A stretch of DNA of 64,000 nucleotides from Eledone cirrhosa. Taxonomy: Eukaryota. Made by a program: the position numbers and the translations under genes. Under the pieces are notes generated by a model. It was not told where the DNA came from. It saw only the letters and a list, made by a program, of their open reading frames with translations, and ran no database searches. The stretch spans positions 5,084,001 to 5,148,000 of the forward strand of contig OZ024759.1 in assembly GCA_964016885.1 (NCBI GenBank), in the 5' to 3' direction. Position 1 is the first letter of the stretch; each line of letters begins with the position of its first letter. Below are positions 1 through 64,000 of the stretch, piece by piece.

Positions 1-960
1 TAGCAAACATCTTTCCCTTCCATGTCTCACTCCTATAAATCATGTCACTTCTAACACATGTAGCAAACATCTTTCCCTTCATGTCTCACTCCTATAAATC
101 ATGTCACTTCTAACATATGTAGCAAACATCTTTCCCTTCCATGTCTCACTCCTATAAATCATGTCACTTCTAACACATGTAGCAAACATCTTTCCCTTCC
201 ATGTCTCACTCCTATAAATCATGTCACTTCTAACACATGTAGCAAACATATTTCCCTTCCATGCCTCACTCCTATAAATTATGTCACTTCTAACACATGT
301 AGCAAACATCTTTCCCTTCCATGTCTCACTCCTATAAATCATGTCACTTCTAACACATGTAGCAAACATCTTTCCCTTCCATGTCTCACTCCTATAAATC
401 ATGTCACTTCTAACATATGTAGCAAACATCTTTCCCTTCCATGCCTCACTCCTATAAATCATGTCACTTCTAACACATGTAGCAAACATCTTTCCCTTCC
501 ATGTCTCACTCCTATAAATCATGTCACTTCTAACACATGTAGCAAACATCTTTCCCTTCCATGTCTCACTCCTATAAATCATGTCACTTCTAACACATGT
601 AGCAAACATCTTTCCCTTCCATGTCTCACTCCTATAAATCATGTCACTTCTAACATATGTAGCAAACATCTTTCCCTTCCATGCCTCACTCCTATAAATC
701 ATGTCACTTCTAACACATGTAGCAAACATCTTTCCCTTCCATGTCTCACTCCTATAAATCATGTCACTTCTAACACATGTAGCAAACATCTTTCCCTTCC
801 ATGTCTCACTCCTATAAATCATGTCACTTCTAACACATGAAGCAAACATCTTTCCCTTCCATGTCTCACTCCTATAAATCATGTCACTTCTAACACATGT
901 AGCAAACATCTTTCCCTTCCATGTCTCACTCCTATAAATTATGTCTCTTTTTAAGCATGT
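1..960. repeat. 60-bp minisatellite, about 16 copies (continues past the window edge)
   Basis: Unit tagcaaacatctttcccttccatgtctcactcctataaatcatgtcacttctaacacatg. Single related copies near 1755, 2680 and 34055. Confidence 0.97.
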
Positions 961-1033
961 ATCATACATATCTCTCCTCCATGTGATGTCTCAATATATT
1001 ATTTTAGAAACAAAGCTACACTACACCACTTAC

Positions 1034-1171
1034 CTGTCTGACAGTTGCTACCTTCATAACCAGCAGCACATCCGCCACTAGAACACACACCTGTCTGTTT
1101 GTTACACCTGCTGTTATCTGCACAGTGACATGTATATTTACAGTTGGGTCCAAATTTACCTGTTTTACACC
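1034..1171 (-). CDS. EGF-like exon (138 bp)
   Basis: ttttcag|..CKTGKFGPNCKYTCHCADNSRCNKQTGVCSSGGCAAGYEGSNCQT G|gtaagt. Confidence 0.85.
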
Positions 1172-1384
1172 CTGAAAATAAAATATGAAAGTCTAAATAT
1201 ATTTATTAATTTACATTAATTTCTGATAGTTTCATATTTTACATGGCGGACATTATCAGAGTTTTTGATGAACAGTATGGTTTTCATCCTGGACGTAGCA
1301 GAGCTGCATGATTAAATAATTAGCTCGAAACCAGTATCACACTGATGATGACATCATATCACCTGCTGATGATGTTTCTCATGG

Positions 1385-1545
1385 ATAAGATGAAAGCTTT
1401 TTCACAAATGGGATCCTAGCACTGCAACACCAATGGAGAAAGGGTGTGGACCGCAGGGGGGACTATTTGCAAAAATAAACCTCATTTGGTCACATTGCAT
1501 GAGAGTAACTTGTTCAACCTAAGAACTATTCAGAAAAGCCTTGTA
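1385..1545 (+). mobile_element. Mariner-like transposase C-terminus and right end
   Basis: FFTNGILALQHQWRKGVDRRGDYLQK* resembles the mariner F..GI..L..RW.KC...G.Y terminus. Confidence 0.6.
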
Positions 1546-1558
1546 TTACACCACTTAC

Positions 1559-1695
1559 CTGTCTGACAGTTGCTACCTTCATAACCAGCAGCACATCCTC
1601 CACTGGAACACACACCTGTCTGTTTGTTACACCTGTTGTTGTCAGCACAGTGACAAATATTGCCATAGTTGGGCCAAATTTACCTGTTTTACACC
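1559..1695 (-). pseudogene. EGF-like exon with 1-bp deletion and Cys>Tyr (137 bp)
   Basis: gggcc instead of gggtcc, and AAC TAT instead of AAC TGT. Splice sites intact. Confidence 0.75.
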
Positions 1696-1947
1696 CTGAA
1701 AATAAAAATATGGAATGTTCTGCATGAGTAAGGGGTTAATGGACAGCTTCTTGCTCCTATAAATCATGTCACCTCTAACACATGTAGCATACATCTTGCC
1801 TTTCCATTCTCTTCAGCTTCTCCTGTAGCTCCATCTTCATCACTCAGTATGTAGCATATATCTTTCCCTTCCATGCGATGCAAACTTGTTACAAACATTT
1901 TCTTTCCATGCGATGTCCCAATATACTAAGTTACAAACAAAGCTTAC

Positions 1948-2067
1948 CTGTCTGACAGTTGCTACCTTCATAACCAGCAGCACATCCTCCACTGGAACAC
2001 ACACCTGCTGTTGTCAGAACAGTGACATGTGTTGCCACAGTTGGGTCCAATTTACCTGTTTTACACC
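1948..2067 (-). pseudogene. EGF-derived exon with compensating -1 and -17 deletions (120 bp, net in frame)
   Basis: Translates CKTGKLDPTVATHVTVLTTAGVCSSGGCAAGYEGSNCQT. Splice sites intact; four Cys lost. Confidence 0.7.
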
Positions 2068-2788
2068 CTGAAAATAAAATATGGAAGTCTAAATATATTT
2101 GACAATTCACATTAATTTCTGATAGTCTCATATTTTAAATGGTGGACATTATCCTAATTCTGTAAAATTGAGATAAGAAAGATTGCTCCAATTAAAGAAG
2201 GAACTCCTTGTTAAACCTTCCTGATAAAGTTTATGATAAATGTCTGACAAAGAGAGATTGTTGTGTTCAAGTTAGCTGATGGACAATGTGGTTTTACCCT
2301 GGATGCAGTAAAGCTGACCAAATATTCACAGTGAGGTAGGTCTTTGATAAATCATGGGATTACTGCCAAGAGATGTATTCCTGTTTTGCAGACATCAAAA
2401 AGGCTTATGACAGTATTTTACAGGATCAGATGTGGAATGTTCTGAATGACTATGGGGTCGATGGACACATCCCGGCTCCAATAAATTAGTCATCCCCATT
2501 TTTCCTCAACACATGATCCAGCATATCCTTTCATTTCTCTTCATAAATATTATTGACACTATTTACATCAATCTCTGCAAAATATTGATTTCCTGCCTCT
2601 TTCATGGGGATATTTCACCGGACCATTCTCATTTCAAGTCTCCTCTGCTTTCTCTGTTGTTCCATCTTCATCAATCATGTCTCACTCTTAAAAATAATGT
2701 CACTTCTAACACATGTAGCATACATTTTTCCCTTCCATGTGATGTCTCAATATATTAAGTTAGAAACCAAGCTATACTACACCACTTA

Positions 2789-4260
2789 CCTGTCTGACAG
2801 TTTCTATCTTCATAACCAGCACCACACCTGTCTGACAGTTGCTACCTTCATAACCAGCACCACACCTGTCTGACAGTTGCTACCTTCATAACCAGCACCA
2901 TACCTGTCTGACAGTTGTTACCTTTATAACCAGCACCACACCTGTCTGACAGTTGCTACCTTCATAACCAGCACCACACCTGTCTGACAGTTGTTACCTT
3001 CATAACCAGCACCACACCTGTCTGACAGTTGCTACCTTCATAACCAGCACCACACCTGTCTGACAGTTGCTACCTTCATAACCAGCACCACACCTGTCTG
3101 ACAGTTGCTACCTTCATAACCAGCACCACACCTGTCTGACAGTTGTTACCTTCATAACCAGCACCACACCTGTCTGACAGTTGCTACCTTCATAACCAGC
3201 ACCACACCTGTCTGACAGTTGTTACCTTTATAACCAGCACCACACCTGTCTGACAGTTGCTACCTTTATAACCAGCACCACACCTGTCTGACAGTTGTTA
3301 CCTTTATAACCAGCACCACACCTGTCTGACAGTTGCTACCTTCATAACCAGCACCACACCTGTCTGACAGTTGCTACCTTCATAACCAGCACCACACCTG
3401 TCTGACAGTTGTTACCTTTATAACCAGCACCACACCTGTCTGACAGTTGCTACCTTCATAACCAGCACCACACCTGTCTGACAGTTGTTACCTTCATAAC
3501 CAGCACCACACCTGTCTGACAGTTGCTACCTTCATAACCAGCACCACACCTGTCTGACAGTTGCTACCTTCATAACCAGCACCACACCTGTCTGACAGTT
3601 GTTACCTTTATAACCAGCACCACACCTGTCTGACAGTTGCTACCTTCATAACCAACACCACACCTGTCTGACAGTTGTTACCTTTATAACCAGCACCACA
3701 CCTGTCTGACAGCTGCTACCTTTATAACCAGCACCACACCTGTCTGACAGTTGTTACCTTCATAACCAGCACCACACCTGTCTGACAGTTGCTACCTTCA
3801 TAACCAACACCACACCTGTCTGACAGTTGTTACCTTCATAACCAGCACCACACCTGTCTGACAGTTGTTACCTTTATAACCAGCACCACACCTGTCTGAC
3901 AGTTGCTACCTTCATAACCAGCACCACACCTGTCTGACAGTTGTTACCTTTATAACCAGCACCACACCTGTCTGACAGTTGTTACCTTCATAACCAGCAC
4001 CACACCTGTCTGGCAGTTGCTACCTTCATAACCAGCACCACACCTGTCTGACAGTTGCTATCTTCATAACCAGCACCACACCTGTCTGACAGCTGATACC
4101 TTTATAACAAGCACCACACCTCCACTACAACACACACCTGTCTGACAGCTGATACCTTTATAACTAGCACCACACCTCCACTACAACACACACCTGTCTG
4201 ACAGTTGATACCTTTATAACAAGCATCACACCTCCATTACAACACCCACCTGTCTGACAC
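2789..4260. repeat. 38-bp minisatellite (about 34 copies) plus three 56-bp units, derived from the EGF exon 3' end
   Basis: Unit cctgtctgacagttgctaccttcataaccagcaccaca; its first 33 nt match the exon end. The array begins at a retained GTAAGT donor (2784-2789). Confidence 0.96.
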
Positions 4261-4849
4261 CTGTCTGTTTCCATTACTCCTCTCACAGAGTCACTTTCAT
4301 CCATCCTCAACACATGACCCAACCATCTCACACCATTTCTTTTCACAACATTCATCAGTCGTCCTATCCCCATCATCCTTTTTAAATCATCTTTCAGCAG
4401 CCCTCAACTAATCCACTCGATCATTCTCATTTCCATTCTTTCCATAATTATTTAAATCTTGTGACTTAAATATTTTTCATATTTCAAAATAATCAATTAA
4501 ACTTTAAATTGATTTTAAAAAGGTTTTTTTTCTTTACTTTTTAAAATATTTATTGAAGTGAAATATTAATTTCTAACATAATCACATGACTTGACATTTG
4601 AAGTGATGGGGTGGGGGCTTAAAGTAATACTACCTAGTATTTTACTGGTACTTAATTAATCAACCCTGACAGTAGTGATGGATAAACCATTAAGCAAAAT
4701 AATCACATGTTTAGGGTAACAAGGGAAAAGGGGTAAATTTTAATTAAATTAAACATATTTTTCATTCTGTCAACACCTTCCATCCAATTTTCTTCCAGAA
4801 GTTATTTATGAGGTGAGGGGTGGTGGGGGATGCACACCATCATCCTTAA

Positions 4850-5483
4850 CCCTTTAGTATTTACATTACCCTATAAATACTATTATATTTTCACGGTAAG
4901 GGCTTTATCTCTCATAATTATCTCGCATAATATTGAATCTATGAGATTTTGATATTATTTATTTTGAGAACAATACCTTGCTTTGCGGCACAGAGTTACT
5001 GCCCTTTGCGTTCTGAGTTCAAAACCCGCTGAGGTTTGCTTTGCCTTTCATCCTTACGGGGTCGATAAAATAAAGTACCAGTCACGCACTGGGGTCAATT
5101 AAATCGACTTTCCCCTGAAGTAAAAATTTCAATCTACACTTCGACAATGCTGTTTATTTTAACCCTTTAGTATTTACATTACTCTGTATTTACTATTATA
5201 TTTTCACAGTAAAGTCTTGTGGAGACACTGCACCCTTTAAAACCTCCATGCTTCCTGAGATTCGCCAACACTGCACCTAATATTCCCCCTCCATACACGC
5301 GCACATATGTATATCATGACTCACACTATTCACTTCCCTGACATTTGTATAAAATAAAGTACCAGTAATGTACTGGGTAATTTGCTGGCCTTGTGCCAAA
5401 TGTAAAAACAATAATATTGAATCTATGAAATGTTTATATTATTTATTTAGAGAACAATACCTTCACATCGATATGCTAAAGGG
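4850..5483. mobile_element. Rearranged TTAA-MITE with SINE and CR1-like inserts
   Basis: ttaa|ccctttag at 4846 and again near 5160; atgctaaaggg|ttaa ending at 5487. Confidence 0.7.
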
Positions 5484-5828
5484 TTAAACTTGTTAGGGCT
5501 TCAAAAGAACTTTATGAGACCCTGCACAGAAAAGTGAAAGACAAAGTCAACCATGGCAAGATTTGAACTCAGAATAGAATGGTGGTGGTGGTGGTGGTGG
5601 TAGTGGTGGTAGTGGTGTTAGTGGCAGTGGTGGCTGGTGGTGGTGGTTGGTAGTGGTTGTGGAGGTGGTGGGGTTGTGGGTGAGGTGGTGGTGGTTGCAG
5701 TGGGAGTTGTGGTGGTTGATAGTGATGTTGGGTAGTGGTTGCGGTTGTGGTTGTGGTAGTGGTGGTAGTAGTGATGATGATGATAATAACAATGATGATA
5801 TTTATGATGATGATAGTACACCACTTAC

Positions 5829-5966
5829 CTGTCTGACAGTTGCCACCTTCATATCCAGGAGCACATCCTCCATTAGAGCAGCTACCAGTCTGTGGCTTAC
5901 ATTTACTCTTGTCAGCACAATGACACATGTTTCGACAGTTTGGTCCAAATTTTCCTCTCTTACATC
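5829..5966 (-). CDS. EGF-like exon (138 bp)
   Basis: tttgtag|..CKRGKFGPNCRNMCHCADKSKCKPQTGSCSNGGCAPGYEGGNCQT G|gtaagt. Many synonymous differences from paralogous exons, with all 8 Cys kept. Confidence 0.9.
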
Positions 5967-6889
5967 CTACAAATCAATCAATAACAAATATATATTTTGG
6001 TGTGTATTTGTGTGGCCTTGTGGTAAGGGTGTTGGACTTACAATCATAATGTCGTGAGTTCTATTCCTCAACTAGGTTGTGTGTTGTGTTCTTGAGCAAA
6101 AGTATTTCCATTCATGTTGCTCCAGTATAATAATAATTGTTTCTACTTTTGACACAAGGCCAGCAATTACCCAGTACATTACTGGTACTTTATTTTATCG
6201 ACCCCGTAAGGATGAAAGGCAAAGTTAACCTTGGTGGGATTTGAACTCAGATCATAAAGGGACGTAACTCTATGCTTCAAAGCATGGCGTCCGACTCTCT
6301 ACCAATACTGACAATCCACCGCTCCAGTATAATAATAATAATAGTGAAATTATTGTGTACAGTGCTCAGGTGCACTATAAATCATCAAAGGTGCATGTAA
6401 AGCACATAGAATAATGAACAAATGTCAGGAAAATGAACAGTGTATGAGTCATGATAAACATATGTACGTGTGTATGGAGGAGGGATATCAGGTGTAGTGT
6501 TGGCGAATTTCAGGAAGCTTGGAGATCAGTGCCAGTAATAGCTGGTGATTTAACCTTGGGATGGACTGGTGCCCTGTCCAGGGGAAGTTTTGTATTTTAA
6601 GTCACTTCATGCCATAGATAGCACTGGCCTGATGACCCTCAGCACTCGAGACACACTTTAGACATTTTTTTGTTTTTGTATATTCAACAGCCCAGTCCTT
6701 CTAACTGTCAGTAGGTATCACACTGAGCAGAGTCCACTGTATTCCCCACACCTGGACAGGATGCTAGTCCATTGCATGGTATTTCACTGCCATATTATTC
6801 TATCTACTCCAAAAGTATGACAGAAAAAGTTGATTTTGGTGGGATTTGAATACCGTTTTAAAAAAGAACTCAAAATCACAACCCATTAA

Positions 6890-7111
6890 AACCTTTAGAA
6901 TTAAAACCGGTTATATCCGGCCGGAATTCTCACACTTCTTTCTGTTCAAACCAGCCATAACTGGCTGCTCATACTTATGTTAAGGTATTGTTCTCAAAAT
7001 AGATATTATCAAAATCTCATAGATTTGATATTATGTGAGATAATTATATGAGATAAAGCCTTTACTGTGAAAATATAATAGTGTATATGAAGTAGTGTAA
7101 ATGCTAAAGGG
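6890..7111. mobile_element. TTAA-MITE copy
   Basis: Colinear with 61422-61642 and flanked by TTAA. Confidence 0.82.
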
Positions 7112-7339
7112 TTAATCTGTAACTCTACTGCCCCTGCTACTCACATCTTCCTCATGATCAACATTTAACATTCACTTCCCCTGTAACCAAGAGTGGGATG
7201 TGTCAACAGAGACCGACTCAGAACTTAATCGGAGCTACTGACCTCTCAGATGTTACTGATACATTTCATCATGACTGAAGAGGACATTCATCCATTTGTC
7301 TGGTAGATTCTCTAAAGAAATAGAACTACAAAAGAGCAC

Positions 7340-10300
7340 ACACGTGTCTGACAGGTGCTACCTTATAACCAGGACCACACCATCTACTGTAACACACCTG
7401 TCTGATAGGTGATACCTTATAACCAGGACCACACCATCTACTGTAACACACCTGTCTGACAGGTGCTACCTTATAACCAGGACCACACCATCTACTGTAA
7501 CACACCTGTCTGATAGATGATACCTTATAACCAGGACCACACCATCTACTGGAACACACCTGTCTGACAGGTGCTACCTTATAACCAGGACCACACCATC
7601 TACTGTAACACACCTGTCTGATAGATGATACCTTATAACCAGGACCACACCATCTACTGTAACACACATGTCTGACAGGTGCTACCTTATAACCAGGACC
7701 ACATCATCTACTGTAACACACCTGTCTGATAGATGATACCTTATAAACAGGACCACACCATCTACTGTAACACACCTGTCTGACAGGTGCTACCTTATAA
7801 CCAGGATCACACCATCTACTGTAACACACCTGTCTGACAGGTGCTACCATATAACCAGTAGCACACCATCTACTGGAACACACGTGTCTGACAGGTGCTA
7901 CCTTATAACCAGGACCACACCATCTACTGTAACACACCTGTCTGACAGCTGCTACCTTATAACCAGGACCACACCATCTACTGGAACACACCTGTCTGAC
8001 AGGTGCTACCTTATAATCAGGACCACACCATCTACTGTAACACACCTGTCTGATAGATGATACCTTATAACCAGGACCACACCATCTACTGGAACACACC
8101 TGTCTGACAGGTGCTACCTTATAACCAGGACCACACCATCTACTGTAACACACCTGTCTGATAGATGATACCTTATAACCAGGACCACACCATCTACTGT
8201 AACACACATGTCTGATAGCTGCTACCATATAACCAGGACCACACCATCTACTGTAACACACCTGTCTGATAGATGATACCTTATAACCAGGACCACACCA
8301 TCTACTGTAACACACCTGTCTGACAGGTGCTACCTTATAACCAGGACCACACCATCTACTGTAACACACCTGTCTGACAGGTGCTACCTTATAACCAGGA
8401 CCACACCTTCTACTGTAACACACCTGTCTGACAGGTGCTACCTTATAACCAGGACCACACCATCTACTGTAACACACCTGTCTGACAGGTGCTACCTTAT
8501 AACCAGGACCAGACCTTCTACTGTAACACACCTGTCTGACAGGTGCTACCTTATAACCAGGACCACACCATCTACTGTAACACACCTGTCTGACAGGTGC
8601 TACCTTATAACCAGGACCACACCATCTACTGTAACACACATGTCTGATAGCTGCTACCTTATAACCAGGACCACACCATCTACTGTAACACACCTGTCTG
8701 ACAGCTGCTACCATATAACCAGGACCACACCATCTACTGTAACACACCTGTCTGATAGATGATACCTTATAACCAGGACCACACCATCTACTGTAACACA
8801 CCTGTCTGACAGGTGCTACCTTATAACCAGGACCACACCTTCTACTGTAACACACCTGTCTGACAGGTGCTACCTTATAACCAGGACCACACCATCTACT
8901 GTAACACACCTATCTGACAGGTGCTACCTTATAACCAGGACCACACCTTCTACTGTAACACACCTGTCTGACAGGTGCTACCTTATAACCAGGACCACAC
9001 CATCTTCTGTAACACACCTGTCTGACAGCTGCTACCATATAACCAGGACCACACCATCTACTGTAACACACCTGTCTGATAGCTCCTACCTTATAACCAG
9101 GACCACACTATCTACTGTAACACACTTGTCTGACAGGTGCTACCTTATAACCAGGACCACACCATCTACTGTAACACACCTGTCTGATAGATGATACCTT
9201 ATAACCAGGACCACACCATCTACTGGAACACACCTGTCTGACAGGTGCTACCTTATAACCAGGACCACACCATCTACTGTAACACACCTGTCTGATAGAT
9301 GATACCTTATAACCAGGACCACACCATCTACTGTAACACACATGTCTGACAGGTGCTACCTTATAACCAGGACCACATCATCTACTGTAACACACCTGTC
9401 TGATAGATGATACCTTATAAACAGGACCACACCATCTACTGTAACACACCTGTCTGACAGGTGCTACCATATAACCAGGATCACACCATCTACTGTAACA
9501 CACCTGTCTGACAGCTGCTACCATATAACCAGTACCACACCATCTACTGGAACACACGTGTCTGACAGGTGCTACCTTATAACCAGGACCACACCATCTA
9601 CTGTAACACACCTGTCTGACAGCTGCTACCTTATAACCAGGACCACACCATCTACTGGAACACACCTGTCTGACAGGTGCTACCTTATAACCAGGACCAC
9701 ACCATCTACTGTAACACACCTGTCTGATAGATGATACCTTATAACCAGGACCACACCATCTACTGGAACACACCTGTCTGACAGGTGCTACCTTATAACC
9801 AGGACCACACCATCTACTGTAACACACCTGTCTGACAGGTGCTACCTTATAACCAGGACCACACCATCTACTGTAACACACCTGTCTGACAGGTGCTACC
9901 TTATAACCAGGACCACACCATCTACTGTAACACACATGTCTGATAGCTGCTACCTTATAACCAGGACCACACCATCTACTGTAACACACCTGTCTGACAG
10001 CTGCTACCATATAACCAGGACCACACCATCTACTGTAACACACCTGTCTGACAGGTGCTACCTTATAACCAGGACCACACCTTCTACTGTAACACACCTG
10101 TCTGACAGGTGCTACCTTATAACCAGGACCACACCATCTACTGTAACACACCTATCTGACAGGTGCTACCTTATAACCAGGACCACACCTTCTACTGTAA
10201 CACACCTGTCTGACAGGTGCTACCTTATAACCAGGACCACACCATCTTCTGTAACACACCTGTCTGACAGCTGCTACCATATAACCAGGACCACACCATC

Positions 10301-13300
10301 TACTGTAACACACCTGTCTGATAGCTCCTACCTTATAACCAGGACCACACTATCTACTGTAACACACTTGTCTGACAGGTGCTACCTTATAACCAGGACC
10401 ACACCATCTACTGTAACACACCTGTCTGATAGATGATACCTTATAACCAGGACCACACCATCTACTGGAACACACCTGTCTGACAGGTGCTACCTTATAA
10501 CCAGGACCACACCATCTACTGTAACACACCTGTCTGATAGATGATACCTTATAACCAGGACCACACCATCTACTGGAACACACCTGTCTGACAGGTGCTA
10601 CCTTATAACCAGGACTACACCATCTACTGTAACACACCTGTCTGATAGATGATACCTTATAACCAGGACCACACCATCTACTGTAACACACATGTCTGAC
10701 AGGTGCTACCTTATAACCAGGACCACATCATCTACTGTAACACACCTGTCTGATAGATGATACCTTATAAACAGGACCACACCATCTACTGTAACACACC
10801 TGTCTGACAGGTGCTACCTTATAACCAGGATCACACCATCTACTGTAACACACCTGTCTGACAGCTGCTACCATGTAACCAGTACCACACCATCTACTGG
10901 AACACACGTGTCTGACAGGTGCTACCTTATAACCAGGACCACACCATCTACTGTAACACACCTGTCTGACAGCTGCTACCTTATAACCAGGACCACACCA
11001 TCTACTGGAACACACCTGTCTGACAGGTGCTACCTTATAACCAGGACCACACCATCTACTGTAACACACCTGTCTGATAGATGATACCTTATAACCAGGA
11101 GCACACCATCTACTGGAAGACACCTGTCTGACAGGTGCTACCTTATAACCAGGACCACACCATCTACTGTAACACACCTGTCTGATAGATGATACCTTAT
11201 AACCAGGACCACACCATCTACTGTAACACACATGTCTGATAGCTGCTGCCATATAACCAGGACCACACCATCTACTGTAACACACCTGTCTGATAGATGA
11301 TACCTTATAACCAGGACCACACCATCTACTGTAACACACCTGTCTGACAGGTGCTACCTTATAACCAGGACCACACCATCTACTGTAACACACCTGTCTG
11401 ACAGGTGCTACCTTATAACCAGGACCACACCTTCTACTGTAACACACCTGTCTGACAGGTGCTACCTTATAACCAGGACCACACCATCTACTGTAACACA
11501 CCTGTCTGACAGGTGCTACCTTATAACCAGGACCACACCTTCTACTGTAACACACCTGTCTGACAGGTGCTACCTTATAACCAGGACCACACCATCTACT
11601 GTAACACACCTGTCTGACAGGTGCTACCTTATAACCAGGACCACACCATCTACTGTAACACACATGTCTGATAGCTGCTACCTTATAACCAGGACCACAC
11701 CATCTACTGTAACACACCTGTCTGACAGCTGCTACCATATAACCAGGACCACACCATCTACTGTAACACACCTGTCTGATAGATGATACCTTATAACCAG
11801 GACCACACCATCTACTGTAACACACCTGTCTGACAGGTGCTACCTTATAACCAGGACCACACCTTCTACTGTAACACACCTGTCTGACAGGTGCTACCTT
11901 ATAACCAGGACCACACCATCTACTGTAACACACCTATCTGACAAGTGCTACCTTATAACCAGGACCACACCTTCTACTGTAACACACCTGTCTGACAGGT
12001 GCTACCTTATAACCAGGACCACACCATCTTCTGTAACACACCTGTCTGACAGCTGCTACCATATAACCAGGACCACACCATCTACTGTAACACACCTGTC
12101 TGATAGCTCCTACCTTATAACCAGGACCACACTATCTACTGTAACACACTTGTCTGACAGGTGCTACCTTATAACCAGGACCACACCATCTACTGTAACA
12201 CACCTGTCTGATCGATGATACCTTATAACCAGGACCACACCATCTACTGGAACACACCTGTCTGACAGGTGCTACCTTATAACCAGGACCACACCATCTA
12301 CTGTAACACACCTGTCTGATAGATGATACCTTATAACCAGGACCACACCATCTACTGTAACACACATGTCTGACAGGTGCTACCTTATAACCAGGACCAC
12401 ATCATCTACTGTAACACACCTGTCTGATAGATGATACCTTATAAACAGGACCACACCATCTACTGTAACACACCTGTCTGACAGGTGCTACCTTATAACC
12501 AGGATCACACCATCTACTGTAACACACCTGTCTGACAGCTGCTACCATGTAACCAGTACCACACCATCTACTGGAACACACGTGTCTGACAGGTGCTACC
12601 TTATAACCAGGACCACACCATCTACTGTAACACACCTGTCTGACAGCTGCTACCTTATAACCAGGACCACACCATCTACTGGAACACACCTGTCTGACAG
12701 GTGCTACCTTATAACCAGGACCACACCATCTACTGTAACACACCTGTCTGATAGATGATACCTTATAACCAGGAGCACACCATCTACTGGAAGACACCTG
12801 TCTGACAGGTGCTACCTTATAACCAGGACCACACCATCTACTGTAACACACCTGTCTGATAGATGATACCTTATAACCAGGACCACACCATCTACTGTAA
12901 CACACATGTCTGATAGCTGCTGCCATATAACCAGGACCACACCATCTACTGTAACACACCTGTCTGATAGATGATACCTTATAACCAGGACCACACCATC
13001 TACTGTAACACACCTGTCTGACAGGTGCTACCTTATAACCAGGACCACACCATCTACTGTAACACACCTGTCTGACAGGTGCTACCTTATAACCAGGACC
13101 ACACCTTCTACTGTAACACACCTGTCTGACAGGTGCTACCTTATAACCAGGACCACACCATCTACTGTAACACACCTGTCTGACAGGTGCTACCTTATAA
13201 CCAGGACCACACCTTCTACTGTAACACACCTGTCTGACAGGTGCTACCTTATAACCAGGACCACACCATCTACTGTAACACACCTGTCTGACAGGTGCTA

Positions 13301-16300
13301 CCTTATAACCAGGACCACACCATCTACTGTAACACACATGTCTGATAGCTGCTACCTTATAACCAGGACCACACCATCTACTGTAACACACCTGTCTGAC
13401 AGCTGCTACCATATAACCAGGACCACACCATCTACTGTAACACACCTGTCTGATAGATGATACCTTATAACCAGGACCACACCATCTACTGTAACACACC
13501 TGTCTGACAGGTGCTACCTTATAACCAGGACCACACCTTCTACTGTAACACACCTGTCTGACAGGTGCTACCTTATAACCAGGACCACACCATCTACTGT
13601 AACACACCTATCTGACAGGTGCTACCTTATAACCAGGACCACACCTTCTACTGTAACACACCTGTCTGACAGGTGCTACCTTATAACCAGGACCACACCA
13701 TCTTCTGTAACACACCTGTCTGACAGCTGCTACCATATAACCAGGACCACACCATCTACTGTAACACACCTGTCTGATAGCTCCTACCTTATAACCAGGA
13801 CCACACTATCTACTGTAACACACTTGTCTGACAGGTGCTACCTTATAACCAGGACCACACCATCTACTGTAACACACCTGTCTGATAGATGATACCTTAT
13901 AACCAGGACCACACCATCTACTGGAACACACCTGTCTGACAGGTGCTACCTTATAACCAGGACCACACCATCTACTGTAACACACCTGTCTGATAGATGA
14001 TACCTTATAACCAGGACCACACCATCTACTGTAACACACATGTCTGACAGGTGCTACCTTATAACCAGGACCACATCATCTACTGTAACACACCTGTCTG
14101 ATAGATGATACCTTATAAACAGGACCACACCATCTACTGTAACACACCTGTCTGACAGGTGCTACCTTATAACCAGGATCACACCATCTACTGTAACACA
14201 CCTGTCTGACAGCTGCTACCATATAACCAGTACCACACCATCTACTGGAACACACGTGTCTGACAGGTGCTACCTTATAACCAGGACCACACCATCTACT
14301 GTAACACACCTGTCTGACAGCTGCTACCTTATAACCAGGACCACACCATCTACTGGAACACACCTGTCTGACAGGTGCTACCTTATAACCAGGACCACAC
14401 CATCTACTGTAACACACCTGTCTGATAGATGATACCTTATAACCAGGACCATACCATCTACTGGAACACACCTGTCTGACAGGTGCTACCTTATAACCAG
14501 GACCACACCATCTACTGTAACACACCTGTCTGATAGATGATACCTTATAACCAGGACCACACCATCTACTGTAACACACATGTCTGATAGCTGCTACCAT
14601 ATAACCAGGACCACACCATCTACTGTAACACACCTGTCTGATAGATGATACCTTATAACCAGGACCACACCATCTACTGTAACACACCTGTCTGACAGCT
14701 CCTACCTTATAACCAGGACCACACTATCTACTGTAACACACTTGTCTGATAGCTGCTACCTTATAACCAGGACCACACCATCTACTGTAACACACCTGTC
14801 TGACAGGTGATACCTTATAACCAGGACCACACCATCTACTGTAACACACCTGTCTGACAGCTGCTACCTTATAACCAGGACCACACCATCTACTGTAACA
14901 CACCTGTCTGACAGCTGCTACCTTATAACCAGGACCACACCATCTACTGTAACACACCTGTCTGACAGGTGCTACCTTATAACCAGGACCACACCATCTA
15001 CTGTAACACACCTGTCTGACAGGTGCTAACTTATAACCAGGACCACACCATCTACTGTAACACACTTATCTGACAGGTGCTACCTATTAACCAGGACCAC
15101 ACCATCTACTGTAACACACCTGTCTGACAGGTGCTACCTTATAACCAGGACCACACCATCTACTGTAACACACCTGTCTGATAGATGATACCTTATAACC
15201 AGGACCACACCATCTACTGTAACACACATGTCTGACAGGTGCTACCTTATAACCAGGACCACATCATCTACTGTAACACACCTGTCTGATAGATGATACC
15301 TTATAAACAGGACCACACCATCTACTGTAACACACCTGTCTGACAGGTGCTACCATATAACCAGGATCACACCATCTACTGTAACACACCTGTCTGACAG
15401 CTGCTACCATATAACCAGTACCACACCATCTACTGGAACACACGTGTCTGACAGGTGCTACCTTATAACCAGGACCACACCATCTACTGTAACACACCTG
15501 TCTGACAGCTGCTACCTTATAACCAGGACCACACCATCTACTGGAACACACCTGTCTGACAGGTGCTACCTTATAACCAGGACCACACCATCTACTGTAA
15601 CACACCTGTCTGATAGATGATACCTTATAACCAGGACCACACCATCTACTGGAACACACCTGTCTGACAGGTGCTACCTTATAACCAGGACCACACCATC
15701 TACTGTAACACACCTGTCTGACAGGTGCTACCTTATAACCAGGACCACACCATCTACTGTAACACACCTGTCTGACAGGTGCTACCTTATAACCAGGACC
15801 ACACCATCTACTGTAACACACATGTCTGATAGCTGCTACCTTATAACCAGGACCACACCATCTACTGTAACACACCTGTCTGACAGCTGCTACCATATAA
15901 CCAGGACCACACCATCTACTGTAACACACCTGTCTGACAGGTGCTACCTTATAACCAGGACCACACCTTCTACTGTAACACACCTGTCTGACAGGTGCTA
16001 CCTTATAACCAGGACCACACCATCTACTGTAACACACCTATCTGACAGGTGCTACCTTATAACCAGGACCACACCTTCTACTGTAACACACCTGTCTGAC
16101 AGGTGCTACCTTATAACCAGGACCACACCATCTTCTGTAACACACCTGTCTGACAGCTGCTACCATATAACCAGGACCACACCATCTACTGTAACACACC
16201 TGTCTGATAGCTCCTACCTTATAACCAGGACCACACTATCTACTGTAACACACTTGTCTGACAGGTGCTACCTTATAACCAGGACCACACCATCTACTGT

Positions 16301-19300
16301 AACACACCTGTCTGATAGATGATACCTTATAACCAGGACCACACCATCTACTGGAACACACCTGTCTGACAGGTGCTACCTTATAACCAGGACCACACCA
16401 TCTACTGTAACACACCTGTCTGATAGATGATACCTTATAACCAGGACCACACCATCTACTGGAACACACCTGTCTGACAGGTGCTACCTTATAACCAGGA
16501 CTACACCATCTACTGTAACACACCTGTCTGATAGATGATACCTTATAACCAGGACCACACCATCTACTGTAACACACATGTCTGACAGGTGCTACCTTAT
16601 AACCAGGACCACATCATCTACTGTAACACACCTGTCTGATAGATGATACCTTATAAACAGGACCACACCATCTACTGTAACACACCTGTCTGACAGGTGC
16701 TACCTTATAACCAGGATCACACCATCTACTGTAACACACCTGTCTGACAGCTGCTACCATGTAACCAGTACCACACCATCTACTGGAACACACGTGTCTG
16801 ACAGGTGCTACCTTATAACCAGGACCACACCATCTACTGTAACACACCTGTCTGACAGCTGCTACCTTATAACCAGGACCACACCATCTACTGGAACACA
16901 CCTGTCTGACAGGTGCTACCTTATAACCAGGACCACACCATCTACTGTAACACACCTGTCTGATAGATGATACCTTATAACCAGGAGCACACCATCTACT
17001 GGAAGACACCTGTCTGACAGGTGCTACCTTATAACCAGGACCACACCATCTACTGTAACACACCTGTCTGATAGATGATACCTTATAACCAGGACCACAC
17101 CATCTACTGTAACACACATGTCTGATAGCTGCTGCCATATAACCAGGACCACACCATCTACTGTAACACACCTGTCTGATAGATGATACCTTATAACCAG
17201 GACCACACCATCTACTGTAACACACCTGTCTGACAGGTGCTACCTTATAACCAGGACCACACCATCTACTGTAACACACCTGTCTGACAGGTGCTACCTT
17301 ATAACCAGGACCACACCTTCTACTGTAACACACCTGTCTGACAGGTGCTACCTTATAACCAGGACCACACCATCTACTGTAACACACCTGTCTGACAGGT
17401 GCTACCTTATAACCAGGACCACACCTTCTACTGTAACACACCTGTCTGACAGGTGCTACCTTATAACCAGGACCACACCATCTACTGTAACACACCTGTC
17501 TGACAGGTGCTACCTTATAACCAGGACCACACCATCTACTGTAACACACATGTCTGATAGCTGCTACCTTATAACCAGGACCACACCATCTACTGTAACA
17601 CACCTGTCTGACAGCTGCTACCATATAACCAGGACCACACCATCTACTGTAACACACCTGTCTGATAGATGATACCTTATAACCAGGACCACACCATCTA
17701 CTGTAACACACCTGTCTGACAGGTGCTACCTTATAACCAGGACCACACCTTCTACTGTAACACACCTGTCTGACAGGTGCTACCTTATAACCAGGACCAC
17801 ACCATCTACTGTAACACACCTATCTGACAAGTGCTACCTTATAACCAGGACCACACCTTCTACTGTAACACACCTGTCTGACAGGTGCTACCTTATAACC
17901 AGGACCACACCATCTTCTGTAACACACCTGTCTGACAGCTGCTACCATATAACCAGGACCACACCATCTACTGTAACACACCTGTCTGATAGCTCCTACC
18001 TTATAACCAGGACCACACTATCTACTGTAACACACTTGTCTGACAGGTGCTACCTTATAACCAGGACCACACCATCTACTGTAACACACCTGTCTGATCG
18101 ATGATACCTTATAACCAGGACCACACCATCTACTGGAACACACCTGTCTGACAGGTGCTACCTTATAACCAGGACCACACCATCTACTGTAACACACCTG
18201 TCTGATAGATGATACCTTATAACCAGGACCACACCATCTACTGTAACACACATGTCTGACAGGTGCTACCTTATAACCAGGACCACATCATCTACTGTAA
18301 CACACCTGTCTGATAGATGATACCTTATAAACAGGACCACACCATCTACTGTAACACACCTGTCTGACAGGTGCTACCTTATAACCAGGATCACACCATC
18401 TACTGTAACACACCTGTCTGACAGCTGCTACCATGTAACCAGTACCACACCATCTACTGGAACACACGTGTCTGACAGGTGCTACCTTATAACCAGGACC
18501 ACACCATCTACTGTAACACACCTGTCTGACAGCTGCTACCTTATAACCAGGACCACACCATCTACTGGAACACACCTGTCTGACAGGTGCTACCTTATAA
18601 CCAGGACCACACCATCTACTGTAACACACCTGTCTGATAGATGATACCTTATAACCAGGAGCACACCATCTACTGGAAGACACCTGTCTGACAGGTGCTA
18701 CCTTATAACCAGGACCACACCATCTACTGTAACACACCTGTCTGATAGATGATACCTTATAACCAGGACCACACCATCTACTGTAACACACATGTCTGAT
18801 AGCTGCTGCCATATAACCAGGACCACACCATCTACTGTAACACACCTGTCTGATAGATGATACCTTATAACCAGGACCACACCATCTACTGTAACACACC
18901 TGTCTGACAGGTGCTACCTTATAACCAGGACCACACCATCTACTGTAACACACCTGTCTGACAGGTGCTACCTTATAACCAGGACCACACCTTCTACTGT
19001 AACACACCTGTCTGACAGGTGCTACCTTATAACCAGGACCACACCATCTACTGTAACACACCTGTCTGACAGGTGCTACCTTATAACCAGGACCACACCT
19101 TCTACTGTAACACACCTGTCTGACAGGTGCTACCTTATAACCAGGACCACACCATCTACTGTAACACACCTGTCTGACAGGTGCTACCTTATAACCAGGA
19201 CCACACCATCTACTGTAACACACATGTCTGATAGCTGCTACCTTATAACCAGGACCACACCATCTACTGTAACACACCTGTCTGACAGCTGCTACCATAT

Positions 19301-22090
19301 AACCAGGACCACACCATCTACTGTAACACACCTGTCTGATAGATGATACCTTATAACCAGGACCACACCATCTACTGTAACACACCTGTCTGACAGGTGC
19401 TACCTTATAACCAGGACCACACCTTCTACTGTAACACACCTGTCTGACAGGTGCTACCTTATAACCAGGACCACACCATCTACTGTAACACACCTATCTG
19501 ACAGGTGCTACCTTATAACCAGGACCACACCTTCTACTGTAACACACCTGTCTGACAGGTGCTACCTTATAACCAGGACCACACCATCTTCTGTAACACA
19601 CCTGTCTGACAGCTGCTACCATATAACCAGGACCACACCATCTACTGTAACACACCTGTCTGATAGCTCCTACCTTATAACCAGGACCACACTATCTACT
19701 GTAACACACTTGTCTGACAGGTGCTACCTTATAACCAGGACCACACCATCTACTGTAACACACCTGTCTGATAGATGATACCTTATAACCAGGACCACAC
19801 CATCTACTGGAACACACCTGTCTGACAGGTGCTACCTTATAACCAGGACCACACCATCTACTGTAACACACCTGTCTGATAGATGATACCTTATAACCAG
19901 GACCACACCATCTACTGTAACACACATGTCTGACAGGTGCTACCTTATAACCAGGACCACATCATCTACTGTAACACACCTGTCTGATAGATGATACCTT
20001 ATAAACAGGACCACACCATCTACTGTAACACACCTGTCTGACAGGTGCTACCTTATAACCAGGATCACACCATCTACTGTAACACACCTGTCTGACAGCT
20101 GCTACCATATAACCAGTACCACACCATCTACTGGAACACACGTGTCTGACAGGTGCTACCTTATAACCAGGACCACACCATCTACTGTAACACACCTGTC
20201 TGACAGCTGCTACCTTATAACCAGGACCACACCATCTACTGGAACACACCTGTCTGACAGGTGCTACCTTATAACCAGGACCACACCATCTACTGTAACA
20301 CACCTGTCTGATAGATGATACCTTATAACCAGGACCATACCATCTACTGGAACACACCTGTCTGACAGGTGCTACCTTATAACCAGGACCACACCATCTA
20401 CTGTAACACACCTGTCTGATAGATGATACCTTATAACCAGGACCACACCATCTACTGTAACACACATGTCTGATAGCTGCTACCATATAACCAGGACCAC
20501 ACCATCTACTGTAACACACCTGTCTGATAGATGATACCTTATAACCAGGACCACACCATCTACTGTAACACACCTGTCTGACAGCTCCTACCTTATAACC
20601 AGGACCACACTATCTACTGTAACACACTTGTCTGATAGCTGCTACCTTATAACCAGGACCACACCATCTACTGTAACACACCTGTCTGACAGGTGATACC
20701 TTATAACCAGGACCACACCATCTACTGTAACACACCTGTCTGACAGCTGCTACCTTATAACCAGGACCACACCATCTACTGTAACACACCTGTCTGACAG
20801 CTGCTACCTTATAACCAGGACCACACCATCTACTGTAACACACCTGTCTGACAGGTGCTACCTTATAACCAGGACCACACCATCTACTGTAACACACCTG
20901 TCTGACAGGTGCTAACTTATAACCAGGACCACACCATCTACTGTAACACACTTATCTGACAGGTGCTACCTATTAACCAGGACCACACCATCTACTGTAA
21001 CACACCTGTCTGACAGGTGCTACCTTATAACCAGGACCACACCATCTACTGTAACACACCTGTCTGATAGACGATACCTTATAACCAGGACCACACCATC
21101 TACTGTAACACACCTGTCTGACAGGTGCTACCTTATAACCAGGACCACACCATCTACTGTAACACACCTGTCTGACAGCTGCTACCTTATAACGAGGACC
21201 ACACCATCTACTGTAACACACCTCTCTGACAGGTGCTACCATATAACCAGGACCACACCATCTACTGTAACACACCTGTCTGATAGATGATAACTTATAA
21301 CCAGGACCACACCATCTACTGTAACACACCTGTCTGATAGATGATACCTTATAACCAGGACCACACCATCTACTGTAACACACCTGTCTGACAGGTGCTA
21401 CCTTATAACCAGGACCACACCATCTACTGTAACACACCTGTCTGATAGATGATACCTTATAACCAGGACCACACCATCTACTGTAACACACCTGTCTGAT
21501 AGATGATACCTTATAACCAGGACCACACCATCTACTGTAACACACCTGTCTGATAGATGATACCCTATAACCAGGACCACACCATCTACTGTAACACACC
21601 TGTCTGACAGGTGCTACCTTATAACCAGGACCACACCATCTACTGTAACACACCTGTCTGATAGATGATACCTTATAACCAGGACCACACCATCTACTGG
21701 AACACACCTGTCTCACAGGTGCTACCTTATAACCAGGACCACACCATCTACTGTAACACACCTGTCTGACAGGTGCTACCTTATAACCAGGACCACACCA
21801 TCTACTGTAACACACCTGTCTGACAGGTGCTACCTTATAACCAGGATCACACCATCTACTGTAACACACCTGTCTGACAGGTGCTACCTTATAACCAGGA
21901 CCACACCATCTACTGTAACACACCTGTCTGATAGATGATACCTTATAACCAGGACCACACCATCTACTGTAACACACCTGTCTGACAGGTGCTACCTTAT
22001 AACCAGGACCACACCATCTACTGTAACATACCTGTCTGATAGATGATACCTTATAACCAGGAACACACCTTCCACTGGAACACACACCTG
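7340..22090. repeat. 54-bp minisatellite, about 270 copies, exon-derived, with higher-order structure
   Basis: Unit cctgtctgacaggtgctaccttataaccaggaccacaccatctactgtaacaca. Variant patterns recur at 1674 bp (31 units) and 5886 bp (109 units). Confidence 0.98.
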
Positions 22091-22150
22091 TCTCTGTGTT
22101 ACACCTACTATCATCTTGACTAAATATATTAAGTAACAAACAAAGCTTAC

Positions 22151-22288
22151 CTGTCTGACAGTTGCTACTTTCATAACCAGCAGTACATCCTCCTCTAGAA
22201 CACACACCTGTCTGTTTGTTACATTTACTGTTGTCAGCACAGTAACATGTGTTGCCACAGTTGGCTCCAAATTTTCCATTTCTACAGA
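22151..22288 (-). CDS. EGF-like exon (138 bp)
   Basis: ttccacag|..CRNGKFGANCGNTCYCADNSKCNKQTGVCSRGGCTAGYESSNCQT G|gtaagc. Confidence 0.85.
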
Positions 22289-22564
22289 CTGTGGAAATAA
22301 AAATATGAGAACAATAACAATAACAACAACATATAACACTATACAAGATAATGCTTCTGATTTAGGCACAAGGCCAGCAATTTTAGGGGAGGAGAAAATC
22401 AATTAAATCGACCCCAGTGTGTGACTGGTACTTCATTTTATCAACCCTGTTGGGATGAAAGGGATAGCTACCACAATTCTATCATCTATATTATAGCGTT
22501 GTCATCTATACTATATCTATATCATCTGTACTATATTTGTATCATCTTAATTTCCATGTTTCTA

Positions 22565-23012
22565 ACACCCATGTATATGCCTACAAAGTCAGAAAACAGC
22601 ACAGCTCCCATGACTTTCGGAAACATTTTTTCAAGCTCAGAGTTGCTGAAGCATGGAACAAACTACCTGCATCAGTTGTTAGCTGTCGAGACACATCCTT
22701 TACAACCGCCATGGAACAAACTAATTGCATCAGTTGTTAGCTGTCGAGACACTACATCCTTTAAAACCTCCATGGAACAAACTACCTGCATCAGTTGTTA
22801 GCTGTCGAGACACTACATCCTTTAAAACCTCTATGCTTCCTGAGATTCGTCAACACTGCACCTGATGTCCCCCCTTCCATACACACGCACACATGTATTT
22901 CATGACTCTAACACTGTTCCTTTTCCTGACATTTAAACATTATTCTATGTACTATACATGCACCTTTGATGAGTTGTAGTGCACCTGAGCACTGTACACA
23001 ATAATTTCATTA
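22565..23012 (+). mobile_element. CR1/L2-type LINE 3' fragment with internal duplication (related pieces at about 5220-5350 and 6340-6525)
   Basis: RKHFFKLRVAEAWNKLPASVVS resembles a CR1 ORF2 C-terminus; shared 3' UTR. Confidence 0.7.
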
Positions 23013-23191
23013 TTATATTATTTTATACTCCAGTGGTATGACCTAAACTATATATAATCCATACTATATCTATACAATCTATATGATTTCCGTAACATCG
23101 ATATTATGTCTATATACTTGCCGATTCTCTACACTCCATACCAATGTTATACTATATATTCATGAGGCTATGATATCCCCTTTATATTGTA

Positions 23192-23528
23192 AGCACATAG
23201 CTTAGTAGTTAGAGCATTGGCCTTGCAATCGAAAGGTTGTGAGTTCAATTCTCAGACCGGGTGATGTGTTGTTTCCTTGAGCGGGACACTTTATTTCCCA
23301 TTGCTCCAGTTTACTCAGTTGTAGAAATGAGATGATAGGGACTGGGGTCCATATCATTCCACTGCAAAGTGGTCCTGGAGGTGCCACGGCAAAAAACACC
23401 CAATACTCACTGTAAATGAGGTTGGTGTTAGGAAGGGCATCCAGCTGTAGAAATCAAGCCAGAATCAGTTTCCGTCCCACCCTTGTAAGCAGGGAAATGC
23501 AGACGTAAAATGATGATGATGATGATTG
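23192..23528 (+). mobile_element. tRNA-derived SINE, family A (also 34390-34720 +, 35545-35877 -, 52270-52435 +; related heads near 6010, 28405, 53090, 61215, 63568)
   Basis: A box (tagtggttagagc), B-box-like gagttcaattc, core ccttgagcaagacactttatttcacattgctccag and (GAT)n tail. Confidence 0.8.
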
Positions 23529-23703
23529 TAGCTCCAAAACAGTTTAAATCTACCTGTCTCACAGGTGTTACCTTCATAACCAGCACTACACCCTCCACTA
23601 AAACACACACCTGTCTCTGTGTTACACTTAGCTGTGTGTTACACCTACTGTCATCTTGACTCAATATATCATGTTAGAAACAAAGCTATACTACACCACT
23701 TAC

Positions 23704-23841
23704 CTGTCTGACAGTTGCTACCTTCATAACCAGCAGTACATCCTCCACTAGAACACACACCTGTCTGTTTGTAACACCTGTTATTATCAGCACAGTGGCA
23801 TGTGTGTTTACAGTTAGCTCCAAATTTACCAATGTCACAGG
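23704..23841 (-). CDS. EGF-like exon (138 bp)
   Basis: attacag|..CDIGKFGANCKHTCHCADNNRCYKQTGVCSSGGCTAGYEGSNCQT G|gtaagt. Confidence 0.85.
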
Positions 23842-24111
23842 CTGTAATATGAAATGTAATGTAAACAGTTTGAACAATTTCAAGATATAATATTTAGAAT
23901 TATTAACCTTTTTGATATCAAAATACCTGACACCGATTAACTGTTTTACTCTATATATTTATCTAAAAACCTCCCACTATAGTGTTATGTAAGAACTTTT
24001 GTTAAGTTATGTTCCATCCAAAATATTAGTGATGAAAATCTCAGTTATATAACTATAGCCCTTCAAATTCTTCATTATATAAAAATTTGTTTAAATTTGT
24101 ATGCAATATAT

Positions 24112-24722
24112 TTCTTTAGTAATATGGTAATGAAAGGATTAATGACATAGACAGTGTCTTTAAGTAGAAATATGGTAATGAAAGGGTTAATGATATAGAC
24201 AGTGTCTTTAAGTAGAAATATGTAATGAAAGGGTTAATGACATAGACAGTGTCTTTAAGTAGAGATATGGTAATGAAAGGGTTAATGACATAGACAGTGT
24301 CTTTAAGTAGAAATATGGTAATGAAAGGGTTAATGACATAGACAGTGTCTTTAAGTAGAGATATGTAATGAAAGGGTTAATGACATAGACAGTGTCTTTA
24401 AGTAGAAATATGGTAATGAAAGGGTTAATGACATAGACAGTGTCTTTAAGTAGAGATATGTAATGAAAGGGTTAATGACATAGACAGTGTCTTTAAGTAG
24501 AAATATGGTAATGAAAGGGTTAATGATATAGACAGTGTCTTTAAGTAGAGATATGTAATGAAAGGGTTAATGACATAGACAGTGTCTTTAAGTAGAAATA
24601 TGGTAATGAAAGGGTTAATGACATAGACAGTGTCTTTAAGTAGAGATATGTAATGAAAGGGTTAATGACATAGACAGTGTCTTTAAGTAGAAACTTGGTA
24701 ATGAAAGGTTTAATGACATAGA
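24112..24722. repeat. 47/48-bp minisatellite, array 1
   Basis: Unit gacatagacagtgtctttaagtagaaatatggtaatgaaagggttaat. Confidence 0.95.
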
Positions 24723-25080
24723 GTCTATGTCATTAAGCCTTAATCCAAATATTCAATTACTTTGAAGCAAGAAACAAATGCAAATATCCGACTAACTTGA
24801 ATTTTCCATCGGATTTTAAAATTATTTTACGTATTTTTGCTATATTAGTTTTTTTAACTTAATATTATTATTTTTCTATTGTATTTCTTTATAATTATGT
24901 GAATACAAAAATATTTTATATTGTAACTTTTTATGTTAAATAATAAATGACTATAAAACTATACAAAAACTATAATAATTTCACAAAAGTCGCATTCATA
25001 GGTATATCAACTTATGCGACCTCCTTTATTACTGCCTAATTTAAATGTGGCCTCTAATGGTAAAAAGGTTCCTCTCCTCT

Positions 25081-25850
25081 GACATAGACAGTATCTTTCA
25101 TTAGAAATATGGTAATGAAAGGGTTAATGACATAGACAGTGTCTTTTATTAGAAATGTGGTAATGAAAGGGTTAATGACATAGACAGTGTCTTTTATTAG
25201 AAATGTGGTAATGAAAGGGTTAATGACATAGACAGTGTCTTTTATTAGAAATGTGGTAATGAAAGGGTTAATGACATAGACAGTGTCTTTTATTAGAAAT
25301 GTGGTAATGAAAGGGTTAATGACATAAACAGTGTCTTTCATTAGAAATATGGTAATGAAAGGGTTAATGACATAGACAGTGTCTTTTATTAGAAATGTGG
25401 TAATGAAAGGGTTAATGACATAGACAGTGTCTTTCATTAGAAATGTGGTAATGAAAGGGTTAATGACATAGACAGTGTCTTTTATTAGAAATGTGGTAAT
25501 GAAAGGGTTAATGACATAGACAGTGTCTTTCATTAGAAATATGGTAATGAAAGGGTTAATGACATAGACAGTGTCTTTCATTAGAAATGTGGTAATGAAA
25601 GGGTTAATGACATAGACAGTGTCTTTTATTAGAAATGTGGTAATGAAAGGGTTAATGACATAGACAGTGTCTTTCATTAGAAATATGGTAATGAAAGGGT
25701 TAATGACATAGACAGTGTCTTTCATTAGAAATGTGGTAATGAAAGGGTTAATGACATAGACAGTGTCTTTTATTAGAAATGTGGTAATGAAAGGGTTAAT
25801 GACATAGACAATGTCTTTCATTAGAAATATGGTAATGAAAGGGTTAATTA
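25081..25850. repeat. 48-bp minisatellite, array 2 (about 16 copies)
   Basis: Unit gacatagacagtgtctttcattagaaatatggtaatgaaagggttaat; abuts the donor of exon 25864-26001. Confidence 0.95.
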
Positions 25851-25863
25851 CTACACCATATAC

Positions 25864-26001
25864 CTGTCTGACAGTTGCTACCTTCATAACCAGCAGCACA
25901 TCCTCCACTAGAACACACACCTGTCTGTTTGTTACATTTACTGTTGTCAGCACAGTGACATGTGTTGCCACAGTTGGCTCCAAATTTACCTGATTTACAG
26001 A
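25864..26001 (-). CDS. EGF-like exon (138 bp), weaker GTATAT donor
   Basis: tttccag|..CKSGKFGANCGNTCHCADNSKCNKQTGVCSSGGCAAGYEGSNCQT G|gtatat. Confidence 0.8.
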
Positions 26002-26109
26002 CTGGAAATAAAATATGAGAACAATGACAATTATAACAACATTTACACTATACAAGATAATAAATATCACAATATTATATTATCTATATCATAATGTTGT
26101 CATCTATAC

Positions 26110-28282
26110 CAGAGGTCGGCATCCTTTTGGGGTGTGCGGGCCACATTGCTATGGAGTGTCACACAGGCAGGCCACATTTCTATGCAGTGTCTCACTGGCA
26201 GGCCACATTGTTACGAAGTGTCTTGTCAGTTGCTCACATTGCTATACAGTGTCTTGTCAGCAGGCCACATTGCTATACAGTGTCTTGTCAGCAGGCCACA
26301 TAGCTATGGAGTGTCTTGTCAGCAGGCCACATAGCTATGGAGTGTCTTGTCAGCAGGCCACATAGCTATGGAGTGTCTCACCAGCAGGCCACATTGCTAT
26401 ACAGTGTCTTGTCAGCAGGCCACATTGCTATACAGTGTCTTGTCAGCAGGCCACATAGCTATGCAGTGTCTCACCAGCAGGCCACATAGCTATGGAGTGT
26501 CTAGTCAGCAGGCCACATAGCTATGGAGTGTCTCACCAGCAGGCCACATTGCTATGCAGTGTCTTCTCAGCAGGCCATATTGCTATGCAGTGTCTCACCA
26601 GCAGGCCACATGGCTATGGAGTGTCTCACCAGCAGGCCACATAGCTATGCAGTGTCTCGTCAGCAGGCCATATTGCTATGCAGTGTCTCGTCAGCAGGCC
26701 ACATAGCTATGTAGTGTCTCAGCAGCAGGCCACATAGCTATGGAGTGTCTCACCAGCAGGCCACATAGCTATGGAGTGTCTTGTCAGCAGGCCACATAGC
26801 TATGTAATGTCTCGCCAGCAGGCCACATAGCTATGTAGTGTCTTGTCAGCAGGCCACATAGCTATGTAATGTCTCGCCAGCAGGCCACATAGCTATGCAG
26901 TGTCTCACCAGCAGGCCACATAGCTATGCAGTGTCTCGTCAGCAGGCCATATTGCTATGCAGTGTCTCGTCAGCAGGCCATATTGCTATGCAGTGTCTCA
27001 CCAGCAGGCCACATAGCTATGCAGTGTCTCGTCAGCAGGCCACATTGCTATACAGTGTCTTGTCAACAGGCCATATAGCTATGGAGTGTCTCACCAGCAG
27101 GCCACATAGCTATGTAGTGTCTTGTCAGCAGGCGACATAGCTATGGAGTGTCTCACCAGCAGACTACATAGCTATGCAGTGTCTCACCAGCAGGCCACAT
27201 TGCTATGCAGTGTCTCACCAGCAGGCCACATAGCTATGCAGTGTCTCGTCAGCAGGCCATATTGCTATGCAGTGTCTCGTCAGCAGGCCATATTGCTATG
27301 CAGTGTCTCACCAGCAGGCCACATAGCTATGCAGTGTCTCGTCAGCAGGCCACATTGATATACAGTGTCTTGTCAACAGGCCATATAGCTATGGAGTGTC
27401 TCACCAGCAGGCCACATAGCTATGTAGTGTCTTGTCAGCAGGCGACATAGCTATGGAGTGTCTCACCAGCAGACTACATAGCTATGCAGTGTCTCACCAG
27501 CAGGCCACATTGCTATGCAGTGTCTCACCAGCATGCCACGTAGCTGTGCAGTGTCTCGTCAGCAGGCCACATTGCTATGCAGTGTCTCGTCAGCAGGCCA
27601 CGTAGCTATGTAGTGTCTCGTCGGCAGGCCATGATATCAAATAAGTAATGAGAACATATGTAAAAAGAATGCAGTAATATAATAAAATACTCTGACATTT
27701 TTAATAAACTCTGACAAAGCCATGACACCTGGCAGTGTATTTAAACCAGGGTTGCCATTTGTTCAGTGAACATATTTACTTCTAATAATACTGAACACTT
27801 TTAACATAGAAAAATAAATAAACATTGATTATTATCAAATACAGTCCCTTACAGATGTTTTACTACCAGACAGTTAACTAAAATGAACAATTTTGAGGAT
27901 GAAATGAAATAACTATGTCAGACATACTGACTTTTTTAGGTAAGTCTGGGTCATTTCACATCCCTGCCATACAGATACTATGTATGTACATATATACACG
28001 AATACACACACACAGTCCCTTTGACCTCGATGTCTGACTATTCTATCTCTCTGAGTTTGATTGTTTCTTACTGTCACATTAAAACATTACGTTCAGTTAA
28101 GTGAGTCTTGAGGTTAGACGTGTTCTCTAGTTGGTATTTTAATCCCAAATAATTCAGAACACATTTTCAGGGGATGGCTTAGTCAAAGATTGAAACCTGT
28201 CGGCAGGCCAGATGTCGCCCGTGGGCCAGATGTGGACCGCGGGCCAGATGTGGCCTACGGGCCAGGGATTTAATGACCCCTA
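26110..28282. mobile_element. Non-autonomous hAT transposon carrying a 31-bp internal tandem array (about 26140-27630)
   Basis: Termini cagaggtc / gaccccta, perfect 8-bp TSD ATCTATAC (26102-26109, 28283-28290) and subterminal gggcca repeats. Unit gcaggccacatagctatgcagtgtctcacca, with a 310-bp (10-unit) higher-order duplication. Confidence 0.85.
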
Positions 28283-28647
28283 ATCTATACTATAGTGATA
28301 TCAACTATTTTATATCTATATCATCTGTACTATATCCCTACAACCTATATTATATCTATAGCTATACTATATCTATTCCTCTATATTATATCTATTGAAG
28401 GTGCAAGGATTAGTGGTAAGAGCGTCAGGCTTACAATCATAAAGTTGTGAGTTTGATGCCTGAATCTTGCTGTGTTTTGTGTTCTTGAACAAGTCACTTT
28501 ATTTCATGTTGCTCAAGATACTCTGCTATAGAAATGAGTTGTGATGTCACACTTTCAATAGGAACACACACCTGTCTCTAAGTTACACCTGCTGTTGTTT
28601 TGTTTCAATATATTATGCTACAACAAAGTTATGCTACATCACTTACC

Positions 28648-31600
28648 TTATTAGAAATATGGTAATGAAAGGGTTAATGACATAGACAGTGTCTTTCATT
28701 AGAAATATGGTAATGAAAGGGTTAATGACATAGACAGTGTCTTTCATTAGATATATGGTAATGAAGGGGTTAATGACATAGACAGTGTCTTTCATTAGAT
28801 ATATGGTAATGCAGGGGTTAATAACATAGGTAGTGTCTTTCATTAGATATATGGTAATGAAAGGGTTAATGACATAGACAGTGTCTTTTATTAGATATAT
28901 GGTAATGAAGGGGTTAATGACATAGACAGTGTCTTTCATTAGATATATGGTTATGAAAGGGTTAATGACATAGGTAGTGTCTTTCATTAGAAATATGGTA
29001 ATGAAAGGGTTAATGACATAGACAGTGTCTTTCATTAGATATATGGTAATGAAGGGGTTAATGACATAGACGGTGTCTTTCATTAGATATATGGTAATGC
29101 AGGGGTTAATAACATAGGTAGTGTCTTTCATTAGATATATGGTAATGAAAGGGTTAATGACATAGACAGTGTCTTTTATTAGATATATGGTAATGAAAGG
29201 GTTAATGACATAGACAGTGTCTTTCATTAGATATATGGTAATGAAGGGGTTAATGACATAGACGGTGTCTTTCATTAGATATATGGTAATGCAGGGGTTA
29301 ATAACATAGGTAGTGTCTTTCATTAGATATATGGTAATGAAAGGGTTAATGACATAGACAGTGTCTTTTATTAGATATATGGTAATGAAGGGGTTAATGA
29401 CATAGACAGTGTCTTTCATTAGATATATGGTAATGCAGGGGTTAATAACATAGGTAGTGTCTTTCATTAGAAATATAGTAATGAAAGGGTTAATGACATA
29501 GACAGTGTCTTTCATTAGAAATATGGTAATGAAAGGGTTAATGACATAGACAGTGTCTTTCATTAGATATATGGTAATGAAGGGGTTAATGACATAGACA
29601 GTGTCTTTCATTAGATATATGGTAATGCAGGGGTTAATAACATAGGTAGTGTCTTTCATTAGATATATGGTAATGAAAGGGTTAATGACATAGACAGTGT
29701 CTTTTATTAGATATATGGTAATGAAAGGGTTAATGACATAGATAGTGTCTTTCATTAGATATATGGTAATGAAGGGGTTAATGACATAGACGGTGTCTTT
29801 CATTAGATATATGGTAATGCAGGGGTTAATAACATAGGTAGTGTCTTTCATTAGATATATGGTAATGAAAGGGTTAATGACATAGACAGTGTCTTTTATT
29901 AGATATATGGTAATGAAGGGGTTAATGACATAGACAGTGTCTTTCATTAGATATATGGTAATGAAAGGGTTAATGACATAGACAGTGTCTTTCATTAGAT
30001 ATATGGTAATGAAGGGGTTAATGACATAGACAGTGTCTTTCATTAGATATATGGTAATGCAGGGGTTAATAACATAGGTAGTGTCTTTCATTAGAAATAT
30101 GGTAATGAAAGGGTTAATGACATAGACAGTGTCTTTCATTAGAAATATGATAATGAAAGGGTTAATGACATATAGTGTCTTTCATTAGAAATATGGTAAT
30201 GAAAGGGTTAATGACATAGACAGTGTCTTTCATTAGATATATGGTAATGCAGGGGTTAATAACATAGGTAGTGTCTTTCATTAGAAATATGGTAATGAAA
30301 GGGTTAATGACATAGACAGTGTCTTTCATTACAAATATGATAATGAAAGGGTTAATGACATATAGTGTCTTTCATTAGAAATATGGTAATGAAAGGGTTA
30401 ATGACATAGACAGTGTCTTTCATTAGATATATGGTAATGCAGGGGTTAATAACATAGGTAGTGTCTTTCATTAGATATATGGTAATGAAAGGGTTAATGA
30501 CATAGACAGTGTCTTTTATTAGAAATATGATAATGAAAGGGTTAATGACATATAGTGTCTTTCATTAGAAATATGGTAATGAAAGGGTTAATGACATAGA
30601 CAGTGTCTTTCATTAGATATATGGTAATGAAGGGGTTAATGACATAGACAGTGTCTTTCATTAGATATATGGTAATGAAAGGGTTAATGACATATAGTGT
30701 CTTTCATTAGAAATATGGTAATGAAAGGGTTAATGACATAGACAGTGTCTTTCATTAGAAATATGGTAATGCAGGGGTTAATAACATAGGTAGTGTCTTT
30801 CATTAGATATATGGTAATGAAAGGGTTAATGACATAGACAGTGTCTTTTATTAGAAATATGGTAATGAAAGGGTTAATGATATAGACAGTGTCTTTCACT
30901 AGATATATGGTAATGAAGGGGTTAATGACATAGACAGTGTCTTTCATTAGAAATATGGTAATGAAAGGGTTAATGACATAGGTAGTGTCTTTAATTAGAA
31001 ATATAGTAATGAAAGGGTTAATGACATAGACAGTGTCTTTTATTAGAAATATGATAATGAAAGGGTTAATGATATAGACAGTGTCTTTCACTAGATATAT
31101 GGTAATGAAGGGGTTAATGACATAGACAGTGTCTTTCATTAGAAATATGGTAATGAAAGGGTTAATGACATAGGTAGTGTCTTTAATTAGAAATATAGTA
31201 ATGAAAGGGTTAATGACATAGACAGTGTCTTTCATTAGAAATATGGTAAGGAAAGGGTTAATGACATAGACAGTGTCTTTCATTAGAAATATGGTAATGA
31301 AAGGGTTAATGACATAGGTAATGTCTTTAATTAGAAATATAGTAATGAAAGGGTTAATGACATAGACAGTGTCTTTCATTAGAAATATGGTAATGAAAGG
31401 GTTAATGACATAGACAGTGTCTTTCATTAGAAATATGGTAATGAAAGGGTTAATGACATAGGTAATGTCTTTAATTAGAAATATAGTAATGAAAGGGTTA
31501 ATGACATAGACAGTGTCTTTCATTAGAAATATGGTAAGGAAAGAGTTAATGACATAGACAGTGTCTTTCATTAGATATATGGTAATGAAAGGGTTAATGA

Positions 31601-32695
31601 CATAGACAGTGTCTTTCATTAGAAATATGGTAATGAAAGGGTTAATGACATAGACAGTGTCTTTCATTAGAAATATGGTAATGAAAGTGTTAATGACATA
31701 TACAGTGTCTTTCATTAGAAATATGGTAATGAAAGGGTTAATGACATAGACAGTGTCTTTCATTAGAAATATGGTAATGAAAGGGTTAATGACATAGACA
31801 GTGTCTTTCATTAGAAATATGGTAATGAAAGGATTAATGACATAGGTAATGTCTTTAATTAGAAATATAGTAATGAAAGGGTTAATGACATAGACAGTGT
31901 CTTTCATTAGAAATATGGTAAGGAAAGAGTTAATGACAGACAGTGTCTTTCATTAGATATATGGTAATGAAAGGGTTAATGACATAGACAGTGTCTTTCA
32001 TTAGAAATATGGTAATGAAAGGGTTAATGACATAGACAGTGTCTTTCATTAGAAATATGGTAATGAAAGGGTTAATGACATATACAGTGTCTTTCATTAG
32101 AAATATGGTAATGAAAGGGTTAATGACATAGACAGTGTCTTTCATTAGAAATATGGTAATGAAAGGGTTAATGACATAGACTGTGTCTTTCTTTAGAAAT
32201 GTGGTAATGAAAGGGTTAATGACATATACAGTGTCTTTCATTAGAAATATGGTAATGAAAGGGTTAATGACATAGACAGTGTCTTTCATTAGAAATATGG
32301 TAATGAAAGGGTTAATGACATATACAGTGTCTTTCACTAGAAATATGATAATTGTTTCTACTTTTGGCACAAGGCCTGCAATTACCCAGTCTATTACTGG
32401 TACTTTATTTTATCGACCCCATAAGGATGAAAGGCAAAGTTAACCTCGGCGGGATTTGAACTCAGAATGGCAAGGGCCGTAACTCTATGCGTCAAAGCAT
32501 GGCGTCCGACCCTCTACCGATACTGCCAATCCAATTAGATATATGATAATGAAAGGGTTAATGACATAGACAGTGTCTTTCATTAGAAATATGGTAATGA
32601 AAGGGTTAATGACATAGACAGTGTCTTTCATTAGAAATATGGTAATGAAAGGGTTAATGACATATACTGTGTCTTTCATTAGAAATATGGTAGTA
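28648..32695. repeat. 48-bp minisatellite, array 3 (about 80 copies), interrupted by a SINE at about 32350-32533
   Basis: Same unit as arrays 1 and 2, with variant blocks. Confidence 0.96.
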
Positions 32696-32969
32696 GGAAG
32701 TTTAATTACTATACTGACAGTTGCTACCTTCATAACCAGCAGCACATCCTCCACTAGAGCATACACCTGTCTCTATGTTACACCTGATGTTGTTTTGTTT
32801 CAATATATTAAGCTACAGACTAAGCTATACTACACAACACACTTCATTGGAACACACACCTGTCTCTGTGTTACATCTCGCTGTTTGTTACACGTCTCTG
32901 TATGTTACACCTGCTGTTGTCTTGACCCACTATATTAAGTTATAAACAAAGCTATACTACACCACTTAC

Positions 32970-33107
32970 CTGTCTGACAGTTGCTACCTTCATAACCAGC
33001 AGTACATCCTCCACTAGAACACACACCTGTCTGTTTGTTACATTTACTGTTGTCAACACAGTGACATGTGTTGCCACAGTTGGCTCCAAATATACCATTT
33101 CTACAGA
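32970..33107 (-). CDS. EGF-like exon (138 bp)
   Basis: ttccacag|..CRNGIFGANCGNTCHCVDNSKCNKQTGVCSSGGCTAGYEGSNCQT G|gtaagt. Confidence 0.85.
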
Positions 33108-33805
33108 CTGTGGAAATAAAAATATGAGAACAATGACAACAACAACAACATATAACACTATACAAGATAATCATCATCTTCATCATTACCATTTAATGTC
33201 CATTTTCTATGCTAGCATGGGTTAGATATACTGTCCCATTGTGAGAAAAGTTGGGTCAGATGGCCATGTCTTGCTTATGCAGAACTGATTTGGGATTGGT
33301 TTTGATGGCTGGATGCCCTTCCAAATGCCAACCACTTTACAGTGTGGACTGGGCACTTTTTGTTGTGTCACCAACTTGACCACTTTACAATGAGAGCTGA
33401 GCACTTTTTGTTGTGGCATTATCACAACCATTTTACAGTGTGTGCTGGGCACTTTTTGTTGTGGCACTATCACAAGCACTTTATAGTGTGGGCTGGGCAT
33501 TTTTGTTGTGGCACTATCACAACCACTTTACAATGAGGGCTGGGCACATTTTGTGTCACCAACATGACCACTTTACAGTGTGGGCTGGGCATTTTCGTTG
33601 TGGCACTATCGCAACCACTTTACAGTGTGGACTGGGGACTTGAGTGGGGCAGTTGCATGGGGATTGAGGAGGTAGATTTAGGGGCATGGGTGAGGGGTGG
33701 GGATTTAGTAGCTCACTGACCTTTCTTCAACCCATTCTCACACTGGCTACTGTGCTTTCAGAACACCTTCATCCACTGCAAGTAACAGAAACTATGTACC
33801 ACTTC

Positions 33806-33996
33806 TTCATAACCAGCACCACACCCTCTACTGTAACACACCTGTCTTACAGTTGCTATCTTCATAACCATCACCACACACTTCACTGGAACACACACCT
33901 GTCTCTGTGTTACATCTAGCTGTTTGTTACACCTGCTGTTGTTAGTACAGTGACATGTGTGTTTACAGTTAGGTCCAAATTTACCTGCTTTACACC
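33806..33996 (-). pseudogene. Degenerate EGF exon with internal duplications and no canonical donor
   Basis: ttttcag|..CKAGKFGPNCKHTCHCTNNSRCNKQ, then an insertion/frameshift and a tandem duplicate of the exon 3' part. Confidence 0.75.
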
Positions 33997-34159
33997 CTGA
34001 AAATAAAAATATGGAATGTTCTGCATGAGCATGTGGTCGAAGGACAGCTCCTTGCTCCGATAAATCATGTCACTTCTAACACATGTAGCATACATGTTTC
34101 CCTTCCATGTAATAACCCAATATATTAAGTTAGAAACAAAGCTATACTACACCACTTAC

Positions 34160-34296
34160 CTGTCTGACAGTTGCTACCTTCATAACCAGCAGCACATCCT
34201 CCACTAGAACACACACCTGTCTCTTTGTTACACCTGCTGTTATCAGCACAGTGACATGTGTATTTACAGTTGGGTCCAAATTTACCTGTTTACAGA
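34160..34296 (-). pseudogene. EGF-like exon with 1-bp deletion (137 bp)
   Basis: Splice sites are intact, but TGT AAA CAG GTA replaces TGT AAA ACA GGT. The deletion is in an A-run, so it could be a sequencing error. Confidence 0.7.
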
Positions 34297-35031
34297 CTGT
34301 GGGTATAAAATATGAGAACAATGACAATTACAGCAACATATAACACTATACAAGATAATAAATATCATAATTATATCATCTATATATATGGTGGCACATG
34401 GCTTAATGGTTAGAGCATTGGCCTTGCAATTGAAAGGTTGTGAGTTCAATTCTCAGACCGGGTGATGTGTTGTTTCCTTGAGCAAGACACTTTATTTCAC
34501 ATTGCTCCAGTTTACTCAGCTGTAGAAATGAGATGATAGGGACTGGGGTCCCTATCATTCCACTGTAAAGTGGTCGTGGAGGTGCCATGGCAAAAAAGCA
34601 CCCACTACTCACTGTAAATAAGGTTGGTGTTAGGAAGGACATCCAGCTGTAGAAATCAAGCCAGAATCAGTTTCCGTCCCACCCTTGCAAGCAGGGAAAA
34701 GCGAACGTAAAATGATGATGAGTCTAACCCATGCTGGTGTGGAAGATGTACGTTATACGAAGATGATGATGATATAGTGTTGTCATCTATCATCTATACT
34801 ATATCTCTACAACCTATATGATATCTATATCCTATATATTATATCTAATCATCTGTATTATATCTATATCATCTGTATTATATCTATATCATCTGTATTA
34901 TATCTATATCATCTGTATTATATCTATATCATCATAACCAGCATCACACCTGTCTCTGTCTGTTTTTTTACACCTGCTGTTGTTTTGTTTCATATATCAA
35001 GTTAGAAACAAATCTGTACTACAGTACTTAC

Positions 35032-35169
35032 CTGTTTGACAGTTGCTACCTTCATAACCAGCAGCACATCCTCCACCTGAACACACACCTGTCTCTTTGT
35101 TACACCTGCTGTTATCTGCGCAGTGACATGTGTATTTACAGTTGGCTCCAAATTTACCTGTTTTACAGA
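35032..35169 (-). CDS. EGF-like exon (138 bp)
   Basis: ttttcag|..CKTGKFGANCKYTCHCADNSRCNKETGVCSGGGCAAGYEGSNCQT G|gtaagt. Confidence 0.85.
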
Positions 35170-35385
35170 CTGAAAATAAAAATATGGAAGTCTAAATATA
35201 TTTAATAATTCACATTAATTTCTGATATTTTCATATTTTACATGGTAGACATTATTTGAATTTTGAAAATGTGAGACCAGAGAAATTGCTTCATGTGACA
35301 CTGTAAGAAAACATTAAAGAAAACATTAAAAAAATGAAATGTATATCTTCTTCTTTATCATTAAGAATGTCAGCAGCAGCAGCAC

Positions 35386-35419
<34 letters not shown>

Positions 35420-36168
35420 CAGAGAGAGAGAGAGAGAGAGAAGAGAGAGAGTAGTTAATAATAAATACAAAGACCAAAATCTAGAGAGGGCTCAATAAGA
35501 TAAGAGTTTTATGTATATGTATATATATACATATATATGTATCATCATCATCATCATCATCATTTTACGTCCACTTTTCCCTGGTTGCGAGGGTGGGACG
35601 GAAACTGATTCTGGCTTGATTTCTACAGCTGGATGCCCTTCCTACCACCAACCTTATTTACAGTGAGTGCTGGGTGCTTTTTTGCTGTGGCACCTCCACG
35701 ACCACTTTGCAGTGGAATGATAGGGACCGCAATCCCTATCATCTCATTTCTACAGCTGAGTAAACTGGAGCAATGTGAAATAAAGTGTCTTGCTCAAGGA
35801 AACAACACATCACCCGGTTTGAGAATTGAACTCACAACCTTTCGATTGCAAGGCCAATGCTCTAACCACTAAGCCATAGAGAGAGAGAGAAGTGAGAGAG
35901 TAGTTAATAATAAATAGAAACACCAAAATCTGGAGAGGGCTCAATAAGATAAGAGTTATATATATATATATATATATATATACACTCAATACATAAACAG
36001 AGAAAGCCTTAAGCGATACTCTGACCAACACCATCTCACTCAACAAACATTAGGATATACCTAAGTATTATCCCAATTTAGTGTTTGGGGTGCTAACTAA
36101 TCAGTATTTCGTGGATAGCTGGTTGTATTATTTTATATGAGACATTATTAAATAAATATCTCTTTCCC

Positions 36169-36292
36169 TCCAGACGGCCGTTTCATTATAAGATTTCTAC
36201 AATTTGGAATAAATAATTTCCAGGTTATGTAGAAACTTGTATATAATCCATAGTTTTATACACAAGTGGGCTCTTATAAACTCATCAGTGGA
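36169..36292 (-). ncRNA. Type-I minimal hammerhead ribozyme motif, copy 1
   Basis: UCCA-CUGAUGA-[GUUUAUAAGA...UCUUAUAAU]-GAAAC-GGCC-GUC^UGGA: stem I, conserved core and palindromic stem III (ACGGCCGU). Confidence 0.8.
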
Positions 36293-37475
36293 TGCCCAAA
36301 TAATATCGATATAAGAATTATATCGACATTAATAGATTAGTGATGGTCTCCCTCAACGCTAAGAAGAGACTGGTAGTTCAGAAAATCCAGCAGTCCTCTC
36401 AAAGATAAAATACATGCTGTACCCAAAAGGGTAAAGGGAGGTCATCTTAAAATAAACCAATATACACGCTGGTCATTTAAACCTGTTAGGTATTAACCAC
36501 ATGTATAAGAACTCAATTGGATAGTAAAAGAATAACTATATGTATACACAACCAATGCACACATAGAGATAACACATAATAAATACATGTATGGATCCCC
36601 CATATACACACACAGCCACTCTCTAAGGCTAAATCAGACATGGGATACAAGGAAGATCAATCAGTATTTCATATAAAAAATAATAATAATAAAGTGCAGG
36701 GTGATAAAAATTAACGGTAGCCACGGAGCAGGCAGACTCAGAAAAACCTGGGATGACTTGATAAATTCCGACCTCACACCTCTCCAAGACAATGTCACTG
36801 GACCGAGATCTTTGGCGCCACACAGAAGACCCGCCTTGCCTAAGTACAAAGCGAAACCTACAGTCAGTAGGCACCTCTAACAAAATACACCCCTGTCCCA
36901 CTACCCCACCCCATCCACACCACCCCCTTAAATGTGAAGTTATGTTGGTACCACAACATCCAGTCCGAAACAAATGAGGTTGTGTAGGTGTCACAACAGA
37001 AAAAACACACAGTCCACGCTGTAATGTGGCCGTGTAGGTAACACGGTAAAAACCTCCCAGTCCACACTGTAAACGTGGTTGGTGTTAGGAAGGGCATCCA
37101 GCCATAGAAAACTTGCCAGTCAGTCCTATACGAGCAGGACAACGAATATTGCCTCAAGTGGGAAAACTCCCGTCCAAACCCATGCAAGCGTGGAAGATGG
37201 ACGTTAAACGATGATAATGATGATGATGATGATGATGAAAGAGAGTCATACCTTATATCTGGAAATCATATCTGGCCACCAAGAGTATATATTCAATACA
37301 TAAACAGAGAAAGCCTTAAGCGATACTCTGACCAACTCCATCTCACTCAACAAACATTAGGATATACCTAAGTATTTTCCTAATTTAGTGTTTGGGGTGC
37401 TAACTAATCAGTATTTCGTGGATAGCTGGTTGTATTATTTTATATGAGACATTATTAACTAAATATCTCTTTCCT

Positions 37476-37599
37476 TCCAGACGGCCGTTTCCTTATAAGA
37501 TTTCTACAATTCGGGATAAATAATTTCCAGGTTATGTAGAAACTTGTATATAATCCATAGTTTTATACACAAGCGGGCTCTTATAAACTCATCAGTGGA
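37476..37599 (-). ncRNA. Type-I minimal hammerhead ribozyme motif, copy 2
   Basis: UCCA-CUGAUGA-[GUUUAUAAGA...UCUUAUAAG]-GAAAC-GGCC-GUC^UGGA. Confidence 0.8.
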
Positions 37600-37857
37600 T
37601 GCCCAAATAATATCGATATAAGAATTATATCGACATTAATAGATTAGTGATGGTCTCCCTCAGCGCTAAGAAGATCCAGCGCTTAGAAAATCCAGCAGTC
37701 CTCTCAAAGATAAAATACACGCTGTCCCCAAGAGGGTAAGGGGAGGTCATCTTAAAATAAAACAATATACACGCTGGTCATTTAAACCTGTTAGCTATTA
37801 ACCACGTGTATAAGAACTCAATTGGATATTAAAAGAACAACTATATGTATACACAAT

Positions 37858-37905
<48 letters not shown>

Positions 37906-38127
37906 CAAATATTTCAAATATTTCAGATCAGTGGTTGGCGTTGGGAAGGGCATCCAGCCGTAAAAAAACAGTCAGAAACTCTCGTATATGAGCGAGACAT
38001 GGTCACTTGACCCAACATGCCTCTAAATGGGACAACCCTGTCTAACCCATGCTAGCATGGAAGATAGACGTTAATTGATGATGATGATGATACATACATA
38101 TATATATAGCTACATTACACCACTTAC

Positions 38128-38265
38128 CTGTCTGACAGTTGCTACCTTCATAACCAGCAGTACACCCTCCACTGTAACACACACCTGTCTCTGTGTTACA
38201 TTTGCTGTTGTCTGCACAGTGACAATTTCTACTACAGCTGGGACCAAACTTTCCTACAGGACACA
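38128..38265 (-). CDS. EGF-like exon (138 bp)
   Basis: ttctatag|..CPVGKFGPSCSRNCHCADNSKCNTETGVCYSGGCTAGYEGSNCQT G|gtaagt. Confidence 0.9.
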
Positions 38266-38359
38266 CTATAGAAAATATTTAAAATTCACTTCTAATATTC
38301 ACTCACTTTTTTCAGGTAACATGTTTGATGTTTGTAAAACCTATGAAGACCTGCACTAT

Positions 38360-38405
<46 letters not shown>

Positions 38406-38537
38406 TATACATATATATATATACACATATATATACATATATATATATATACACATATATATATACATATATACTGAAGTAAAAGTTAAGTGGAAATATC
38501 CAAGAGTAAGAGCACTCAGTCCATAGGACGAGTTTAG

Positions 38538-38717
38538 TATAAATAATTACAACAGTGACATAAACAGGTACTCAAGTTTGAATGGGTTCTGGGCCCCAAT
38601 TTCTTCAGCCTGTCATGAGATGTTTTCCATTTTCCTCATGACAGGCTGAAGAAATTTGGGGCCGAGAACCCAACGAAACTTGAGTACCTGTTTATGTCAC
38701 TGTTGTAATTATTTATA
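38538..38717. repeat. Inverted repeat, arms about 80 bp
   Basis: aataattacaacagtgacataaacaggtactcaagttt...cagcctgtcatgag / ctcatgacaggctg...aaacttgagtacctgtttatgtcactgttgtaattatt. Confidence 0.92.
38641..38691 (+). ncRNA. Type-I minimal hammerhead-like motif in the right arm of an inverted repeat
   Basis: ACAGG-CUGAAGA-aau-UUGGG(gccgagaa)CCCAA-c-GAAAC-UUGA-GUA^CCUGU. The base of stem II is irregular. Confidence 0.65.
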
Positions 38718-38859
38718 TCTATATACATATATATATATATATATATATTCAAAATTAATTAAATTAAATTAAATTAGATTAAGGGAGTCATGTCCAAGAC
38801 ATGCGCCATATCCACCGTAGAATAAGCTCAAAGATTTCAATGAATAGATCCGAGCATTT

Positions 38860-39187
38860 TATATCAACTAGAAATAGATTGACATATATATATATTTAAA
38901 ATAAACACATGAAACAATGACAGGGTATAATTTGTAAAGTGTGTAATCACACATAGCTAGGTAGGTAACTAATTAAAGTTTAACTAGAGCTTCAAATATT
39001 TCCTTTTTAAAAAATTAATCATTTTTTAATTATTTTTTAAAAAGGTAATATTTGAAGCTCTAGTTAAACTTTAATTAGTTACCTACCTAGCTATGTGTGA
39101 TTACACACTTTACAAATTATCCCCTGTCATTGTTTCATGTGTTTATTTTAAATATATATCTATGTCAATCTATTTCTAGTTGATATA
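38860..39187. repeat. Near-perfect foldback palindrome, arms about 155 bp (MITE-like)
   Basis: tatatcaactagaaatagattgacat...gagcttcaaatatt is mirrored by aatatttgaagctc...atgtcaatctatttctagttgatata. Confidence 0.93.
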
Positions 39188-39814
39188 TATATATATATCC
39201 AGGGAGTGTAACATGAAGTTACTGTAGGTTCACCCAGGTGAGCACTCAATCTTTAGATTCTCGTCCATCATTACAACAGCAGAGGTCCGACGACCTTTTG
39301 ATTCCTCAGTCTGGCTAGATCAATACTGATCAAACTTTGAGCTGAGCAATAGCAAAACGTGCATCACCAATCAATAAATGTAATGAAGGCTTAACAAATC
39401 GTCATTGTATTATTATTATTATACACACACACACACATATATATGTATATATAAATATATATATATATATTTATATATATATCACAGAAAAAAAGATAGG
39501 AAAATCTGCTTCATAGAATCAAAACGTATCTGAGGACCTTGCGATTTTCAGAGTCAGGTTTGATCATCACATCGATCGTGCCTCGAGCTGGTCGCCAGAG
39601 AAACAATTGTAATATGTCCAATAAATTCCATTCGTCGCAACACTGATTCCCTTCTTTTCTGTGACATCATACTCTGCTCTATGAGAGCATTGAGTGCTCA
39701 AATGGCCTACCTCATACGGACACTTTAAGCATCCAACACCAATTATATATATATATATACACACACACATATATATACACACCCACACACACATATATAT
39801 ATACACATATGTAT

Positions 39815-39855
<41 letters not shown>

Positions 39856-39869
39856 TATATATACACACC

Positions 39870-39908
<39 letters not shown>

Positions 39909-39942
39909 GTATACACATATATATATATATATATGTACACAC

Positions 39943-41172
39943 CTCATCATCATCAGGTCGAGCTTGCTCGGCTTTCTACGACACGTTTCCTCCATCCATC
40001 TCTGTCTCTCATAGCGTTTGCCAGTTCTTCCGCAGTGCATCCAGTATCATCCTCAAGTTGCTTGACGTATAACAACACATCACCTGCTATAACAACACAT
40101 CACCTGCTATATCTTCCTTGCTGCGCCAACAGTGGCCAGCAAATCTGAGTCTCTGTCCACGTATTGACCTCCTGATAGGTGGTATATTGCCATAGAGATC
40201 CTTATTTGTTGGGTGTTCCCTCGAAGACACATTTAAAGCAGCGTGGAGCATACGTGTGTATGCCCCGTCTAGCTTTTTCTCCAGTTTTGACGTTAGCGTC
40301 CAAGTGATAGAGCCATAAACAAACACAGACTCCACAGCAGCTCTGAAGAAATTCCTTTTCAGTTTGACCGGCAGGTTTGATTTCTATATCTTCTCCATTG
40401 CATTCAATGCTCCCCAGGCTTTTCCCAGTCTGTTGTTAACATCATGTTCTGTGGAGGCGATATAGCTACCCAGGTATTTGAAGTCGTCAACTTGCTTGAT
40501 TATATCGCCGTTTAGACTTCGCATACCAACTGAGGAGTCTTGGTTCAGGCAAATATATTCTGTTTTGCCTGTGTTGACATAGAGTCGGATTTCCTTTGCA
40601 ACTGATTCGATGCTGTGAAGTAGTGATGTTGCATCCTTAAGGTAGTCAGCGAGGACCGCTAAATCATCCGCATAGTCAGCATCGGTGATTTTCTGAGCTG
40701 CATGGCGTCTACACTTTCACTTTGTGAGAGTGAAACCAAGCTCTAAGTTTTCGTCCAGGGCTTTTCTCAATACATAGTCGAGGCAGATGATAAAAAATGT
40801 ATGGTGCAAGAGTATCCCCTTGGAGTACTCCTGCAATGATGTCAAAGAAGTTGGTATCTCCATCAGGTGAGCGCACCATTGCGCAGGTGTTTTTATATAA
40901 CATCATGATGGCATTTACTGTTTCCCTTGGCAAGCCGTAGGCTAGAAGTATCTCTCTCATCCTCCCACGATGGATGGAATCGAATGCTTTTGAAAAGTCA
41001 ATAAACAGGAGAGTTGCTGGGAGGTTTGGGCTTTTACACCTTCCAAGATACGCCGAATAGTAAGTATTTGCCCTGATGTTGATCTGTTGGTGCGGAAGCC
41101 CTTTTGGTTTTTTCTCAGCAAGGGGTCAATGACAGATCTTATTCTGTCAAACAGCATGAGATTGTATATCTT
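39943..41172 (-). mobile_element. 5'-truncated RTE-clade LINE (decayed RT) with (GAT)n tail
   Basis: Fragments LRKNQKGFRTNRST..ILTIRRILE, DFSKAFDSI, GVLQGDTLAP, YADD, KYLG and RLRFAGHCWR, with frameshifts. Confidence 0.88.
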
Positions 41173-41263
41173 TGCGTGTGTGTATATATATACACACACA
41201 CACACATATATATGTATACACACACACACATATATACTGTAATATACATCATAATATACATAC

Positions 41264-41397
41264 CATGGTGACAGTCAGGTCCCTGGTAACTGGGTTGACA
41301 ACCTCCACTGGAACACACACCTGTGATGAAGTTGTGGTGACATCAGCACAGTGGCAGGTTTCTTTACAGTTGAGGCCGTAGTTACCTTGACGACACT
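41264..41397 (-). pseudogene. Frameshifted EGF-like exon (134 bp, 4-bp deletion, weak GAG acceptor)
   Basis: CRQGNYGLNCKETCHCADVT, then a frame change to NFITGVCSSGGCQPSYQGPDCHH G|gtatgt. The fifth Cys codon is missing. Confidence 0.8.
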
Positions 41398-41419
41398 CTC
41401 AAATATTGGACATTATGCA

Positions 41420-42412
41420 CCAACATTACCACCACCACCACCACACCATCACCATCATCACCATTGTCCTCCTCACAACCACCACCAACATCACCAGCAC
41501 CACCACCACCACCAGCACCACCACCACCACCATCATCACCACCCCCAGCACCACCACCACCACCAGCACCACCACCACCACCACCACCATCATTCTTATC
41601 ACCATCACCACCACCACCATCATTCTTATCACCATCACCACCACCATCACCACCACCACCACCACCACCACCACCACCACCATCACCACCCCCATCGCCA
41701 CCACCATCACCACCACCACCACCACCACCACCACCACCACCACCACCACCACCACCACCGCCACCACCACCGCTACCACCACCACCACCACCACCACCAC
41801 CACCGACATCACCAACACCACCACCACTACCGCCACCGCCACCGCCACCACCACCACCATCACCACCACCATCACCACCACCACCATCACCACCACCACC
41901 ACCACCATCACCAACACAACCACCACCGCCACCACCGCCACCACCACCGCCACCACCACCACCATCACCACCGCCACCACCGCCACCGCCACCGCCGCCA
42001 CCGCCACCACCACCACCGCCGCCACCACCACCACCACCACCACCACCACCATCACCACCACCACCACCATCACCACCACCACCACCACCACCATCACCAC
42101 CACCACCACCACCACCACCACCACCACCGCCATCACCACCACCACCACCACCACCACCACCACCACCACCACCACCACCACCACCACCACCACCGCCACC
42201 ACCACCACCACCACCGCCATCACCACCACCGCCATCACCAACACCACCGCCATCACCAACACCACCACCATCACCACCATCACCACCACCACCACCACCG
42301 CCACCACCGCCACCACCGCCACCACCACCACCACCACCACCACCACCATCATCACCACCACCATCACCACCACCACCACCACCACCACCACCACCATCAT
42401 CATCACCACCAT
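41420..42412. repeat. About 1-kb imperfect (CAC)n/(GGT)n trinucleotide tract
   Basis: Read directly; it produces the poly-H/T/P/G/V ORFs. Confidence 0.98.
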
Positions 42413-42419
42413 CTGCGAG

Positions 42420-45400
42420 ATCAAAAATACTGTTGTGGTCCCATTCCATTACTTCACCAATCTTGTAGACATTAAATATTGTAATGGTCACTGTCCCTTC
42501 TCTTCCACCAATCTGGGAGTCACTAAATACTGTCATGGTTCCTGTTCCTCCCTCCAGTAATCTTGGAGACCCTAAATACTGTTGTAGTACCTTCCCATTC
42601 CTTCCACTAATTTTGGAGACCCTAAATATTGCAATGGGTACTGTCCCTTCCTTCCTTTCCATCAATCTAGGGGACCCTAAATACTGTTCTGGTCCCTGTC
42701 TCTTCTCTTCCACCAATCAGTGAGTCCCTTAATACTGCCGTGGTCCCTGTCTCTTCTCTTCCACCAATCAGTGAGTCCCTTAATACTGTTGTGGTCCCTG
42801 TCTCTTCTCTTCCACCAATCAGTGAGTCCCTTAATACTGTTGTGGTCCCTGTCTCTTCTCTTCCACCAATCAGTGAGTCCCTAAATACTGTTGTGGTCCC
42901 TGTCTCTTCTCTTCCACCAATCAGTGAGTCCCTTAATACTGTTGTGGTCCCTGTCTCTTCTCTTCCACCAATCAGTGAGTCCCTAAATACTATCATGGTC
43001 CCTGTCTCTTCTCTTCCACTAATCAGTGAGTCCCTTAATACTGTTGTGGTCCCTGTCTCTTCTCTTCCACCAATCAGTGAGTCCCTAAATACTATCATGG
43101 TCCCTGTCTCTTCTCTTCCACCAATCAGTGAGTCCCTTAATACTGTTGTGGTGCCTGTCTCTTCTCTTCCACCAATCAGTGAGTCCCTTAATACTGCCGT
43201 GGTCCCTGTCTCTTCTCTTCCACCAATCAGTGAGTCCCTTAATACTGTTGTGGTCCCTGTCTCTTCTCTTCCACCAATCAGTGAGTCCCTTAATACTGTT
43301 GTGGTCCCTGTCTCTTCTCTTCCACCAATCAGTGAGTCGCTAAATACTGTTGTGGTCCCTGTCTCTTCTCTTCCACTAATCAGTGAGTCCCTTAATACTG
43401 TTGTGGTCCCTGTCTCTTCTCTTCCACCAATCAGTGAGTCCCTAAATACTATCATGGTCCCTGTCTCTTCTCTTCCACCAATCAGTGAGTCCCTTAATAC
43501 TGTTGTGGTCCCTGTCTCTTCTCTTCCACCAATCAGTGAGTCCCTTAATACTGTCGTGGTCCCTGTCTCTTCTCTTCCACCAATCAGTGAGTCCCTTAAT
43601 ACTGTTGTGGTCCCTGTCTCTTCTCTTCCACCAATCAGTAAGTCCCTTAATACTGTTGTGGTGCCTGTCTCTTCTCTTCCACCAATCACTGAGTCCCTTA
43701 ATACTGTTGTGGTCCCTGTCTCTTTTCTTCCACCAATCAGTGAGTCCCTTAATACTGTCATGGTCCCTGTCTCTTCTCTTCCACCAATCAGTGAGTCCCT
43801 TAATACTGTCGTGGTCCCTGTCTCTTCTCTTCCACCAATCAGTGAGTCCCTTAATATTGTCATGGTCCCTGTCTCTTCTCTTCCACCAATCAGTGAGTTC
43901 CTTAATACTGTTGTGGTCCCTGTGTCTTCTCTTCCACCAATCAGTGAGTCCCATAATACTGTCGTGGTCCCTGTCTCTTCTCTTCCACCAATCAGTGAGT
44001 CCCTTAATACTGTTGTGGTCCCTGTCTCTTCTCTTCCACCAATCAGTGAGTCCCTTAATACTGTCGTGGTCCCTGTCTCTATCTTCCACCAATCAGTGAG
44101 TCCCTAAATACTGTTGTGGTCCCTGTCGCTTCTCTTCCACCAATCAGTGAGTCTCTTAATACTGTCGTGGTCCCTGTCTCTATCTTCCACCAATCAGTGA
44201 GTCCCTAAATACTGTTGTGGTCCCTGTCTCTTCTCTTCCACCAATCAGTGAGTCCCTTAATACTGTTGTGGTCCCTGTCTCTATCTTCCACCAATCAGTG
44301 AGTCCCTAAATACTGTTGTGGTCCCTGTCTCTTCTCTTCCACCAATCAGTGAGTCCCTAAATACTGTTGTGGTCCCTGTCTCTTCTCTTCCACCAATCAG
44401 TGAGTCCCTTAATACTGTCGTGGTCCCTGTCTCTTCTCTTCCACCAATCAGTGAGTCCCTAAATACTGTTGTGGTCCCTGTCTCTTCTCTTCCACCAATC
44501 AGTGAGTCCCTAAATACTGTTGTGGTCCCTGTCTCTTCTCTTCCACCAATCAGTGAGTCCCTTAATACTGTCGTGGTCCCTGTCTCTTCTCTTCCACCAA
44601 TCAGTGAGTCTCTTAATACTGTTGTGGTCCCTGTCTCTTCTCTTCCACCAATCAGTGAGTCCCTAAATACTGTTGTGGTCCCTGTCTCTTCTCTTCCACC
44701 AATCAGTGAGTCCCTAAATACTATCATTGTCCCTGTCTCTTCTCTTCCACCAATCAGTGAGTCCCTTAATACTGTCGTTGTCCCTGTCTCTTCTCTTCCA
44801 CCAATCAGTGAGTCTCTTAATACTGTTGTGGTTCCTGTCTCTTCTCTTCCACCAATCAGTGAGTCCCTAAATACTATCATTGTCCCTGTCTCTTCTCTTC
44901 CACCAATCAGTGAGTCCCTTAATACTGTCGTTGTCCCTGTCTCTTCTCTTCCACCAATCAGTGAGTCCCTAAATACTGTTGTGGTCCCTGTCTCTTCTCT
45001 TCCACCAATCAGTGAGTCCCTTAATACTGTCGTGGTCCCTGTCTCTATCTTCCACCAATCAGTGAGTCTCTTAATACTGTCGTGGTCCCTGTCTCTTCTC
45101 TTACACCAATCAGTGAGTCCCTAAACACTGTTGTGGTCCCTGTCTCTTCTCTTCCACCAATCAGTGAGTCCCTTAATACTGTTGTGGTCCCTGTCTCTTC
45201 TCTTCCACCAATCAGTGATTCCCTAAATACTGTTGTGGTCCCTGTCTCTTCTCTTCCACCAATCAGTGAGTCCCTTAATACTGTTGTGGTCCCTGTCTCT
45301 TCTCTTCCACCAATCAGTGAGTCTCTTAATACTGTCGTGGTCCCTGTCTCTTCTCTTACACCAATCAGTGAGTCCCTAAATACTGTTGTGGTCCCTGTCT

Positions 45401-45862
45401 CGTCTCATCCACCAATCATTGAGTCCCTTAATACTGTCATGGTCCCTGTCTCTTCTCTTCCACCAATCAGTGAGTCCCTAAATACTGTCGTGGTCCCTGT
45501 CACTTCTCTTCCACCAATCAGTGAGTCCCTTAATACTGTTGTGGTCCCTGTCTCTTCTCTTCCACCAATCAGTGAGTCCCTTAATACTGTTGTGGTCCCT
45601 GTCTCTTCTCTTCCACCAATCAGTGAGTCCCTAAATACTATCATGGTCCCTGTCTCTTCTCTTCCACCAATCAGTGAGTCCCTTAATACTGTTGTGGTCC
45701 CTGTCTCTTCTCTTCCACCAATCAGTGAGTCCCTAAATACTATCATGGTCCCTGTCTCTTCTTTTCCACCAATCAGTGAGTCCCTTAATACTGTCGTGGT
45801 CCCTGTCTCTTCTCTTCCACCAATCAGTGAGTCCCTAAATACTATCATGGTCCCTGTCCCTT
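42420..45862. repeat. 51-bp minisatellite, about 62 homogeneous copies plus about 5 diverged edge copies
   Basis: Unit tggtccctgtctcttctcttccaccaatcagtgagtcccttaatactgttg. Confidence 0.97.
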
Positions 45863-45895
45863 CCCTCTCTAAAGGGTAAACAGATAAAAACTTAC

Positions 45896-46033
45896 TTGAC
45901 TGGCAGCTGTGTCCCCTGTGACCAGGTGAGCACCTTCCATGGATGCAGATACCATTGTCAGAGTAACATTTGCCATTATTCAGACAGTGGCACTCCTTCA
46001 CACAGTTGACACCAAACATGCCATGGGCACATC
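45896..46033 (-). CDS. EGF-like exon (138 bp)
   Basis: ttctcag|..CAHGMFGVNCVKECHCLNNGKCYSDNGICIHGRCSPGHRGHSCQS A|gtaagt. Confidence 0.9.
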
Positions 46034-46809
46034 CTGAGAAAACAACTTCAATATGTAATTACTGTATTTCCTGACGCCGAAGACACTTCGTCCTCGAGGA
46101 CACACCCTAATTCTGACAACCAAAAATTTGAAAAAAAATAATTGTTTCTACTTTTGGCACAAGGCCAGTAATTATTCCAGTGTATTACTGGTACTTTATT
46201 TTATCGACCCCCGTAAGGATGAATGGCAAAGTTAACCTCGGCGGGATTTGAACTCAGACCATAAAGGGACGTAACTCTTTGCTGCAAAGCATGGCGTCAG
46301 ACCGATACTGCCAATCCACTGCTCTTTGAATTTGAAGAAAAATAATTGTTTCTACTATTGGCACAAGGCCAGCAATCACCCAGTACATTACTGGTACTTT
46401 ATTTTATCGACTCCGTAAGGATGAAAGGCAATGTTAACCTTGGCGGGATTTGAACTCAGAATGGCAAGTGCTGTAACTCTATGCGTCAAAGCATGGCGTC
46501 CGACCCTCTACCGATACTGCCAATTCACTGCCCTTTGAAGAAAAATAATAAACAACTTTCGGCCTCCAGGATGCATGGTAGATTTTTGAGACTTATTTTA
46601 GTAAAAGTAGCGTCTTTGACGCCGGGAAATACGGTGAGTTTAATTAATTCAAATTTCAGAGTTGTTATCTTTCATCCTTTGAGTGTATCCCATTTACAAT
46701 AGTAACTCTATAACCCTGCATGTTGTAGAAAGAGCCTAAAATAGTTTGGCATCAAGAAGGGCATCCAGCAGCAAAATAATGCCTCAATACTATATATCAT
46801 CATCATCAT

Positions 46810-47200
46810 TGGATGCGCAATGTCAATGTGCATGAATGAGCAAGCATAGACGAGTTGAGAAAGAAATTGTGTATAATAGGGATAAGCTGTAGTGTGTGGG
46901 AGAGAAGACTGCGTTGGTATAGACATATGATGTGCATGGAGGATGACTGCTGGGTAAAGAAGTGCCAAGAAATCCCAGTAGAAAGAAGATGCAGTAGAGG
47001 AAGACCACGAAAATCATGGACGAAGGTGGTGAGATCTGACCTCAGATTGCTGAAGCTCATGGAGGAGATGACGAAAGACTGTGATGAATGGAGAGATGCT
47101 GTGCTGTATAGGACCCATCCCACCCTTGCAAGCAGGGAAAAGCGGACGTAAAATGATGATGATGATCATCATCATGGTTATCATCATCATCATCATCATT
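46810..47200 (+). mobile_element. RTE-type LINE 3' fragment (inverted paralogue at about 62500-62885; other RT scraps at about 2150-2480 and 4260-4450)
   Basis: ERRLRWY(G/R)H..RM..D..VK...RGRPRK.W...V..D motif and (GAT)n tail. Confidence 0.75.
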
Positions 47201-47378
47201 GTTTAACATCCATCTTCCTCACTAGTCTGGATAAGATGGTTTTGTTCCACTTGAGGTGAGATTGGTCTGGAGACTGTCTTGCTTGTACAGAACTGTCTTT
47301 GGTAGGTTTTTTACCCCTGGAGGCCCTTCCTAACACCAACCACATTTACAGTGTACATCTTCTGTTTATTACATAATT

Positions 47379-47444
47379 CTGTTATACGTATTTCGAAGAT
47401 GTCAGAGTGGTTGCATAACTTTCTGACATGTTCTCTTCAGACAA
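47379..47444 (-). ncRNA. Type-I minimal hammerhead ribozyme motif (third family)
   Basis: UUGU-CUGAAGA-GAAcAUGUCAGA...UCUGACAUcUUC-GAAAU-ACGU-AUA^ACAG. Stem II 11/12 bp, palindromic AUACGUAU stem III, weak stem I. Confidence 0.75.
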
Positions 47445-48243
47445 GTTGAAATTTGTGTTCTTTTATTTTGTTTTTGATATGCTACCAAGGAGTGGGGGTT
47501 AGAGTTGTGTTTGCATTCCTGTCCAGTTGTTATATGGTTTGGATGGCTATTCTAGTAGGCAGATATGAAGCAGGAGGTGCTATTGTTGCTGACATACTAG
47601 GGATGCTAAGTAGGTTAAGGTATCAAATTACCAGAGGGGTAAGTCATCACCCCACCCCCCGTTCATATATGTTAAAGAATTTGTTCGAATAATCTACTTA
47701 TTTTTTTGTTTATTTGAACTTTGTTTATTTGTTTGAACTACATAGCTATATATCCAGGCTGTGTATTATTAGAGAAGGTGATTCTTGTGTAACTATGTAA
47801 GGATGCATTAAATGTATAGATTTAGTCATTATGTTCAGCTCTAGGTGGAAGTTAGCATGGAACGTGTTAACTATCTAATCTAAGGAAAGTTTTAGATATT
47901 TTATGCATACAAGTATTAACTCTTTAGCATTTACATTACTCTGTAATGTATTTTCTCTGTAAAGTCTTTACCTCACATAATAATCTCACATAATATCAAA
48001 TCAACAAGATTTTGATATTATTTATTTTGAGAACAATACCTTAACAAAAGTATGAGCAGCCAGTTACGGCTGGTTTGAACAGAAAAAGCACCACCTACAC
48101 TCCACTCCCACTATAACCATGACAGCCACCTCCACTCCACCACCACCTCCACTCCACTCCCACTATAACCACGACAGCCACCAACACTCCACTCCCACTA
48201 TAACCATGACAACCACCTACACTCCACCCCCACCACCACTCAC

Positions 48244-48378
48244 CTTTACAAGTGTTATTCACATCAATATATCCATCTTTACATCCAGTCACACATTTGC
48301 CAGTCAATTGATCACATGTCTTTCTGCAGTTGTTGCACTCTTCTTTACAATTTCTTCCATAGAATCCAGGGAGACATT
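48244..48378 (-). CDS. EGF-like exon (135 bp)
   Basis: ttctag|..CLPGFYGRNCKEECNNCRKTCDQLTGKCVTGCKDGYIDVNNTCK G|gtgagt; 8 Cys. Confidence 0.9.
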
Positions 48379-48575
48379 CTAGAAAGACAAACAATCTTAG
48401 TCATTATTTCAATCTAGGGCAGTGGATTGGCAGAATCGGTGGAGCATCGAACACCATGCTTTGCGGCATAAAGTTATGGCCCTTTATGATCTGAGTTCCA
48501 ATCCCGCCGAGGGTAACTTTGCTTTTCATCCTTACGGGGTCTTGTGCCTATATAAGGAACCATTATTTTAATCAA

Positions 48576-48798
48576 GGGCGGTGGATTGGCAGTATCGTTA
48601 GAGTGTCGAACACCATGCTTTGCGGTATTGAGTTACGACCCTTTCCATTCTGAGTTCAAAACCCGCCAAAGTTAGCTTGGCCTTTCATCCTTACGGGGTC
48701 GATAAAATAAAGTACCAGTCACACACTGGGGTCATTTAAATCGACTTTCCCCCTTCCCTTCAAATTGCTGGCCTTGTGCCAACAGTAGAAACAATTAT
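48576..48798 (+). mobile_element. tRNA-derived SINE, family B (also near 4980 +, 6138 -, 22350 -, 32350 -, 46140 -, 46343 -, 48415 +, 54068 +, 62160 -)
   Basis: B box gagttcaaaac/aatc; shared body gcctttcatccttacggggtcgataaaataaagtaccagt and tail ctggccttgtgcc. Confidence 0.8.
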
Positions 48799-48833
48799 TT
48801 CAATCTGCACTTTGACAATGCTGTTTATTTTAA

Positions 48834-51804
48834 CCCTTTAGCATTTACATTACCCTGTATTTACTATTGTATTTTCATGGTAAAGGCTTTACCTCACATA
48901 ATTATCTCACGTAGCATTTACATTACTCTGCATTTACTATTGTATTTTAATGGTAAAGGCTTTACCTCACATAACATTTACATTACCCTGTATTTACTAT
49001 TGTATTTTCATGGTAAAGGCTTTACCTCACATAATTATCTCATAACATTTACATTACTCTGTATTTACTATTGTATTTTCATGGTAAAGGCTTTACCTCA
49101 CATAATTATCTCACATAACATTTACATTACCCTGTATTTACTATTGTATTTTCATGGTAAAGGTTTTACCTCACATAATTATCTCATAACATTTAAATTA
49201 CTCTGTATTTACTATTGTATTTTCATGGTAAAGGCTTTACCTCACATAATTATCTCACATAACATTTACATTACCCTGTATTTACTATTGTATTTTCATG
49301 GTAAAGGCTTTACCTCACATAATTATCTCATAACATTTACATTACCCTGTATTTACTATTGTATTTTCATGGTAAAGGCTTTACCTCACATAACATTTAC
49401 ATTACTCTGTATTTACTATTGTATTTTCATGGTAAAGGCTTTACCTCACATAATTATCTCACATAACATTTACATTACTCTGTATTTACTATTGTATTTT
49501 CATGGTAAAGGCTTTACCTCACATAATTATCTCATAACATTTACATTACTCTGTATTTACTATTGTATTTTCATGGTAAAGGCTTTACCTCACATAATTA
49601 TCTCACATAACATTTACATTACCCTGTATTTACTATTGTATTTTCATGGTAAAGGCTTTACCTCACATAATTATCTCACATAACATTTACATTACCCTGT
49701 ATTTACTATTGTATTTTCATGGTAAAGGCTTTACCTCACATAATTATCTCATAACATTTACATTACTCTGTATTTACTATTGTATTTTCATGGTAAAGGC
49801 TTTACCTCACATAATTATCTCACATAACATTTACATTACCCTGTATTTACTATTGTATTTTCATGGTAAAGGCTTTACCTCACATAATTATCTCATAACA
49901 TTTACATTACTCTGTATTTACTATTGTATTTTCATGGTAAAGGCTTTACCTCACATAATTATCTCACATAACATTTACATTACCCTGTATTTACTATTGT
50001 ATTTTCATGGTAAAGGCTTTACCTCACATAATTATCTCATAACATTTACATTACCCTGTATTTACTATTGTATTTTCATGGTAAAGGCTTTACCTCACAT
50101 AATTATCTCACATAACATTTACATTACTCTGTATTTACTATTGTATTTTCATGGTAAAGGCTTTATCTCACATAACATTTACATTACTCTGTATTTACTA
50201 TTGTATTTTCATGTTAAAGGCTTTACCTCACATAATTCTCATAACATTTACATTACTCTGTATTTACTATTGTATTTTCATGGTAAAGGCTTTACCTCAC
50301 ATAATTATCTCACATAACATTTACATTACTCTGTATTTACTATTGTATTTTCATGGTAAAGGCTTTACCTCACATAATTATCTCACGTAACATTTACATT
50401 ACCCTGTATTTACTATTGTATTTTCATGGTAAAGGCTTTACCTCACATAATTATCTCACATAACATTTACATTACTCTGTATTTACTATTGTATTTTCAT
50501 GGTAAAGGCTTTACCTCACATAATATCTCACATAACATTTACATTACCCTGTATTTACTATTGTATTTTCATGGTAAAGGCTTTACCTCACATAATTATC
50601 TCACATAACATTTACATTACCCTGTATTTACTATTGTATTTTCATGGTAAAGGCTTTACCTCACATAATATCTCACATAACATTTACATTACTCTGTATT
50701 TACTATTGTATTTTCATGGTAAAGGCTTTACCTCACATAACATTTACATTACCCTGTATTTACTATTGTATTTTCATGGTAAAGGCTTTACCTCACATAA
50801 TATCTCACATAACATTTACATTACTCTGTATTTACTATTGTATTTTCATGGTAAAGGCTTTACCTCACATAACATTTACATTACTCTCTATTTACTATTG
50901 TATTTTCATGGTAAAGGCTTTACCTCACATAATTATCTCACATAACATTTACATTACCCTGTATTTACTATTGTATTTTCATGGTAAAGGCTTTACCTCA
51001 CATAATTATCTCACATAACATTTACATTACTCTGTATTTACTATTGTATTTTCATGGTAAAGGCTTTACCTCACATAATATCTCACATAACATTTACATT
51101 ACCCTGTATTTACTATTGTATTTTCATGGTAAAGGCTTTACCTCACATAATATCTCACATAATATTTACATTACCCTGTATTTACTATTGTATTTTCATG
51201 GTAAAGGCTTTACCTCACATAATATCTCATAACATTTACATTACTCTGTATTTACTATTGTATTTTCATGGTAAAGGCTTTACCTCACATAATTATCTCA
51301 CATAACATTTACATTACCCTGTATTTACTATTGTATTTTCATGGTAAAGGCTTTACCTCACATAATATCTCACATAACATTTACATTACTCTGTATTTAC
51401 TATTGTATTTTCATGGTAAAGGCTTTACCTCACATAATACCTCACATAACATTTACATTACTCTCTATTTACTATTGTATTTTCATGGTAAAGGCTTTAC
51501 CTCACATAATTATCTCACATAACATTTACCTTACTCTGTATTTACTATTGCATTTTCATGGTAAAGGCTTTACCTCACATAATTATCTCACATAACATTT
51601 ACATTACTCTGTATTTACTATTGTATTTTCATGGTAAAGGCTTTACCTCACATAATTATCTCACATAATATTGAATCTACAAGATTTTAATATTATTTAT
51701 TTTGAGAAGAAAACCTTAACATCAGTATGAGTGGCCAGTTGCAGCTGATTTGAACAGAGGTTAGAGAATTCTGGCCGGATATGGCCAGTTTAAATGCTAA
51801 AGGG
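48834..51804. mobile_element. TTAA-specific (piggyBac-type) MITE expanded by an internal 61-73-bp tandem array (about 39 units)
   Basis: ttaa|ccctttagcattta ... taaatgctaaaggg|ttaa. The array unit equals the subterminal part of the 221-bp MITE at 61422-61642. Confidence 0.85.
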
Positions 51805-53473
51805 TTAAACTGTTTACATTCCATTATAATTTCATGTAAGAACCTTTGTTAAGTTATATTCCAAACCACCTGAACTTCCCCAGGTTCTATGCTACAAAAT
51901 TGTTTATTCCAAAGCCTTTATATTATCTAAAAATCTTCCATCTAATTTCATGTAAGAACCTTTGTTAAGTTACATTCCAAACCACCTGAAACTGCCCTTA
52001 TTCCACTTTAAGTTTACGGTTCATTTCTTTTTCATTTAGAATTGTCTCCTGCAAGAACATAGATGAAAATGGATGAAAATGCACAAAAATTCAAACTGGT
52101 TATAATCAACAAGTAAAATCTTATTCATTTTTTTTTTTTTGGCATGGCATTGGAAAAGCATCACACTGTCTAAAAACGTCTGTCTTAAACCAGAAGGCTT
52201 GTTAGGCCAATGCTTATCTCGGTTTCATGGCATGAAGCAACTTGAAGTACAAGACACCTTGCTGTGAAGGCACATGTCTTAGTGGTTAGAGCATTGGGTT
52301 TGCAATCGAAAGGTTGTGAGTTCAATTCTCGGACCAGGTGATGTGTTGTTTCCTTGAACAAGACACTTTATTTCACATTGCTCCAGTTTACTCAGCTGTA
52401 GAAATGAAATGATAGGACTGGGGTCCGTATCATTAAATTACCCTAGACACCTCCAACGAGATATACCTTGGAGGAGGCCAGCTAAACCTGCATATGTGTG
52501 AGCTGTAACAACAACAACCTCGCTGGACAGGACACCAGTCCATCACAGTGTTAAACCTCCAGCTATTACTGGTACTCATTTTCAGCTATATAATACAATA
52601 TATTTTTCGTTACGCTGGTGCTTATCTCTGGGAGTACAAGTATCGACTGGGAGTACAAGATTCCCCCTGGACAGGACACCAGTCCATCACAGGGTTAAAC
52701 CTCCAGCTATTACTGGTACTCATTTTCAGCTGAGTATACTGGAGCAATGTGAAGTGAAGTGTTTTGCTCAAGAACACAACATGTAACCCAGCTCAGGAAT
52801 CGAACCCATGACATTATGATTCTAAGTCCAACACCCTTACCACTAGGCAATGCACCAAACTGTGCAACTCCTAAATATTTTTGTATCTCCTCGTGTTTGT
52901 GTTTTTGTAGTTTTTATGTCAAATGAATTCAGAGCATAATCGACATGAGATGATTTCAACTAAAACCTGTTTCCCTATAAATATGAAACACCCTAATATA
53001 TATGTATATATGTTAAAGGTATATTATAAAGAGAAAGGACCTGCTGGCTGAGCTCTTGCTCTTTATAAAATAGCCATGCTCTACTACCGCGGGCTTTGTG
53101 TTGTGTTCTTGAGCAAGACACTTTATTTCACGTTGTTCCAGATCACTCAGCTGTGGAAATGGGTTGCGATGTCACTGGTGCCAAGCTGTATCGGCCATTG
53201 CCTTTCCCTTGGACAATATCAGTGGCATAGAGAGGGGAGGCTGTTATGCATGGGCTACTGCTGGTCTTCTACAAAACAACCTTGCCCAGACTTGTGCCTT
53301 GGAGGGGAACTTTCTAGACTCAAATTCTATGGTCATTCGTGACCGAAGGATCTCTTTACCTTTTACCCTTACTAACCCATGTATCGAATACTCTGTTCAG
53401 TAATGGTCTAACTAGTTTTAAACTGGTTCTATCCTGATTTATGTTAAAGGTATAAAGGTATCTATATACTTAT

Positions 53474-53662
53474 GAAAGACCTCCACTTCACACATGCTAA
53501 GGCTAGGTCCTGACAGCAGAATTATTGTGATTTTGTTGCCCTTAACAGGACTAGAACATTGCACATCAATAACTTTTGTCTTCTCTAGATTGGAAATCTT
53601 CTCACATATTCTGTGTTTTTTGTCTTTTGATACCAACACTATTATTGAGAATTTATTTTGTG
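53474..53662 (-). CDS. Exon: C-terminal part of F-type lectin-like domain (189 bp); donor reads ATAAGT
   Basis: tttttctgcag|CA CAA AAT ... ends LSMCEVEVF C|ataagt. In frame with both neighbouring exons. L-x2-CEVEV is the typical FTP-domain end. Confidence 0.8.
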
Positions 53663-54942
53663 CTGCAGAAAAACATGGTAAGAAAGTTAAAACAAAAAAC
53701 AATTAGCAATGGTATTTGGTGGTGGTGGTAGTGGGGATGGTGGTGAGGAGGAGGGAGATTTGGGTAAAGTTTAGTCAAAAACTGATTGGCAAACATGGGC
53801 TTGGACGAGTGCAAGATTTAGGGCACATGAAGCCCTGTGCTAGTTATGTTATGAGGCCTCTTACTCGTAAAAAATTCATCATAAAAAATTGTGCCAAATT
53901 TAGAATTAACCCTTTAGCATTTAAACCGGTTGTATTCGGCCAGAATTTTCTCAACTCTTTCTATTCAAACTGGCTGTAACTGGACACTCATACTTATATT
54001 AAGGTATTGTTCTCAAAATAAATAACATCAAAATCTCATAGATTCGATATTATGTGAGATAATTATGAGGGCGGTGGTTTGGCAGTATCGGTAGAGGGTC
54101 GGACGCCATGCTTTGCCGCATAGAGTTACGGCCCTTTATGATTTTAGTTCAATCCCGCCGAGGTTAACTTTGCCTTTCATCCTTATGGGGTTGATAAAAT
54201 AAAGTACCAGTCACTCACTAGGGTCGATTTAATCGACGTTCGCCTACCCCAAAATTGCTGGCCTTGTGCCTATATAAAAAACCATTATGTGAGATATTAT
54301 GTGAGGTAAAGCCTTTACTGTGTAAATACAATAGTATATATAGAGTAATGTAAATGTTATGTGAGGTATTATGTGAGGTAAAGCCTTTACTGTGACAATA
54401 CAATAGTATATATAGAGTAATGTAAATGTTATGTGAGATATTATGTGAGGTAAAGCCTTTACTGTGACGATACAATAGTATATATAGAGTAATGTAAATG
54501 TTATGTGAGGTATTATGTGAGGTAAAGCCTTTACTGTGACAATACAATAGTATATATAGAGTAATGTAAATGTTATGTGAGATATTATGTGAGGTAAAGC
54601 CTTTACTGTGAAAATACAATAGTATATATAGAGTAATGTAAATGTTATGTGAGATATTATGTGAGGTAAAGCCTTTACTGTGAACATACATTAGTATATA
54701 TAGAGTGGTTTCTTTATTTGCCACTAGGGCACAAAAGGTAGGGACAGATACAAGGGGGGATGTTTACATATAATTAACGAGTACAAAAATATAACAATGA
54801 AATAACAACAACAAACGAAGTCCTCAATAGGGAGGGGGCATTAACATGGGTCGCACACACCCCGGAAAAATGTGCAACCCTTCTCCTCAGGAGCACAAAG
54901 AGTAGGTGATTCCCTCGTCTCCTCTTTTTCCTCTTCTTTCAC

Positions 54943-57900
54943 CTACAGGCTGATATAGAGAGAAGACCCATTCACTCTGGCCATTCTCCCTACTTTCACC
55001 CACCTTTCATAAAACTTGCTGGGGTAGAGCACCTCTCTCTCCATTCTGATCCTTCTTTTAAAATGGTATTTGAAAAAGGGGACCAGTTGTTGGCCGGAGA
55101 GATAGGTGTCTGACCTCAGCCCTTTCAGCCTCGTCCACCATACAACTTCTTTAGCCATGGCTATCACACAGAGAAAAACCGCCTCTCCTTCGTTTTTGAA
55201 AGGGGGAGGCGGTTTGATTGTGACAATGGACTCGGTGGTCAACCGGATTGGTCCCACCTTCGACAGTAGTCGTTCCACATAGCCCCACAGGTCAGCAATG
55301 CCTGGGCAGTGTACGAATGCGTGCGCAACCATTTCGTCATCATGCACGCATCTCGGACAGATCTTATTCAAAGGATCCCTACCCAAGCTCCCATGCCTGG
55401 AGCTTGTCTCGAACGGGTAGAGCCCCTCGGTAGCACTGCCAAGCCAGGGACTTTTGGATGTTGTCCATCGGTCCAGGGCCAAACGTCCTACCGAACAGAC
55501 TGGCCAGTTCATCTTCCTCCATGCCTAGAGCTTCTCCGAGAGCATCGTCGCACCTGCTGCGTACCAACCCTCTATAGAATGTCGAGGTGGAGTCTCCACT
55601 GATTGCCGGGTCCGCTTTCCAGAGGGCCGTGAGCGCCTGGGCACATTCAATGTGCCAGTCGCCCACTTTTCTCGGTCTTTGCTTGACCCATGATTGCAGC
55701 TCGGTGAGCGAGACGAGTCTGGGAAAGGCTCGCCTCACAAACGGGGCCCACACCGGTTGACCGGTGAGGAATACCTGGAGGTGCCGTAGCCTTAATGCGT
55801 GTTTACGCATCTGTAGCCATGGCATCCCCAGCCCTCCTTTCGAAGGGTGTTGACAGCAGATGGATCTCCTCCCCAAAGGGGTCCGCTTGTTCCAAAGAAA
55901 TTGGAACAGCGCGCACTCCATTTTGGCGAGTCTTTTCACTGGGCAAGGCACGACGGTCAAGCGGTAGTAGATGACGGATGCTATATAAGTATTCGCCACC
56001 TCCGCTCGACCTTTCAGGGATAGTTTGCACTGGGCCCACACCCTGGCCGTTACCTTGTTCCAGTTTTTCTCCACCTGGAGGTCTGGTCCGAACGAGACCC
56101 CAAGCAGCTTCACCGGGCCCTCTGTCCAGCGTCCGACGACCTCGTTGGAGGGCATCGGTTTGCCTCTCCATGTTCCGAGTTGCAAACCGACGGACTTGTC
56201 CCGGTTCAGCTTGGCTCCTGTAAACCTTTCATATTCCTCCAGTAAGGTGCCAATTTGCGAGGTTTTCGACACCATTACTGTCACGTCATCGGCGTAGGCC
56301 GACGCCGCTTTCTGCAATCCCGGTTCCAAAGTGATGCCCTGCAACCGCTCCAACTTCCGCAGTAGTGGCTCAAGAGCCAGCACATACAGAAGGGAGGAGA
56401 GAGGGCATCCCTGTCCGATGGATCGCATGATTTGGAACGGCTCCGAGAGGTGGCCGTTCACCTTGACCCTTGAGCAGGCGTTGCTGCTGTGCATCGCAGC
56501 AATCCAACCCCTGAAAAAGGGTCCGAAGTCTGCCGCCGTGAGCACCGCATCCAGGTAACGATGGTCAACCCTATCGAAAGCTTTAGATTGATCCAAGTTG
56601 ATCAGGGCCCCACTAAAGCCGGGTTCATTCCCTACCCTCTCTATGATGTATCGCATAAGGTGGAGATTGTCGTGAATGGACCTGGACGGGATTGCGCATG
56701 TCTGCGCTTCTCCCACCAGGTTTCCGACGACAAGCGCCAACCTCTTCGCTAACACCTTGGCCAAAATCTTTAACTCTGTATTTAGCAGAGTTATGGGCCT
56801 GAAGTTACTTATGTCATCCCCCTTGTTCTCACCCTCCTCACCAGCGTAACTACGCCCTTGGTCACAGAACTGGGAATTCTCCCGTTCTGCTGCCAGTTGC
56901 AGTAGACCGCTTCGAGGATATCAGAGAACAAGTCCGGCATCGCTACATATAGCTCGTAAGGTAGACCATCGACACCCGGGGATTTGCGTTTGCCGCTTTG
57001 GCTCAGCGCCGCCCCTATCTCAGCAGCTGAAATCGGCCTTTCGCAGGACTTCGCCTCCGCGTCCGAGAGGCGCGGCAGACCGTCGAGGTATGGATTGAAA
57101 TCCATAGTCTCACCCGGCGCGCCGCCCCTCTCGAACAGTCATGCAAAGTGCCACTGAAAGGCCGCACACATCTGCCCAGGTTCAAGGATCACACGCCCAT
57201 CCTGGTCCTTCAAAGACCGAATCGTGGACTTGTTACCACTTTTTGCCTCTGTCACTCGGGCCCAGCTAACAGCTTTGGCTCCCTCATTACCCAGAGCACG
57301 TATTTTACTCCTGACAACGCAGCCTTCATGCTTCACCTCAAAGAACTGGTCTAAGGCCATTCTTGATGCCAGCACGCTGGCTACATTGCCACTCCTAATC
57401 GCCTCATCTACTCTATCTACTAATTCCCTTTCCGTCTTGTTCCTATCCCTTGCTAATTCCTGACTAAAACCTATCGATTCTATTCTAATTGCTCTCTTAA
57501 GAGAGATCCACCACCTGTTGTTGACAATTGCCCCTGTCAAACTCTGCTTAACTAACGTGCTAATCCATTTACTGTAAGCTTTGCTTGTCGGTAAGGACAA
57601 GTTCAGCTTCCAGTAACCGGGTCCCTGTCTATGGGTTCTATCAAGGTTGGCTATGCAGGTCACTAACTTGTGATCCGAATAGTCAACCATGAACATTTTT
57701 GGACAGCTAAATGTGTCCCTATCCTTCTCTCTAACTAGGATCCTATCTAGGTACGACCTAGAGCCGCTGCGATTGGTCCACGTCCATAGTGGTACAGTCG
57801 GAAAATCTAGTCGATATCTATCGGCCAGGTCAAATCGGCCAATTAACCGTTTGAGGCTTTTACACCCCTCTGTATTGGCACATGCCCCTACATAGTCCCA

Positions 57901-58347
57901 ACGTGCATCCAGGATACCATTCCAGTCCCCCACTAAAAGCAAGGAGCTGGACGTTCCCAGAAAAGTTTCCAGATGTTGGAAGTATTCCGGCCGTGCTGCC
58001 CAAAAAGGGGCGTACGCAGCAATTAGTCTAAGGGCTCCACTTTCACTACTGCCGACTTCTAAAACCACCAGTCGACCCTCCGGGTCCAGGTGCACCTTCT
58101 GTATGGTGAGGCTCAGGTATTTTCGCAGCAGAACGACAACTCCACCCCCACCCCCCGGTTGACAGAGAGATGCGAAGATCTCAAAGTCGTCGAAGAGGGG
58201 CGCCAGTTGGCGCTCGCTGCTGATCCTGGACTCGCAAATAGCCATTACATCCATTCTATGCGACCTGAGATCGTTTAAAAGTTTGCCTTGTTTCCAAGAC
58301 AGTCCCAGGCCGCGTACATTCAGACACCCAACTCTTATATCAGCCAT
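54943..58347 (-). pseudogene. LINE ORF2 (APE endonuclease + reverse transcriptase + zinc finger), disrupted
   Basis: CLNVRGL, LLVGDWN, SYLDRIL, YSDH; KSPGVDGLPYE, LDQSKAFDRVDH, QGCPLS, YADD; CPRC..HAFVHC. In-frame TGA at 57139-57141 and frameshifts near 56840 and 55400. Confidence 0.93.
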
Positions 58348-58352
58348 GTTGG

Positions 58353-60209
58353 TTAAAAGAGGAAGGACCTACCTGTTCGGCTCCTGAGGAGCAGGTTGCA
58401 CAATATCCATGGGCGTATTGGAGGGATTGTTTGGTGGGGTGTTGTTTTGTGGTGGGGTGGGGTGGGGGTGTTTGGTGAGGTGTGGGTGGGGAAACGTTTC
58501 AAGAGGACGCGGTTATAGGGTCGAGTACATGTTTTCCCCACGTCCTCAGGAAAGTTCTCTCTTAGTTTTGCATAGGTGTCCATTGGGAGTCTTATCATTT
58601 TTAAATGCGGTTTGTTGGCCGCGCTTGCAAAGAATTGCCCTTCAGTTTCCACCGAAGGGTCTTTGTGTATTGTTTTTACTAGTTCTCTGTTATTTGTGTT
58701 AATGTATGTATACTGTTTTATTTGTGTTGTGTTTGTTTGTTGTTCTTGTGTGTGCTTGCGTTTTGTTGTATGTGTTATGTTTTGGGGCGGGGCGGATTTT
58801 GTTTGTTCTGTTTGTTTTGTTTTTGTTGGTGGTTGTGTGTTTCTTTCATTTATGTTCGAGTGGTGCTTTCTTTTTTTCCTTTTTACAGGTTGGAAGGGTC
58901 CCCCCCTCTTCGTCACTAGGTGCTATTTCAGCTGGGTCCTCGTCCGTGCTGTCGGGTAGTGGTGTATTTTGGGGTTTTGTTGTGTTTGTGTGTGTTTTTG
59001 GAGTTGCTTTGGGTGGGGCCGTGTCTTGTGTTATTTTTCCGTGTTGTTTTTTGTTGTTGTTGTGGTGGTGGTAGTGGTGGTGGTGGCGGTGGTAGTGTGT
59101 GGGGTGTAGGCAAAAGAGCCTTTTTTTTGTCAATTGAGGGCAGGCAGCCCTTAGATGACCCCTGCTTGAACAGTAGTAACATATGGGCCTCCTACCCTGG
59201 GCTGAAATGTATATAAATGTTTCTCCATCGAGGGACACCCTCTGTGGTATTCTAGCTATTCGTTCTGGTCTCATTTGGACCAGAACCTCCACGCTCAAAC
59301 CGCAGAAAACGTCTGTGGTGACTTCTCCTACTGAAAGGATTCCGTCCTCGTCTTCTAAAAATCCTGTTAGTACCCAGGAAATGCATTAATTTGGCCGGAT
59401 TCCGGAGACTCTTATTTTCTGCGTTCTTTTCCCCAAATATGTGGGGAGAAATGTGTGTAGCTTGGAAACAATTGGCGACACAGAGTATTTCCTGGCCGTC
59501 AATTGATCCTTCATTAGCACCGTTATATTCCCATAGAGTGGCCCTTTTTGTATGAACGATATATCACTCCACACACTTTTTAGGACCAGCTCAATTTCTT
59601 TTGGGATAATTGAGCTGGTTTCCTTGTTATGTTGGAAATTGTTCTGAAAGATATCGTTCTTAGTGTCGTGTCTCTTTTGATTTCTTGTGGGGAGGTGATT
59701 GTGAAGTCTCCTCCTTCTTTGAAAGTTACATACTGTTTTGCTTCCTTCATCTTTTCTCTCAGAGTTGTAATGTCCAGTTGCTTGCAGGTCTGTGTTTTCC
59801 GGACCGCCTGTGCAAAGGAGGCACCAGTAGTGGGTTCGCTTTGTTTGGTGTTATCGTTATTTTTTCCTTGGTTGGTGTTGTGACTATTGCTGTTGTTGAT
59901 CATGCTGTTATTGTCATTGTTGTTTTTGTCTGCGTTTATGTGACTTTCTGGGTTTTCACCCATTTTTACAAATTTTTCTTTTAATTCCGTGTTCCATGTT
60001 TCTTTATCAGAAGTGAGGAGGGAAGACTTAGAGCCTTGTGCTTCTAGCTTCTCTGTATCACCTTTCTTAGGGGGCGTGGCTTTCTTGTTAGGATGAGATG
60101 TGAAAATTCCGTCCATTTCTATCAGTTTGCCGTAATAAATTTTTAAAAGGAAAATTCGCCCCAAAAAGGGGCGAAAATAAATAAACTCAAAGTTTGACGA
60201 CCAAGGCAA
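58353..60209 (-). pseudogene. LINE ORF1 (gag-like, zinc knuckle), fragmented
   Basis: Four consecutive ORF pieces directly upstream of ORF2; CX2CX4HX4C at about 59140-59185. Confidence 0.8.
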
Positions 60210-61421
60210 GGGGTTAACGTATATTACAGTATAAAAAAATTAATCAAAACTCACTTTTGAGTAAGTAAATCCAACTCGGTAGCCGAGCTTGTTCACACAC
60301 GTCAACACACGTCTCTCGTATACGAGATGTTATGTGAGATATTATGTGAGGTAAAGCCTTTACTGTGAAAATACAATAGTATATATAGAGTAATGTAAAT
60401 GTTATGTGAGATATTATGTGAGGTAAAGCCTTTACTGTGAAAATACAATAGTATATATAGAGTAATGTAAAAGCTATGTGAGATATTATGTGAGGTAAAG
60501 CCTTTACTGTGAAAATACAATAGTATATATAGAGTAATGTAAATGTTACGTGAGATATTATGTGAGGTAAAGCCTTTACTGTGAAAATACAATAGTATAT
60601 ATAGAGTAATGTAAATGTTACGTGAGATATTATGTGAGGTAACGCCTTTACTGTGAAAATACAATAGTATATATAGAGTAATGTAAATGTTATGTGAGGT
60701 ATTATGTGAGGTAAAGCCTTTACCACAAAAATACAATAGTATATATAGAGTAATGTAAATGTTATGTGAGGTATTATGTGAGGTAAAGCCTTTACTGTGA
60801 AAATACAATAGTATATATAGAGTAATGTAAATGTTATATGAGGTATTATGTGAAGTAAAGCCTTTACTGTGAAAATACAATAGTATATATAGAGTAATGT
60901 AAATGTTATGTGAGGTATTATGTGAGGTAAAGCCTTTACCACAAAAATACAATAGTATATATAGAGTAATGTAAATGTTATGTGAGAGATATTGTGAGGT
61001 AAAGCCTTTACTGTGAAAATACAATAGTATATATAGAGTAATGTAAATGTTATGTGAGGTATTATGTGAGGTAAAGCCTTTACTGTGACAATACAATAGT
61101 ATATATAGAGTAATGTAAATGCTAAAGAGTTAAAACATAACTTAACAAATGTTCTTACATAAAGTTAGGATAGAAGGTTTTAAGATAGTTATAAACATTT
61201 TATCATAAACTAAGATGCGTGGCTCTGTGTTTAGAGTATTCGCCTCACAATCGTAAGGTCATGAGTTTGTTTACCAGCGGAGTGTTGTGTCCTTGAGCAA
61301 GACACTTTATTTCATATTATTCCAGTTCACTCAGCTGGCAAAAATGAGTTGTACCTGTAATTCAAAGGGTCAGCCTTGTCACACTCTGTGTCATGCTGAA
61401 TCTCCCTGAGAGCTATGTTAA

Positions 61422-61642
61422 CCCTTTAGCATTTAAACTGGCCATATCCGGCCAGAATTCTCTCACATCTTTCTGTTCAAACCAGCCATAACTGGCTGCT
61501 CATACTTATGTGAAGGTATTGTTCTCAAAATATATAATATCAAAATCTCATATATTTGATATTATGTGAGATAATTATGTAAGATAAAGCCTTTACCACA
61601 AAAATGTAATATTAGATATGGAGTAATGTAAATGCTAAAGGG
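61422..61642. mobile_element. Unexpanded 221-bp TTAA-MITE inserted in a SINE
   Basis: 14-bp TIR ccctttagcattta; TTAA at 61418-61421 and 61643-61646. Confidence 0.9.
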
Positions 61643-61879
61643 TTAAGGGTATGCATGTCTGTGGAATACTCAGCCACTTGCACGTTAATTTCATGAACAG
61701 GCTGTTCCAGTAATAGTGTCAACTGGAACACTCATTGTTGTAACCGACAGTGCCAGTTCAAGTTCAAGGGGTAGAGTTGATTCAGACAGTTTGGTATCCA
61801 AACAGTTAAACAATTAGGAACATGTGTGTTTCATGCCAATTATAAATAAATGTCTTTAGTAAATGGTGACATTCTAGAA

Positions 61880-63059
61880 CAGAGGTTCTCAAACTTTTTC
61901 GGGCCATCGCCCCCCACACGGCCTTGTAATACCCTCTAAAACACCACACCTATTTCCAGAGAGACCTACCTACAAGCAAATTGTAAATAATATAAAAAAA
62001 AGGAACGATTGACTTTCGTCAAATCGGACCGAGGAAACAATGTTTCCGTTGGTCTTTCCAATTGCTAATACTATCTATCGGTCGCAACTCCAGGTCGAAG
62101 GAGCAACGTGAAATAAAGTAAATAATATATAATACATAAAATGGTTGATATATAATAAATAATTCTTTCTACTTTTGGCACAAGGCCAGCAATTACTCCA
62201 GTGTATTACTGGTACTGTATTTTATCGACCCAGTAAAGGTGAAAGGCAAAATTAACCTAGGAGGGATTTAAACTCAGATAATAAAGGGCCGTAACTCTAT
62301 GCTGCAAAGCATGGTGTCCTACCTTCTATAATATATCGACAGTCGATCAACTTCCATCAAATTGGACCACGGAATCAATGCTTCCATTGGTCTTTCCAAT
62401 TGCTAATACTATCTATCAGTTGCAACTCCAGGTAGAAAGAACAACCTCACAACCTCACGATTGCAAATCCGATTCTCTAATCACTCAGCCTTCACTATCA
62501 TCATCATTATCATCATTTTACATCCGCTTTTCCCTGCTTGTAAGGGTGGGACAGGTCTTATTAAACACAGCATCTCTCCATTTGTCACGGTTCCTTGTCA
62601 TCTCCTCCATGAGCTTCAGTGATCTGAGGTCTGCTCTCACCACCTCTGCCCATGTTTTTCGTGATCTTCCTCTACTGTGTCTTCCTTCTACTGTGATTTC
62701 TTGGCAGTTCTTTACCCAGCTGTCATCCACCATGCGCATCACATGTCCATACCAACACAGTCTTCTCTCCCACACACTACAACTTATCCCTCTTATACAC
62801 AGTTTCTCTCTCAACTCGTCTATACTTTGTCGTTCACACACATTGACATCACACATGCAACAGCATATACTTGCTTCATTTCTATCCACTATATAATATA
62901 TACTATGTATCAATAAATATCATATACTTTTTTTATTTTACTATATTTATATATAAAATTTATCATTTGATATTTGATATACTATTATATCCTCTCCACC
63001 CCCATCCTTAAGCCCCAGCACCCCTCTTGGGGCAGTAGCACCCACTTTGAGAACCTCTG
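61880..63059. mobile_element. hAT (Charlie-type) non-autonomous element with nested SINE and RTE 3' fragment
   Basis: 14-bp TIR cagaggttctcaaa / tttgagaacctctg. TSD ttctagaa / ttctagag fits the NTCTAGAN target. Confidence 0.85.
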
Positions 63060-63138
63060 TTCTAGAGGGAAGTGAAATTGTAAAGTGTAACAGGCAAGAA
63101 GACAACATTTTTCCAAACAAACAAAAAAACCAACTTAC

Positions 63139-63396
63139 TATCAATATAGTTATAATATATCCTTAGTTGGGAAATATCGTATGTTTGTCTGAGTTCAAGA
63201 GTCCACAATGATGTTGGAGAGCTCATTGTATGAGAACAAGATCTGTGTTGTGGGTTTTGATCGAAGTTACCATCTACAGCCAGGTTAGCTGACATTGAGT
63301 ACATTTCATTGCGACAAACATTGTTTTTCATTAGAATTACACTGCTTGTTTTGTCTGTCGTGGTTTGTGTAGCTACTTTACCAATAGCTATATTTC
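63139..63396 (-). CDS. Exon: N-terminal part of F-type lectin-like domain (258 bp, phase 1-1)
   Basis: tttttcag|GA AAT ATA GCT ... ATT GAT A|gtaagt. Translates NIAIGKVATQTTTDK...SANLAVDGNFDQNPQHRSCSHTMSSPTSLWTLELRQTYDISQLRIYYNYID, matching the FTP pattern N-x-A-x-GK / A-x2-AVDG / C-x-HT / W-x3-L. Confidence 0.88.
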
Positions 63397-64000
63397 CTGA
63401 AAAAGAATGAAAGAAAATTTAATGAAAGTCAATTACTATGAAATGAAATGGATCTCAGTCAGTTGAAACGATGATTGATCCAGTGGGAAAAGACAAATTG
63501 TTTTCTATATACTAAACTTTTGAAATATCTTTTACGTTATCTCTAAATTATTCCATATTTCCAGTAGAGGCATGTGGCCTAGTGTTAAGTGTGTTGGACT
63601 TACAATCATAATGTCATGGGTTCGATTTCTGGGGTGGGTTGTGTGTTGTGTTCTTGAGCAAAACACTTCATTTCACGTTGCTCCAGTATACTCTGCTGAA
63701 AATGAGCACCAGCAATAACTGTGGAGGGTGTAACCCTGCAATGGACTGATGTCCTGTCCAGGAGGAAGTCTTGTACTCACAGTCGCTTTATGCCATGAAA
63801 CCAGGATAAGCATTGGCCTAATGAGCCTTCAGGCTTGAGACAGTATAGTCCTATACGAACGAGACACGGTCACCCGACCAATCTTGCCTCAATTGGGACA
63901 ACTCCCGACTAACCCATGCTAGCATGGAAGATAGATGTAAACGATGATGATGATGATGATGATATAGCAACCTCAGCCTCAACAGCGACAGCAACAACAA

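Follow-up and report, generated by a model that had tools for sequence, protein, structure and literature searches.

A 54-nt intronic satellite in Eledone cirrhosa probably descended from a relic of its host gene's own EGF exon

The origins of satellites are seldom traceable because the seed is erased, as stated in a passage of 10.1101/213868. A 64,000-nt stretch of the Eledone cirrhosa genome, contig OZ024759.1 (hereafter the window), raises the question in a protein-coding gene: most of an intron between two EGF exons is a 54-nt satellite that resembles the exons. Did the exon give rise to the array, and in what way? We are fairly confident that the array is non-coding, that it began when microhomology led to a duplication inside a defunct copy of an exon of this gene, and that ordinary unequal exchange then enlarged it. 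An unexpanded two-unit starter is still present, and thus the birth of the array can be followed step by step.

The host is predicted to be an octopus-type receptor gene with galactose-binding and multiple EGF domains. It lies on the minus strand, as do all features below unless otherwise noted. The first galactose-binding (F5/8 type C-like) exon (63,149–63,394) matched three Octopus proteins in tblastn (E 1e-14 to 7e-13); taken alone, it matched PF22633 at E 7.3e-5 (23.8 bits, below the 27.8 cut-off). The second galactose-binding-domain exon (53,475–53,666) is an open frame with approximate boundaries, a weak match and no Pfam match alone; the first interval of 14,773 nt is two introns, divided by this exon near 53.5 kb. 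The series of intact EGF exons spans 1,034–48,381 (exons at 1,034, 5,829, 22,151, 23,704, 25,864, 32,970, 35,032, 38,128, 45,896 and 48,244), with frameshifted copies at 1,559, 1,948, 34,160 and about 41,270. The 10 exons encode tandem 8-Cys EGF-like repeats with eight cysteine columns, seven of them invariant. PF24887 matched five of six exons, every time under the cut-off, and the best named match of a 10-exon profile search was an Octopus sinensis MEGF6-like protein (E 1e-132). A homolog search with a single exon gave one candidate and nothing usable. Among the best 150 of 3,345 matches there was no copy of the gene from a close relative or sister species, and the top single-exon identity was 70–72%.

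The order of a galactose-binding domain followed by 8-Cys EGF repeats is shared with molluscan MEGF/galactose-binding receptor tyrosine phosphatases (P0002 of Octopus sinensis; P0012 and P0027 of Octopus vulgaris). The snail SudRes1 genes are described as being of the same type in a section of PMC12297450. However, identity to the Octopus phosphatases is only 37–40% in the first galactose-binding exon and at most 61% in full-length EGF exon matches, so the host would be their paralog or distant ortholog. The window shows no transmembrane or phosphatase exons; tblastn found no match to the phosphatase region within the 64 kb, and the gene continues past the low end. The pooled pN/pS of seven young intact exons is 0.39 (37 non-synonymous vs 21 synonymous changes; binomial p 0.002, the comparisons not being independent); in the three youngest exons, including the array-adjacent one, it is 1.0–2.1 on few changes.

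The array lies between two intact 138-nt EGF exons, one at 22,151–22,288 with a consensus donor and the next at 5,829–5,966, which we infer to be spliced to each other. The intron that they enclose is 16,184 nt long, and satellite makes up 91% of it. There are 272 full units (7,351–22,038) in 41 variants with zero indels, and the mean pairwise difference among units is 5.8%. Tandem Repeats Finder, proposed beforehand as a check, called a single array at 7,338–22,085.

The earlier note regarded the unit as an interval of the exon with small indels, and the alignments bear this out. The commonest unit is identical to the 57-nt exon interval at 42–47 of 57 positions in all 10 exons tested, with three gap positions in the two alignments inspected. 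The scores (z 7.8–10.2) were reached by 0 of 1000 dinucleotide shuffles for each of the 10 exons; thus the alignment is better than that to shuffled sequence. The intronic part of the unit is at most a GT, which itself also belongs to the mid-exon motif, and the longer duplications that form relics include about 50 nt of intron.

The ends of the interval are marked by a direct repeat. The statement that each EGF exon has CAGACAGGT twice was too broad: this 9-mer pair, at 57 nt, is found in 6 of 11 near-identical exon copies, and the pair of 8-mers AGACAGGT 57 nt apart in 8 of 11. The 8-mer pair is also found in the seed dimer described below and at the unit junction. In random 140-nt non-array windows, which include exons and dispersed repeats, an exact 8-mer repeat 30–100 nt apart occurred in 350 of 2000 cases (17.5%) and a 9-mer repeat in 194 of 2000. 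Such a pair alone is not rare; what matters is the exact coincidence of the unit junction with the motif. The motif is present at both array ends, and the last unit is partial (7,333–7,350), stopping just past the motif with no splice donor after it. An incomplete terminal unit is expected by the direct-repeat model of birth, and motif-bounded arrays with a partial last unit are the signature of two published birth models, as outlined in PMC3389668. The distal end is without the donor and intron start expected from a simple single-step duplication: the similarity of the distal flank to intron starts is no better than that of shuffles (127–291 of 500; 17–269 of 300 in another run). A BLAST extension past this end into intron-like flank was weak and failed the shuffle tests.

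The proximal end is a half-exon relic (22,039–22,117), downstream of the intact exon at 22,151. Its 56-nt interval U0 (22,039–22,094) forms the array's boundary unit and, by way of the relic, begins 56 nt past the donor at 22,150. The array had been claimed to arise directly from such a relic, and indeed the relic sequence DDSRCNTETGVCSSGRCVPGY, at about 22,053–22,115, runs directly into the first unit, at most 2 nt off the earlier figure. The relic carries GAGACAGGT (E-T-G), and therefore the usable direct-repeat match there is 8 nt. U0 differs from the array unit by eight substitutions and 2 nt. Of these eight substitutions, five recur among the eight most frequent polymorphisms of the array (hypergeometric p 3.4e-6; 282 of 529 variant calls). 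The two 5' U0 alleles are not enriched beside U0 (1/19 and 0/19 in proximal units vs 37/253 and 24/253 in distal ones), and the three 3' alleles may have been transferred from the array into U0.

About 12 kb from the array, an unamplified dimer at 33,805–33,904 forms the end of a pseudo-exon and consists of a U0-like part of 57 nt and a truncated U1-like part of 44 nt. It looks like the preserved seed of the array. The dimer is the best match of the unit outside the array (87.6% over 89 columns, E 3e-24; best exon E 2e-14) and carries the diagnostic junction of the unit at 40/44 with one gap, vs 33–37/46 with three gaps in the 10 exons. Outside both exon-born arrays of the window, each of the three unit-diagnostic patterns occurs once, all inside 33,825–33,846; within the window the diagnostic patterns are confined to array and seed. 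The dimer matches U0 plus U1 of the array in 86 of 104 columns. It retains the exon state at three places that are derived in the array and is therefore not a collapsed array; its junction appears to be older than the array. A by-eye likeness of the seed tail to an intron start was dropped, being no better than shuffles (38–258 of 500).

The parent of the array would be an intronic, non-coding lineage of relics similar to the 38,128–38,265 exon, not the adjacent coding exon. The 38,128 exon is intact, has T-E-T-G and a TTAC allele, and is the joint best exon match to the unit. Trees on 57 columns, which are weak, gave the relic lineage support of 88/84 in one run and 54/84 in another, and unit plus seed 68/89. 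The adjacent exon as parent was rejected marginally (p-AU 0.042; 0.147 with U0 included), and the trees favoured neither a common relic ancestor nor separate ones for the 54-nt array and a second one with 56- and 38-nt units (p-AU 0.40–0.43).

Together, we propose the following course of events. The EGF exon–intron module has been tandemly duplicated many times, and its exon carries four motifs of ACAGGT or CAGGT type, the donor being the last. Partial duplications would have produced the at least seven half-exon relics that lie in introns. In one relic lineage, the interval from the mid-exon AGACAGGT to the donor AGACAGGT was probably doubled; the resulting dimer U0-U1, with one GT missing at the junction, would persist as the unamplified copy at 33,805–33,904. 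Behind the 22,151 exon, the copy may have been shortened by one further base to 54 nt and then multiplied through unequal crossing-over, in which alleles of U0 and U1 became mixed. Nine repeats of a block of 22–31 units appear to have followed, and then one further repeat of a 109-unit block. The earlier note attributed the seeding to slippage in a duplicated exon. Its exon origin stands, as does an initial doubling between short direct repeats within a duplicated exon piece, but the parent is a relic lineage, and slippage within one copy is indistinguishable from unequal recombination between paralogs.

It is quite possible, if short of probable, that the exon origin is incidental: any local sequence is amplified here, and exon pieces are struck in proportion to their presence. 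Such a reading contests the causal claim and leaves ancestry untouched. The window holds 12 arrays covering 32,716 of 64,000 bp, and 10 of them are not exon-derived; these ten amount to 16,483 bp, and the two that derive from exons to 16,233 bp. A 60-nt array unit matches the intron of the module, 72/73-nt units match a dispersed element, and 8-mer pairs are as frequent as the 17.5% given above. Nevertheless, the junctions of the two exon-born arrays lie on one and the same pair of motifs. The second array (2,788–4,267) has three 56-nt units followed by 34 38-nt units and terminates at a true donor of consensus sequence with the usual intron start, and the upstream 5' exon half is absent. A neighbouring motif pair is the site of the 17-nt deletion and of the duplications seen in other copies. 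Two relics at 32,714–32,925 have 17-nt internal duplications, and a single-copy relic at 34,932–34,985 has an internal deletion of the same kind as in the 38-nt unit. Further relics are a single half-exon of the relic lineage at 23,551–23,640 and a truncated one at 28,562–28,600. Microhomology probably accounts for the site and the manner of the repeat's birth, on two occasions in this gene, and a locus-wide tendency to amplify tandem DNA for its size.

The further claim that the gene's own exon drives intron gigantism is not supported: the intron has only 16,184 nt, and non-exon arrays supply as much of the window. This intron is about three times longer than the mean of 5.4 kb given for Octopus minor in part of PMC6279123. 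Intron gigantism, as the term is used in a section of PMC6508621, means megabase introns. The Drosophila genes kl-3 and kl-5 treated there are alike in that satellite fills most of the intron, but theirs are megabase introns of simple satellite, and the 16-kb intron here is about 100-fold smaller.

Alternatively, two different paralogous copies of the exon may have recombined unequally or undergone end-joining at their common motif to give the seed dimer, with the same later growth; we regard this as possible, though rather unlikely. At both seed and array the 5' half of U0 differs from that of U1, and two different parents are therefore possible. U0 has TTCC and U1 TTAC at both loci; the alleles match different exons (1,559 and 38,128), and the locus itself is pieced together from recombined modules. 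However, a 38,128-like ancestor with a later change in U0 gives the same pattern, and the full-length junction of the second array fits a local duplication.

Most of the array length is due to later higher-order block duplications, for which microhomology is not required. The first 19 units, adjacent to the relic (21,013–22,038), are monomeric, include 7 of the 11 singleton variants and have a stop-free open frame. The remaining higher-order region (7,351–21,012) has nine marker units spaced by 31, 31, 25, 22, 31, 31, 25 and 31 units. Its 31-unit blocks differ from each other by 0–0.6% vs 5.8% between monomers, as in higher-order satellites. All 11 singleton units have an index of 0–17 or 250–270 of 272, i.e., the interior is homogenised and the boundary units are divergent. 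An exact duplication of 5,959 bp (9,227–21,071, no strand assigned; copies start at 9,227 and 15,113, lag 5,886) may be the latest expansion or an assembly artefact. It is unlikely that the array length is partly such an artefact and the true array about 8.9 kb long. The 5,959-bp stretch is duplicated without mismatch, but divergence is graded, with 5.8% between monomers, 0.12–0.6% between non-identical 31-unit blocks and 0 for the last block, and is thus as expected of real serial expansion; zero indels over 14.7 kb suggest accurate reads.

Judged from this window, a satellite born in a paralogous gene or a mobile element elsewhere, and inserted or converted into the intron, is very improbable. 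The gene family has several Octopus paralogs, but array and relic share both register and orientation, the same gene houses the seed dimer, and the homologous Octopus proteins are without the Q-T-G...Q-T-G pairing (0/15, 0/6 and 0/4 repeats in P0002, P0012 and P0027, respectively).

The unit is free of coding constraint: its substitutions are 6 synonymous, 26 non-synonymous and 5 stop, and 31 stops are spread over 29 of 272 units. The cryptic donors of the array are all out of frame, the first of them at +119 nt. Most likely the satellite is spliced out as part of the intron and serves no function by itself. That the first 19 units form a new coding tail, with the donor at 22,150 skipped and exon, relic and 19 units in one frame, is scarcely credible, and so is its product as a secreted form with 18-residue Cys-Gly-Tyr repeats: a 462-codon frame is open over 20,973–22,361, two deletions compensate so that C-Y-S-R-W-C-G-P-G-Y is kept in the EGF frame, and the first stop is in unit 19, at the start of the higher-order region. 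Against this, the donor of the exon fits the consensus, and by hand count synonymous changes make up 3 of the 14 distinct ones in the 19 units, as expected under neutrality (21.6% of sites). A run of 19 units without a stop would arise with a chance of about 0.1 at the stop rate of the array (hand estimate), and neither AATAAA nor ATTAAA occurs in the array. A Pfam integrase match on the 462-codon frame was rejected as a repeat artefact (12-residue stretch, 0 stretches passing).

The birth mechanism itself is already known and fits both minisatellite birth at short direct repeats and mirage repeats. In the former, a 5–10 bp direct repeat flanks the sequence that is duplicated (Haber and Louis 1998; Taylor and Breden 2000; as summarized in PMC3389668). 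The flanking repeat of this size and the incomplete terminal unit are common to those minisatellites and our array. Unlike in the cases outlined there, the substrate here is coding-exon sequence, the second repeat is the splice donor, and a pre-amplification dimer is kept in a paralogous module. The amphioxus "mirage" minisatellites (Adh3; globins BflGb6 and BflGb9), as presented in parts of PMC3087553, are tandem copies of the host exon end with its splice signal in the adjacent intron. The 54-nt unit likewise copies the exon end at 42–47/57 identity, with 217 CAG-GTGTGT sites within the array; cryptic AG/GT sites in units, a homogenised interior and divergent boundary units are also shared. 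In contrast to mirage as presented there, with 3–6 units in BflGb6, our array has 272 units over 14.7 kb, higher-order structure, an almost wholly exonic unit, a dead-relic seed and a mollusc-type host gene. It also has a defined microhomology and a preserved seed, whereas the same source calls the mirage mechanism unclear. The CapA satellite of New World monkeys also has its source within a protein-coding gene, but according to a portion of 10.1101/213868 this source is intronic, the monomers measure 1.5 kb, and as many as 100,000 copies lie away from the gene. Our satellite has an exonic source and is known from a single local array.

Mirage-type repeats, as far as they are set out in the cited source, thereby gain a case in a gene of mollusc type, with roughly 50 times as many copies as in the amphioxus globins and with a mechanism offered; our analysis shows neither a new function nor intron gigantism. 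No exon-derived array of such size, or in any cephalopod, was reported in the literature surveyed, mostly without subscription journals. The exon, the relic, the two-unit seed, the monomeric array, the higher-order repeat and the last block duplication all survive within one 40-kb stretch, so the direct-repeat model of birth is testable in sister species.

A much broader reading, which we hold only as a long shot, makes the exon a built-in satellite factory: its four splice-site-like motifs would yield relics, dimers and arrays across the octopod receptor family, one exon being already consumed (2.8–4.3 kb), and the 54-nt unit would either spread to other loci or alter splicing or EGF-module number. 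A spreading unit would be a satellite family of coding-exon origin. An effect on splicing would come from the 200-odd cryptic donors and the variable length, in an immune-type receptor.

The 54-nt array lies on the minus strand, inside the intron between the EGF exons at 22,151–22,288 and 5,829–5,966. Its 272 full units keep a single phase between 22,038 and 7,351, without any indel. In all 10 exons tested, the unit aligns with the 57-nt interval that separates the mid-exon motif from the splice-donor motif, and for each exon none of 1000 shuffles reached the score. This match bears out the exon origin proposed in the earlier note, which also had the array begin in a half-exon relic. The relic is indeed found in its place (22,039–22,117) and is continuous into the first unit. 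The motif, a short direct repeat, had been described as occurring twice in each EGF exon. The pair is present, but not in every exon: 6 of 11 copies have the 9-mer pair and 8 of 11 the 8-mer pair, and the relic has the 8-mer version. Since 10–17% of random windows contain a repeat pair of this size, what supports the argument is that the junction coincides with the motif, and not that the motif is present.

The array is real and exon-derived, and a preserved seed documents its origin better than the earlier note could. The seed is an unamplified dimer (33,805–33,904, minus strand) that resembles U0, the 56-nt interval of the relic that forms the boundary unit of the array (22,039–22,094), together with the following unit, U1. 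A two-unit query against the masked window gave one match (33,809–33,896, E = 3e-24), far ahead of any exon (2e-14). The seed stands at the end of a pseudo-exon and consists of the full 57-nt interval followed by 44 nt of a second unit. It has in common with the satellite a 2-nt loss at the junction and two substitutions, and its identity to the unit is 40/44, versus 33–37/46 for the exons. Outside the two exon-born arrays, each of three unit-diagnostic patterns occurs once, always in the seed. At three positions that are derived in the array, the seed still has the state of the exon; the dimer therefore represents a stage before the array rather than an array that collapsed. Thus the junction is older than the array and was carried along when a module was duplicated.

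The second exon-born array (2,788–4,267) comes from the same exon interval and includes three 56-nt units followed by 34 units of 38 nt. The 5' half of its exon is gone, and the final 38-nt unit ends with a consensus donor, after which the usual intron start follows. There are further motif copies within the EGF exon; the exon copy at 1,948 has lost 17 nt on such copies, and relics have 17-nt duplications there as well. The conversion of the interval to an array has happened more than once in the host gene; the two arrays may have a relic ancestor in common.

Several observations speak against a simple history. A one-step duplication leaves a donor and an intron start at the far end of an array. 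The 54-nt array has neither at its distal end, and its flank gave no match better than shuffles. The 5' ends of U0 and U1 differ both in the seed and in the array, so the seed dimer could possibly have arisen by recombination between two paralogous copies. Trees over the 57 columns are weak.

Next to the relic, the 54-nt array begins with 19 monomeric units, among which are 7 of its 11 singleton variants. The remaining array is formed by nine copies of a 22–31-unit block, with a difference of 0–0.6% between blocks versus 5.8% between monomers. An exact duplication of 5,959 bp is either the last growth step or an assembly artefact. Eight substitutions distinguish U0, and five of them also belong to the eight commonest polymorphisms of the array (p = 3.4e-6), as expected if unequal exchange shuffled U0 and U1; the direction is secure for just one of these five, the one common to the U0 of the seed. 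The 5' U0 alleles in the array show no concentration near U0.

A coding role of the array was considered and rejected. The unit length is divisible by three, one frame of the unit is open, and a frame of 462 codons extends through the upstream exon, the relic and 19 units. However, the substitutions are of a neutral type (6 synonymous, 26 non-synonymous, 5 stop), 29 of the 272 units have stops, the array has no polyadenylation signal, and its donor-like sites are out of frame. We read the array, from its sequence, as non-coding; sequence analyses of the window found no evidence of its function.

The array is made by known processes. The direct-repeat model of minisatellite birth (PMC3389668) works in the same way, and both features tested, a flanking repeat of 5–10 bp and an incomplete terminal unit, were found. 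The closest resemblance is to the amphioxus mirage repeats (PMC3087553). Two of five mirage features are clear in the array, namely an exon-end copy with a splice signal and a homogenised interior with divergent boundary units; on this basis we call the array mirage-like and do not assign it to the mirage repeats. Satellites of intron origin are already known, such as CapA (10.1101/213868). In the literature accessible to us, we found no array reported to derive from an exon that reaches this size, and none in any cephalopod.

The intron with the array is the largest in the window (16,184 nt, 91% satellite) and about three times as long as the mean Octopus minor intron, given as 5.4 kb (PMC6279123). 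The proposal that the exon drives intron gigantism was not supported: that term denotes megabase introns (PMC6508621), far above this length, and arrays of intron, dispersed-element and other origin equal the exon-born arrays in total bases. The exon's part is that of a seed supplier; its driving of intron size is not supported.

In total, 12 tandem arrays occupy 32,716 of the 64,000 bp. The 60-nt array (1–984) is an intron-born satellite within the same host gene, judging by the match of its unit to the module's own intron at 1,754–1,811, 2,676–2,740 and 34,055–34,110. Two 48-nt arrays with a common unit (24,116–25,848 and 28,650–32,692) each begin right past the end of an exon or past a relic, in the same flanking context, and therefore the 48-nt array may be older than a module duplication; no source of the unit was found in the masked window. 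The 72/73-nt arrays (48,842–51,672, 54,285–54,706 and 60,327–61,121) derive from a dispersed element (4,859, 5,172, 7,028, 47,925 and 61,559) with ends of TTAA followed by CCCTTT, candidate ends of a piggyBac-type miniature element. A minus-strand non-LTR retrotransposon (about 54,700–60,320) is inserted within a 72-nt array and interrupted between its endonuclease (57,139–58,368) and reverse transcriptase (55,379–56,920) frames, both on the minus strand. By eye, a GC-richer minus-strand stretch at about 39,950–41,170 is a candidate second retrotransposon fragment. There are also 31-nt (26,139–27,631), ACC (41,428–42,411) and 51-nt (42,485–45,863) arrays; the last fades to a degenerate copy at 42,426–42,462, which suggests its local birth too. 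A 614-bp direct duplication, 93% identical, lies in one intron (35,979–36,592 and 37,286–37,899).

The host gene traverses the window on the minus strand. One galactose-binding-domain exon lies near 63.3 kb and a second near 53.5 kb, followed by a series of EGF exons, 138 nt each and symmetric phase 1, all on that strand. A 10-exon profile has its best named match in Octopus sinensis, to a protein that combines galactose-binding, EGF and tyrosine-phosphatase domains, and it also matches two Octopus vulgaris proteins with this domain build. Parts of these proteins map onto the window in the same order, and the phosphatase part is absent from the window. These matches point to an octopod as the source of the DNA. 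Snail relatives of the gene sit in a parasite-resistance region (PMC12297450). Four EGF exon copies are frameshifted with splice sites kept (1,559–1,695, 1,948–2,067, 34,160–34,296 and about 41,270–41,403); because all EGF exons are phase 1-1, these could be skipped without frame loss. Pooled over seven young intact exons, pN/pS is 0.39, a purifying signal, which was not found in the youngest trio. The closest single-exon matches (exons within 1,034–38,265) are repeats in amphioxus and unnamed proteins, with 61–72% identity, nearer than the Octopus proteins; this likeness is probably convergence in short Cys/Gly-rich repeats.

Follow-up and report, generated by a model that had tools for sequence, protein, structure and literature searches.

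Introduction

The systems described so far that are closest to the locus analysed here are the non-LTR retrozymes of animals, the hammerhead-bearing Penelope-like elements and, in outline, the LTR retrozymes of plants. Animal non-LTR retrozymes (Cervera and de la Pena 2020, PMC7229834; Li, Clavereau, Pollet 2026, bioRxiv 10.64898/2026.07.22.740005) are described as non-coding AT-rich head-to-tail repeats with one type-I hammerhead per monomer and without a primer-binding site (PBS) or purine tract (PPT), which occur as monomers, dimers and few multimers together with Penelope elements; all these features are shared by the repeat family reported below. Its monomer of 765 bp is longer than the 150–450 bp given in PMC7229834 and falls within the range of 51–972 bp given in bioRxiv 10.64898/2026.07.22.740005. 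The latter source argues that animal retrozymes are non-autonomous Penelope derivatives, places about 43% of the Xenopus retrozyme copies in introns and reports cleavage in one of nine dimers. Unlike animal non-LTR retrozymes, the present family has a 97-nt branched helix II to which Rfam is silent, and most of its copies are dispersed, truncated at the 5' side and bounded by a fixed internal 3' end in (TA)n. Tandems (two ribozymes in 4 of 96 sampled copies) are also fewer than in classic retrozymes.

The hammerheads in Penelope pseudo-LTRs (PMC4209133), in the Poseidon element PAc (PMC11167929) and in an element of the same genome (locus L086, see below) share with this family a short helix I, a long helix II, a palindromic helix III, partial tandems forming pseudo-LTRs, an internal 3' end downstream of the ribozyme and AT-rich targets. 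For the Poseidon element, initiation at an internal position of this kind was demonstrated in vitro (PMC11167929), and a (TA)n bias is reported for the Neptune and Naiad clades (PMC8557442). Unlike Penelope-like elements, the 765-bp family contains no RT or GIY-YIG ORF and has no detectable similarity to the Penelope ends examined. Cleavage in vivo by Penelope-type hammerheads and the movement of retrozymes via circles are stated to be open questions in the accounts of PMC4209133, PMC8557442, PMC11167929 and bioRxiv 10.64898/2026.07.22.740005.

Plant LTR retrozymes, as described in PMC4918200, resemble the locus only as a picture, namely two hammerhead-bearing direct repeats around non-coding sequence. 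According to that description they carry type III ribozymes, true LTRs with a conserved internal region, a PBS and a PPT, and 4-bp target-site duplications. Here, in contrast, the open helix is helix I (type I), the interior is monomer plus a locus-specific LINE, and neither a PBS nor a PPT was found at the locus. Both of its ends lie in (TA)n, where a target-site duplication would be hidden.

The locus is located in a 64,000-nucleotide stretch of contig OZ024759.1 of Eledone cirrhosa (positions 5,084,001–5,148,000), which is called the window below. It is very probably an inserted animal non-LTR retrozyme, namely 1.75 copies of a non-coding hammerhead repeat of 765 bases, which was likely copied into (TA)n by a Penelope-type RT and later split by a LINE fragment; its local ribozymes are predicted to be weakened. 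The period, the copy structure, the lack of an ORF, the LINE insertion, the mutations and the states of the paralogs were computed directly.

Repeat Pair and Host Gene

Two direct repeats of about 570 bp, offset by 1307 bp, were aligned and found to be identical in 543 of 571 columns (95.1%), in agreement with the sequence-only reading, which had reported the pair with a hammerhead in each (Table 1). On the minus strand, both contain UCCA-CUGAUGA...GAAAC-GGCC-GUC^UGGA, which is predicted to fold as a type-I hammerhead; CUGAUGA and GAAAC are separated by a 97-nt insert in both cases. A 15-mer across the cut site gave 363 exact matches in the 3.0-Gb genome searched versus 0 for the reversed control; therefore, the hammerhead motif does not occur by chance.

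The element is flanked by two exons with AG/GT borders, whose EGF identity is based on weak Pfam matches, and a weak F5/F8-type lectin match was found upstream in the host gene (63065–63418). Since the flanking EGF exons are also located on the minus strand, the hammerheads are sense to the host pre-mRNA, as had been claimed. Both element ends lie within (TA)n, and any target-site duplication is hidden in the microsatellite.

Table 1. Features of the element and its flanks (window coordinates)
Feature	Position	Strand	Comment
Upstream repeat	37293..37861	-	first pass, 5'-truncated; enters the 765-nt monomer at about position 385, crosses the cut site and leaves at about 190
Upstream type-I hammerhead fold (predicted)	37476..37599	-	97-nt branched helix II, palindromic helix III, predicted cut 37480^37479
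Monomer past the internal ATATATA putative priming motif (not a unique core)	37238..37292	-	adjoins 36694 directly in dispersed copies
RTE-type (presumed) LINE 3' end, 5'-truncated, (GAT)n tail	36695..37237	+	inserted in the monomer (AAT)n tract; AAAG on both sides
Monomer resumed after the LINE insertion	36557..36694	-	from comparison with dispersed copies
Downstream repeat	35986..36556	-	second pass; stops at the fixed 3' end of the family
Downstream type-I hammerhead fold (predicted)	36169..36292	-	predicted cut 36173^36172
(TA)n target microsatellite, 3' end of the element	35957..35982	n/a	
(TA)n, 5' end of the element	37860..37902	n/a	
Host EGF-like exon upstream of the element, 138 nt	38128..38265	-	
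Host EGF-like exon downstream of the element, 138 nt	35032..35169	-	

Several other repeats were observed in this part of the host gene. An inverted pair of tRNA-like SINEs (34398–34721 and 35554–35877, 95% complementary) brackets the downstream EGF exon and could pair in the pre-mRNA, favouring exon skipping or editing; the copy at 35554–35877 is absent from the single-repeat paralogs described below. The neighbouring intron contains long palindromic MITE-like hairpins (38958–39087 and 38552–38702), and two broken LINE-like elements with endonuclease/RT frames are located in other host introns (54946–60239 and 40090–41274, minus strand). Among the intact 138-nt exons, the EGF exon copies at 34160–34296, 1559–1695 and 33806–33994 are frameshifted (137 nt) or internally duplicated. 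The host EGF array is turning over through exon duplication. In addition, a 14.7-kb array (7338–22085; 273 copies of a 54-bp unit) was found, the unit of which resembles the 3' half of the host EGF exon and is one base short of the exon frame; a related 38-bp array lies at 2788–4121.

Composition of the Spacer

The spacer between the repeats consists of about 190 bp of further monomer and a 543-bp LINE 3' end. A search with a 301-bp query gave 2902 candidates and 40 scored matches, and 30 loci were examined. Seven of them were near-identical across the host flanks, one more (L017) was a paralog, and 22 were dispersed. In the dispersed copies that reach far enough, position 36694 runs straight into 37238. 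The repeat-spacer-repeat arrangement was present in none of the 22 dispersed loci and was found only in segmental copies of the host gene. A further 30 dispersed loci were chosen by a monomer junction 19-mer (60 exact matches in total). None of these contained the 543-bp insert; by eye, the junction was direct in 28, and in two a different insert was found in the same (AAT)n tract.

The 543-bp segment belongs to a separate family (5007 candidates) with a (GAT)n end and variable flanks, for which no link to the hammerhead repeat was seen in any of 18 non-paralog loci. It shares 86% identity with the 3' end of a 4-kb element in locus L323, which has APE endonuclease and RT, and we take the fragment to be of RTE type from its C-terminal motifs. 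Expansion of RTE-BovB in octopuses is described in PMC8967140. The L323 element itself (L323:3300–7230) is a near full-length RTE-type LINE with endonuclease and RT, which is located in the same intron of single-repeat paralogs and represents an insertion separate from the window fragment.

A natural tandem in the genome (L137) has two cut-site motifs 765 bp apart. Because the dispersed copies join 36694 and 37238 directly and the natural tandem period is 765 bp, the locus is a 1.75-mer of the 765-bp monomer split by the LINE. The period agrees with the offset of the repeats (765 + 543 − 1 = 1307) within the ambiguity of the AAAG junction. Since it is a partial tandem that was later pushed apart by the LINE insertion, the repeat-spacer-repeat is not a mobile unit. 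Thus, the interpretation as LTRs around a non-coding core was replaced by that of a partial tandem, 543 bp of the supposed core being the separate LINE fragment.

The Dispersed 765-bp Family

Exact-word counts across the genome gave 606 places for a 19-mer at the 3' end and 363 and 301 for two hammerhead words, with 0 for the controls. Copy structure was analyzed in 95 loci, which account for 99 of the first 100 entries in the list of 606 places with the 3'-end word and yielded 96 chains. The 3' end is fixed: 93 of the 96 chains stop at monomer position 188–195, nearly all of them running into (TA)n, and their 5' ends are scattered along the monomer. A length of at least one monomer was found in 12 of the 96. 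Inside tandems, the sequence passes through the fixed 3'-end point (ATATATA). At polymorphic sites, the units within one tandem locus match in 238 of 255 cases, where 157 would be expected (43 pairs, with a few loci counted twice), which fits both passes having been copied from one template.

The monomer is AT-rich (33% GC), its longest ATG frame is 29 codons, so that it has no protein-coding capacity, and its circular fold has a z-score of −4.0 (30 shuffles). A 3' end fixed at an internal point beyond the ribozyme, truncation at the 5' side, a microsatellite target and partial tandems reproduce the layout of a non-autonomous Penelope-like element, and this dispersed multi-copy family co-occurs with autonomous Penelope elements in the genome. 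The retrozyme-like nature proposed in the sequence-only reading was borne out by the testable features of animal non-LTR retrozymes, and the family is very probably an animal non-LTR retrozyme (a non-autonomous Penelope-like element).

A sister family with a 707-bp monomer and about 77% identity was also found (2091 candidates, 1088 exact matches). In 84 of 86 insertions it stops at the same 3' position as the 765-bp family, and its arrays reach up to 3.6 copies. A third diverged subfamily, in tandem, was observed at L252:1020–1152 and L012:2891–3053; its helix II has a U.U at the base, and its first branch hairpin shows compensatory changes. Other hammerhead families are present in the genome as well: one with a U3-A8 core in the Neptune-like element of L086 (positions 2952 and 7931), and further ones at L081, L092, L096:8568–9562 and L142. 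Among these are a U3-A8 core with a 57-nt helix II and a 10-nt palindrome, and a tandem of about 500 bp with an internal (TA)n.

Predicted Ribozyme Fold and Covariation

The type-I assignment of the earlier reading was retained. Its description of the ribozyme as minimal was not, as helix II is a 97-nt branched arm with two extra hairpins. A scan against Rfam gave no hammerhead model at E ≤ 1 over 30000–45000 or at E ≤ 10 over 36000–37850. The model search that had been suggested as a check therefore found no match at the locus; the long helix II accounts for this silence, which does not speak against the fold.

Covariation was evaluated in 32 ribozyme sequences, and 9 of 39 named pairs were changed on both sides; the sequences span three or four subfamilies with few independent events, and the structure was drawn from the same sequences. 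The double-sided changes are located in helix I, in the 10.1-11.1 pair (G-C to A-U), in helix II and in two pairs of a branch hairpin. It was found that 94.8% of the cells were paired versus 32–47% in slid controls, and RNAalifold gave the same arms. Helix III is palindromic in three versions, namely GGCC, GATC (in a subfamily) and a longer bulged one. The double-sided changes, which represent few independent events, point to selection on the RNA fold during amplification.

Single-ribozyme folding z-scores were modest (−1.7 to −2.4), and the catalytic core is base-paired in the minimum-energy folds; activity can therefore not be read from folding alone. The palindromic helix III had been considered suited to a dimer, and modeling is in line with this. 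The double-hammerhead fold of the local sequence is nested, lies 10.1 kcal/mol above the minimum as compared with 23.4 for two monomers, and is thus 13 kcal/mol cheaper than the latter; the values for the intact tandem are 11.9 and 23.4 kcal/mol. Local dimer folding is therefore plausible and the LINE would be no bar to it, but the cores are compromised. From the topology of the modeled dimer, the core with the G.G mismatch described below would serve the downstream cut and the core with the G.U wobble the upstream cut.

Local Ribozymes in the Copies of the Host Gene

Position 11.1, which closes helix II, is C in the family (73 of 75 reads of that column in dispersed copies). In the upstream ribozyme of the window it is G (37492), forming a G.G mismatch with G10.1, and in the downstream ribozyme it is U (36185), forming a G.U wobble. 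The catalytic core, palindrome, cut triplet and helix I are otherwise intact in both. According to PMC4209133, the G10.1-C11.1 pair is highly conserved in Penelope hammerheads. Its loss need not abolish activity, since 10.1-11.1 is A-U in the sister family and U.U in one copy, and PMC7229834 reports cleavage by an axolotl ribozyme whose helix II likewise has a U.U at its base. Three sequencing runs of one sample, analyzed as contigs, had the family base, minus-strand C, at 37492 in nearly all depth, and the LINE part was far deeper than the repeat. A search of sequencing runs listed no RNA run with the sequence. These runs are probably DNA because introns are covered, and no expression-informative junction was found in them.

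The upstream host exon was found in 14 copies with 99–100% identity on four contigs; some of these copies may be assembly duplicates. The host gene segment is present in at least 14 near-identical copies on contigs C20 (3.97–5.25 Mb), C27, C16 and C22; ten are on C20, spaced roughly 105–130 kb apart with one larger gap. All 14 paralogs carry the insertion, and no empty site was found among them. Seven of the 14, including the window, have two repeats and the LINE, with G upstream and U downstream at position 11.1. One has C upstream but a broken palindrome, together with U downstream. The remaining six have one repeat only, with A at 11.1. The single repeat is a recombinant, since its 5' part matches the upstream repeat and its last bases match the downstream repeat. 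Thus, 11.1 is G, U or A in the upstream ribozyme of 13 of 14 paralogs and in the downstream ribozyme of 8 of 8.

By all core criteria, 30 of 58 dispersed ribozymes were intact versus 0 of 14 paralogs; as little more than half of the dispersed ribozymes are intact, the local decay is partly ordinary. We predict that both local ribozymes are weakened and that the host gene makes no use of them. The proposal that a cut here separates short and long host transcripts is not supported, since none of the 14 gene copies has an intact ribozyme and six have a single repeat. In addition, slow cleavage by intronic hammerheads left splicing in mammalian reporters unblocked according to PMC2995048 (citing Dye 2006 and Fong 2009), so an intronic hammerhead, even if working but slow, need not stop splicing.

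The occurrence of three derived bases at 11.1 in four lineage types of one insertion is a hint, post hoc and at a CpG site, of selection against a sense-strand ribozyme. It is also one of the observations behind an alternative that we consider unlikely while granting it some weight, in which some activity persists in the local tandem, with the G.U ribozyme cutting at the upstream site in the dimer fold. The tandem would then supply small amounts of retrozyme RNA or slightly depress host expression, a burden that selection is removing. The elements left intact in both window copies agree with this. However, the argument from 11.1 is limited to four lineage types, the active fold lies 10 kcal/mol above the minimum, and no dispersed progeny with the LINE insert was found among the 30 loci. 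The preferred reading is that of a retrozyme insertion with weakened ribozymes, and the local element would then be a decaying passenger and not a host switch.

Relation to Penelope-like Elements

A mobilising partner was searched for among 50 GIY-YIG loci and seven hammerhead-bearing ends, examined out of 10595 candidates, and no meaningful similarity of the monomer to Penelope was found in either set. Locus L086 contains an autonomous RT and GIY-YIG element, Neptune-like, with DKG and CX4CX2C motifs and hammerheads in both flanking repeats, 4979 bp apart. Its upstream repeat continues past CTAATATATA into the ORF, and its downstream repeat ends there in (TA)n. This layout is the same as that of the 765-bp family. 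Penelope ORFs adjoin 18 of 181 loci, on both strands and from several families. The neighbours at L100, L119 and L136 were considered as the partner and rejected as separate Penelope insertions in the same (TA)n tracts.

No ORF with RT and GIY-YIG was found between the repeats, and the unit is not an autonomous Penelope-like element. The repeat could instead be the pseudo-LTR of such an element lying outside the sample of 50 of 10595 loci, with the local tandem as a by-product. The short helix I, 8-bp helix II and palindromic helix III match the Penelope motifs given in PMC4209133, and the copies are mostly single and truncated. This explanation is nevertheless improbable, because copies longer than one monomer re-enter the monomer and never unique or coding sequence, and the same ORF-less period is kept in two diverged families (765 and 707). 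A local duplication of a Penelope terminus, which had been named as an outcome contrary to a retrozyme, describes the locus in part: a duplication is present, but it is the normal tandem of the family, and no Penelope ORF of its own adjoins it. The non-autonomous retrozyme insertion remains the preferred reading.

5' Ends at the Predicted Cut Site

The 5' ends were counted against a junction-spanning reference, leaving out eight starts in family A (765 bp) and three in family B (the sister family) that were judged to be split or continued. In family A, 12 of 86 passages stop 1–20 nt 3' of the cut site versus 4.3% per 20-nt bin elsewhere (binomial p = 3e-4), and one other bin is equally high (8 of 46). 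The pile-up in the sister family was tested as a prediction written beforehand: 12 of 87 stop in the same interval versus 3.1% (p = 2e-5), with 7.8% in the next-highest bin. Stops at position 0 or +1 number three in the sister family (0.27 expected) and one in family A (0.37 expected).

The simplest reading of these ends is that some templates were cleaved linear RNA, and the pile-up in both families is possibly a genomic footprint of cleavage in vivo. Alternatively, the ribozyme structure could stall the enzyme. Note that the stretch from +10 to +20 is rich in A and T, so that pairing with the (TA)n target is possible there. A cleaved template is not a given, since for PAc no RNA reads starting at the cut site are reported and cleavage was dispensable in vitro (PMC11167929); the 765-bp and sister families differ from PAc in that their genomic 5' ends pile up near the predicted cut. 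In the literature searched, mostly open papers, neither a hammerhead family in octopuses nor a clustering of 5' ends at the cut was found to be described.

Discussion

The origin of the family and of the locus can be outlined following models in the literature (PMC7229834, PMC4209133, bioRxiv 10.64898/2026.07.22.740005 and PMC11167929). A tandem transcript would fold as a double hammerhead via the palindromic helix III and cut itself once per monomer. A Penelope-type endonuclease would nick (TA)n, and reverse transcription would start internally at ATATATA, which lies some 190 nt from the cut site on its 3' side. If the RNA was cleaved and linear, run-off at the cut site would give short copies of about 180 nt; if it was circular or an uncleaved multimer, run-on round the monomer would give partial tandems resembling LTRs. 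At the present locus, a sense-strand intronic insertion would then have been hit by the LINE, both ribozymes would have lost the pair closing helix II, and 6 of 14 gene copies would have recombined to one repeat.

That the locus is rather an animal LTR-type retrozyme, the paired hammerheads of which set free an RNA of 1.3 kb and divide the host pre-mRNA into a short and a long form, is very improbable: the geometry, sense strand, two motifs, the cheaper nested double-hammerhead fold and the retention of both repeats in 8 of 14 gene copies would fit, but the spacer is monomer plus LINE, there are no TG...CA ends, primer-binding site or purine tract at the locus, the hammerhead is type I and not type III, the unit is restricted to paralogs of the host gene, the helix II closing pair is lost in both copies with six of 14 paralogs reduced to a single repeat, and slow intronic cleavage left splicing unblocked in the reporters of PMC2995048. 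The split 1.75-copy retrozyme also carries a warning, namely that partial tandems split by a LINE mimic LTR elements.

Taken by itself, the locus is an ordinary one, where a LINE sits in a decaying copy of a retrozyme, and the interest lies in the family with its branched helix II and 5'-end footprint. Tentatively, and with somewhat less than even confidence, we suggest that both families record an in vivo cut that defines the template, where a stop would correspond to cleaved linear RNA and run-through to ligated circles primed at ATATATA, that a conserved three-way-branched helix II was missed by Rfam, and that the host has repeatedly disabled the sense-intronic ribozyme. The branched ribozyme offers a concrete construct for the bench. 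With thousands of young copies, a fixed 3' end and countable 5' ends, the question of cleavage and circles becomes testable from the genome alone.
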